DNA of 64,000 bases from Chlorokybus atmophyticus (Eukaryota > Plantae > Mesostigma and Chlorokybus algae), in contig RHPI01002204.1 of assembly GCA_009103225.1 (NCBI GenBank), positions 359,810 to 423,809 on the forward strand, given 5' to 3'. Of the stretch, positions 1 through 64,000 are shown piece after piece. Under the pieces are notes generated by a model. The model ran no database searches and was not told the origin of the DNA. It saw only the letters and a program-made list of their open reading frames with translations. Position 1 is the first letter of the stretch. Every line of letters begins with the position of its first letter. The position numbers and the translations under genes were made by a program.

Positions 1-1397
1 TTTGGTTAGAAGTTGTGTTCTATATCAAGTGGGGGTGTCTTTGCAAATAGCATGGATATCACCGTTAGCTTATGTTCCGAATAGTCATAATTGAATTTGT
101 ATAAGTAGTAAGTCGTGGTATTTACCGGATCAGCAGTGGTGACATTGTGAGCGAGAAAGCTAAGAGCTTGTGAAGCGACTTGAACTGCGAACATGCCGTC
201 CCGGTTACCAAGATCCCCTCACCGTGTGAGAGCCTGCATGCTCGTGTGCACCGTGCTTGTCATTGCTGTGGACTTGATGTGCTTAATTGCGGTGTGCTTG
301 GTGGCATTGGTAAGGGCATAGCATCCACGTGTTGCTTGCTCATTCACCTTACTTAACAGTGTAACACATTTTGCACTCGTGCAAAGAACTGTGTAAACAG
401 CACTACCTTCAGTAGTGGCTTGTTGACTCACAATGTCACCCTCTTTGCTCAAATGAGTATGGTTGCATTCTGCACATCAGAAGTGCAGCTTGCAATTGGA
501 TGCATCCTCGTGCATAATTATCACTGTCATCATCACATAGTGCGCACAAGCACTAGTGCGTTAGAGTGGTCGCAGCATTGGGATAGCTTTATAGAGCACA
601 AACATTCTACCCTTCATACACATCCACTATCGCATCAGCTGTATGAGCAGGCCCACCCCGTTCTCGCCAATAGACGAGGGGGACCTCAGCAGCTGGAGCC
701 CAACCTCCAACCTCACCTACGAGCGAGCAAGTGAAGGAAGCAGTTACCGTAGCAGCAGAGGCTCTCACCACGTCTCCGGCTTTACAATCTTCCACTTCAC
801 TTCTCGCCATCCAGGTAATCCACCTCTTTCGGACAGTGACGACGAAGAGATGGAGCCTTCCTAGCTCAACCACCTCCTTGCGCACCTCCGAAGGTGCAGG
901 GACCACTTGATGAGTTCATCATATAGTTCCAATCCAAGATGCGGCAGTAAGCCCTCTGAAACAAGGACCGGTCAGATGAGGTGTCATTCCATATTATGGC
1001 TCACTACCTTCATCAGGCACACGATGTGTGGAAGTCCATTGCTGAGCTGCACAGAGTTGATGGCTATGGCGAGCCTTGCCAGCACCATAGCACCTGCATC
1101 GACGCACAGCCCAGCAGCTGCTGCCCCAACAGCAGTGGTCCCTCCAACCCCGGTCACAGGGCGGGCGTTAGCTGCAGCTATGCAACAGGCGGAGGACGAA
1201 GAAGTCGAGCTGGTTGCCTTGCTAACACCTGCAGAGGTCGAGGTCAGAAAGGCCTACCGACGGACCATAGTGCAAAACCGCACCGCTGCTAGCATCGAGG
1301 CTCAGCGAGCTGAACAACAAGCTGCAGCCTTGGAGACGGGGACACCAGTACCACCAACACCTGGCTTAAACTCCGGCAAGAGGCAGCCTTCTCACAC

Positions 1398-2318
1398 TTG
1401 GCTTTGTGGTGTTGCGCACACCAGCCATCACCATTGGTGCTATTATGTCGGACTCCTCGCAAGGACTTGTACGCTGCACTGCGGCGTACCTTCCCACCCC
1501 AGACCGCCAGCAAGATGAAAGAGTTGAGACGCTTTCGTCGGAAGCCCAACGAGGACCCTCTTCGGCTGTATTCGTGGCTGGAAGGACTACTTAAGGACAT
1601 TGACTACAAGATCGTCATTGAGGAGGCAGCCGCAGTGGTGTACGTGGTTGAGTTGGACCCAACCTTGAGTGAGCGGACGCGCTTGACACCGAACTATAGT
1701 AGATCCCTCGGCTACACCCTCAAGGAAGCTTTCGAGACTGCACAAGCCATTCACAAGCGTGCGGTGTATGAGAAGGCAGTCTTGGACACCAACCGAAGCG
1801 CCTCACGTCCCATGGCAAGCACGAGTGCTGAGGCCCCTCGACGAGACCGCAGTCGGGATGCTCCAGTCACGCGCAACAAGGACAAATGGTCAGCTCATGC
1901 TGCCCTTATCGCTCCAGTGCTGTGCCATCGGTGTGGTCACTATGAGCACTACTAAAAGGAGTGCACCGAAGATTATGGCAACCTTGTGTGCGACTACTGC
2001 CACAACACCGCACACTTGGAGGCGGTATGCTGGTTTAGATTCCCAGAGCTGCGGCCCTCTATTGGCTACAACAACAGCAACAACGCTGGTGGCTATTGCA
2101 GCAACAACAACAACAACAACAGCGGGGGCTACAACAATGGCAACAACGCTGGTAGTTACAACAACGGCAACAACGCTGCCGGCGCTCGAAAAAAGGAGAC
2201 TGGCTACAGAGGGATCAACCGCCCTCTACAGCGCAAGGGACCCGAGGGACGTCCTCGCGCTGGAGCTGCTGTCAAAGCATCAGTTCACTTGCTGTCGATC
2301 AAATCGCGACCCTCATAG
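1398..2318 (+). pseudogene. Gypsy gag: capsid-like region, two CCHC zinc knuckles, G/Y/N-rich repeat
   Basis: CHRCGHYEHY*KEC (~1922-1964, in-frame stop) and CDYCHNTAHLEAVC (~1988-2029) knuckles. Upstream LRRFRRKPNEDPLRLYSWLEGLL is capsid-like. Confidence 0.8.
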
Positions 2319-2845
2319 CACGAGTGGCCCAGCTGGAAGAAAACAAGGAGCAAAAGTATTAAGCCTGCTACGTTGCCCGATGGGCATTGATGGCACCGAA
2401 GCGCGAAAGAGACACCCCCACGCCTTCGCGTGTTCAACCATGAAGACGTGCGCGCGGTAGCAGCTACTGAGCGCGGTATGCCTGCAGCCCATGCCATAGT
2501 GTCACCACTGGACCGATGTGGACACAGAGCCCACAGCCACGTGGAAAGGGACATTAGTCAGAGAGGCAGCTCATGCTGTCCAATGGACCTACGCCGCAGA
2601 GCAAGCAAAACGCGATGCAGGCCCGCAAACACCGGGTTTGCCGGGCTTTCCTCCACAACCATTAGGGATGCCGCCAAGCATCATGCCACCCTCTCTGCGG
2701 CGGCATCCACCATCACCTCCAGCACAGCCAGCACCAGAACCCCTAGCGCAAAGGCCTCCCCGTGTACCAACCACCACGACAAGCTCAATTTGGCAGAGGG
2801 CGAGGATAAGGAGGGGGTCCTCAAGACCCAGCTGGCAAATGAGCT

Positions 2846-3420
2846 TTGGCTGCGATGCACTCAGCACCTCCAGCTGGGAGACATGAGGCACCGGTGCCGA
2901 CAGCTTGCACTAAGAGGCTACGCATCAACGCCAACGCTGCCATGGTAGCCAACCAAGGCAAGCATGTGACCATCAACGGCCAAGCACCCAAGCGGGTGAA
3001 ACTGGACACCGGAGCACAGGCAGTCATCATTGGGCGCTTCCTCGCGCGGTCCCTTAGCATCACCAGCTTGGATCTAATGCCCTGCCTATACGTATTAGAC
3101 ACAACGGGGAGCCATGACAAGGTGATGGGGGGGGTCACCAAGGAGGCCTTCTGCATTCAGCTAATATGGCTGGACCCAACTCACACCACAGAGGTCGTTC
3201 AGCAATGCGTGGTCACCAACGCTGGCTCTTTCGATTTTCTTCTTAGACAGGACTTCAACTTCCCCGTGGGCATGGGCCTTAACTGCTGGACACAGCGGGC
3301 TTGGTTCCGGCCACATTGGGATAAAGATGATGGAGAGGTGCAGGGCTTCTTGCCTTTCAAGTTGGTGTCACGCACGCGCGCCCAGCTGAAAGTGGCAGCA
3401 GCAGCCATTGGCAGTCATGT
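2846..3420 (+). pseudogene. Gypsy aspartic protease
   Basis: VKLDTGAQAVIIG catalytic motif and downstream FDFLLRQDF (a DxLLG-like motif). Confidence 0.85.
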
Positions 3421-3736
3421 GCGCACACGGGAGGTTGCATCAGCCACATATAACAGCGCCCGCACAAGAGTTATTGCCGTTGCCGCAGCCGCTTGCCGCA
3501 TAGACGACTCCGCTCCCATTCCTTACACTGAGGAACAGGAGGATGCCACTATTGAGGTGGCATTACAAGACCCGGCCGAACGCCGTTGGCGTGCACAGGT
3601 GGACGCGCACCTTTTACTGACCCAGCCACTTATCACTTCGCGCTTCGACAACTACAAGGGACACGGCAAGGTGCAAGACCAGCATATGGTAGCCACCGGA
3701 GTTGTGGAGTTTTTTACCTTTCAGCGGCAGCAGAGC

Positions 3737-4653
3737 ATCACGGTGTTGAAACTATTCGAAGGCATTGGCAGTGGTGTCGCTACGGTCCTCAATACAGGTG
3801 TTAAAGTCACCAGGTATTATTATTATTGCGACTGTAACCCGCACGCTCAAACAGCCCTTAAGCACCATCTGAGTCAACTGCACGAGCGCTACCCACAACA
3901 ATTGCCCTCGTCGGCACTGCAAGGCAGCCTCAAGACATTGCCACTAGACATCCAACTGATCACAAAGGACCACTTGCTGTCCCTCGGCAACTTTAATCTG
4001 TTGGTAGCTGGATGGGAGTGCCAAGGACACTTCAGGGCAGGATAAGGATAAGGCCTCAACGACCCTCGCTCAGGTCTGTTTTGGGAGTTGATGAAAGTCA
4101 TCCACCTCCTCTAATAGCATAAGATCTCCAGGCCACTAGGGAACGTTATCAAAAACGTGCACTTAAAGGGCGACAAGCGTCCCCATGTAGCCTCCACCTA
4201 CCGGCAGGTTGAGGCCATGCTTGTGCATCCACTTAAGGTGAACGCAGTGCGCCATGGTTGCCGTGCACATCGTGTGCGCGTCAAGTGGACAAACTTGGCC
4301 ACCACAGAAGAGCTAATGACAGCAGAGTACACGCGCAGCACACGGCCACGCAACCTCGTGGTCAATGACATCCTTGACCCCGATTGTAAAGCCCAACCTG
4401 TCATGCGTCTTGACCACAGCCACTCCTACCAGTGTAAACAACCTGGCCAAACGCGTACTTCCCACTTTGGTGTCCCACCCAGGGTCATCCCTTCCACAAT
4501 GGAGGCGATGGCATGGTGTTCGACACCACGACGGGCAAGATGAAAGAATCTAGTGCACGTGAGCGCAAGCGCGCCAGGGGCTTCTTTCCCAACAATATCG
4601 CAGGGAAACCGCTGACCGACAATCAGCAATGTGAGCTGCTCGGCCGTGCCATG
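3737..4653 (+). pseudogene. C5 cytosine DNA methyltransferase domain embedded in Gypsy pol
   Basis: Motif I LFEGIG (3752-3769). Motif IV LLVAGWECQ (Cys 4019-4021), followed by GLNDPRSGLFWEL. Motif VI degenerate KNV (4151). Motif VIII AHRVRVKWTNL. Motifs IX/X RERKRARGF and QQCELLGRAM (~4558-4653, after a frameshift). Several in-frame stops. Confidence 0.9.
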
Positions 4654-4981
4654 AACCAAAGCAGCATGGTCTGCTTGAGCTGAGTTTTGTGTTGTAGGAC
4701 CGCCATGTGTTCTTCGAGGATCTCAAACACCTGGCTGAGGAGTGGGCTGATCGCGATGCAGATACCAAGGCAGCTCACACAGCCCTTGAGGTGGCTCACA
4801 GAGAAGAGCAAGCAGCAATGATAGTAGAAGACATCCCCGTGGTTGCCAACGCAACTGTTAAACACTGAGCTAGAGGTGGCCAACTACAGCATACACATGC
4901 ACCGGAACATACACATAAGGCTTGCAAAGGGGTTTCACCAGGGGTTTCATCAAGGCTCCTGTCGAGGTGCTCTGTCTCACT

Positions 4982-5487
4982 TGTTAAACACTGAGCTAGC
5001 GCTGGCCAACTACAGCATACACATGCACTAGAACATACACACAAGGCGTGCACACAAGGCTTGCAAAGGGGTTTCACCCGAACCAACAACTTGTTAATGC
5101 TGTTGGCTTTGATATCAGCCCGACTACACATGTCTACTTTAGCAAGCACCGCGTGAGCTATACTCAGCTGATTGCCAATATGTAAGCTTAGCTCTCTAGC
5201 TTACAGCCAAAGCTTTCCAACAAGCTAAGCCACGTCTTTCAAGGCTAAGTATACGCGGAGTTCTCGCCGTTCTCCTAAGGCGTTGGCTGCGTCAGGCTGC
5301 GCCAGTCTCATGAGCAAGTCCGGAGTCTCCTGCTTGGTCATACTTCGCGTAGTGGACTCGATATCCGCTCAGACTCTTGACTGATCGATATCAGCTCATA
5401 CTAGTAGCAGTATCTCTAAGGCTCATGCCTTAGCCAATTCACAAGCTGACTGGAGTGAGCAGTGTGCAAGACATGCTCATGCTAACA
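4982..5487 (-). repeat. Copia 3' LTR (506 bp)
   Basis: TGTTA...TAACA termini; aligns along its length with 16243-16749. Confidence 0.95.
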
Positions 5488-5665
5488 CTCCCACGCAGGC
5501 AGCTTAGTAGACTCTAAGTCCTACAGTGCAGTCATGGAACTTCTTCGTCACGAAAGGCTTGGTCATGCAGTTAGCCAGGATCTCCTCCGTGTTGCAGTAC
5601 TTGAACGCCACCTCGTTCCTTACCACACGCTCACACACAAAGTGGTGAATCACGTCAATGTGCTT

Positions 5666-7297
5666 TTACCGGACTGAAGCAATCGGTTGCTTTAACAGCT
5701 TGATTGCGCCTTGGTTGTCGCAGTTGATGCTGATGCAGCTTACAGGGTAGCATAAGTCCACCATCAGCTTCTTCAACCACAATGCCTCCTTCATTGCCGA
5801 TGAGGCAGCCATGTACTCCGCCTCTGCTATCGAGGCAGCCACGGTAGGTTGCAGCTTATTGTTCCAACTAACAACTCCACCATTGATCAGGAACACGTAT
5901 CCAATAGTTGACCTCCTCGTGTCGAGGTCCCCAGCGTAGTCAGCGTCACAGTAGCCCTCCAACTCCTTGTCTCCAGCACCAGCTCCCTCTCCAAAGTGAA
6001 TGCCCACGCTTGTGCTCCCCTCACATAACGCAGCAACTCCTTTGCAGCTCTCCAATGCTCCATGGTGGGTGCTAACAGTGTAGCGTGAAAGCACTCCCAC
6101 AGCATGTGCGATGTCTGGCCTAGTGCTCACGGACATGTAAAGCATACTCCCAACCAACTCACAGTAAGGGAACTTGCTGCTTCTGTCGAGGTGCTCTGTC
6201 TCACTCATTGCTCGCTGCAGCTTGGCTCCCACGGACATGGGTATCACCTTGTCTTTGGCGTCTCCCATCGTAAAGTTCTCCACAACCCTTCACGCCATCA
6301 ACTCCTGGCTAATCTTGGCTGTCTTGTTGTCTTTGTCCCTCTCAATCACCATGCTCGGAAACAGCTTTGCCTCTCCTAAGTCCCTCATGTTGCAGGCAGA
6401 CTTGAGAGTTGTCTTCACCTCCTCCAAATCCTTCAGCTTCTTCGCAGCAGCCATAATGTCGTCGACGTAGACCAACAGCAAGATCTTCTTCTCCTTGTGC
6501 GTGAAGAGTCCAGGATCAGCTTCAGAAGGTGTGAAGCCAATCTTCTTCTCCAACTCCTTGGTGAGCCGGATGTGCCATAAACTTTGCGCTTGCTTAAGCC
6601 CATACAATGCCTTTACAAGTCTGCAAGCAGTGCCTGGTCCTCCCTCCTCATAGCCCTTGGGTTGCTGCATGTAGATCTCCTCCTCCAACTCTTCGTAGAG
6701 GAATGCAGTCTTCACATCCAAGTGGTGTAGCTCCCAATCTTCAGCTACCACAAGTGCAAACGTGGTGCGAAAGGTTACAAGCTTACTAGCAGGGGCGAAC
6801 ACCTCATCAAAGTCAATGCCCTCTTGCTGCAAGTACCCCTTCACCACCAATCGTGCCTTGTATCTCTCGATGCGGCCTTGCCCATTGCGCTTGATCTTGG
6901 ACACCCATTTCACCGGTAAGAGCTTCACTTCAAATGGGACCTTCTCCAGCCTCCATGTGCCGTTGGCATGCAAGGATGCTATCTCCTCGTCCATTGCATG
7001 CTGCCCCAGCTCTGTGTCTAGGACTGTCATTGCCTCCTCATATGTGGTAGGCTCCTCCTCCTTGGATGATGCTGCCAAGCTTTTGAAGCGTTCTTCCTTA
7101 AGTCCCGTGCTCCTCAGCATGTACCTGGGCTCCTCCTGGACCTCCACAGCTTCTTCCTCCGAAGCTTGTTGCTGACTGACGGCTGGTGTCTGTAGTTTGG
7201 TCCTCAGGGTGCGATATGTTGATTGGTGACTCCTCCATGTTGGGGTCCTCCTCCTCAACAACCTTTGGGACATCACCTGTGATGCCTTCCTCCACAA
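5666..7297 (-). pseudogene. Copia reverse transcriptase and RNase H (frameshifted)
   Basis: RYKARLVVKGYLQ, HHLDVKTAFL, LYGLKQA, LLVYVDD; RNase H LEGYCDADYAGDLDTRRST and INCDNQGAIKL. Confidence 0.95.
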
Positions 7298-7991
7298 AAA
7301 TTACATCCCTACTCACCACCACGTTGTTGTCTTCCAGTAGCACGCGGTAGGCCTTTGAGTTGAACTCATAGCCAATGAACACGCCCTTCTTGCTCTTGGG
7401 CGCCAGCTTCTTTTGCAGCTGCTTGGGGATAAGATTATACGGTGTAGAGCTGAAAACCTTTAACATAGAGATGTCTGGCCTTTGCTTGGTAAAAAGCTCC
7501 CACGGTTTCTTCGATGGAGATGCTTCCACTGAACGATTGCGCGCATACGCTGCAGTAAGCAATGCATCTCCCCACCTATGGTCTTGCATTTTTGCCACCC
7601 ACCAGTCCACCAGCATTGCTCTGACTTTCTCCAACATGGTTCTGTTAAGCCTCTCAGCTGCTCCGTTCTGCTGCGGGGTGTAGGGTGCCGTGTATCGGTG
7701 CGTAATCCCGTGCTCGGCCAATCAGGTCTTCAGCTCCTTGCTGATGTATTCTCCACCTCTATCTGATCGCACTGTTACCACCTTCTTTTCTAACTGTTTC
7801 TCCATCAGGGTGAGTACCTTCCTCAGCTGTGCCGACACTTCCGACTTCAAATGCAGGGGCACCACCACCGCAACCTTGCTGTAGTCACCCAGGAATGTAC
7901 AAAAATACCTGTACCTTCAGCAGTTCCAACAGGCAGTGGTCCGCATACATCAGAGTGTACCAGCTGCAGAGGCTTGGTTGTCACACTCTGT
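7098..7991 (-). pseudogene. Copia integrase catalytic core
   Basis: LQLVHSDVCGP, YTAPYTPQQNGAAERLNRT, GVFIGYE. Confidence 0.95.
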
Positions 7992-8830
7992 CACACGGAT
8001 TGACGTTCAAGGATCAGGTATGGTCTTTTCACGGACCCCCAGGACCATGCATGGTCCGTATCCCGCGGGCCAGGACTGCCTGGTCCGCGGGGGACGGACC
8101 ATGCATGGTCCGTTCGGGGTCCCGAATCCTAGTGCGCAGTCACGCACCAGATGTGGTGCGTGGCTGGACCAGACATATTACCGGTCCTACTGGCCGCGAA
8201 AGACTGGACCATACACGGTCTGCAGCCGGACCAGGCATATTGCCGGTGCGACTGTCAATGGGTGTACGGACCATGCGTGGTCTGGACCACAACAATGTCG
8301 GACCATATGTGTTGCGGTGAATGAAATCGATGGGACTGGTCCGAACCACATTGATTGGGCGGACCGTTGCTGGTGCACGCTCAGCTTATCGGTCATTTTG
8401 GACAAGCAGCACGCACCATACATGGTCTGCCGCCTTAACAAGCTCTTACTGGTCCAAATGCTAACAAGTTGTGGACCATTCATGGTCCTTAAGCTAACCA
8501 GGCAGCTATTGGTCCAAATTGTCGTATACTTGCGGACCGTATATGGTCCTTGACTTAACCAAGCTCTTCCTGGTCCGAAGGTCTGGGAGAGTACGGACCA
8601 TGCGTGGTTCTAGGTTGGTCCGCAGAACAGTGATTGGGACCATCGCTGATGCACGCTCAGCTCCTTGACAGTCGCACCATGCATGATGCGACTGTCAAGG
8701 GTAAGTCTTCATGGCAGCCTCTAGTAACCGTCGATCCAAGCTTATCGAACGGTGTGCAGTTACTCCATAGAGTCAAGCACCTTGCATGGTGCGACTGTCA
8801 ACTCACGTGCATGGGCTCAGAGTACCGTGG
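7992..8830. repeat. Left subterminal array of GGACCATGCATGGTCC-type palindromes
   Basis: Perfect copies at 8042-8057 and 8096-8111, plus many degenerate GGACC/GGTCC copies. Confidence 0.9.
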
Positions 8831-8958
8831 TTTGTGCAGTAGGGTTTTACCGCTCAGTGAGGTGGCGCCGGCGGAGGGAGCAGGCGGCGGCGCTCTTGTT
8901 GGTGGCGGCGGCGGCGGCCTCTTAGCGGTGTACTTAGTGGCGGAATGCTGGCGTAATA

Positions 8959-9664
8959 TCAATGGCAGGCAAAAAAGCTGTCAAGTTTGCCAGGGACATT
9001 AGTACCAAGCTGGGAATCAACTTGCATGGCGTTGGGCTCACGTTGTTGCCCGTGTACGGAATTGATGTAAGCTGCCACATTGCCAGTGCGGGGGTGGCCA
9101 TCGATAACAACCTGATATTTGTAGGGGTTTTTTGGCGGGAACAGGTTGACGTGATATCGTCTGTGGTGTTGAAAGCCGGTTGTTAGCTGGCAACTGCGGA
9201 AGACATCCCGCTGCTCCTGGTATGTGAACCATTTGCCGTCGTATGGCATCAGGTACTCCTCTGCAAAGTTGCACACAGGTCATCAGTTATAAGCACAGGT
9301 GTATACACAAACACATCGCGTATACACGTGCACGCACCATTCGCTATGTCCTGGCGGGCAAACAGTCCCCGTCCAACACCAATGATTGTGGAGTTCTTGA
9401 TCTCCCAGTCGTGCAGGTGATACTTGAACTCCTCTTTGACCGGAATGCTTGTGGATGCTTTCACATCCTTCAAATAGTTCAGCCGCCACAGCTGGTGCTT
9501 GTCTCCAGCTCCACGATGGATGAGCTTCAGGTTGGGAATCTCATTGTCAGTCTGTTTGAAGCAGTGGTCAGTTGCAATGCTTTGAGAGCCACACAGATGA
9601 CAGTCTTGCTTGACAGTCCTCAACACTCATGACAGATGACAGTCTTGCTTGACAGTTCTCTAAG

Positions 9665-9698
<34 letters not shown>

Positions 9699-9940
9699 AA
9701 TTCACGACATATGCTTACCCTCAAGATGTCGTCCGACAGGTTGGGTGGCTGTGTGGTGCCCGTGGAACTGTAGCGTTTCACTTCAAACCTCTGCATCTCA
9801 TAAAGAGCTGCACGGAACTCTTCTTTGGGATCCACCGCAGGTCCTTTGCCGCGTTGCTGTGCGGAGGATTTACGCAATGATGGACTTGTTGAGACATCTG
9901 CAGTCTCCTCCGAGTCTGCCTCCTCGCTTCCTTCCGGCTT

Positions 9941-9991
<51 letters not shown>

Positions 9992-10870
9992 CTCCGTTTG
10001 CTCCTCTTCCACCTCCAACTGCGTATTGCGAGGCCAAAAGATATATTGCCTTGACAGCCGTCCCGCTTCGTCCCACAGTTCTTGCGTTTGTAACCTTGGG
10101 TAAGTAAGAATGCCGCGATAATTGGTGTACAAATGCACTCACCCATCCTGGGATGGCCATGACTTTTGCCATTTTGTAGTACTTCAGCACCGCGACATGT
10201 GGGTGAGGGTGGGCCGGGAATTGATCCTTCTGCAATACGCTGCTGGTGAGTTTCTCATGCAATGGGACATGTTACGCAAATGTAAGTTGATAACTAGGCT
10301 GATAGAACAAATTAACATCATGCATAGCAAGTGACATGCACAGGATCCCAGCAGCGACTGTCAATGCGATGCGCGATGCCTTAGCACAGAGCATTGACAG
10401 CCTATGCATGTCGTAAACAATCTTAATTGTTGAACGTTCTTACCTTGATGACTTGCTGGTATTGAAGCCCCATAGCCTTGCACACATCCTGGTCCTCCCT
10501 ACCGCCCCGGTTGTTGATCATGCGCACGCATCGGCACACCTGCGTGTTGAAGTGCTGTCCGATTTTGGTGGGCTTGGTCTCTCCCCCAGTTGGTTGACCC
10601 CTTGCATCACGGTGACCAGCTTGCACATTGCATGCAGAATGGGCAGCCCCAAATAAACGGCGCCCCTGTGGACGCCCGCCTTCGTTCCATGATGTCCAAC
10701 TGCCTGGCAATCCTTCTCCTAGCGACTGTCTTGTACAACTCCTCACAGCTCCGCACACCTCTCCTCGCTTCACCCTGCGCCCTGAGCTACACCCACACCC
10801 ACAACCACAACCACCACAACCACCACAACCACAACAATAGCAAACTATACTAGGGAGACCATGCAATGGC
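8959..10870 (-). CDS. Spliced cargo gene ending in a SET-like domain (C-terminal SET part not found; 5' end uncertain)
   Basis: WEIKNSTIIGVGRGLFARQDIAN, then GT-AG intron 9337-9261, then EEYLMPYDGK...VIDGHPRTGNVAAYINS...PNA. Upstream putative exons are bounded by GT/AG and include a polyQ tract (~9942-9985). Confidence 0.65.
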
Positions 10871-11435
10871 TATATACGCCGCCAACCTCCCGTCCAATCT
10901 ATGATGTCCCATCAATGACAGCCGCCAAGTTGGTGAGTCCCTAGCCCTACCACTGCTAACCCTTAACAGCCGCCTTATAAATTCTACGCAATTTGTTGCT
11001 AGCAGTGCGTTTGGCGTCGATTCGACGTCCAATAAATGACAACCCCCAGATATAAGGTGAGTATAGGGATTGACAGCCGCGTCGCTAGCTTTGTGAGTTT
11101 CATTGACTGTGTCGCACTGCATTTGGCACTGCACAATTGCGGCTTGTGCGGCGGTCACAATGCTTGTGCGGCTCGTGCGACTGTCCATATGGAACACAGT
11201 AGGACTTGACAGTCCTAGTCAGTGAGTAGTGAGTTCGCTTGCGAGTTTGCATGCGCCATGGTTGTGTGTTGCTTGAAAAATTGCATTAGTCGTTTGTGGT
11301 TTGCTGCTTGAGCTGTCAGCGCTTACCTAAAAGGTGTTTGTTTTGCTTTGAAGCTTGCATGCCTTGTTGATTGTGCGCTGAGTCACTGTCTGTGCACTAA
11401 GTTCGGTTGCTTGTTCAGGCTGTTCAGCTGACATT

Positions 11436-13860
11436 ATGGCTATTGGGGAGGGCAGCCTACTGCCTGCTGCAGCTGATTGCTTCAGGGCCAAGGGCAACCA
11501 TTTGCTGGGCCAGGCCAGCAAATGGTTCCTAATGAATGAGGAGTACAAGCATATGCGCACAACGCTGATGGTCAACCTAGAGAAGCTGAAGAAGGAGATG
11601 TTAAGCAAGTGGCCACTACCTCAAGGTATGAAAGGCAAGGACTTCAAGATGAATGCCGAGCACCGGCAGGAGCTCGACGAAGTATGCGAGGCGGTCTTGC
11701 AGCAGTCACTTCCACTGGTCTTTGACGTAAACCACACGCTCACGTGGACAAAAGGTGAGCTGCTTTCTTGGTGACATCTGCTGTTTGACAGAAACTTGCA
11801 TTCAGCTGTGTTGAAGTGAGCTTTCAAGCATGTCGTTCAGCTTTCAGTTCACTCACTGTTTGCTTAGCTGTCTTGCCATTGACAGTCCTTGCCCTGGTTG
11901 ATGTGTTTGTGCTTGTTGATTCATTGACCAGTTGCGATATGCTGTCTTTGAGGCTGTCTTCTGCTAGATGCCATCTTCCAACAGCTGAAAATGCTGTATT
12001 GGAGCTGTCTTGCCGTTGACAGTCCTTGCCGCTGGTACTTTGCTGTACTCTTATCTGCTTGTGTTGCAGCACAAATCAAGCAGCATGTACTGGTGCTGCA
12101 GTACTCCGTTGGCGCGAAGCGCGGCAGTGGTACCGGGAAGAGCGTCTAAGAACGCAATGAGGCCAAGAAGCAAAGGCGTGCAAGCGACAGGGAAGCTGCA
12201 CAAGGTAGCCGCGCTGCTCAAGCTGGAGCTGGCTGGGGCATGACATTTTGTCTGGGGAGGGACATGAGGGCCAACCAGCAGGTGGTCATGCTTGCGCCTT
12301 TAACCGCTCTTCCTCTCACAAACGCTCAGTACCGGGCCACTTGGCTAAAAGAGAGGTAAGCAACTATGGTGATGTCGGTCGACTGTCGGTCCTGTTGTAC
12401 TGTTTTGCTGAGCTGCTGCCTCCATGCATACTGGCTTAACACATGGTGCCTGCTACTCTGAATGCTACTCTGCGTGTCATGACAGGGGTGCGGACGGATA
12501 TGCTGAAGATCAGGTGTTCGACATTTGCAACAACGCAGTAGTTGTTGGCGACGCCACCATCGATTCCGTATGCGAGCCAGACCAACCAATGCGCACGTAT
12601 CCAGTCTCTGTTAACCACTGGATGGCAATGAGAAGTGAGGATGGCAACCTTGCCGATCAACTACCTGTGAAAGAAAGGCATTTTCTCTATGGCACGCCGA
12701 CAAGCAGCTGCCATGGTGGGCGTACTCTGGAGGTACATTGCTTGCTGTGGATGGGCACATGCTCCTGCTGTGACTGTATGGTGTAGTGCATGAGCATTTC
12801 TTGTGTTAAACACAACAACATGCAGGGCAGGGAGATGGAGTGGCCCATGATGGTCTTGGCCAGCGGAGGCATCTGCCCCTGTGAGGCATGCGCTAACGAT
12901 GAGCGCATTGCGGTGCCGGGTTGCATCAAGGACCGGCTACCTACGCCCGCAGCCAGGCACAGCACACACACAGAGGTTAATAAGGGCTGTTGTTAGGCTG
13001 TTGTCACATCATGAACAGTCGCCAATGCAGCCATTGATCACGCCTTGACAGTCGCAAATTGCATTACATGTTACAGTTCTTGACAGTCATTAATGCACTG
13101 CAGACTGTCAATGATATTGACAGTCGCCAATGGACTGCACTGACCACTCTGGGTCCTAGGCAGGTTGCTGGGGCGATCTCTGACTGTGAAGATGAAGAAG
13201 CCGCCGCCATGGACTTGCGAACTGCAGCGGGGATCGTGTGCAACACCAAGCCCAACGCCCCCACCAGAGAGGAGGCAATGGACATGTATGAGTACTACCA
13301 CCACATCGAGCACACGCTGTTCCACAATGGTCACCAGCTGGCATTCAAGGACCCCAACCAAATGGAGCGTGTGCCAGACGAGCTGATGTTGAGAGCCATT
13401 GTCAGCTTTGCTGCCAGGAAAAAGTGGTTGATGTCCAACAAAGATGTTGAAGGAGGGTGCAAGTGGGGATCCAATCGCAAACTACCAGGTATGCATACTT
13501 CACTGCAGCAAGTTAACGACAGTCCTTTGCTGGTTTTCAAGAGTGATGATTTGGTACAATGCAGGGCTTTTGAGCGAGGCAAAGAAGAGAAAGCCATTCC
13601 GACCCAAGAGGCAGTGGACGCGACAGCCCTCGTCATCCTCCTAGGTGGGTGGTTTCCTGTGCTATGGTCAAGTTACATTACTGTTTGTGTAAGCACGTGA
13701 CAGTACAGTTGTTGTGCAGAGCTCAACAAGCACTCGCTAAGTGTTTGCAAGAGATGCTGTTGAGCAAGGCTGTCGCGGGTGTCTTCACATTGGGGTTGAA
13801 TCAACCAGGGAGAGCACAAGTCTGGCTTCCTGGCGAAGGTGCTGGCAACACAAGAGACTG
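11436..13860 (+). CDS. Unknown multi-exon cargo gene of the CACTA-like element
   Basis: Exon-like ORFs 11436-11753, ~12110-12355, 12424-12786, 12790-12996 and 13160-13490 with plausible GT donors; Cys-rich segments; no family recognised. Confidence 0.4.
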
Positions 13861-14019
13861 ATGTTGTTAGCTGCTCCTGTTACCTCCTGTAACCGCAGCT
13901 TGAAGTGCATGTAGGAGACTGTAGCTACAGTCTCACTGGCTTGACACTGATGGGCTGTCGTTTGACAGTCCATTACAGCATTTCTGTGAATTGCATGCGT
14001 GTCGGATTGTATGCACCGG

Positions 14020-14723
14020 GCACGGTGCAGGCACCAGTGCTAAGACCATGCATGGATTCAATGGCTGTGACATCATGACAGACCATGCATGGTGCGACTG
14101 TCAATCAGACCATGTGGTGCGTTGTCTGTTAGGACCAGACATGGTGCCGCTTGTGGACCATGCATGGCTTCAATGGCTGTGACATTATGATAGACCATGC
14201 ATGGTGCGACTGTCAATCAGACCATGTATGGTGCGTTGTTTGTTAGGACCATGCATGGTACCGCTTGTGGACCACATATGCACAACAAAGTCCGTATCCA
14301 TGGACCGTGCATGGTGCGACTCGATCAGACTGGCACCCATAAATGGTCCACTGAGCCAGGAGGGCAGCGCACCATGCATGGTCTGAAATATGTCAGTTTA
14401 AACAAAGACTTCCGGTCCGTATCCATGGACCGTGCATGATGCGACTGTCGATCACCAGACATGTGGAAGTAACAAACCATGCCTGGTCTTCTGCGCCAGG
14501 GGGCATTGCACCATACATGGTCCTTGCAAACTCATACAAATAGGTCACCATACATGGTGCGACCCCAAACAAACATGGGACCGTTCACGTGAGGTTTGGA
14601 CCATGCATGGTCCGACTGTCATTGACAGTCCGACCATATATGATCCACCAATTTCACTTAGCAGGGGAAAATCCCGGTTCAGAGGTACGGACCATTCATG
14701 GTCCTTTGACGTCAATCGGTGTG
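14020..14723. repeat. Right subterminal repeat array, including a ~110-bp tandem duplication
   Basis: GACCATGCATGG units; duplicated unit ~14044-14270; perfect palindrome 14598-14613. Confidence 0.9.
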
Positions 14724-16130
14724 TGTGATGCTGAGAATGGCAATCTTCGTTGCTTCGCCAGCACACAGGGTTCACACAACACCTCTTGCATGGTGTCCAT
14801 CTCCTCCAGCTTAATGTTGATGCCATCCACCATGTCTTCCTTTATCAGCCTGGTGAGGTTATCGTAGCCGAGATGTTCAAGTCGTCGATGCCACAGCGCT
14901 GCAGAGTCTTTTGTCGATGCAGTATACGCTTGCACTCAAGCAAGCTTCACATGATACTCTCCTCCTCCATAATCTTTGGCGATCATGTACACAACCCCAT
15001 CAATCAGTACACGCCCATGGTCTCCCTCAAATACAGTCATAGCCCCAGCTCTTGCAGCAGCACGCAGACTAGACTAACAACCGCTCGGGGAACATGTAAC
15101 ACATTGCGCAAGCACACTTGCCTCCCAGCTCCGTCAACACTGCAATTAAGGTGGATATCCCCCATGCCAATGGCTGCTTCCTCACTGCTTCCAAATGTGA
15201 CCATGACAGGCTTGTGCATAAGCTTGTAGCTCTGGAACTGCTCCTTGTCAAAGGTGAGATGCTTGTTGCACCCGGAGTCCAGCACCCAAGTAGTAGCAAA
15301 TCTTGACGATGCAGCTGTAAAGGCCATGGGTTTCTCACCCTTGTTGTCGTCCGCCACCCTTCGCCTTCTCTTGCTCCGCTAACCACATCCGGCACTCTAT
15401 TGAAGTGGCCCTTCTTCCCACAATCATGACACTTGTGGGTCATCTTGTAGTCCTTCCACTTCCTGTTGCCACCGTTGTACGAGCCTCCTCCTCCACCCAG
15501 ACTTCCTTTCTTTAAGCTTGAAGCAGCAAACGCCACCGAATCTGCTTCATCCCTTTTCCTGCCTGTCTTCTCTTCTTGTTGAAGCAGCACGGGCAGCACC
15601 ACGTTGAGCTTGAGTTCTCCCCTCTGCGTCTCAAGCACGGTCACCACCATGTAGCACTCCTCTAGAAGACCGGAGAGGATAGCCCAAACCAGCTCCACCT
15701 CTTTCACCTCGTGGCCTATCGTATCGAGGTCTTTCCACAGCTTCCTTGCTCGTCCCACGGACTTAAAAATAGGCTCCGCTGACTCCTTCTTTAACGCGTT
15801 CAAATGCCTCCTCAGCTGCAGCTTTCTTGCATTGTTGCTTGCTTCGAACGTGTCTGCTAGCTTCTGCCACTCTTCCTTGGCATGCTCACACTCATCAAGC
15901 ATCACAAGATGGTGATCCTTCACGTTCAAGAACAGCAATTCAAGTGCCTTTTCACTCTTCTCCAACCGCACACTCTGTATACTCTACAAGTGCGTCACCG
16001 TTAGAATCGGCATACTTCCGCAAACCCTTGTGCTTCAGGAGCGCCTTCATCTTTATGCTCCATGTGCTGTAGTTCTCTAGATGCAGAGGTGCCACCAACA
16101 ACGTAGCGCTTGAGCCTTCATCTTCTGCCA
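14724..16130 (-). pseudogene. Copia gag, protease and GAG-pre-integrase zinc finger
   Basis: Gag WQKLADTF...LRRHLNALK, knuckle CHDCGKKGH, protease WVLDSGCNKHLT, zinc finger LWHRRLEHL...CEPCVLAKQ. Confidence 0.92.
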
Positions 16131-16242
16131 TCTTGTCACGCCTTTTTTGGAGGTCTTCCGCAAGTAGCAGCTCCGCTCAGCTTCTCCACTAGTTATAGTG
16201 ATGTCTCCTCTCTTGAACCACTAGCAGTATGGGCCCATAACC

Positions 16243-16749
16243 TGTTGAACACTTAGCTAGCATTGGCCAACTATAGCATACACTTGCACCAGAATATATA
16301 CACAAGGCATGCACACAAGGCTTGCAAAGGGGTTTCACAAAAACCAACAACTTGTTAACTCCGCTGGCCTTTATACCAGCCGGACTACACATGTCTACTT
16401 TAGCGAGCACCGCGTGAGCTATACTCAGCAGATTGCCAATATATAAGCTTAGCTCTCTAGCTTACAGCCAAAGCTTTTCAACAAACTAAGCCACGCCTCC
16501 CAAAGCTTGGTATACGGGGAATTCTCGCCGTTCTCCCAAGGCATTTGCTGCGGCAGGCTGCGCCAGCCTCATGAGCAAGTCTAGAGTCTCCTGCTTGGTC
16601 ATACTCCGCGTAGTGGACTCGATATCTGCTACAGACTTATAATTGATCGATATCAGCTCATACTAGTAACAGTATCTCTAAGGCTCATGCCTTAGCCAAT
16701 TCACAAGCTAACTGGACTGAGCACTGTGCAAGACATGCTCATGCTAAGA
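16243..16749 (-). repeat. Copia 5' LTR (507 bp)
   Basis: Adjacent to the PBS; homologous to 4982-5487; the outer terminal dinucleotide is mutated. Confidence 0.95.
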
Positions 16750-18130
16750 GCAAAGTCATGGGACCATGCCATTGGCCCTCTTGCTACGGAGGACACACGA
16801 GAGAAGTTAAAGGCTCTCCTCAGCAAGTAGACAAGCCAATTTAGCTTCAACGTTAAGGAGCTGGGTGCATGTTCAGTGTACAAGAGATGGACATCCAGCT
16901 GGTGGACACCGAGCCGGTGTTCCGACGGCAATACAGGCTCTCCAAGTTGGAAGAGGATCTAGTGGAACAGAGATGTCAGACTCTGCTGAACGCAGGCTTC
17001 ACTGAGGAGTCCACATCAAACTTTGTAGCCACGACAGTCATGCCATTAAAGGAGGATTCAGTAGGCAATTGCACAGAATGGCGCATGTGCGGCGACTACC
17101 GCCCCCTCAACAACAAGACAAAACAAGACAAGTACCCAATGCCCACATCAGAGGGCATCTTTAAAGATGTAGGAGACTGCACGGTCTTTAGCATCGTTGA
17201 CATGCGCCAAAGGTACAATTACATTGCCATCAAGGACGAGGACAAGCACAAGACCTCCTTATGGGGCAATCGACAGTTGTACCAGTAGAAGGTGATGCCG
17301 TTCGGGCTGAAGAATGCCCCTGCCAAGTTCCAATGCGTCATGGACAAAGCCTTGAAGGGGCTGGACTTCTCGCGATGCTGAATTGACAACATCCTCATCT
17401 TCAGCCGCAGCAACGAATAGCACCTACAGAACATCCAGGAGGTGCTGAAGAGGCTCAAGGGAGTGGGGATGACTGTGCACCCCGACAAGTGCATCTTTTT
17501 GCCTCACAAGGTACCCTACTTGGGGCACATGATTGTGCCCCACCGTGTGTACGTACAGCATGCAAAGGTGGAGGCCCTGGCAGCTGTCCCTGCTCCTATG
17601 GACCGCACGCGCCTGCGCGCCTTCTTGGGCCTTACCAACTACTATCGCTGGTTCGTAAAGGACTTCGCGAAGATAGCGCGGCCCCTCAACGAGCTACTGA
17701 AGAAGGAAGTGGAGTTTGCGTGGAAGGAGCCGAAACATCAAGCCAGTAAGCACAGGCTCACCACAGCTCCCATCCTTCAATGCCCTGACTACACCAAGCC
17801 CTTCATCCTTCACACCGACTGGAGCAAGCTGGGGGTGGGAGCCGTGCTGGTGCAGCATGATGAGAACAAGAAAGAGCGCGTGGTGTTATACGCTTGCCGG
17901 AACAACAACAGTGCCGAGGCCAACTATATCAGCTACGAGGGAGAGTGCCTCGCTGCAGTGTGCGCTATCTCCTTCTTCCAGCCCTTGCTGTCCGGTTGGC
18001 AGTTTTAGTTGATCACGGACCATCAGCCACTTAAGTGGTTTATGACCAACCAGCACTCGACAGGAAAACTTGCCCGTTAGGCCTTACTACTGCAATAGTA
18101 TAATCTTGAGATCGACCACCGCGCCGGCCT
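16750..18130 (+). pseudogene. Gypsy RT and RNase H
   Basis: WRMCGDYRPLN, MPFGLKNAPAKFQ, catalytic YxDD decayed to *IDN (17379); RNase H FILHTDWSKLGVGAVL, YEGECLA, ITDHQPL. Confidence 0.92.
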
Positions 18131-18424
18131 TACCATTCAAGACGCCAATGGACGCAGTCGTAACCCCCACCTCAGCATTAATGACACAACCGGAGCTCGA
18201 CATGAGCTCGATCTTGCGACTGCAGCTCCTATGGTGGCTGCCATGTTCGCTGTCGCGGCATTGCGTGTAGGTTGCAAGACCAACATAGCTGCCACAGCAG
18301 CAGCTAAGGAGATGCCTGCCCTTGAGTCAACCGGCCTTGCATGGGACGCCACAAGAGACACGCACACCATCAACGTCGATGTCGATGACATGGAGCTGGC
18401 GTCCACCGACACCAGGCAAGACAT

Positions 18425-20100
18425 ATGGCTGAACAATCCCTCTCTTTCCTCCAAAGTGGTCAGGTCCCTGCAAGCATGAGTGCGCGTGAGAAGAACCGCG
18501 TCAACCAACGCACTCAACACTACCGCTGGGCAGATGACAAGCTGTATTGGCGTCTTCACGGTGAAAATAAGGAGATGCCGACCCCAGCCACACGTGAGGG
18601 CATCATCACTACCCTACACACTGAGCTCGGACACTTTAAGCGTACAGTCTGCCTTGTAAGGGCACAATATTGATGGCATGGGTTATACAAGCAAGTGAAG
18701 GAGTTTTTCTGTTGAGAGTATTCCTACATACGATCAGCATCGACCCTCCACACAGGAGTAGAAGTTCGTAAGGCGAGCACTAGGTCCGGACTTAGCAAGA
18801 CGGCACCGTCGGACCAGACTCCGGACTCCAGACTGGAGCCTTACTAACCGCTTTGTATCTCCGCGTATACTTACTCATATTAGGCGTGTAAGCGCTTGTT
18901 AGAAAGCTCTAGTTTTAAGAAAGATAACACAGCTTAGAGCGCGTTATAAGGCTGAGTATAGCTTACGCAGTGCTTGCAAATGTAGACGTGTATGTAACTG
19001 GCTGGTATAAGAAGCAGCGGACGACTTGTAATAGATGAATGTGATGTGACTTGTGTATGCTCTAGTGGCGGTAGCTCTGTCTCTGTGTGTCCATGCTTGC
19101 CTCAGCTACATCTGCATGTTAGTCCTTCAACAAGTTGGTAAGGCACCGCCGACATTGTGCGCGCAAGCCTCAACACGCGCAGTGCCACGCTGCGTCCTCT
19201 CCCCATCTCCGGCCTCTTCTATCGCTGGGGGCTCGACATCTTGGGAGACTTGTCACCCTCGGCACGTGGCAACCGCTACATCCTAGTGATGATCGAGCAT
19301 TTCTCCAAGTGGGTGGAGATGGTGCCACTACCCGATAAGAGCAGTAGGGGGGTGGCTCAAGCCTTCCTCTCTCATGTCTCCAGCCTCTTCGGCAGCTATA
19401 CAGAGGTCATCAGCGACCAAGGCACCGAGTTCAGAGGGGAGTTCAACACTCTCTTACACAGGTGCTACATTGATCATTGCCGTACCTCGCGTGACCACCC
19501 TCAAGCCGACGGTCTCGTCAAGCGCACGGTGCCAACCATCCAAAAGCACTCCGCAAGTATGTGCTGGCGTACGAGAAGAGAACACCTGGGATGACCACCT
19601 CCCATGGGTGGCTCTTGGATACCGACTATCGAAGCGGGCAGCTCTGCGCGAGTACCGCTCGTACTACTTTCTGCTCGGGGGACCGCCGCTGCTTCCTTTC
19701 CGTGCACAGCAGGAGGTGAACCGCATGGTGAACAACCTCGACGATCCCGACTGGATGCACCATGACATTATCATGCGCGCAGCACTATTGAAGCGCACAG
19801 TCCCTATGGCCTTCAACAACTTGCGCATCGTGCACCGCGACACGCTACGCTACGAGTGCGTGCGCAGTGGCTTCTACAAGGAGCGCCACTGCCGGTTTCA
19901 AGCAGGGGACGTCGCCTACCGCATGGAGGCCACCAAGGACACGCTTGACACCTCCAATGCTCGCACGGTCTACAAGGTGCTCAAGGTGTACCTTACAGGG
20001 GTACAAGACCTCCTCGGCCAGAATGGCGAGAGGTTGAAGGACAACATGCTGAACCGCGCGCCGTGTCACCTCCCTTACATAGCAGGGTCATGGCGTATCA
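18425..20100 (+). pseudogene. Gypsy integrase (HHCC zinc finger split by the solo LTR; DDE core)
   Basis: HTELGH...W; RWGLDILG, VISDQGTEFRGEF, HPQADGLVKR. Confidence 0.9.
18710..19132 (+). mobile_element. Solo LTR of a related Copia family
   Basis: TGTTGA...TCAACA termini. Its core GCTGAGTATAGCTTACGCAGTGCTTGC...GGCTGGTATAA matches the reverse complement of the Copia LTR. It interrupts the Gypsy KELVRH codons. Imperfect TSD AGTTT/AGTTG with 3 extra bases. Confidence 0.85.
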
Positions 20101-20128
20101 ACACCCTCACCCCGCCCGCAGCACGCGT

Positions 20129-20274
20129 TGCGAGCGCTACCGCAGCGTCGACGACGACTCGCTCATAATGTTTGGCGATGGCTGCAACAAGGGCCTGAAT
20201 TGCTACTCACAGACAGTCTCGGAGCCCCCACTGGATGCGGTACCAGTATGGAGGAGTATCGGTGTGATGACTGC
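20129..20274 (+). pseudogene. Degenerate PHD finger at the Gypsy integrase C-terminus
   Basis: CER[Y]RSVDDDSLIMF[G]DGCNKGL[N]CY...PPLDAVP, then YRCDDC after a frameshift. Spacing fits C4HC3; the bracketed residues are single-base changes from C, C and H. Confidence 0.7.
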
Positions 20275-20652
20275 CGCGTCAACGGCCCTTCCTTGCATTG
20301 AACACTGAACTCTAGAGCTGGAACCTCCTAAGAGGCTCAGGGGGGTTGGCTTGTTACCTGTGTGTCCTACAGCACAGCATGTATACTAAGGAGGAGATTC
20401 TCTCCACATGTTCGCACCACTCCACATCAGCGGCTGTGCACCAAGAAGCATATACTGTCACAGAAAATTGGGTTATCTTTTTGCTTTTGCTAACACCACC
20501 AGATCTCTCTCTCGCTCTCGCTGTGTACTTGCACATGGCACTGCAAGTGGCCGTGCGTGCTTGCGTGTATTGCACTAATGTGGTGATTCCAATTCCTGTT
20601 GCATATGCATGCACGTGTAAGTGGCCGCGCCTACTTGCACATGCATGGTAGG

Positions 20653-21182
20653 TGTAACGGGAAGATTCATTGCATTACCACAAAGCGACCATAAAAGCAC
20701 CAAGTCTTTTGTGGTCGAGTGGGCTGTGACATTGGTTATCGGAGCTTGAGACCCGTGTTCAATTCCTGCCTTGCACACGAATTCCGCGGTCGTTGTTTCT
20801 CGATCCAATAAAATCGTAGATGGTCACTTCATAAGTGCCATCATCAATAGGTCGCGACTTGCCTAATGGCAGTCGCGTCGGACTGACCAGTTCAGTCGGC
20901 GCGGCAGGACGCGACCTGCCTGTCGCGATGCGACCTGTGGGGCCGGCAGCGGTGCGCTATGCGCGCGTTGACCGGTTTGGGCCTAAATTGGCCGGTCCTT
21001 GGGTGGTGGGGCCGGTGACCAACCCTAACTGAGACCCCTGGGAAGATTCCCCAGCTGATGAGCGCCAGCTGCCGAAGACGTCAGCGTTCTTAAGTTGGGG
21101 GGAATGTAACGGGAAGGTACATTAAATTACCACAATCGACCATAAAAGCACCAAGTCTTTTGTGGTCGAGTGGGCTGTGACA
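20653..21182 (+). mobile_element. TRIM (miniature non-autonomous LTR element), 530 bp
   Basis: LTRs 20653-20731 and 21105-21182 (TGTAAC...GTGACA). PBS-like [29 protein letters not shown]. Perfect 5-bp TSD GTAGG. Confidence 0.95.
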
Positions 21183-21304
21183 GTAGGTGTATTATACTAC
21201 TGTGTTGGTTCCAATTCAATCAAGGCCTGTGCTGTTACATTAACGTTTATTCACATGTTAATGTCATGCAGTACTTGTTAAACGTGCACTAATTTTACAC
21301 CCCC

Positions 21305-21389
21305 NNNNNNNNNNNNNNNNNNNNNNNNNNNNNNNNNNNNNNNNNNNNNNNNNNNNNNNNNNNNNNNNNNNNNNNNNNNNNNNNNNNNN
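21305..21389. other. Assembly gap (85 N)
   Basis: Run of N bases. Confidence 1.
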
Positions 21390-22104
21390 CCGCCCGACAG
21401 GACTTGCACGCATGAGCTTTGAACGCGGACTTGCGGATCCTCATCTACACCCCAAACCCAGACCCAGACCTAGCAGATCATGGCCTTCAATGGGCCCGAC
21501 ACAATACTGCTGAGCTGAGTTGGAGCTATATGGTGTTGCTATGGTGGTTGTAGTTGCAAGAGTATGAAACTATGTAGCTAGATAAATAAAAGCAGGCGGC
21601 ATAGGTAGTAAGCACATGAATGGATTATTTTTAGGAGTTTGTGTGCGCTGTTATATCAGTGTTTTTCCATTGTGCTCACTTGTAAACACAATGGCATGTT
21701 GAAACCCGCAGTGTTCCTGTTGTGTCAGTATTGGCATAAAACGAGCACCTTATAACGCTTATAAAAATTGTGTGCCAATGCTGACCCATGAAAGACATGA
21801 GCCTGCAATGGCACATACACCTTTTATGGCAGTTTTTGGTACGACTATTATGTGTCAGGTATGGCATCCTATTTTTGTGCCAGTACTTGCTGCATAGATA
21901 GCTTACCATCACCGGCACAAACCATTTGTGCTTGCAACCAGTAGGTAGGAGAATCAAAAAAAAAAAAACTCCATTACTTGCACAAGTGATTTTGTGCCAG
22001 TTTTGGGGACTTTCGAGTCCAAACCCGAAAAGCAGGTGCTTGTACTGGCACAAACATTTTGTGCCAGTATTAACACGGGCTGCAGGCGCCACGTGATAAA
22101 TATG

Positions 22105-22226
22105 CATGTGTGTATATATGGATATATATGTATTAACGTATATTCGTATATAAATATATACATGTATACATGTGTATATATGTATATATATATACACGTA
22201 GATATATGTATATACATATATATATA
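22105..22226. repeat. Imperfect (TA)n/(TG)n microsatellite
   Basis: Visible alternating TA/TG tract. Confidence 0.9.
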
Positions 22227-22810
22227 AACTGTCACAAGGCCGAGTTACGAGGTAATCAGCGTAAAGGAAGTAATCAACGTGTGTTGATGTTCAGAAACAT
22301 CATTCCGTCAGCTTTCAATTTTCAACCACAAATGAGGTGTCCGTAAATGACATGTCATGCAGGCATGCATGCATGCATGTCGAAGCACAATGTACGTGTT
22401 CGCCAAACACAAACAGGAAAAGATTACCTAGTAGTGTCGCGAAATCTTCGTATTCTGCGGCGGCCCGAAAGGTAGTGTACCTTTCGGTTGAAATCCGCGC
22501 AACTCTGCAATCTAGTGCAATGGCTATGGGCTGCATAGGTATGGCCTTAGTAAAAATTTTGTAAAGTGCCCCGCTAGTGTTACTTCATCTACGAAGATTT
22601 CGCGGTATCAGTCAAAAAGACAAACCTCCCAGGCCCACTACACAAATCGTTAATGACCAGGCCGTCTTGAAAATTTATTGCGTTTGAAGTCTTGGCGCCA
22701 CACTTGGCGAGGCAGAGCAGGGCAGAAGAAGTGTGAGGCGTTGCGGGCGTGGGCGTGTTGGGCGGCGTGGTGGTGGCGGTAGAGTGGGCAGGGGGCGTGG
22801 GCGAGGAGAG

Positions 22811-24958
22811 ATGGTGGCGGAGGACGCCGTGAAGGCGGCTGTACAGAACCGCGCAGCATACTTTCGCAAAAACTCCGAGTGAGTGTGATATGTGTCGCGC
22901 GTGGAGTCTGGACTTGACTTGGTTTCAACCCGCCTGGTTGTCATGCATGCAGGCTTGTGCGATTGACGCTTTTCTTGCAACGTTGTCATTACGTTCGTCA
23001 TCACCCCCGCACCACAGCGTTGGATCTGATGCTGCTTGGGTTGGATTACGACATTATCGGCTTTTTGTTTCTGCAATCAGTGTGCGTGTAAGTATGGTTG
23101 CTGAATTCTACAACACTGGAGCAATCAGTTAGCACATGTCACGAAGTTGTTTCATGGCATGCTGGGTGTGAACCACCGCGCGCTGAAGTCAGTCATCAGC
23201 AGCCTGTGTTGCTGTGGTCCACACACTTTCATGCGCAAGGTTTTTATACAGCAGGCTATGCATGCCATGGACATGTTTACAAGATTTAAACACACCACGT
23301 AACCAGGACGCTGACACTGAAGTCGGCACGGAGACTGCTAGAGGAGGACCTTGGCCTCGCCGACAAGGAGCTCGACTCCCTCAAAGCCTTTGTCCAAGAC
23401 CTCGTCGACAAGGTCTACAACCTTCAATGAAGCCAAGCTTAACTAACAGCACGCATTGGTGTATCTACTCTGCCTTGCTTGCTTACTCACCGTTACTTAC
23501 ACCGCCTGTTTGCCAGGTCCTGTCTTCAGTTGAGGATGCTTCAAGTCAAAAAGCAGCAGCCTCACCCAACGCAAAGCCTGCTGCTGCTGCCACAAAGAAG
23601 GCTGAGAGCAAGAGCAAAGTAGCCAGCGCAAAACAGGTGGATGGCACAAAGAAGCAGAAGCAGAGGAAGAGTAACAAGGAGGACAAGGAGAACAAGCAGA
23701 GCAATGCGGACGGAGATAAACAACTTGCTATGCAAATCATGCCTGTGAGCAATGCAGTGTTAACCGTGCGTGGTGATGATGCGCGGGATGCGAGCACCAG
23801 CGGGGATGGTGATGCGGGTGGAAGCACAATATCTAGCGAGGGTGAAGGGGATCAGCAGACGAAAAAGAGGCGGAAGCGGGCGGAAGGGCCCACGAAAGAG
23901 CGCACAATGAAGAAAGAGGTGGCGATATGGTTGTTGTCGCTGTCGCTGTTGACGATGTTGTTGTGTACTTTGTGTTGTGCGTTTGATTGTTGCTGAAGCA
24001 ATCTACATGGTTTGGCAGAAACCCGACAAGTCAAAAAAGCCCGCGCAAGCTCCTCCTCGTAGTGCGCGCGTTGAGGAGCTCAAGTCGCTCATCAAACGCT
24101 GCGGACTTACGTGCGTGGTCTCTCTCATGCTAAGGCGTGCTTGATGCAGCGCACGAATCGCATTACCAACATGCATTGTATGCATCGCAGGGTGTCGCCG
24201 GCCGTGTGGAAGCAGGTTAAAGGCGCATTGGAGAGGGACGTCGTGAAGGCCCTTGAAGCCGTGCTAGCAAAAGAAGGCTTGAGCCCGCACCCAACAGAGT
24301 CAGGTATGGTATGTCTGCCTTCTGGTTGCTCAGTGAGTTGAGAGACGTGTATTGTTCAATGATGTTGACTTTGCGCTTGTGTGTGTAGAGATAAGGGCTG
24401 TGAAAGGCAGGAAGGAGCTGAACAGGGAGCTTGACGGCATCGACACGAGCAACATCGTGTCGAGGAGTAGACGCGCGGCAGCACCTCGGAGCTTTGCTGC
24501 CACAGAGCCGCCGCTGCAACTCGCCTCTGATGAAGAGGTGAGCGCTTTGCCTCGATTGTGGGGTCCTCAGTGCCGCCGACGACTGAAGGGGAAAAGGCAT
24601 AATGATGTTGGCGTGCAGGGTGACAGCTTAAGCGAGAGCAGTAGCGATCGCAGCAATGACGACGCTGTCGTGGACGACGATGACGACGAGGGCGCTGCTG
24701 AGTCCGAAGAGCAGCAGGAACAGGACGAGCAAGAATACGAGGAGGACGTCCCTCCTGCCAGGAAGAAAGGTGCGCATGTGATGACAATCCACATACATGT
24801 TGTCAGTGTCCAAGCTGAACATTTGCATTTGCATTTGCATTGGATGTGTGCGTTCAAGTCGCATTGCACAGCTATGTTGTGCGTTGTTGATTGAAAGCAT
24901 TGGACGAACGTTGTTGATGTGTGCAGGGAGGCAGGCTGTCATTGATGACGATGAGTGA
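22811..24958 (+). CDS. HIRIP3-like / CHZ-domain acidic histone-chaperone-like protein (multi-exon)
   Basis: Exons MVAEDAVKAAVQNRAAYFRKNSE; TLTLKSARRLLEEDLGL; VEELKSLIKRCG; KELNRELDGIDTSNIVSRSRR; acidic tail ending IDDDE*. Resembles the plant ELEGIDTSNI CHZ-type family. Confidence 0.75.
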
Positions 24959-25942
24959 TGTGCGCACCAGCAACGCGTCTTGCGAGACGGCGTCGTCGCG
25001 TCAGTAAATTAGCAACACAAATGTACATTGCTTACTGTTAGCATTGCACTTGCACAGGTTCACGCGGCACATAAAGTGTGTGCTTTGGAGACAGCCTTAC
25101 ATGTTGGTCTTGAGTACAAAGCGGGGTCACTGTGGATGCTCTAGATTTTCAGCCCCTCAAGCTCATAACATGCGAGTTGTTATGTGCCAATTCATACATT
25201 TCTGCAGACCGTTGCATGGTACATGTATGGGCTGCTGGGGATTAACGTATGGTATCGGATGTGCTTGCCGGGGATCAGCCTATGCACTCAGCAGGCTTGA
25301 CTTGGCCGGATCGCAGTTGTCATTTCACCACAAACGAGATGCAGTGCACATCGCACATGACGCCGGTGGTTTGCACCAACTGCACAAGGCTTCGCCCGCC
25401 TTAACACACATTACTGGCATAAGCAACGCAGGTTTGTTGTGGTGCAGACTGAGCCGCAATAGGTGGCTGAAGTGCCAGCAGCTTGACGGCATGTTGTGCA
25501 CTGTATGGTTAGCGTGCCTGCATCCATGGCAAGCTCGCAATGTCCAGGTTGTTGGCGTTTGTGTGCCATGGATGATGTATAATATGAAGAATGCAGGGAT
25601 TGTGCGTGTTGGCATGGCCGGTAAGTATGCCGGCATCGGCACATTGCTGTATGCCACTGCGTTGTGAATCACAGACCACACAAACGTGCATGTTGCACAT
25701 ATTGCCCACGTTAGGTCAAAGGTGATAGTACAGTAAGTATACAATCGGACAAAAGCCGCACGAAACTGGCAGTCCTAAGTAACACAATGAGCTAACCACC
25801 ACATGGGCACTAGCCATACCAACAAACCTAATGCAAACAAGCTGGCATATGCAGTCTGAAACAGAAGTATGGGTGAACCACCATCAGATTTTGCGGGTAA
25901 CCCGCCGTGCATGTGTGTGTGTCTCTCAACACGTCTCTCACT

Positions 25943-27735
25943 CTACGCGGTGAGCGTCTGGGCGAGAGCCTTCTGAAAACTCTGCTTGGCCTCGGGCGCA
26001 ACGGGACCATCGCCCATATACAACCCGAACAGCGCGTGACACAGGTCCTGCGAGACAATCGTCCCAACCTGGACACAAGGTCATCTCAATGTCCAACATC
26101 CAACATAACCAACCACCAATGCATGTCACACTATACCATCCACACCTCTCTGCCGTCGACCATGGTGGTGAGTCTGTGTCCTTTCCGCCACGCAAAGTGC
26201 ACGGGCGTGCCACGTTGTAGCTGCACGCCATCAAACTGCCTTCCGAACTTGGCCAGAAGTGCATTACTCGTCGCTCCTCCACGCATGCGTGGCCGCAACG
26301 AGTCCGTGAGCGCATTCTTTATATCACTCGCCTTGATATTCTTGTACCACATGACGAGTCTCACGCTCTTCTCCACATCATCTCTGGCTAGCACGTCCCT
26401 CGCTAACCACGCGCTTCGACTCACAGCGGCGCGGCCAAGCGGGGTGTACTTGTCCCCGAGGGCGGCGAGGGCGGCGGCGTGGTCCACGTAGATGCCGACG
26501 GCGTACACCTGGATGGACTTGATGAGGATCTTCTTCACGCGGACGCCGAGACCCGAGAGACGCTGGCACTCGGCGTCGTCGGAGTCCAAGGCCTCCAGAG
26601 TGCAGTACTCGGAGGGGAAGGGGAGACCCGTGTGCGGCTCGCGCACAGTCGCCGCTGCCCTCTGCGCATCGATGCGTTGGTCGCTATTCACTTTCCTTTC
26701 ACGGAATGCCAGGCACGGGTGCATGCGCGTACAATGGCACACACATGCGCCATGCGTGCACGTGCGCCTTGGATGCGTGTGTGTATGCGCACATCCAAGG
26801 CCCGGGGACGCATTTGCAGACACGATGCTGTCAGACAGAACCCGAACCCAGAGCTCTCCGACATTCAAGTATTGACAATTGACACGACATATACAGACAG
26901 GCCGCTTCCAGGCTTGAAGCGCGCCTGCGCGTGTCCATGCGCGTATATGCAGATCCATGCTACAAGGGTGGATTGCTCCGGCCACAATGGCGTGACGAAC
27001 AAGGGCGGGTTGAACTAGATTTGCATGCCACATCACTCACTCACTCACTCACACACATGCAGGACAGGAGGCGTTGCTGACGGGCGGTCAACAGAAGCCG
27101 ATGCCAGTGATGTTGCGTGTCACATGCACAAGCAATGTGGGTTCCACAGCCACTAACAACATGTTGCCAATGCCAATGCCAATTCCCCCTGTCTCACCTT
27201 GCTTTTGGCCACTGCCGTGGCAGCGGCCGCAATGCACGCCAGCGGCGGCACGAACCTGGCCCTGGCGGAGGAGGCGGCGGCGGCGCCCTCCCCTGCTGCA
27301 TGCAGCCAGGCCAGAGGATTGAACCTCCCCCTCAGCGGGGCGGGCGCTGAGGAGGAGGAGCAGGCTGACGACACCCATGTTGCTGCATTGCTGGGAGGGA
27401 GGAGGCTCAGGCCGACGCCGGCCTGGGCGGTGAAACGCGCGCCGCCCACCACATGCCTGCTCCCCTCCGCCGCCATGCCGCCGCCGCCTCCGCCTCCGCC
27501 CCTGCCGTTGGTGCCACCTCAGCTCTGACGCAGTGTGGTCAGCTCCAAGTCGTCCAGCGGCAATGCCACGTGGCGGGAGATCTCCCTGTGAACTCCGCCA
27601 CATGCAATGCCACACAACTACAGCAACCACTCTCTGACTGTGTGTGGGGCAGGGTTCGTCAGACAGTGGCAGCGGCGGCGGCGGATAGTAGTAAAAGCAG
27701 GCGGCATCTGAACAAGCGCCAGGAGCAAGCATCAT
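25943..27735 (-). CDS. Chalcone-isomerase-fold fatty-acid-binding protein (start uncertain)
   Basis: VREPHTGLPFP, LSGLGVRVKKILIKSIQVYAVGIYVD, VRLVMWY, LCHALFGLYMGDGPVAPEAK. Confidence 0.85.
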
Positions 27736-28212
27736 TGCTGCCTGGGTGATCATGTGAATGAATGGCTCTGCTTTGCATCTTGTGCACGAGAGCATGCATG
27801 CCGGCTGAGGCTTGGATGACTCGCGCTGTTACTATATGTTCCATGAGAACGTTGCGTTATAGTCAGGCGTGGTGCTGCTGGGGACGTTGACGCTTATTGA
27901 CGCGAATCACTTTGCAACCACCAAGCGTTGCTCAATGCCGAGGCAACTACATCTGAAAGTTTGCTTGATAGCAACTCTTGTGTGTTGTGGAGTGGCGTAG
28001 GCAGGGTACACAATCCGCTGTTACAACCGTGCGTGCACACTATTAAAGTCGACATGCAACCTTGCGCAATGCCAATGCCACAACACGCATCCCTTTTTGG
28101 GACTACGACATACCACTGGCTGTAAACCAACAAATCGAACAACTCGGCACAGCGCATGCCAAACTGTGCAGCTGTGCAACCAACCGACAATCACAAATAC
28201 CGCCTCCTAAGC

Positions 28213-29077
28213 TCATCTGCTGGAGCCCAATCCACCAAACCTGTGCTGTTTCGTGTACTCCCATATGGCAATACTCGCGCTCACATGCACATTGAGCGAC
28301 CTGATGATCCCCAGCTGCGGTATCTCCACGCAGCTGTCGAGCACATGTATAAACTCGGGCGGTATCCCTTCCTTCTCGCGGCCGAGCAGAAGGACGCAGC
28401 GGGCCGGGAAGGACGCCGCGTGGAGAGGGACGCTGTTGGAGGTCTGCTCCAGACCGACGAGGGAGTAACCGGCACGCTTCTGGGAGAGGAGAAAAGACAT
28501 GAGATCGGTTTCGGAAACCTCCTCCATCGGGACCCACTTCTCCGCCGTTACGCTGAGAGGACAACGCACGCACGTGTGAGTGAGTGTGCGCGTACGTGTG
28601 CTCAAGAATCGATGCAAACACCATCACACACATTCACACACACCCTGTGCCAAGGCGCACACGTGGCGCGCTCGCGCAGATAATACATCGTACCAACGGG
28701 CCCGCTTGCACACACACGCAGACACAGAGGTGACACTGCAGTGAAGCGGCCCACACGATATGACCCATCCAGTCCCAAGTCATACCTTATGAGCTGGAAT
28801 TGTCGGTCTCGTAGTGCGCGCAAGTCCCCGACGACGAGTTTGGCTGCCTTGAACACCTCGCACGTGCGCGCGAGTCCGGCGAGGTTGGGTATCCTGTCGA
28901 TGAGGCTGGCCACAACAATAATGTCCTGCCGGACGTCGCTCGCGCTCTGAGCAAGATGCCGCGCGTTCGCACGCTCAACAGCCTCATTGAACAACACGTC
29001 CTCCACATCATCGTCGGGCACCAACGCCAAGTCCCCAACCCTAAACTTCTTCTGATAATTATCCACCCCAACATAAT

Positions 29078-29110
<33 letters not shown>

Positions 29111-32100
29111 CCTTCTCCTCCTTGTCCTCCTTCTTGAGTGCACGTTGTATTCGGTCTATGATGGCGAGCGGTGCGCACTCGAATGGTAGTTCGGGCATCT
29201 CTTCGGGTCTTCCCGGGTCGGGTTCGCCTCCTCGCACGCACAACACGCGGCGCGGGCTCGCCATATCATGATGAATCGCATCGAATGCGTCCATGTAGTC
29301 CTCCACGTGTGCGCGCATCTGAGTCGTGGCCTTGCTCAAGGTGAGGTAGTCCAACACGCCTCGCAAACACGCATGAGAGATGGACTCGCCTTTCATCTCA
29401 GGGATGAGTCTGCTCAACACTTTGTATACTACGGCTTGCGCGAAGGTGCGCGTGGCGTGGTGGTGTGTCATCGCCCACGCCACGAGTAGCGGGAAGAGCA
29501 GCCGCAGCGTGTCCACATTATTACCACCTCGTTGGTGTGTGGATAAAGAGGGTGAGTAAGTCTGCAAAAGTACTGTGGCGGCGACCATGGCCCACGAGGC
29601 CACGGCCTGCATCTTATCGTTGTAGCGTCTGAGTTGTGTCGCCACCCGCGTGTCCACGTAAGAGACATGCGTGGAATACACGCAGCTGGCAAAGAGCTCG
29701 ACGTACTGTCTCACGCTGGGTAGGTTCCCGCGCTCGATGATGGTCACGAGGTTCACGTCCACCTCGTCCCGCATCAGAGTCGTGTCGACGAAGCGGGACA
29801 ACACGCAGAGCATCTGCCACGCACGCAGCTTGCGCCTGTGCTGAGCACCAAACTTGATCACGAGCTCCTTGGACAGGTCCTTGTCGCTCATCACCAGGCC
29901 AAACAGGTCGCGAAACCAACTTTGGCCCAACTGGGCAGCTGCACGATCACCCGCCACAGCCTGAGGGACAAGGACTTGTCGTTGTACAGGTTGGGATGCA
30001 ACACACACACACAAGAGTGTTGGGTGTATTATCACCTTGTCGTGCAGCATGACGGCAAAGTGGGCGGCTGTCACGCGCACGCTCATGTCGGAGTTGACGA
30101 AGACGCGCATGAGCTCGGGGTCCCGGTCCAACAATGGCAAGCCGGTGCCCGTGTCAAGATTGTCTGCGGAGGATAGCGTGGTTGCGAGGTGTTGGGCGCC
30201 GCCCTCTTCGCGCTCTTCGTGCACGATGAGGGCGCCGTGGAAGGTCATCGCACGCAGCTGGGCCATGTAACGACCGCCAGCTGTGTCACCAAACAACGCA
30301 ATCAGTCCGTGTACACAAATACACATTCACACGCACGCGCACGCGCATACGCACACATTGTATATCTGCAATGTCACAACCTCAACCATTACCTTCAGGG
30401 TAGTCCAGCAGTCTCTGGCAGAAGTGCAGCGCCGTCATCCTCATGACCCTCGGGCTTCTTGCTCCCATCTCGAACAACCGCTCCACCAACTACCAAGACA
30501 CGCAACCACAACCACACATCAACACCATCCCCACCCCCACCCCCACCCTCACCATTCCCCATCAGCCAGATGCACCCTCGTACCCATCTCACGGGCGCGT
30601 CGTGTCCAACGTGCACCTCCTCCCCCCTCCCGAAGACGGCCGGATGCATGGTGGCGTTGAGGAATGCGGCGACGGTGGAGAGGCGACGCTTGGGGGCGTC
30701 CACCAGGGCGGACCACGCGCCTCTAACCAGTCTTGAGATGGTGTCGATGGGGACGGTGGTGTTGGGCTCGGAGAGCAGGGAGGTCACGGTGGCGAAAACG
30801 GGGACCATGTAGGACTCCTCCGCGGGTTCGACAGCGCTCACGGCGTACTCCAGCATCCGACTCTGCGTATAACACAAGTTGCCAAGTGACAGAAGCATGC
30901 TGGTGTGTGCACATGTGCATGCGCGCACATCTATGCGTGAGCGTGCGTGGCTGCGAGCCTGCATACGTGTGCACTCAACTAGATGTGTCTATCCCGTATC
31001 CCATTATCACCTTGATGTGCGGTGGGAGTGTCTCCCGCGGGAATGCAGTTGCGAGTCCGCATAGGCACCGCCAGGCGTGCTCGTGGAAGCGAGCGCGTTC
31101 GGCTCGTGTCCGCAGGACGCTCGCAGATGCAACCATCCCATCAGACATCAGCGCCTCAGCGAGCGAAGCCAACAATACATTGGCCTTGTCACCACCAATT
31201 CCGGCTGCTCCCAACGCCTTCGCACATCCCTCCAGAGCCACGGCCGCGCACTGGAGGGTGTAGATGCGCAGCTGCCCGGCCGCGATGGCATCATCACGAA
31301 GCACCGTTGATGACGACGAGGAGGAGGAGGAGGAGGAGGAGGAGGATGGCGTGGTGGATAGGGTGGCGTGTAAGCTCTCCTGCAGGCGCCACAGAAAGGG
31401 CTCGCAATGCTTCTTGCATGGGTCCTCGTAGTATGGGTCTTTGCGGCGCGTGTCCATGTTAGTGTTCAGTGTGGCCAGCTCCAGAGTTTGGGCGACCACT
31501 TGTACTGCGAGCACCTAGTACCAGAACGTGATGCACTCACCAACACAACACAACTCGACAACAAGGTGCTCACTATAGTGTGTGCATAGCTTACAGCAGT
31601 GGTGGCAGCAGCTTCTGTGGAAGACTCCAATCTGGATGATGGTGCAAAGCTTGCCGCAGACTTAGCCGCACGTGTGACGTGATTGACTGGAGCTAAACAA
31701 GTCCACAGCACCGGCACGCACTTCTCAGTATACCCAACAACTTCCTCCGCGCACGCACCCAACATGTCTTTCACGCCACAACCACGCACACTCAACCCGC
31801 CGCCTGCTGCCAGTGCACACGCCAACAATAGCGTCTTCTGCGCGGATCCCGCGGGCGCGTACGGCCTCGAGTGCACTCTCGCCAGTCGCTCGCGCACAAA
31901 CCCAACCAACGCGTCGTGCTCGCCTTCCCCGATATGTGTCCACAAAGCCACCATGCGCTCGGCGTCGTCCCACCACGCCTCGATATCCTTCGCGTGACAG
32001 GCACCACCACTCACATAGTACTCCTCCAACGCATGCGCAAGGGCAGCAGCGATGCGAGCAGGCGCGTCCTTATCTCCAGGCGGGATGAGATACGACGAGA

Positions 32101-35100
32101 AGACATGAACGAGCTCGCCTGTTATGGTGTGTATGTGTGCATGTGTGTATGTGACAGGACAGTGTGTCGTGGTCGCTGGTTTACTGATAGTAACACACCT
32201 TTGGCGACGTCACGCGGGAGAGCTTCAAGCAGGCGTGAGAGCGAGCCCACCGTGCAGTAGCGTGCGGGTGCGAGCACGGACAACAGTCGCACGATTGCGC
32301 TCGACACTGCAACACAGCAACAACCAGGTCACCTCACCACTCTGACTACAATACACAAAAACACACTCTCCTCCTCACCGCGTAAGCGATACGCTCGGCC
32401 AAACTGCTCATCCGCCACCCTCAGCAAGCCTCGCCCGAGCTCAACAACATCATCAACAACATCATTATTGCCCACATTACTATCAACCTCCTCCCCGACC
32501 GCGTGCGCGGCCACCTCCGCGCAGTCGCACAGGCACGCGAGTCCCGGACGCGTGGGCACGCGGGCCAGCGCAACAACGAGGAAGGCTTTGATGAAGTCTA
32601 CTCCGGAAGAGGGAGATATGGACCGCGCATACGCGCGAAAGAAGGTGAGAGCTTGCGTGGTTGTGGGCGTGACCAACGTGCCTTCCACACCTGACCAGAG
32701 GAAGTCCACATTACAGCGTGTGTACCACTCAACTGCTTTCATCACACACACAATGAAAGTCATCCGTACCAAATGTGCGGTGGTGAGTGGGATCGTCGAG
32801 GGCCTCCACCAGAGTTGTTGTGACAAAATCCACCGGCACGCGCGAGGCAAAGGAAGACGACCAGTCGCGGGACAGAAAGGACTCCAGCACCAGGCGCCGC
32901 ACTGCTTGGAGAGTTTGTTGCTGTCAAGTTGAGTGGACCGAGTGCAAACTACATGACCACATATCACCATATGTCCACTTGCCTGCGGTGTTGCGGTGTT
33001 GAAAGCCGCGTTGCCACAGTACCGCGAGCCACTCAAAGGAGGGGGAGCCATTTGACGCGTCCCTGTCGTGTCCTTCTCCGTTGCTTGTTGTTGTGGTGTT
33101 GTCAGTCGACGCGCTCGGGTGCATCATCTCCATTTGAGGCCGCCAGACGGCTTCGAAGAGGTGAACGGCAAACTCGTTGATCGTCTCATACAGAAGCACG
33201 AATGCATCCCACCCGCGCTTGCGCGACACGCTTTGTTGTTGTGCGTCGTGCCCGCGCCTCGGCATGAGCATGTTCTCCTCCTGTGTGGCCCACTTCTCAC
33301 GCTTTGTCATTTGCTTCATCGCAGCCCTCTGCTGTATCTTCAATGCTCTCCTCTGCTCGTGATCTGGTTGTTGTGACGCGCGTCGGTCTTCACGCACACC
33401 AGGCGCAACCGCCCACTTGAGCACGTGCAATGCGTGCTTGCGGACAGCCTCCTCATCATCCAACTGAAACACAAGAACTCTGATGAGTCCGTCACAACCA
33501 ACGTCATGTCATCCTCCCAATACACAATACGCAATGTGTCCTTGCGCACACCCACCAGACCGATGCGCACGGCGTTCCAGAACTCCTGTTCGTCTCTGAC
33601 ATCCCACTTGATGCTCGCATCATCAACATCATTAGAATCATCGTCGTTGAACAGCACGCGGTTGAAGCGTGAGAGCGCGAGGAAGCCGTCGAGGCGGATG
33701 CCAACTTCATCGCTCGACAGCAACGCTGTGATGCGGTCCCACAGCTGCCGTCTCGTTTGCAGAGAAACCGACCTGCAGCTGCGCCCTTTCAAAGACGCGC
33801 ATGAGACACATGTGAATGAGAGAGTCCAAGTCACACACACATGCGATGGCGGCGTTGCTCACCTGTCGGATGTGGACTTAGCGTGGATGAATGGGATGAG
33901 TGCGGGTAGCAAGTGTGCGAGGGCGAGTTTGCGAGTGGCACCGCTGGCGGTTGTCGCGAGCATCACGTCCATCACCAGCGGCCACAACAACTCGCTCAGC
34001 TGCGTGTGGAACTCCCCTTCCTTGTCACCGAAAGGAGTTGATGATAAGAGACCGACAGCGAGCTGGCACGCGGTGACGGGGTCCATGATTGTGGTAGGCT
34101 TTGTGGGGTGTGTTGGTTGGTCGGCGTACAGTGGTGATGAGAGGGCGTTGATACATGCTGGCGCGAGGGTGGTGAGCGCAAAGTCCCACGCACTACACGT
34201 GCGCACGGAGGCCACGACCGCCGTACACACCTGATGGACTCGTGTGGCTGTGTGTGCTGTGACTGTAGTTACAACACAACCATTTTATCAATGTAAGGCT
34301 CACCTCGTTCTGCGTAGTGGCCGCGTTGTCGTCGTGTTCGTGGAGCGAAACGCACAGCAACGGGGCGCACAGCGAGCTCCAGAACCGGCGCAAATACGCA
34401 TCATCATCGCAATTGCTGACTTGCTGCAAGAGATGTGCGACGGCCTGGACCAGTACGAGCGCCTGTGCGTGATGCTCGCCGGCGTCGTGTTGGCTGGTGG
34501 TGGTGGCGGTGGCAAGTGTCTCTGCGTGCTGGAGCAGCTCTCTGAGGTGGCCCTCGGGCGTGCCGGGCAGGGCAGACAGCACCGCCGCCGCCACACCCGA
34601 TCGCACCTGCGCGCAAACACGCTGCTGTGGTTGGTGTGCTGCTGGTGTATGCGTTCAAAAGTGTGAGTGTGGGTGTTGTTGGTGAGAGTTACCCAGCTCA
34701 TTGCGCGCGCTTGTGTTGAAGCAGTGCGTTGTTTAAAAGGGAATGCGGTGTCACACCGCACCATCCAGCAAGTTGTAACGTATTGCATGGCGAAGTGGAC
34801 GTCGTGTGGAGGCATGCATGAGTGTGAGTGGGTGGGTGGGTGCGCGCGCGCGTGCGTGTTCCTGTGTCAGTGTGTGCATGTATGCGCGCATGCAAGACGT
34901 GTGTAAGACACACAAACTGACATGGTGTCAGTTCGCAATTAGACTGCAAGTTCTGCAACGGTTGAAACGCATTGCGCTGCTATCCTGTCATCGTGAGGAA
35001 TGCAGTCGACTTGACATTGATATGTATCAACAGTTCTGGACAGTATCACATCCTCCAAACGCATCGATGCATCTGCATGCACGGTTATTGGTTGGCAGAT

Positions 35101-35354
35101 AGAAGCACGCGACTATACTTGCTGCGTTCTGTGAATGTTGCCATGTTCTCTCTTACGATAAACTGTGCGAGCATCACTCTTGACACCATGCCAGCAGCTG
35201 CTCGGCAGCAGCAATGCAACGCACACAACCACATGGACGACTCTTTGGCGCTGCCACCAACATCAACTATGTGTATTCGTCAACGCACCTCGATGCCTGC
35301 GGCCGACGGCAGCGACGCACTCGCCCTCCGCAGCGCCGCCGCCGCCGCCGCCAT
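28213..35354 (-). CDS. TARBP1: tRNA (guanosine-18 2'-O)-methyltransferase, TARBP1/Trm3-like (SpoU family, long N-terminal region)
   Basis: C-terminal [69 protein letters not shown]; many GT-AG introns; probable ATG at 35354. Confidence 0.9.
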
Positions 35355-35571
35355 GGCGGAAGTTGACCGGCCGGAAGAATCTGCGCACTAAACACACACT
35401 TCCCCCCTTTCACGCAAAGGGCAGGTACGAGACATCTTCCTTCCCTTCCGTTTGGGTGTGTGTGTGTTGCGGCGATGCCGGGCGCGCGGGAAGGCGCAGG
35501 AGCATGAGCATGAGGAGGGGAAGCAGGAGGTGAGGGAGGAGGTGGAGAGAGGGGAGGGTGAGGGTAGAGGG

Positions 35572-38500
35572 ATGCGAGTGGGCAAGTTTGATGCGTGGGT
35601 GCAGCACGGCGGGCCGATTTTCAGCGTGGACATCGACCCAACCGCCACACGCCTAGCCACAGCAGGGTACACTCACTCACTCACTCACTCACTCCATCAC
35701 TCTCGCAATGCAAAGGCCATAGTTTCGGCCTCTCACTTGCACTTATGCCGCTTGCACTGTCGCTACTGCGTTTCTGTTGCAAGACGGCAAGGTGCATTGT
35801 TTGAGTTGCTCGGCTGTGCGACGACTGCTGCACAGGCAATGCATGCACCAGCTGCTGAGCGTGCCATAACCACAGTCGTTGAAGCCACAGTGTGTCTCAG
35901 CAGCGCAAGGCACTATGCTAAACAAGGAAGCACTGCCTGTGTGCATGCTTGCATACGCACAGGCAGTGCTTGCAAATATCTTTCTTGCTGGTGGCAGGAA
36001 TGACAGCAAGTGCAGGATATGGTCTCTGCAGCCCTTTCTGCAGGAGCTGGTTAAGGGCACCAGCAGCAGCTCAGAGGGGGACGCCACCACCGCAGCCACA
36101 GCACTGCAGAACCACGAAGAGCAGCCCACGCCCGGCAATGCACCACTCCTGGCCGTCCTGCAAGTAAGCGCAGGAACCGTATTTTGTTTACGTGTAGGCA
36201 ATGCTTCTCGAAACCCTAATAGAGTAGACATGCATGCACGCACATACATGCAATCACGCCAACATGCAGACTCGCACACACGCACGAGCACATATGAACG
36301 TGCATACGCGCACCCATGCACGCGATACGATTACGTTGCCAGGACCACAGTGCGTCTGTGAGTGCTGTGAGGTGGTCGAAGTCCGGGCGCATGCTGGCGA
36401 CGGCCTCGGACGACCACCTCATCCTGATCTACACACTCAAGCGCGGGGCGGCTCCCGTCGCACCGCCCTCTGCCTCACTCTGGCGCGAGGCCGGCATCGA
36501 GACGTGGAAGGCACGTTGACACGCTGTGCATGCGCATGCATGCATGCACCACACATGCACACATGCGCGCATGCACACAGGCTTGCGAACACGCGCACAC
36601 GCATGCGCACACCACGTGCAGGTGATGGCCACGCTGCGCGGTCACTCGGCCGACGTGGTGGACATTGCGTGGAGCCCCGACGACACCATGTTGGCCTCGT
36701 GCTCCGTCGACAACACGTAAGAGAGTGTGCCCACATAACCACAACGCAAAACCAACGTTTCGTGACATGTGTTCTCTCTCCATCCAGCGTGCGAGTATGG
36801 AGTGCGGGTATGGGCGGGTCCTCATGGTGTTTGTCGAAGACGCTCGTTGGCCACACGTCCCTGGTAAAAGGCGTGGCGTGGGACCCCGTCGGGAAGTACC
36901 TCGCGAGTCAGTCGGACGACAAGTCCGTCATTGTGTGGAACACCGACACGTGGGAGGTTCGGAAACGCATCACGGGGCCATTCGACAACACCGTGAGTTG
37001 TTGTTGGGTTAACGGGTACGTGTACACGTCAATGCGATATGCATATGACGCAGGACATGTGCGGGGACAGGTGTCGGCTGCGTTCTTCAGGCGGCTGAGT
37101 TGGTTCCCCAACGGACAGATTCTTGCCACAACACACGCGTATGACGTGAGTACTCGTACATCAGAGCACTTCTTCTGCGTGTGCGGGTTTGTGCAACCTT
37201 CACATCTCTGTGCAGGAGCCTTCGCACACGTCTGCGCTTATTGAGCGCACCCACTTCACGAAGACCTACGACTTTGTCGGCCACCGTGCCCCCGTGGTTG
37301 CGGTTCGCGCCAACCCGTGTCTCTTCCGTCCCCCCGCCGACGAGCCCAACCACAACGACAGGGATGCCTCCGGCCCCTTCTGCTGCGTTGCGTTGGGTTC
37401 TCAGGACTGCAAGGTGACCGTGTGGTCCACCTTCCGTCCCCGTCCCGTGGTGATACTGAAAGACCTCTTCAAGCGAAGCGTGTTGGACGTGGCGTGGACG
37501 CCCGACGGCTACACGATGGTGGCCGTGTCGATGGACGGCACGTTGGGTGCAGCCACGTTCGAGCCCGAGGAGATAGGAGTTGCGCTCAGCGAGGAGGAGA
37601 AGAGAGCGGAGATGGCGGCGTTGTATGGAGAAGCCACGTTGAGACGCGCGGCGGATGTGCCGGAGAGCGTTGCGCAGCTGCAGTACGAGCGCGAGGCGCG
37701 ACAGATACAACAACAACAGCAGCAGCAACAACAACGTGTGGAGCAGGTCAGTCGTACACTTCGTTGTAGAGGTGTGGCATGACTTTCTACCAACATGCTG
37801 GTTGTTGATGGATGTTGCTTTGCAGCAGCTTCCAATGCAAAACGGGCACGCTCACGAGGCTGCTGAGCCGCCCAACGGTGCGCCACCAGCTGGGTCACCG
37901 GCTGCACCGCCTGCAGCCGAGTTCGTTCAGCCACAGACTCAGGTAAGGGCGATGACTACACACAGGTAGCGATCAGAGTGCTGTCACGCTTGCAGCTGAA
38001 TTGAAAGCGCTGTCTGCGCAGCAAGTGGAGTACCGACGTGCAGATGGCAAACGCCGCATCATCCCGATGAAAGCGATCGAGCCGCCCTCACCAATGCGAC
38101 CCCTCGCTCCACCAACATCAACACGCGCACTACCACCCCCCGCTACCACTGCTCCTCCGCCTCCTTCTCTTCCTCCTCTTCCACCTTCTCTACCTCCTCC
38201 TTCCACTTCCCTCAGCCCGGCCCAACCCGCCCAACCCGCCCAACCCGCACCCGCTGCCACGCCTCCTCCCGCGCAAGACAAACCCACATCATCATCGGCT
38301 ATTGTCGTACGGCCCGCTGCTGCCACTAACACCACCACTCATGCTGCGATGCCACCCGCACGAGTGTCGTCACCGTCAACAGGTGCTGACATGACGGTAT
38401 GCGTGGTTGCGTGGCGAGTGGATTGATGATTGTGTGGTTGTTGTAGATGCGTTGCCGCCGATAGTGCCGGCGAAGCGAAAGATACATCCCGAGCACAACA

Positions 38501-40280
38501 GAGGTGCTCCGGCAAAGCGCGGGGCGAAGGATGCGGCCGGCAAATCAATCGCAGCACCCGTTGAAAAGGGCCCTGCGGATCAGCGTGTCCTCATCGCGGG
38601 AAACACAACATCTACACTTGCTGCCGGTAACCCAACACAATCCATCACCACCACAACACACATCCCGTGTAACTCTCAATCTAACTTGCACGCGCAGGTG
38701 TATCAGACCACAGGTTGGTGCGTCCCGCCATGCCCGCAGCGCAGGCCAAGCCGGTGGTGTCCGTAAGGATGTTGGCTTCTGACTTGGTCTCGCCACGTGT
38801 TGATGTGTCGGATGCATCGGGGTCTGCTCCATGCGTGTTGGAAGCGCAGAACCCTGCCGACGCAGATGCGCTGCTCGCTGCCGGTGGACAGGTGAGGAGG
38901 AGGAGGAGGAGGAGGAGAAACAGTTGATGCGGGAGTGTACATTGGTGTGGAGGTTGTAAGCGAGTGTGCTTGCGTGTGATGCTGTGCAGGTGTGGTGCGA
39001 AGTGGCGTGCTCGAGAGGAGGCACTGTGATCTGGACCGATCGGTTACAGGTGTGACGTGCCAACTAACAACACGCGTGCTTGTGTGTTAACTAAGGATGA
39101 GACCATTGCCTGTTGTGTGCTCACACCACGTGTGATGGATTGGACAGGGCCGCGCTGTCGCCGTTACTGGCGTTGTGGGCAGATTGAGTTGTGTTGCGCT
39201 CGAAGGTGGCAGCTTGCAGGTGCATGCGACACGTCTGTGTACACAAAATCCTACCACCTTGGTTACCAATGTGGCAACAGCGTCTTTGTAACTTAGCCTC
39301 CTGGTTTGTTCTTTGCAGTTGTACACGGCTGCGGGTAGGCGAGCCCTACCGAGGTTAATGCTCCCCGCCCCAGTCTCGGCTTTGAACAGCCACGTGGGCG
39401 GGATGCTTCTGGCGGCTGTGGCCTCCGGCGAGGTGTTCGTGTGGGACACGGCTTCCTTGAAGCTGGCGCTAAAAGCCTCCTTGTTGCCTTTGGTCAACGA
39501 CACCAAAGCCAACGTCACGTCCGTGAGGTTGTCCGGCGCGGGGATACCCATGGCCGTGCTGTCCAACCGGCATGCGTTTGCGTGGCATGCGGATATGGCG
39601 TGTTGGTTGAGAGTGGCGGATGACTCGTTTGCGGCTTCGGATTATGCGTCATCCACGACGGCGGGACACGTTAATGGTGTGGAGGTGTCGGGGCCGCCCG
39701 TGGAAGTGACGGCCTCTCTGTTGGATACGACGCCCTCGCAGCAGCGTGCCACTACGGCACGGCACCTTGAATGCCAGATGGCGGGTGCTGTCGCACTCAA
39801 GAACCAAAGAGACTACCGAAGGTGGCTAACCGCCTACGCGCGACACCTCACCATGCAGGTGGGTATGTGCACCTGCCTGCGCACGTGCCTCCATGCGCGA
39901 GAATGCGCGCATGCGTGCGTGCATGCATGTGCGTGTGCGCATGTGCACATGTGCACATGCAGCTGTGAGGTGATGGTGTGCGTGCAGTGTGCACACCCGT
40001 TCATTTCAGTCACGATTGTGTCACAAATGATGCCCCGCCTTTGTGTTGACAGGGTGATGCGGTGAGGTTACGTGAGCTTTGCACGGAGCTGCTCGGGCCG
40101 CCGTCTGTGCCAGAGGATGCGGCCGCGAGCAAGGTCTGGCAGCCGCAGGTGTTGGGTTTGTCCAAGCGCGAGCTGCTCAGGAGAGAGGTGTTGCCCGCCA
40201 TGAGTGCCAACCGAGCTTTGCAGAGACTGCTGAGCGAGTTTGCGGATGTGCTGGTCACAGTTTCAACAACTAGGACGTGA
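35572..40280 (+). CDS. HIRA: Histone chaperone HIRA
   Basis: N-terminal WD40 repeats ([61 protein letters not shown]), B-motif [16 protein letters not shown]-terminal Hira domain ([23 protein letters not shown]). Confidence 0.95.
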
Positions 40281-40823
40281 TGGCTGTGCGCGTGGCGCGT
40301 AATGGCAAATGCATGCTGCTCTGCACCAACTGCTTGCACAGTGCTTCCGCCGCATGCGCAGAAAGTGACAATGCACATCGCGAGGGCATTCTGTTGTAAG
40401 CATTGGCGGTGCTCCGCAAATGCCGTTTACATATAGCATTGGCTTTTGCATGCATCACTGACTGCAAGAAGGCTGTGTAGCATGGACGCACGAGCAAATA
40501 GTACATTGTATAGTTTAGACAGATTGTGTTCGTACTTGTGGGAGTGGGGTGGGGGAGGTTTCAGGTGTATATAAGGGGTATGGTACGGTGGCAGCATGCA
40601 TGTGGACAATGCAAATGGCATGCATCAGCACAAGCATACACACGCTTTACACATCAAATTTAACCACCGGGCTAGTTCTATGGCTGCTTGCTACACTATA
40701 CCAATGCTAGCCCGCCCCGTTAGACATACAATGTGTCTACAACATGATGTATTGTAGGTACAAGTGTGCACAACATATCCACGTAATCGCGACTCATTGC
40801 CAGAAGCACGGTACAGTTACAGA

Positions 40824-42264
40824 CTAGTTAGTGATGGCAGCAATGGTGGCGGATATCGACCCAGACTGTTCCTTGGCAGTTTCCACAAGCGTGTCCTGCG
40901 CGTGGCAACCACCAGTGCTGTGTGATTAATGATTGACCCTGACCCCAGCCCAACTGCGCTGCATGTATGGACACGGTGACAGCAACCGCTTGGTGGGTGT
41001 GGGTGTGCGTGTCAGTGTGACACCAACGCTCTGTGGCTGACTTGGGTTGGGAGCAAGCAGCGTGCCATGTGTTTGTGCACTGACCTGCGCGGCAATCACA
41101 CGGAATATGGCCTTCTTGCTGGACTCCTGCAGCTCCCCCGCAATTAGCAGCTCATCCAATATATAGTACGCCTGCACACAAATAGGATCATTCATCCAAT
41201 TCACATGGGGGGCATGCTTGCGCCAACGGCAACATAAAGGTAGGATTTCGTCGGAGTGAACCTAATCCCCACCTTGTGAAAGTTGAAGATGAGATCCAGC
41301 TCGCACACCTGCCACACCAACAAACAGAACACAGCGTCAACAACACTGAAGCAGAGATGGAGACATCGACGTGCGCCATGCAGCAAATGTTGGCTCTCGC
41401 ACATTGCCAAAGTAGCGGTCAAGGATCTCGACGTAGTGGTGGATGACTTCAAGGGTGATGAGCTCGTTGTCAAGGCTGTCCACGCCCATCACAAAGTAGA
41501 GCGACGCATACCGCTTGTAGATGATCTTCTGGTCCCGCCACTCCATGAAGTTGCACAGCTTTGCAGGCCGGTTCAAAATCATCGCTGACACCTCGCGCAC
41601 AATCTGCAACATTGTGACGGTCGATAGCCGACAGTCAGTACAATGTCAGGCAGCTGGGGTGCAATTATGCGTGCACTGCAACACCAATGTCATGGTGGCG
41701 CTTGCGTGTGCTTGAGCGCATGCGCACACTCACTTGCAAACCAAAGTGTGTGTGCATGCGAGAAATGCACCTTTGAGCGCTCCTTCTGGGTGTATGTGTC
41801 GTACCATTTGGACAGTCGCACCTTGCCCTGCCGGCTTATCAACAGCACGAAATTGATCTGCGAGGCACAGATCAATCACATGCGCGTGCAGTTCAGGTGT
41901 GATCGTCTGATCAGACTTGCAATCACCCAGAAACTCGCTCCCAAACCCTTCAAACTGCGAATGCACAAACGCATACAGCAACAAGGCCCTCAAATACAGC
42001 TCTTAATGATGCTGGCGTTCTCTAAGCCTTGCTTACCATCGCAGCAGCTTGTGTGCAGGTATGGGAAACAATCCCCCAACCCAGAACTTTGAGCACTGTT
42101 GTTCCTGAAGTTCAGCTGCTGGGGCGCTCCAAATTGTAATGTCTTGAAAACTCTGACCCTTGCTACCAAGGTCAGAGTTTGTGGCACATCGTCTACGTCC
42201 CGCCCGTCGCCACCGCCACCCCCAGCGCCCACAGGCAGAGAGAGCAGACCAATATAGACACCAT
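40824..42264 (-). CDS. AP1S: AP-1 adaptor complex sigma subunit
   Basis: ATG-only first exon; [84 protein letters not shown]. Confidence 0.93.
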
Positions 42265-42695
42265 GCCCGCAGCGCAACGCAACAACCCAACAAACCCTAA
42301 TTCCTTGCCGCGTGCGATGTCTGAGCCCAGCCGCCGATATCCGCGCGCAGCGTCGACAAAGACAGGCTAGTGTTAACCGGGGTGTTGCGCTCACCGCGGT
42401 TAAGGATAACAGCGGTTCTCGCTGCTGGGCGGCGGCGGTGTGGTGGGTGGCTTGCCTGGGCGCAGCAACGCAGGAGTGGAGGGAGGCGGCTTGGACCGTT
42501 GTTGGTTGAGCGGAGCTGCTGCTGTAGTTTGTAAAACTCCTGTTTCATTAGCAGACAGCAGTGTAGTGGTTTTGGCTGACTTTTGCTGTTGCCGCAGCGG
42601 CTGCCGGCCTCGTTGGCTGTGCCTGCTTGCTGCTGTGTGTAGGAGCTTTGGTCAAGTTGTACTCGTTAGTTCTCGTGAGGAAGACTTGAGCGGGG

Positions 42696-44032
42696 ATGGG
42701 TGAGCGCAAAGTGCTAAACAAGTACTACCCGCCTGACTTTGACCCGGCTCTCATCCCACGCCGCAAGCAGCCCAAAAACCAGCAGATCACGGTAAGCTCC
42801 GCCTGTGCTTGCTCACAAGGGACATAATTACCAGTTTTCAGTCTCATGCATGCATCAACTTAAACCCTTGTTCTTTGGTTTTTTTTCACCTCTGCAACCA
42901 ATGCAAGCTTGCTGGGTGCTGGGTGTTTTCAGGTGCGCATGATGCTGCCGATGAGCATAAGATGCGCCACTTGCGGGGAGTACACATACAAGGGAACAAA
43001 ATTCAACTCGCGCAAAGAGGACGTCGTCGGTGAAAAGTATTTGGGCATCCAGGTCTTCCGCTTCTACTTCCGGTGTCCCAGGTAAGTATAGAGTTTGTTT
43101 ATGTATGGTTGTGTCATTGCAGTGCATGCAAAGCAAGCAGCGAACCGCATTGGTCAACATGACTGATCCCCATGCATTCAAGCGTATGATTGTCTTTGCT
43201 CTTTTGGTTCGCTTGCTCCTGCAGCTTGAGAAGCTCATGTGTGCTTGTTCAGGTGTTCGTCGGAGATGACGATGAAAACGGATCCGAAGAACAGCGATTA
43301 CGTGGTGGAGGGGGGCGCGATGCGACTCAATGAGCCGTGGCGAGACATTGTAAGTGCTGTTCCTTCGCATGCTGTCTGCTGCTCTTTGCATGCGTGAGTG
43401 CATCTTGTTCATGTGTAGAGGAGGGTGGATTGGCTCAACATTGGATGTTGGACACGCAGGACAAGGCCCGTGATGAGTTTACAGCCAAGCGCGAGGCCGA
43501 GGAGATGGGCGATGCCATGAAGGCTCTCGAGAACCGCACTCTGGACTCTAAACGAGAGATGGACATCATCGCCGCGCTTGATGAGATGAAGTCTATGAAA
43601 GCGAGGCAGGCTCAGGTCAATCCAGATCAGATATTGGAAGCGTTGAAGCGCACGGCGGAGGAGCAGGCGGTGGAGCTCGATGCTGCGGACGAGGCTGCAA
43701 TACAGCAGTTTGTGTTGAACAAGTCCAAGCCTTTGGTGAAGAGGCTTGAGGATGCTGCACAGGAGGAAGCTCCTACCACCAGCAAGAAGCGTGCGGGAGG
43801 AGACGCTGTCGATGATGATCCCCTTGTCAGCGACACTCAACCGAAGAAATCTAAAAAGGAAGAGGTCTCTTTTGCGGTGCGCCCGAAGGCCATAGCTGTC
43901 ACAGTCAAAGCAAAGGTCAAACCGCCTGACCCACCCAAAGCGCCGATTGCCACGGCACCGGTGGCGAAACCAGCTGCATTAGGCTCGTTGTTAGCTGCCT
44001 ATGACAGTGATGCTGATTCGCAATCGCAGTGA
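42696..44032 (+). CDS. YJU2: Splicing factor YJU2/CCDC94
   Basis: [69 protein letters not shown]. Confidence 0.95.
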
Positions 44033-45115
44033 GTTTCTCCTCAAGCGCTTGTGAGTGAGTATTCAAATCAGTTGCAAGCGCACAAGGTGATTGGAAACCG
44101 GTTTTGATATTCATCTGGTCACATTGGAATTCATGCACCTGGCAGATCCAACCGCACGTGCAGCATAACAGATACTCCATGATGTGCACAGTAGTGCCAG
44201 CAGGTGCGGGTATGCGTGCAATTGTGGTGGATATTGGCAGTCTAGTAGAGTGACTGGGGTACAGCAGCTGTGCTGCCTGGTGTGCAGCTGTTAACATAAG
44301 CATCGTCGTAATCTACCGGTATGGTCACCACAACGGCATGTGCAGGTGACTGCCTCTGACGATTGCATGAATGCGTGACTGACAGGGTGGGGTAATGGTA
44401 GTGGTAGAGTAGATGTATACGTAGGTGGTGAACATTTTTCGGCCCGGGGGTTGTGTTCAAGGTGCGTATGTGTCGGTAGCATGTAGCGTCTAGCGTTGGC
44501 TAGTAGCATGCAGCTGCTGGCGGGGCTGTGTTGTGCATGCTGTGTGGTATGTGTTGCACGCAGTGGATTTTCTCACTGTTCTTTTGTACACAAAGTGGCA
44601 TTTTTGTCAAGATAATATGTGTGCATGTGATTGTTGAGTAACTGAATTATGATATGCGTGGGGATGTAGTGAGCAAGAAGAGATTTTCACGTATGTACAA
44701 GAATTCTGTCCCACAAATGACTGTCTTATGGCAAACACTGGAAACAGTATGTCGATTCATAACCATATATATTCTGAGAGGCACTAGGCTAGCAGCCACA
44801 TTAATGGCTTTGGTGCCAGCACACAGTCCGCGGATGGCATTGCCATACACTGCATTACACCTTGCTTATGCAAGTACAGTGCATACACCAGTAGCAGATG
44901 CAGTGCGAGCAGCAGGCAGAAAATAAAGACAATGACACAAACTTCTTAACCACATGTATACTCAGAGCTACGACCTGCTGTAGCTGACTGTCCTGTAACA
45001 ACTCTTGAATGCACTGAGCAACGCACATAATTCTACAATACGCAGCTGCACAGTGGTGACCAGCTGCAAAGGCTGCTGCAATAAATGCAGCAGATATATA
45101 CTAGCAATGGAAACC

Positions 45116-47940
45116 CTACTGGTCCAAGAAGAATGCATCCAGTGGCTTGCCAATGGCATACACAATGAAACCGATCTTGCGCAGCTCAGCGTGGTCCACA
45201 ACATTGCGCCCATCGAACACAAATGCTGGCTTGACCATACCATCGTAGATCTGTGCGGCATGCGCTTCACTCAGTGCCACGTCAACGTGTAAATAACGAT
45301 ACATCCATGATGCCACATTTGACTGTATCAATGAGAGACAGACTGACACTGACTGCAGTCACCTTCTGGTAGTCCAAGCTCTTGAACTCGTCCCACTCAG
45401 TCAAGATGCAGACAGCGGAGGAACCCTTGGCTGCGCTGTACGCGTCTGGCGCTGACATCACCTTGTTGAAGCTTGTGGGGCTGGTGGGGGCTGCCTTCCC
45501 TGGGTTGGGGTGGTCCCACGCGAAGGGCTCATACTCCAACTCCCGCTGAACCTGCTCGTACCTGCACATGTCCACCATCAGTCCCTGGTCTGAGGCTGCT
45601 TGTGGTGCTCATGAGCTATGCTTACGTGACTTGGGGGTCGTAGATGTGAACGGCAGCACCGTCTTGCAGAAGGCCATGGCATACATCAATGGCAGGGGTC
45701 TCGCGAGTGTCACCAGTGTCCTTCTTGAAGGCGAAGCCGAAGATCGCAATGCGCTTGCCACTGATGGTGTTGAACATAGCAGACACCACGCGCTGAAGCA
45801 CACATGCGTGTGAGCACACCGTGCGACTGCCATTGCTCACACAGCAATGATGCTGCTTGGTGTTTTACCTTCACAAAACGGCTCTTCTGGTAGTCATTGA
45901 TACTGACAACCTGCTTCCAGTACTCGGCGACTTCTGGAAGGCCATTGCTCTCACAGATATATACAAGGTTCAGGATATCCTGAAAGTAAGGTTGGCATGA
46001 GGTGCACTACTAGATACACAAGAAACAATGGACGAGATTCTCTGCAGCTTTGGGTTCATAGTAGATGCGCATTACATTCATCATCAACATACCTTCTGGA
46101 AGCATGAACCACCAAAACCAACAGATGCCTTCAGGAATTTGGGTCCAATGCGGGAGTCTGTGCCAATGGCGTGTGAAACCTGGTTGACATCTGCACCAGT
46201 GGCCTGCAGCGATAGTCATTGCCAAGTCAGTCACACTGCACACGACCAGATACCAAACCATGTAACGTCAATGAGTGCACTGACCTCGCACAGAGCAGAC
46301 ATGGCGTTCACAGATGAGATACGCTGTGCCAGGAAGGCGTTGGCAGCAAGCTTTGAGAGCTCGGCAGACCTGTTTGATTGAAGTGTCAGCTTAAGTAGAG
46401 TCTAGGGGCCATGCATCAAGCATCACGAATCCAGTGCATGCGTACCAGAGGTTGGCTGTGAGGATGCGCTCCTCTGGTACCCAGTGAGCATACACCCACT
46501 TGAGGGCAGCAACTGCTGCTTGTCCGGCCTTAGTCTCCCGACCACCTGTCAAAGGCAGGCATGGTAAGCTTGCAACAACTGGCGTATCAACCTGAGAAGC
46601 AGCTTATGTTAAGACTCAGTCTACTATGAAATTGTTCGCACAGGGTCTGACTGCATACCGATGAGCACACGGTCAGGCTTCATCAGATCGTCAATGGCTG
46701 TGCCCTCAGCAAGGAACTCAGGGTTGGACAAAATCTGCACAGGCATACCAATCAGTTACACCACAAAGACTTGCATGCAAAATGAATACATACTGAAGAA
46801 CAGAGGAAACAAGCAATCTAGTCAATTATAATCACCGTCATCTAAGCTACGTCAGCATTGCTGTGCCAAACCTGGAATTCAATGCCAGTGTTGGCGGCAT
46901 TTGGCACAAGGATTTTCTCAATGGCTTCTGCTGTCTTGACAGGGACGGTTGACTTTTCCACCACCTGCAGCCAACCATGAGGTCAACGACCACTCACTTC
47001 CCAGGATTCCACTCTGCTAGTTGCAAGCAAGAGCGCATGCACACATTTGCAGCCACCACATATCATGCATTACAGCATTCACTACTCACAATCTTGCTGG
47101 AGGTGGAGACGCGAGCAATCATGCGAGCTGCACTTTCCCAGTACGTGAGGTCAGCAGCACGGCCAGCACCAAGTCCCTGCGGTATTACGCAATCGATCAG
47201 ACATGTGCATGTGAATGCATGCATATCGCTCAAATCATGCCCTGGCACAGAGCATACCCTAGTCTTGGTGGGGGTGTTCACAGACACGAACACCATGTCC
47301 GCCCAGGCAATGTACTTTTCGACATCTGTGCTGAAGTACAGGTTCTTGCCACGAGCTGCCTTGACCTGCAGGGTGTGCTGCATTGTCAGTATCAGCCAAC
47401 GTGCTGACAATGCAGACAAACAGCCAACTAGCATGGTTGACCATCATGAGGCACAATGCATGACTTTGCATGCAGTGCTGTGCTGTGACACATCTGCCAC
47501 ACTGTTGGTTGCCATGCTATCCGTCTGTCAGTCTGCATTGCTTGGCTGGTGAACACGTTCGTCTGAAACAAAGTGTTGTTGCCACCGGTGCGAAAGTGAA
47601 TGCTGGGAGCGTAACTCACCACTTCATCAAGGCCGGGCTCGTAGATGGGCAGCTTGTCGCTGTTCCAGGCGTCAATGCGGGACTTGTTGATATCCACCAC
47701 AGCGACCTGAAATGGCAGACATGCAACATGAAACAATGCCGGCATTGCCAGGAAGCAGCCGTCGCATGCCGTGCCAAGTCACGTCGTGCAAGTGGAGGGT
47801 TGATGTCAAACAAAGCACTTTCATGTTGGACTGACCTCGACATCGTCTGGGCATTTGTAGGCGATCATGGCCATGGTGGGGCCGCCAACATAGCCGGCCC
47901 CAATGCAACAGATCTTCATGTGCTTGGGCGCTTCCGCCAT
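45116..47940 (-). CDS. UGD: UDP-glucose 6-dehydrogenase (last exon possibly extends to 44968)
   Basis: [99 protein letters not shown]. Confidence 0.96.
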
Positions 47941-49722
47941 TGCTGCAGAAACTGGACGGCTGGACAGCACGGACGTCCCTGCGTAAGCGCAAAGCAGGAA
48001 ACCACCAAAGCGCCTAGGACCGGGGCGTCGTCGCCGCCTCCGCCGCTGCCGCTTGCCTTCACACTGCCGCTTGCGTTGCTACCGACCTTGCTGGACTTGC
48101 AGCTGATGAATTCATCTTATAAGTTACAAGCGTTGATGTTGGAATGTAATGAAACTACGCAAACGTGATTCCTATAACGGAGACGACTGCGTGCGCGTTG
48201 TCCAGCGTGGCAGCCGCACACAGCCAATCACGCAATCACGCAAGTTGCGTGCCTGGTTGTCACGCACAATATTGTTGGTGGCACCAGCCAGGTGGTGAAG
48301 CTGTCCAGGTTGCAGTTAATGATTAGGCCCAGGATTACAAAAGAAAAGGTTGCCTGCCCGTTGACTCCAAGTACTCCAAGGAAAGCTTGGCTACCTGGCT
48401 GGTACGCGGACTACTCTGCGTGATTGGTTGAGTGCGGCCTCCACGCTGGACAGCGCATGATCAATTAGGCGATACCTTATAAGGTATTATCCTATAGGGA
48501 GTTGCCTAAATTTGCTGTAATCATCTTCCAGGCATTACTAATACACGAAGGAAAATACTCATTACCCGGAAGTACGTTAACACCCTTCCATCAACAGGAT
48601 TGTTCTCCAATCTGTTTACAATCACATATCAAATGGCATTGCTCATTGATTATTGCATAACGTTGTCTTAACCATTTATTGGTATTATCACCAGGAATTG
48701 ACAAGCTAAACACCGAAAATCGCGTTTACACCTCTTGAACCAAGTAATCTTGTGTTTTTGAACAATTATAGATGTCAATCTTATGCGATTAGTTTTGCCA
48801 TCAATAAGAGTGCTTGCTCAACATACCAACCTTCAAATTAAGAACAATTTGTTAATAAAAGTTTAAGTGTCTATGTAATTGTTGTCACACAATTGTGCAT
48901 AACAATATTTGTAACTATCTTGCCCATTGATGTTTAAACATGCAGTTAAGTATAAGTCGCTTGTAAGTATTGATATTGTCATGTGAATAGATATGGTAAA
49001 ATTGATTATGATAATGCAATTATTATAATTGATACAAGTATATGTAAAAAAATAAATAAGTTATGTAGTTAACATCTTTGCGTGCAATGTTTCAAGTAAA
49101 CGAAGATGCTATTGAATATACCCTTGTGAATGCAACTTTATGTTTAACTTATTCGTACAAACGTAAGGAATGTGCAAGCATAATAATTTTATATTTTATT
49201 CATGCTGCAACTTGCAATGTATTCATTTTTGATTTATTCAATAGTGAGGTAAACTTACCTCATTATATGAAGTAAACTTACCTCATAAAATCAACATCAT
49301 AAAGTTGCATTATACAGTGTACTCGGTATTGATGTGTACGCTCATTACTTTATTTAAATATACAATTCATGCGCTTGTATTGTGTAATCATAGTCATCGC
49401 ACAAGATACATGGTATTTTATATTGCGTTATGGCTTTAAAACATGCCATTAAAGTTGTATTCACGTCGCAATGTCGTAATGTATTCTCACATGTTTGTGT
49501 GTGATGAAGTTGCTTTTTTTGATCATAATTTATTAAATATGAAGCTTTCGCGCACGATGACTGCTTCGTGCATTAGGTATAATTTAACACGAGGGTGTTT
49601 ACAACTTGCTAATCATTAGTCAACATGAAGAGTTGGTATTAGAATATCTGCACATGCACGCATGCATTCGTTTACACTAGAATGGGAGCTAAATGTACTT
49701 AAATAAAGACAGTTTTCTTATA

Positions 49723-50088
49723 TTTGAGGACCATTATTGCGGGCGATTCAGAGCGTCATAGATAACGCCGTTTTTAGCTCCCATTCTAGTGTAAACGATG
49801 TGGTTTGGTAACCGGTTAAAAAATACGCGCGGTTGAATAGTCAGTTATGTCATCGCGAAAAGTCATTGACTGGGCCACGCTGCTGCATGACGCGGCCAAA
49901 CATTTTTCTCATCTTTGAGGACCATTATTGCGGGCGATTCAGAGCGTCATAGATAACGCCGTTTTTAGCTCCCATTCTAGTGTAAACGATGTGGTTTGGT
50001 AACCGGTTAAAAAATACGCGCGGTTGAATAGTCAGTTATGTCATCGCGAAAAGTCATTGACTGGGCCACGCTGCTGCATGACGCGGCC
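49723..50088. repeat. Two identical 175-bp direct repeats (49723-49897, 49914-50088)
   Basis: Base-for-base identical copies separated by 16 bp. Confidence 0.95.
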
Positions 50089-52136
50089 GCCAGCAATCGT
50101 GCGTTCCGCCAACTTCCCTGCCAAATCACGCGAACTCACAACTTATAGGATCAGGGTTTGGCGGCGGTATGTGCACGGTTCCTCATCCTTTCAATCGGCA
50201 ATAACTTTCAATAGGATTGTCCTGAAATCAAGAACTAATTTTACGGCGTACTACGCAATTTGCCGCAACTCCATGTAAGCAACACTATAGCCAATTCGGC
50301 TTGGTTTAAGAAATATATCGCGGCCAAAAAGGGTCGATTTTCGGTACTTACGTAAGTACAAGTACTTTTTTTGATACAGTTCCTTTCCTAGTGATCAAGA
50401 GGTGCGTAACGCTATATTTATAACATCATTAACAACATCATTTATATTGTGCTGCAACCATGCCATGCCATGCATGCAACACATATCATATGATAGAGTA
50501 AAATATGCAACAATTTATCATGTGACATGTCTTATGCATATACAAGCATGGCCTAATTGCGGTGAAGGTATGCAATTAATGCATGCATATAAAGTCGCTA
50601 AATGAGCTGTAACTGTTATGTGGAATTGCATGCAATGACGCCCATATGAAATTGTCAAGAAGTCACATTGGCTGCGAAACATAAAAAACTCGTGCAGTTT
50701 ATCAACAGCTAAACGAAAATCGCCTGACATAATCAGGGTGCCAATGCATCTTGTATGTAGATGTTGGATATGAATTGCTAGCTAGCGCGGCAGTATGGCT
50801 GTTATTAAGGGCCATCACGCTAAGCCATGTGAGCAAAACGCGTTAGAATGTTGCGGTTGGATAATAATTATATAATTAAGCCCCATATCGAGGGTTATCG
50901 TAACATGGGCAGCAGCGAAAAAGATAAAGGCGCTGTGGCGGCACAATCGCGTCAATATTGTTGTTTGTGCGTTGTCGTGAACTGGCTCAAAGCTGCCGCT
51001 GCTGCACAACTCACCTTCTTATATCATATGTTGTAGGTGGGGGCTATGTCAATTGCAAGCTACCGCTGTTGATCGCATTGCTTCACATGCAAACGATAGC
51101 ACATACAGATTAACAAGAGATTCATATTCTTGTTGTTGTTGTTGTTCATCCATAAACATTTCAGCAATGACGACCATCTACAGCTGATAATGAATTGATT
51201 GCATGGCATGCAAGACTCCATACATGTACAATGGCTCTATTGCACACTGTTGCCATTGATGGCATCAATGGGAATAATGCAGTTGCTGTCAGTAATTATT
51301 CAACATGCGCTTGAGCATGCATGATTGTGCGCGTGCACCACCATGTTTACATAGACAGACTTCACATTTATATGTTGCGCAAATGCCCACAAAATCTATA
51401 CGCGCGCGCATGACGGAGCGCGTATGCGTGTGCTCGCGCGAGCGTATTGCATGTTGTATGATAAAAAAATGAGCTTTAACATGTCTTTGGATCCATGCTG
51501 ACACACGACTTTCACTTGATACGTGTTTAGAGGGTGAGTGTATTCGAACTTTAATGAACGAAAGCGTTGAATGTTTGGGCTGACACAGCCTTTGTCACAG
51601 GGTGGCTACGGCAGGTGCCCATATGTGTGATACAATTGGTATCTCAAGTTCAGAGTCTGAAGCAGTTCGTTGACGTATCTGGGCGGGTCCATTGTACCGT
51701 CGTTAGTTGCCCTCGGCGTAACTGTGCTGGCTGGACACGCGTCTCGTTCTGACTGCGTGACAACGCAGTCCAGCCAATGGCGGAGACGGACGGCAGTGAC
51801 TGCATTTGTCAGCCGTCGATATTGCATGGACGCTGCAAAACCGTAAGATGAGGTCGTTACGTGGGTGGCTCGGCGTAATTGACAACCGAGAGGGTACCTA
51901 CAGTATCGCAACAGCGACGCGCATTGCAGTGCTGGGTTGATCGCTGCAGGCGGGCAGCGAAGGCTGCATGTGTGAGCGACTGCCAGCTGGCAAGTAATGG
52001 CCGTGACTGCGGCGGCGGCATTGCTGAGCGTGTCGCTGTTATGGTCCAACTCCAGTCGAGTTTAGCCCAGATCCCTAGATAGCAGGGTTTGGTGCGAGAT
52101 TAAGACTGTAGACTGTAGCTTGTTGCAGCAGCTGCG

Positions 52137-55100
52137 ATGGAGCGGAGGAGGAGATTGGCGAGAGCATTGACAGCAGCTCGCTGCTCGCCGCTACTGCTGC
52201 TCCTGGTCTTGGCTGGGATAGTGTGCTGCGCACATGGGGCTGTGCTTGGGATTGATCTGGGCAGCGAGTTCATCAAGGTGTCCATTGTGAAGCCTGGGAG
52301 AGCGCCGGTCGGCATTGTCACCAACGAGATGAGCAAGCGGAAGACCCCCAACCTGGTTGGTTTCTACAATGGGGAGCGTTTGTTAGGGGACGAGGTGGCG
52401 GCGCTGGTGCCGCGCATTCCGACTAGGGTTTACAGCCACACGCGTGAGCTTCTCGGTAGGCGCTCAAGCGCTGACAAAGCAGTGGCGCAGGGACGGTTGG
52501 AGAGCAGAGCCCTGCCATACGAGTAAGCAGTGACTGAGGTGGCTTTTCTCAGCATGGTACTACTCACAACATGCAGACAACACAGGAGATGTGCTGTCAC
52601 GTAACCGCATGTTGCAAATCATGTGCGCTTGCACAGCATGCTTGCATGTCGTATGAATGCACTGTGTACTGCTGCATACATTATTGCATGTTGCGTGGGC
52701 CGTCTAGTGACGCAGGCAAGCTTGTGGTTGCGCACCTTATGCACGCATGCCTGCATATTTGTCGCCGATATTGCATGCCAAGTGTACAGGGTGATGACCA
52801 CTGTGCGTGGCTATAGTGACTGTATAGGTGTACAAGTGTGAGTGCGATGAAGTTTTTGGTTACAAATATGTCCAGTACAGCTGACATATACCAGTGTTGT
52901 ACATGGGGCTTTCCGCGTTAGAGGTCTTGTATATGAAGCGTCATCGGCCTCATGTGCACATTGCTAGCGGGCGTAACATGACATGTCACTAGGTCAGAAC
53001 CTTCGATGGGTTAGCAAGCCCTGAATCGCATTGTTGAGCGCAGGTTAAAAGTTGGTGAAGATGGCGAGCTTGCCAGATGGCCCGCAACTGATGTTGAGTA
53101 CACTGCGGAGGAGCTTACAGCCATGGTACTCAGATATGTGCTTGACTTAGGAGAGGCCTTTTCGCACCTGAGCCCTATCAAGGATGCGGTTGTGACAGTG
53201 CCCCCGTACTTCAGTCTTCAACAGCGACAGGCATTACTGGATGCGGCACAGGTGTGCAAGACAAGTGTGTGTTGTTAGATCATTGAGCCAACATCGCTAG
53301 GAACAAGTGTTTGCCACATTGCACCTAGTTGTTGGTCAACGTGGTCACACCCTTGTGTGATAGCGCCAGTAGCAATGCAGCTGCAGTGTTGCAAGTGCTG
53401 ACGCTGCTGCTGGTCCTCCAGATTGCAGGGGTTAATGTCATGGCATTGATTGGGGAGCACGCTGCCGCTGCGCTGCAGTATGGAATCGATCGGGACTTCA
53501 GCAACTCCACTCAGCATGTTGTGTTCTATGATATGGGTGCTTCCTCTACATATGCAGCACTGGTTAGGTGGGGTTAGGCAGGGTTAGGATACTGTCGACT
53601 AGTGTGATGCACACGCTGTATGGCAACTGCTAAAGCTGGTATTGGTTACCCACAGGTTCTCAGCGTATACCGTCAAGGAGTATGGCAAGAACAAGACCTA
53701 CAACCAGTTTGAAGTGCTGGGCGTGCGCTGGGATGCTGATCTTGGGGGTTCCACGTTGGACATGCAACTGCTAAAGCATTTTGCTGAGGAATTCAAGGCC
53801 AAAACTGGACTTGATGCACGCCAGTCGCCTAAGGTAAGCTTCATGGTACACGTCCTTGCACACTTGGTCCGGCAGCTAATAGTGTTTGTTGACAATACTA
53901 GATTGGCTGGTCAGCAGCATGCAGTTTACAGTTCAAGTGTCGCAACTCTAGCATAAAGTCAAGCTCGCTTCATCAGCCCCAAGCTGCTTGCTCCGGCTTC
54001 TCAAGCTAGCATCGACTTGATCACTGGTGCTTCTTGTGGCTGATGGTGTATAGAAGAAATTTTGATCAATGTTTTCAACTGCCAGGCCGTGGCCAAGCTC
54101 AAGAAGGAGGTGAAGCGCACAAAGGAGGTACTGAGTGCCAACACAGAAGCTCCATTCAACGTGGAGTCCCTGTACGAAGATCGTGACTTCAGGTCCTCTT
54201 TGACACGTGACAAGTTCGAGGAGTTATGCAGCGATGTCTGGCCACGGCTGGCACTCCCTGTCCTTCAGCTACTGCAGGACGCACAGCTCACGATTGACCA
54301 GGTTGACGCTGTGGAAGTCATTGGAGGGAGCACGCGCGTTCCCAAAGTAAGTGAAGCTTTGCGTGTGGTCGACGAGTGGAGCATTCTCATGCTTTGTCAA
54401 GTGAGTACCCTGCATCTGCTAGTAATGGTTGCTGATGATGGATGTCAGGTACAAGCGGCACTGTCTGAAGCTCTTGGCGGCCGAACTCTTGATAGGCATA
54501 TGGATGCGGATGAAGCAATTGCACTCGGTGCTGGCTTGCATGCCGCCAACCTGAGCACCATCTTCCGCATGCGGCAGTTCGGCATGGTGGATATCATGCC
54601 CTATGGCATCTCAGTGCAGGTGGGACATTGTTTGAAGTATTTGCGACGTGTGTAGTGGAATCCTCAATTCTTGTGGCTCTGCTCTGTACTCTGCAGGTGT
54701 CCGGTAGTGCCAATCCAGAAGATGCAGCACCCCTTGACAGCAGCGCAGGTACTAGTTGAGTGCCCTTCACGTAAAGGCACTGCCCACTTGCTAGTTTTCT
54801 CTGCCCTGTGCCAGGACACCTCTTGTATGGCAGCATATGATGCAACTGTTGTGCTGTAGCAACAGTATTTATTGCCTGCCCCATGTAGATGGTCGTCTGT
54901 GTACGTGCAAACTATGCACCAGAAGCATGACAATGGGTGCAACATGAGTTGGTTATCAACACTGTTGTTGTCTCTTGATGCACAGGAGTAGACGAGGACA
55001 AGACAGACAGCGATGGTACAGAGGGCACAGATGAGGAGGGCGCAGCGTTAGCTGGTGTCAAGCTTGTACCGCGCGGCAAGAAGATCCCTGCAAAGGTACA

Positions 55101-56673
55101 ACATTGATGTTAGTATGATGTCGGGTATGGATAGCAGTAGTTACTTATTTTGTTTGCAGCGCGCGGTGGCCATGAATGGTCGCACGTCAGATTTCAGCCT
55201 GGCGCTTGCATATGATGAGGAAAACTCAAGCTTGCCGCCCGGCACGACAAGCGCAGACATAGCGTCATTCGAAATCGCAGGTGCAGTAACTGTGTTGTCA
55301 TTTGCTTTGAGTAAAACGTGTGGTGCGAGAGAGAGACCAAGCCTCTCGTCAACACACTTGTGCCATCCGTTGATCTTTTTATGTCACTGGCAGGCGTGTC
55401 CAACATCAGCTCTAAGCACAACTCGACAGGAAAAGTTACCGTGCATTTCGCGCTCAGCAGGAGTGGTATCCTCAGCTTGGACAAGGCTGAGTTGAGCGTC
55501 AGACTACCGGAAGTAGAGGAAAAGCCTGTGAAGCCTGCAGAGACTATATCTGCCAGTGCAGATGTCAATGCTACCCTGGACAGCAACACAACTGCAAATG
55601 CCTCATCAGTTGATGGCAACGCATCTGCAGTCAACACCACCCGCTCCGCCCTCAATGAAACACAAGCAGATGGTGCATCAAAGCCGGTCCTGAAGCGAAA
55701 GGCGCGCATGGCACGTCTGCCCTTGGAAGTGCGCAGTTTGTCCGTGTTGGGCATGACAGAGGCTGAAAAAGACAGCAGTGCCAGCAAGCTGGCCGAGCTG
55801 CGGCGAAAGGATGACGAAAAACGAGCGACTGCTGAGGCAAAGAACAGCCTCGAGTCATACATTCTGAAGACCAGGGATCAGCTGTCCTCCAACGAAGAGT
55901 TTGCCAAGGTAACCACTGCAGAAGAAAGGGAGGCCTTTCTGGAGCAGCTGAATGAAGCGGAAGATTGGCTGTACATGGATGGTGCTGATGGAGCAGCTGC
56001 AGACTTCCGACTTCGGCTAAAGGAGCTCCACAAAGCTGGTGACCCCATCGCGCTACGTGCGTCCGAGCTCTCTGCAAGGCCAATGGCTTTGGAAAAAGCG
56101 TTACAGTTTATCACTCAGACCCGTGCTACTGTGGCTTCCTGGAACAGCAGCAAGCCTTGGTTGAACGAGACTGACAAAGACGCGCTGTTGGCGCGAGTGT
56201 TAAAGTTGGAGCTGTGGCTGAACGATGCGGAAGCGCAGCAAAGAGACAAAGACTTGCACGCAGAGCCCGCATTCCTATCCAGCAGTGTCGACCAGGAACG
56301 TGCCGTAGTTGAGAAGGCGGTCTCGGTGCTGCAGAATAAGCCAAAACCCAAGCCACCAAAGGTGCCGAAGATGACAGTTAATGTCACCGGGAACGCGTCC
56401 GACGGCAACGACACCAGCAACGGCAGTGAGACTGGAGAGCAGCCAACGGTTGATAGTGCTGAAATCCCAGTTGATGTAGCGAATGAAGAAGCTGAAGCAG
56501 GCTGTGAAGCCGAGAGTGAGCCTGCAGACGTTGAAACTGAAGCTGGCAGTGGCGCTGCAGATGCATCAGCAGCAGAAGTGCCTGAGGGTGCAGATGATAC
56601 AGATGCAGAAGAGAGCAGTAGTGCCACGCTGCAGGAGGCAGCGGACGAAGACTTGCGTGATGAGCTTCGATAA
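52137..56673 (+). CDS. HYOU1: ER-luminal Hsp70-family nucleotide exchange factor HYOU1/Grp170
   Basis: Signal peptide, then AVLGIDLGSEFIKV, NEMSKRKTP, FYDMGASST, IGGSTRVPK, MDADEAIALGA, KNSLESYI, EDWLYMDG; C-terminus RDELR*. Confidence 0.93.
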
Positions 56674-57357
56674 GCTGTTGGTTTGCTGCATTTTATAAAC
56701 TGAACGTTGTAATGTGTCTTCAGAGAGTTGACGATTGCTACAGTGTTGTGCTTTATACCAATGTGCCAATCACTTGGGCAGCAAGGTTTGAAACGCATGG
56801 AGTGGCATGCATAAGCAAGCCTATGATTTAGTAGAGGCATATATTGTACAACTGGGGTATGCTGCTGTGTCAGCATGCCTGGTGTGCAACGAGCAATCAA
56901 CATGCATCGTGTCAAACACAGCATACCCCTTTTCATATTTTGTACAGTCTCTCGCACTTTCTGTACACAAACAATACTCACATGCACCACCGGGCTGGCC
57001 ACCTACCACCTACCCGAGGCTAACTACCTTAACTACTAGCCCAAGTCGCGAGCCAAAACAAACATCATGAAAAAGACGCAGAGTCGTACAATTCATGATC
57101 GTACAATACAATCAACAACATACTATATAGCGATATCACATGTTATGATGTTGCAGAAATCTTCCACTCAGTCTACACAACAAACATTACAACATCCTAA
57201 TATACAACCTATCGTACAAATTAATATCGCTCTTGAAGGATGCGGAGTTGGACTGTCATAATTGCTGTAATCACTCCAGCGTCCTCTACACACCTGGCGG
57301 CAGATACTTCACTTGTAACATCCCGCGCGTCACCCCACGCGGGTCGCCAAAACACCT

Positions 57358-57358
57358 G

Positions 57359-57389
<31 letters not shown>

Positions 57390-57390
57390 G
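57358..57390. repeat. (GA)n microsatellite
   Basis: Visible GA tract. Confidence 0.9.
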
Positions 57391-57920
57391 CGAGGGGGAG
57401 GGAGGCTCTGTTGGCTGTAAGCATGAATTGAAACTAACCTGCCGTCAATGATAAACTCGTCACGTGGTCACTCTATACAATGCAGATACTCTATAAATAT
57501 AAACATACACGCAAGCTTACACATGTCCTGCGCATCACATAGTATACCTTGACGACTGATTGTAAGCACAATCTCCTGCCAACAAAGTGACTATCCATGC
57601 AACAAGAGCCAGACGTTGTCATTCTATGTCCAAGTTGCGGCATGTCTCACCCTATGTATCAACATGTGTCACTGCAGAGATGCGAACATCTTTGCAATGG
57701 AGCAGACACACTGCCACTCATGCGGACGAGAGGCCACTTGTTAGTTGAGGGATGTTTGTGATTTACAAGATGATGGGTGGATTTACATTTATGCAAAAGC
57801 AGGCCCCATGGCAGTGTCTTTACCTTTCCTCTACTCGTCTACCTAGCAACCAAACGCGCTGAGGCGCACACACATACAATTACAGAAATGACCACTCGAA
57901 CACTATACAAAACCGCAACA

Positions 57921-59790
57921 CTACTGTTGGGCGATGCGGCAGTGAAGTGGCTTCTTTGGCTTGGGCAGGGATGTCACTTCCCTAATGAGCCACTTGCTCT
58001 GCACAGGTCCGGTAGCGAAGATGGCAGAGGCTGAGTCGTATATCACAAACACGCGCTTGCGTGGTCCCACCAGGACCAGCGCAGAGGCGTCCGCGAAGGG
58101 CTTCTCCACGTCGTCGGTGCGTTCCCGTGCAATGATGCGAGCGGTTCTCCACTTGTCATTCGAGCGCAGGATGACCACCTCCGTTTGCGCCAGCGTGGCC
58201 ACAAGAGACCCGTCGGGCCGGAAAGCGATCCCATCGATACCCAACAGCACCAGAGGGGACCCGTCGCGCAGCGTCACCTCGTGCACGGCCCTGGTGGTAG
58301 CGTTTGCGCATGGATTGGCAAGGTCCACCTGGTGGAAGCACATACAGACGACATGATTCTGGCGTCCAGAGGCAAACCAAAGGCGCGTACATACACCCGC
58401 AGCATGCACACACATGGAGACTCATATGCATGCGCGGGCCCCCATATGCTCGCAGCATGCGTCCACACGAGCGAACACATATGGACGCACAGACACATAC
58501 CGTTACGCGTACGCATGCGCACAAGCACACTCACTGTCGCAGCACACACTCACTCGGACAGACAATGTGCGCGCGCAGGAACAACTACACCACAGATACA
58601 CATCCACATACCTCACGTGTACACATCTGCACACGCAGTGCGCATGCGCATGCTCGCGCGCACGCACGCTGTACATCATGTCAAACTTACAACGTATAGT
58701 GTCATACACGCCAACAGTGCACAGACACACGCAGACGCCTCTGTATTCGCGCAGATATGCACACAGCTTGCACGCATGCACGCACTGACCCACACGCACA
58801 CCTACATCATCACCAACAAGTACCTTGAACAATTTTCCCGGTGAGTATGATCCGACGAGTAGGTAGTCTCCGCATGGATGGATGTCGATGCCGTTGGCGA
58901 AGAAAGGCAGCGTGGCCTGCAACAGGAGCTTCCCGCTGCGCAGCTCGGGACTGGTTGCCAGCTGGCTGATGCGCCCGCGGTGGTCTGCCTTCCAAACATC
59001 CCCTATGACCGTGTCCGTCACGTACAGGTTGCCCGCGGCGTCCTGCACCACATCGTTGAGGAAGCCCACGGGGGGGGAGCCGATGCGCGCACGGGTGGAT
59101 TGGCTGAAGTCTGTTGTGAAGAGGCGTCGACCGTCATCAAGAGAGTACGCCGCCACCGTGTCGTACGGGAAGGTGGAGTTGAACGAGTGCACGCACGCAT
59201 ACACACAACGGTTCTTCAAATCGTACTGAGATGCATAGGATGAAACAGTCAGCTTGTGTGACCGACAACGGCAATTGCACTGAGACAGTGAGGTGACATG
59301 ACACTGTCATGTACCTGCAGGCCGGCAGTGACCACGCCAGGGTAGGGCAGCCTCGTGTTGGCGTACTCAGGGTCTGCCACCAGCTCCTGAAAAGAAGACG
59401 AAAAGGTGCACGTAGCGTGGATGAGTGATTCTCTCCTCCCCAGCACCCTGCATGTGCTTGGAAGGGTGCGTGTACGCGTGCATGCGCACGTGTTTGTCAA
59501 GACTGACTGCATGCGAACTGCCTTGGTGTGTGCAACAGAATGCGTCTTACCTTGGCCGTACCATTGGGGTAGACGGCGACGAGGTTGGCGTGGACGAGCG
59601 AGCCTGTGATGAAGCGACAGTGGATGGGGTCCCACACGAAGGACTCCGGATACAGCGAGTCATAGTTGAAGTACACCCGGCTCGGTACCTTGCACCTCTT
59701 CTTGCTGCTCCCACTCAGCGCTTCTGCTTCTGCGCCCAAACACGCCAGCAGCAACACCGCCAGCAACACCAGCGACAGGCGGGGCGACAT
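57921..59790 (-). CDS. Secreted SMP-30/gluconolactonase-like six-bladed beta-propeller protein
   Basis: Signal peptide MSPRLSLVLLAVLLL; LYPESFVWD, FLNDVVQDAAGNLYVTDT, FANGIDIHP, GIDGIAFRPDGSL; GT-AG introns. Confidence 0.8.
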
Positions 59791-61175
59791 TCTGATCTGA
59801 TCAGTCAATTGATGCCCACTGCTCGCTGCTGCTCACTCACCCACCCGCACGACGTGTACTTTGATAGAACGCCCTGTGCACACGAGGGTCGCTAGCTCTA
59901 ACAGTTTCTTGTTGCCAGCAAAGACCCGCTGCTGCTGCATTGCAAACATGCTGTTTGATACTCAAGACAGGATGCATGGCCGCATCCTGTCTTGAGTATC
60001 AAGCAGCATAGTCTATAATGCTGTAACATGCGACGTGGCAATGGCCATGCGCCTTGCGAGGGACTCAACTTGTACCACCATCACAGGTACCTGTGATGGG
60101 ACACCTGGCGGATGATGGGATTGAACGCTTCCCCCTCGTCCTGTGTACGCCCCCCTCCCGCTCCCCGTCCATGCATGGGCATACGCAGCAGGCTGGGTGG
60201 TTGGCTCCTTGGGGGGTTGCGGGGCTGACATTGATCAGCTCGAGGCCTGGTGACTACTACTACTTCCGAGTAGAGCATCGCGTAAAGTAAGAGAATCAAT
60301 CAATCAATCAATCAATCAAGCGAGCAAGAAGGCTGCGTCGTCTCGGCCGCCCACATGCGCGCATGCACGGGGGGGGAACATGCCGGTTGAAGGGGCGGAT
60401 ATCACGATGGCCGGGTATCCCTGACAGTCTGGTTATCGGCAAACGGTCCAAGAAGCCCCCTTCAATGTCGGCTTTTCAGTCCGTTGAGATCCTTGTACAC
60501 ACAGATCCTCGGACTTTTCCAATCTCGTCAAGGCGACGTTGCTTGTTTGTTTACAAGCCTTGATGGGGACGACTACTCTCCCGGCTAAAAACGGAAGGCA
60601 GGCTCCCCCCAGAGCTAGCTCGAAACGGTAAGCTTACATCAGTAGGAAGCGGTCTGACTGGAAGATGATGATGGCACACTTCCATGATGGAAGTTCCATC
60701 ACACGGGAACGTCCACTCAACCCTACTGGCTCTGGCGGTTGGTGCACTACATGATCAAAAAACCTTGTACAGCGTCAACGGCTCATGAAAGTCGCAGCAG
60801 CTTGCATCAAGGTTAGTGCGTTGTCATGCAGTCCTCATGAAGCAGCCAAAAGCTCATGTCTTGCTACTTACAGACGTTGATTTACGTTTGACATCTCATG
60901 AGAGGTGATGCTCGCGGCAAGCTCCCTTTTTAAACTGTCGGTGGCTGCGGCGGTCGCGTTGTCTTGTCGTTAGTCGGTCGCGTTGTTATTAGCCGTCTGA
61001 CCGGGTGTCTAGTGCGCCAGTCATTGTCAGACGATTTCTTGTTTGGTGCAATTCCCTCAATTGAGGTTACTTGATACCGTGATGATACTCATTGGCTGCG
61101 ATGCACTAACGCAGTTGCGGCGCCACGATAAACCGTCCAATGTATGGGGTGGCATGGGAAAGGATTTTCATTAAT

Positions 61176-63330
61176 TAGGGTAAGGTTCCCTAATGTGGGA
61201 ACGGCCCCTTATGTAGGGATTGACCGTTTTTGGCCTGTAACTTCTGGCCTGTCAGGCCTTTGGCGGGGCGTGATACATCTCCATGCAAAATATCTATTGA
61301 CCCTATACCCGACCCAAACAGTTGAGTAGAGCGGGATATTTGAATTTTCAAGTTTCATTTCATTATTTTCCTCTTTCAAACGGGGTTGACCTACCCTCAA
61401 CTTTGGCAGGCTGTAACTTTGCGGTATCAATGTCAAATGGAATGATATATTTTCTGTTGGCTTTCGATGGGTTAGGAGTTATTATTATTATTATTATATA
61501 TGTAGTAAATAAGCTCTCCTTTACTAAGGTTCCTAACAATCTACGTGGAACACAAGTTGTAATGCTGACATTTTGGGGGTGTTGCGCAACCCCCAAAAAG
61601 TGAAGTTGTGATTGTGGCTATTGTAGCAGTTATAACTTGGTGTGGCGCGTTGCTATGTTGTTTAGTAATTGTATTGCAATTTGGATTGCGTCTAGCACTT
61701 TGAGAGCTGTGTTGTTGTGATTGTGTAGCACATGGTTGAGGTAGGGTGCGGGTGGGGGGGAGGCTTTGCATGTCATTGAGGGCATGCAAGTGCGGAGCAG
61801 TCAAAGATACGTGGAGACAACCAGTGACATTAGCAAGGTTCAAGTTTTGCAACTAGCTACCTCTACACACAACTTCCCTATGGTCCATGGCAACTCTGCA
61901 AGGGTGGGTGTGTTGCATGCTTGAGCAACTTTGTCATCAACGTGGCACTTGGCCACTCACACCACCCTCGCATAATGTTGCTGATCTGCAATTGCTTTCA
62001 AGGCAAACGTGTGAAGGCCAAGACACCATTGGCCTTGAAGAGAAAGAGGTGCCACAACAACTACAGCGACATGCTGGAGGACATCCGGCGTGCTATAGTC
62101 AGCATCAACCATGGATGTATGTACGTTGCTGATGCTGTGAGGGAACTTGGCGTCCCGGACACCACCATGCGTAGATTCCTCGCACAGCCAAACACCCTCC
62201 CCGAGTACAAGTGAGTTGGGAACATCATGTTGCGCTGCAAACACTGGTTTCTAGTTATTGACTGTGTGTACACACTTGATAGGGGGGCAGGTGCACCTGC
62301 GGTTTTCACCAAAGAGGAGGAGGCTGACCTGGCTGAGTTTGTGAAAATGAGACACATGTGGGGTCGTGCAATGACATGGACCGAGATCATAATTAAGCAG
62401 GCAAGAGGCTGGCTGGTGGCTCAAAAGCCCAGTTGTTCAAGGCTGGCATACCTGGCAAGGGGTGGTGGCAGTGCTTCAAGAGGCGAAAGAACCTTGTGAG
62501 CAGAAAGGCTGAGCCATTGGACAAGTCCAGAAGGGTGTCTTTGAGCAAACCAATTGTATACCATTACTTCCAGCTTCTGGCGGAGACAGTGCACAGACTG
62601 GGTGGGCCCAGAGCGCATCATCTCCGCCGTCGAAGGTGGCATCGAACCAAACACAAGCGTACAACCAGGTTATTCGCAAGAGGTAATTTGTTAGTGCTAT
62701 TAACACACACACACTCAAATGCAAACTCTGACTAACTCATATTATGCAGTGGTGCAAAGTGGGCGCAATCAGCTACAACTGCCAGCAGAGAACACATAAC
62801 CTTGATGCGTGCAGTGACTTGAGCCGGGCTTGCTGTGCCACCTCTGGTCATTATGAAGGGGCAGAGATTGTGTGGAGCTAACAAGGACTTCACCGTGCCA
62901 GGAGCTCGCTTTGCTGCCCAAGAAAACGCATGGATGACTTCAGACATCTTTGTGTTGTGGATTGGGGAGTTGGTGAAATGTTCCTGGGGGAGTTAGTCCT
63001 TCCAAACCTGCACTATTAATGGTGGACGGACATGTGAGCAGAAACAATGCTCGCATGATTCGCTATGCCCAAGACAGAGGGCTACACATCCTGATCCTGC
63101 CGCCACACACAACCTGTTGTCTGCAAGTGCTAGTTGTCTCCTGTTTTCACCCTTTAAGGAGGCTTACAAAAAGCGGCAGGAGACTAGATACAACTTCGAG
63201 CTCAGCCGCAAGGAGTTCATGTCTCTCTTCGTCAACCCCTAATATGTAGGCCTATCCCCTACAAACATCAGTGTTTCGGGCATGTGGGCTATGGCCTCTC
63301 AATGCGAGCACTTCGCCACCCTGGTAAGGT
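61176..63330 (+). mobile_element. pogo/Fot1-like (DDE_1, CENP-B-type) transposon remnant
   Basis: HTH-like VADAVRELGVPDTTMRR, FTKEEEADLAEFV, GKGWWQCFKRR, PPLVIMKG, NAWMTSDIF, LLMVDGHVSR, LPPHTTCCLQ. Stops and frameshifts. Putative 5' end TAGGGTAAGGTTCCCTAATGTGGGAAC is uncertain. Confidence 0.85.
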
Positions 63331-63921
63331 TAATCAGGTAGTTAAATACTTGTTCTTGTAAACCAAGTTGTAAACTACTTGTGAGGGTGAGAAGGTGGTT
63401 GTGCACTGTGCAGTCATAGCGTACTGTGTTTCATTTCATTGCCATCCTCGCCCATCCCCTTTCGTTTTTAAGCGTGACGGCTTGGACATGACAGAAAGCA
63501 GCAGTGCAATCATGTTACTTACACAATCCTTCAACAAACACACGCGCACACAACCAACATAAAGAATGTATCTCATACACATATTACTTGCATGCAAGCC
63601 AACCCACCAGCCTGACCATCCACGTGTGCGCACACAGGTATGGTCAGGCGACCAGCCGCCGACCAGGTGGGGCTCCTATACTCGAATGGCGATACGCGCT
63701 TGAGCTACGACGGCTGCGTAATGTTAGGGACCCGTGTATGGACCCGTATCACTACTATCATCACTATCATGGCAACCAGGTGCACCACCATAGGTGCATG
63801 CACGTTGCAATGACGCAGATCGCCGCCGCGGTAATGGCTATGTGCCAATACATTGGCTATGTGTAATGGCTATGTGCTATGTGCCGATACATTTTGCATC
63901 ATGATATGCATCATATTAGTG

Positions 63922-64000
63922 TTAGGGTTAGGGTTAGGGTTAGGGTTAGGGTTAGGGTTAGGGTTAGGGTTAGGGTTAGGGTTAGGGTTAGGGTTAGGGT
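63922..64000 (+). repeat. Telomeric repeat (TTAGGG)n, right chromosome end
   Basis: About 13 perfect TTAGGG units running to the end of the window, G-rich strand 3'. Confidence 0.98.

What the first reader, a model, noticed from the sequence alone, without database searches (positions are those of the whole stretch)
3737..4653. Cytosine-5 DNA methyltransferase fused inside a Ty3/Gypsy pol, between protease and RT
Seen: motifs I (FEGIG), IV (GWECQ, catalytic Cys kept, PC changed to EC), VI (KNV, from ENV), VIII (AHRVRVKWTNL) and IX/X, starting in the same ORF as the protease (2846-4045). Established: retrotransposon-borne DNMTs are rare; I recall them being reported in Symbiodinium and in Klebsormidium Gypsy elements (de Mendoza et al. 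2018). Inference: the element could methylate its own cDNA or target sites. This copy is dead, but the family may be a new lineage or host for the system.
Basis: partly seen in the sequence, partly recalled or inferred. Interest (0 to 1): 0.82.

Follow-up and report, generated by a model that had tools for sequence, protein, structure and literature searches.

The report
Algal retrotransposon carrying DNMT3-type methyltransferase
This is a dead copy of a jumping gene, in what is likely the early-branching green alga Chlorokybus, whose replication protein contains a DNMT3-type DNA cytosine methyltransferase that intact copies likely use to mark their own new DNA; the design is already known from the alga Klebsormidium, but its relatives reach across both halves of the green algae.

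Summary
Confirmed, and a member of a known kind. Window 3728-4680 is a DNMT3-type C5 methyltransferase (Pfam PF00145 E 1.6e-4; best PDB matches DNMT3C/A/B by sequence, DNMT3A/B by fold), in frame with the Ty3/Gypsy protease. A 12-kb Copia insertion splits it from RT-RH-IN-PHD. This copy is dead: four stops, a frameshift and a lost catalytic Glu. The EC for PC at motif IV is a family trait (91 of 151 relatives), not decay. The host is likely Chlorokybus. A Klebsormidium nitens protein has the same protease-DNMT order, so this belongs to KnitGypsy-Dnmt3 (de Mendoza 2018). Not found in my paper searches: (1) relatives in Mesostigma and Closterium, and a second layout (RT-RH-DNMT-IN) in chlorophytes, on one RT branch (100/100); (2) an integrase PHD finger in 68 of 72 long relatives; (3) readthrough-type stops between DNMT and RT in two relatives. 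Likely mechanism: the enzyme is packaged in the particle and methylates new cDNA. Activity has never been shown for this family. The scan found this family before, on other pieces of this genome and in mosses and liverworts.

The parts
1314..2318 (+). gag remnant with CCHC-like zinc knuckles (~1914-2050), broken by stops
   Evidence: ORFs; tblastn of relatives' gag regions E down to 1e-11 in this frame; no Pfam hit on its own
2969..3328 (+). aspartic protease (DTG at 3005-3013), same ORF as the DNMT N-half
   Evidence: Pfam Asp_protease_2 E 1.1e-4; own HMM E 3e-21
3728..4680 (+). DNMT3-type C5 cytosine methyltransferase domain; four stops (4043, 4049, 4112, 4115), a frameshift near 4444, catalytic Glu of motif VI lost
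4698..4855 (+). first part of the DNMT-RT linker; continues at 16750
   Evidence: a contig of run X1 joins 4856 to 16759 (table 5c)
4856..16749 (-). inserted Ty1/Copia element (LTRs 4979-5487 and 16240-16749, K2P 0.114; flanks GCAAC/GCAAA), itself holding a further insert at about 8000-14710; not part of the Gypsy element
   Evidence: Pfam RVT_2, rve_3, SH3_retrovirus, Retrotran_gag_2; repeats
16893..18104 (+). Ty3/Gypsy reverse transcriptase and RNase H, six stops in 16857-18110
   Evidence: Pfam RVT_1, RT_RNaseH(_2); 55% identical to L133
18425..20096 (+). integrase (zinc part 18425-18700, core 19157-19543, C-terminal part), split by a solo LTR at about 18710-19132
   Evidence: Pfam rve E 7e-10; a contig of X1 skips 18685-19151
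20126..20245 (+). decayed PHD finger at the integrase C-terminus
   Evidence: own PHD HMM from 12 relatives, E 1.6e-7 for this one stretch
20331..20352 (+). candidate polypurine tract followed by TG, a possible start of the 3' terminal repeat (inference only)
   Evidence: sequence; no matching 5' repeat found in the window

Best explanation
This is a decayed Ty3/Gypsy retrotransposon (gag-protease-DNMT-RT-RNaseH-integrase-PHD) of the Gypsy-DNMT3 family, whose intact members likely package the DNMT3-type enzyme into their particle and likely methylate cytosines in their own newly reverse-transcribed DNA before the PHD-bearing integrase inserts it. Shown: the domain order, the DNMT3 affinity, the dead state of this copy, family-wide conservation of the catalytic residues, and one RT lineage with two DNMT positions. 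Inferred: packaging, release by the protease, catalytic activity, cDNA as substrate, and histone-tail reading by the PHD. In some sublineages a readthrough-type stop would put the DNMT on the abundant Gag side, so that it is made in excess over RT.
For: Among 151 relatives the catalytic Cys is kept in 149 of 151, the motif VI Glu in 143 of 144 with a residue there, and the two motif VIII Arg in 132 of 138 and 131 of 136, against a median top-residue share of 0.5 over 233 columns. That pattern fits selection on catalysis. The AlphaFold model (pLDDT 86.6) matches DNMT3A/B first (Foldseek E 5.5e-12); the family profile scores DNMT3A 1.5e-24, a DRM-type plant DNMT (4onj, identity recalled) 2e-11 and HhaI 7e-10. 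The domain lies inside the polyprotein in both layouts, which fits action inside the particle rather than dependence on one neighbour. RT-RH tree: 21 DNMT-bearing rows stand apart from 18 DNMT-less rows plus one DNMT-bearing exception at 100/100. The intact relative L133 has FAGIG, GWPCQ, ENV and a full PHD, with TAG-CAA-TCA between DNMT and RT, the type I readthrough motif of PMC3159437, and a 3' stem-loop at z -4.4. SymbioDIRS-Dnmt3 domains methylate CG de novo in yeast.
Against: The KnitGypsy-Dnmt3 domain showed no activity in yeast (inconclusive there, because human DNMT3B also failed). Most relatives have E instead of P before the catalytic Cys (91 versus 49 of 151), with unknown effect on activity. 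There is no CpG signature. In the window the Gypsy parts have CpG o/e 0.65-0.91, less depleted than the DNMT-less Copia at 0.49-0.59. RT-RH regions of L133, L134 and L054 give 0.74, 0.57 and 1.06, against a median of 1.01 for 21 other loci with GC>=0.5; n=3 and mixed. The readthrough stop is not universal: the window's linker shows no such context, and P0011, P0167 and others run DNMT into RT in one ORF. L054 has a second, decay-type stop inside RT and no significant 3' structure (z -0.4). Other L133 windows fold almost as well (lowest -3.9 among 109).
Confidence: 0.55

Rival explanations
1. The enzyme is active but works on chromatin: it enters the nucleus with integrase (or, made in excess with Gag, acts in trans) and methylates the insertion site or existing copies, with the PHD finger choosing the chromatin, as in a reader-writer pair.
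For: A PHD is present in 68 of 72 relatives with DNMT, integrase and more than 260 aa after the integrase core. In the larger group (type B) the DNMT lies directly before the integrase. DNMT3-family enzymes are de novo chromatin methylases (established knowledge).
Against: In the window's type (A) the DNMT is about 1000 aa from the integrase and, in L133 and L054, on the other side of a stop. PHD-bearing Gypsy elements with no DNMT listed exist (Gypsy-7a of Chlamydomonas, figure legend in PMC9940879). K. nitens has an ordinary plant-like methylome.
Confidence: 0.25
2. The domain is kept as a non-methylating or weakly methylating DNA/RNA-binding or base-flipping module, for example to shield cDNA from host enzymes.
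For: Negative yeast assay; P/E before the catalytic Cys switches at least 13 times on the tree; no consistent CpG depletion.
Against: The SAM-binding glycine and the catalytic Cys, Glu and Arg residues are 98-100% conserved at 30-40% overall identity, which inactive DNMT3L-like proteins do not keep (recalled).
Confidence: 0.15
3. A one-off captured host or phage gene fragment, or an assembly chimera, rather than a pol component.
For: This copy is heavily broken and nested; phage methylases are related (best listed E 7e-18; ESM Atlas phage clusters at 0.95).
Against: 50 fetched proteins have the same protease-DNMT(-RT) layout, including uninterrupted gag-PR-DNMT-RT-RH-IN ORFs (cluster near-duplicates included). 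74 and 28 contigs from two runs lie on 3500-4900, mostly under 90% alike. The listed phage and IMG/VR matches are much weaker (E>=7e-18, >=2e-10) than the retroelement ones (1e-39).
Confidence: 0.02

Closest known systems
KnitGypsy-Dnmt3 of Klebsormidium nitens (de Mendoza et al. 2018, PMC5890265; read: main text parts 1-5 of 7, passages of the peer-review file; Fig. 4 and the main supplement not visible)
   Same: Intronless Dnmt3-related domain with unpermuted motifs inside a Ty3/Gypsy pol of a streptophyte alga. K. nitens GAQ93235.1 (P0131) has the order CCHC-protease-DNMT and lies on the same side of the DNMT tree as the window.
   Different: Host is likely Chlorokybus. EC here versus PC in P0131. 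This copy is dead. The PHD finger, the chlorophyte layout and the readthrough-type stop are not mentioned in the text I could read. The DIRS-like split repeats could not be checked here.
SymbioDIRS-Dnmt3 and SymbioLINE-Dnmt of Symbiodinium (same paper)
   Same: Retrotransposon-borne DNMT; the DIRS type has two positions of Dnmt3 in pol and methylates CG de novo in yeast.
   Different: Tyrosine-recombinase or LINE elements in dinoflagellates, with no DDE integrase and no protease-DNMT junction.
EpiLTRs of Cymbomonas and Euglena (bioRxiv 10.64898/2026.05.21.726589; read: part 1 of 5 and passages)
   Same: Ty3/Gypsy-like LTR elements with a cytosine DNMT and a chromatin reader.
   Different: Their DNMT is sister to DNMT4, comes with a Dam domain and a chromodomain, and in Cymbomonas sits at the 3' end of pol; the authors state it is distinct from the streptophyte Gypsy-DNMT3.
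Mammalian DNMT3A/3B/3C catalytic domain
   Same: Best solved relatives by sequence and fold.
   Different: No PWWP or ADD domain; about 22% identity; an extra helix after motif II; GW[EP]CQ in place of GSPC.

Membership tests
Gypsy-DNMT3 (KnitGypsy-Dnmt3) | Ty3/Gypsy pol with order PR-RT-RH-IN | tested here: met
   contigs bridging both insertions
Gypsy-DNMT3 (KnitGypsy-Dnmt3) | Dnmt3-related, unpermuted, intronless DNMT domain within pol | tested here: met
   motifs I-X in order; no tree with canonical DNMT3 was built because those sequences could not be fetched
Gypsy-DNMT3 (KnitGypsy-Dnmt3) | Same position and lineage as the K. nitens elements | tested here: met
   P0131 = GAQ93235.1 has PR then DNMT and is among the 56 rows set off with the window at SH-aLRT 95. 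That this protein belongs to the paper's named family is inferred, since Fig. 4c was not visible.
Gypsy-DNMT3 (KnitGypsy-Dnmt3) | Key catalytic residues conserved | tested here: met
   Met for the family. This copy has lost the motif VI Glu and three other residues that are 99% conserved.
Gypsy-DNMT3 (KnitGypsy-Dnmt3) | DIRS-like arrangement of terminal repeats | tested here: inconclusive
   No repeat between window 1-1400 and 20200-22100; an N gap lies at about 21305-21389; L133 is a collapsed circular contig; no shared non-coding sequence or palindrome with L133
Gypsy-DNMT3 (KnitGypsy-Dnmt3) | Purifying selection (Ka/Ks < 0.2) on the DNMT among copies | not testable with these tools
   No genome is held and read-laying gives no copy sequences
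Active C5 DNA methyltransferase | SAM-dependent methylation of cytosine in DNA | not testable with these tools
   Needs an assay; the published assay of the K. nitens domain was negative and inconclusive
EpiLTR (Dam + DNMT + chromodomain) | Dam domain, chromodomain and DNMT4-sister DNMT | tested here: not met
   Pfam shows no Dam or chromodomain in the long relatives scanned; the reader domain is a PHD; the DNMT is DNMT3-like

The most novel reading that the evidence does not exclude
Gypsy-DNMT3 is not a Klebsormidium oddity but one ancient green-plant retrotransposon lineage that pairs a DNMT3 writer with an integrase PHD reader. It spans Mesostigma, Chlorokybus, Klebsormidium and Closterium (protease-DNMT-RT) and chlorophytes such as Scenedesmus and Haematococcus (RNaseH-DNMT-integrase), and it moved the domain once within pol. 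In some branches it sets DNMT dosage by stop-codon readthrough, so that an active EC/PC-type enzyme is made with Gag and pre-methylates the cDNA.
Probability: 0.4. Interest if true: 0.68.

Novelty: new member of a known kind. Interest (0 to 1): 0.42.

Why it matters
Cytosine methylation is the host's tool against transposons, so why an element keeps its own de novo methylase has been an open question since 2018, and the one Gypsy enzyme tested gave no activity. The copy in this window is dead and adds only a host. The family survey makes the question easier to test. It gives intact, diverse EC- and PC-type domains (L133, L134, P0011, P0167), named cultured hosts in both green lineages (Closterium, Mesostigma, Scenedesmus, Haematococcus), a natural comparison of two domain positions on one RT lineage, and a readthrough junction that predicts DNMT in excess over RT. 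If active, these elements could also be a reservoir of DNMT3 in algae.

Tried and rejected
No whole genome is held, so copies could not be counted or Ka/Ks computed. Run search: no RNA holder listed. Pfam on the unread-through pieces gave no DNMT hit. The word-indexed search with the decayed domain found only 1 longer protein; the full HMMER scan was needed. IMG/VR gave only distant phage-type DNMTs (53 loci) and no RT relatives. A first RT alignment had no stretch conserved enough to scan with. Terminal repeats: none found between the two ends in the window, and no shared non-coding sequence or palindrome with L133, so the split-repeat and mid-LTR integration idea of earlier notes was neither confirmed nor refuted. 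A TAG-CAG-CTA at window 2458 is not in the gag frame and is within chance (background 51 of 21,872 stop triplets), so it was rejected as a readthrough site. The 3' structure after the L054 stop is not significant. The CpG-depletion test was uninformative to negative. Rfam found only low-scoring matches to AT repeats and palindromes in 1-23000. A sequence look-up in earlier findings gave nothing. A paper search for 'readthrough + CARYYA + retrotransposon' gave 0 papers.

Full report
Observation. The N-terminal half of the domain lies in one stop-to-stop ORF, 2843-4045, with an aspartic protease (Pfam E 1.1e-4). Read with X at its four stops (positions), 3728-4444 hits PF00145 at E 1.6e-4, 21.6 bits against a cut-off of 22. 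In the PDB its best matches are DNMT3C, 3A and 3B (E 3e-7 to 1e-4), ahead of HhaI (2e-3). Motifs IX-X follow in another frame at 4444-4680 and match the same relatives. A profile of 28 family members scores DNMT3A at 1.5e-24, a plant DNMT (4onj; DRM-type by recall) at 2e-11, HhaI at 7e-10, DRM2 at 4e-7 and DNMT2 at 1e-4. The AlphaFold model (pLDDT 86.6, pTM 0.80) returns only DNMT3A/B/C entries among the Foldseek rows shown (best E 5.5e-12).

Anatomy. The element reads gag (1314-2318), protease (2969-3328), DNMT (3728-4680), linker, RT (16893-17534), RNase H (17562-18104), integrase (18425-20096) and a decayed PHD finger (20126-20245). The 12-kb gap is a minus-strand Copia element (RVT_2, rve_3 and SH3; gag) with LTRs at 4979-5487 and 16240-16749 (K2P 0.114) and near-identical 5-bp flanks. 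A solo LTR splits the integrase. Contigs of run X1 join 4856 to 16759 and 18685 to 19151, so other copies lack both insertions. The ends of the Gypsy element could not be defined: there is no repeat between 1-1400 and 20200-22100, and an N gap follows.

Host and copies. A 317-aa stretch of the Hsp70-family gene at 55390-56340 is 100% identical to a protein labelled jgi/Chlat1; the other 21 hits are 29-41% identical, Mesostigma 34%. That Chlat1 is Chlorokybus atmophyticus is recalled; the species is a streptophyte alga of its own class. On 3500-4900, 74 contigs of run X1 and 28 of X2 could be laid, of which 59 and 25 are under 90% alike. Many diverged DNMT-bearing copies therefore exist. These runs may include the source of the assembly and are not independent support.

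Family. The HMMER scan of 1.84 billion representatives gave 1089 hits at E<=1e-3. Of the best 150, 22 have the window's layout (type A: protease-DNMT, RT after), 66 have RT-RH-DNMT-IN (type B), and 62 are too short to tell (a first pass with single-sequence queries gave 17, 67 and 67 of 151). I could look up names for 30 of these clusters and 41 further hits. Named type A proteins come from Closterium (four strains), Mesostigma viride and Klebsormidium nitens GAQ93235.1. Named type B proteins come from Scenedesmus sp. PABB004 and Haematococcus lacustris. Two whole elements came from contigs filed under bacterial MAGs, which I take as mis-binned eukaryotic DNA: L133 (type A) and L134 (type B). 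A PHD finger is present in 68 of 72 proteins that have DNMT, integrase and more than 260 aa after the integrase core (near-duplicates included).

Motifs. Over 151 relatives the catalytic Cys is kept in 149; the residue before it is E in 91 and P in 49; the motif VI Glu is kept in 143 of 144; the motif VIII Arg residues in 132 of 138 and 131 of 136. So EC is a family trait, switching with PC at least 13 times on the tree, while KNV is decay. This copy departs from four columns that are 99-100% conserved and has four stops and a frameshift in the DNMT and six stops in RT-RH. It is dead.

Trees. RT-RH, 116 rows, quick method, 12 near-duplicate rows dropped: 47 of 48 DNMT-bearing rows plus L054 form one side (SH-aLRT 99) against 42 loci with enough flank and no DNMT and 25 undetermined loci. 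A careful tree on 40 hand-picked rows gives the same split at 100/100, with type B (11 of 12) a group at 100/98 and type A weakly grouped (65/88). The window's nearest row is L133 (55% identity, 94/89). The exception is P0149, with the order RT-RH-DNMT-PHD-IN, which falls among the DNMT-less rows and may be a separate capture. The DNMT tree (169 rows, quick) separates most type B rows (81 of 85) from a 56-row side holding the window, K. nitens and Mesostigma at SH-aLRT 95. The simplest reading is one lineage with one relocation of the domain. Limits: DNMT-bearing rows were chosen by their DNMT; the outgroup scan covered 3 of 64 parts of the collection and kept 80 of 583 matches; the root is assumed; no canonical DNMT3 was in the tree.

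Readthrough lead. In L133, gag-PR-DNMT (1162 aa) and RT-RH-IN-PHD (1047 aa) are in one frame, separated by a single stop in the context TAG-CAA-TCA. This is the type I motif UAG-CAR-YYA described in PMC3159437 (passages read). Background is 51 of 21,872 stop triplets, and it is the only one of 299 in L133. The 3' RNA folds at z -4.4, 0 of 200 shuffles; the region around the stop is among the strongest of 109 windows, though others reach -3.9. L054, 73% identical to K. nitens over the last 60 DNMT residues, has an in-frame TGA-CGG (type II motif) at the residue where GAQ93235.1 ends. Against: L054 has a second stop in RT and no 3' structure, GAQ93235.1 is labelled partial, the authors state that DNMT and RT share an ORF (peer-review file passages), several relatives run DNMT into RT without a stop, and the window's linker has no such context. 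Readthrough is therefore at most a feature of some branches.

Mechanism. I commit to action in cis, at 0.55. The DNMT is made in the Gag/Pol polyprotein, packaged, released by the protease, and methylates the new cDNA before integration, while the PHD guides the integrase. Shown: position, affinity, conservation. Inferred: every functional step. CpG content gives no support: in the window the Gypsy parts (0.65-0.91) are less depleted than the DNMT-less Copia (0.49-0.59), and three related loci give 0.57, 0.74 and 1.06. Rivals are action on chromatin with the integrase (0.25) and a non-catalytic role (0.15).

Comparison with print. de Mendoza et al. 2018 (PMC5890265; parts 1-5 of 7 and passages of the review file read; the figures and the main supplement, too large to read, may show the domain order, a PHD or further hosts) describe KnitGypsy-Dnmt3 in K. 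nitens, with Ka/Ks < 0.2, DIRS-like repeats and no activity in yeast. A 2026 preprint still places Gypsy-DNMT3 in streptophytes only (passages). PMC12344493 mentions retro-DNMT3 in streptophytes and dinoflagellates (passages). The term Gypsy-DNMT3 occurs in just the first two of these papers. Searches (listings seen) showed no paper on Chlorokybus, Mesostigma, Closterium or chlorophyte members; subscription papers and repeat libraries were not searched. Earlier notes of this scan report the same family on other pieces of this genome and in mosses and liverworts.

Verdict. A real feature and a new member of a known kind, in a new host; this copy is dead. The wider range, the second layout, the PHD and the readthrough lead add moderate interest: 0.42.

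Noticed in passing
window 20653-21182: TRIM-like miniature LTR element: 79-bp LTRs (92% alike, TG...CA), 5-bp duplication GTAGG on both sides, PBS-like sequence after the 5' LTR.
   Followed up: partly
window about 8000-14710 (inside the Copia): Nested insert with palindromic subterminal repeats at both ends, likely a DNA transposon. Minus-strand ORFs at 8959-9626 look like halves of a SET domain: ESM Atlas 29 of 30 hits SET at up to 0.92, weak recognition score; no Pfam or PDB hit. If real, a transposon-borne histone methyltransferase.
   Followed up: partly
window 4856-16749: Ty1/Copia element on the minus strand, LTRs at K2P 0.114, with a partial tandem LTR duplication at 4856-4978; a related solo LTR at about 18710-19132 in the opposite orientation.
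   Followed up: partly
P0149: Protein with the order RT-RH-DNMT-PHD-IN whose RT groups outside the Gypsy-DNMT3 branch: possibly a separate capture of the same DNMT by another Gypsy lineage.
   Followed up: partly
L133 (whole) and L134 (whole): Intact eukaryotic-type Gypsy-DNMT3 elements on contigs filed under bacterial MAGs, likely mis-binned; L133 is a circularly collapsed contig with a 127-nt end overlap; L134 has a weak Tudor hit after the PHD.
   Followed up: partly
L073, L095, L123, L129: Gypsy-type RT-RH with the integrase upstream of RT (Gmr1-like order, name recalled) among the outgroup loci.
   Followed up: no
window 138-151 and 427-440: 14-bp perfect inverted repeat in the high-depth region upstream of gag; role unknown.
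   Followed up: no
window 26000-57000: Host genes: chalcone-isomerase-like (26131-27036), SpoU/TARBP1-like methyltransferase (weak hit, 28602-30326), HIRA-like WD40 (37150-37782), Hsp70/HYOU1-like (54044-56673).
   Followed up: partly
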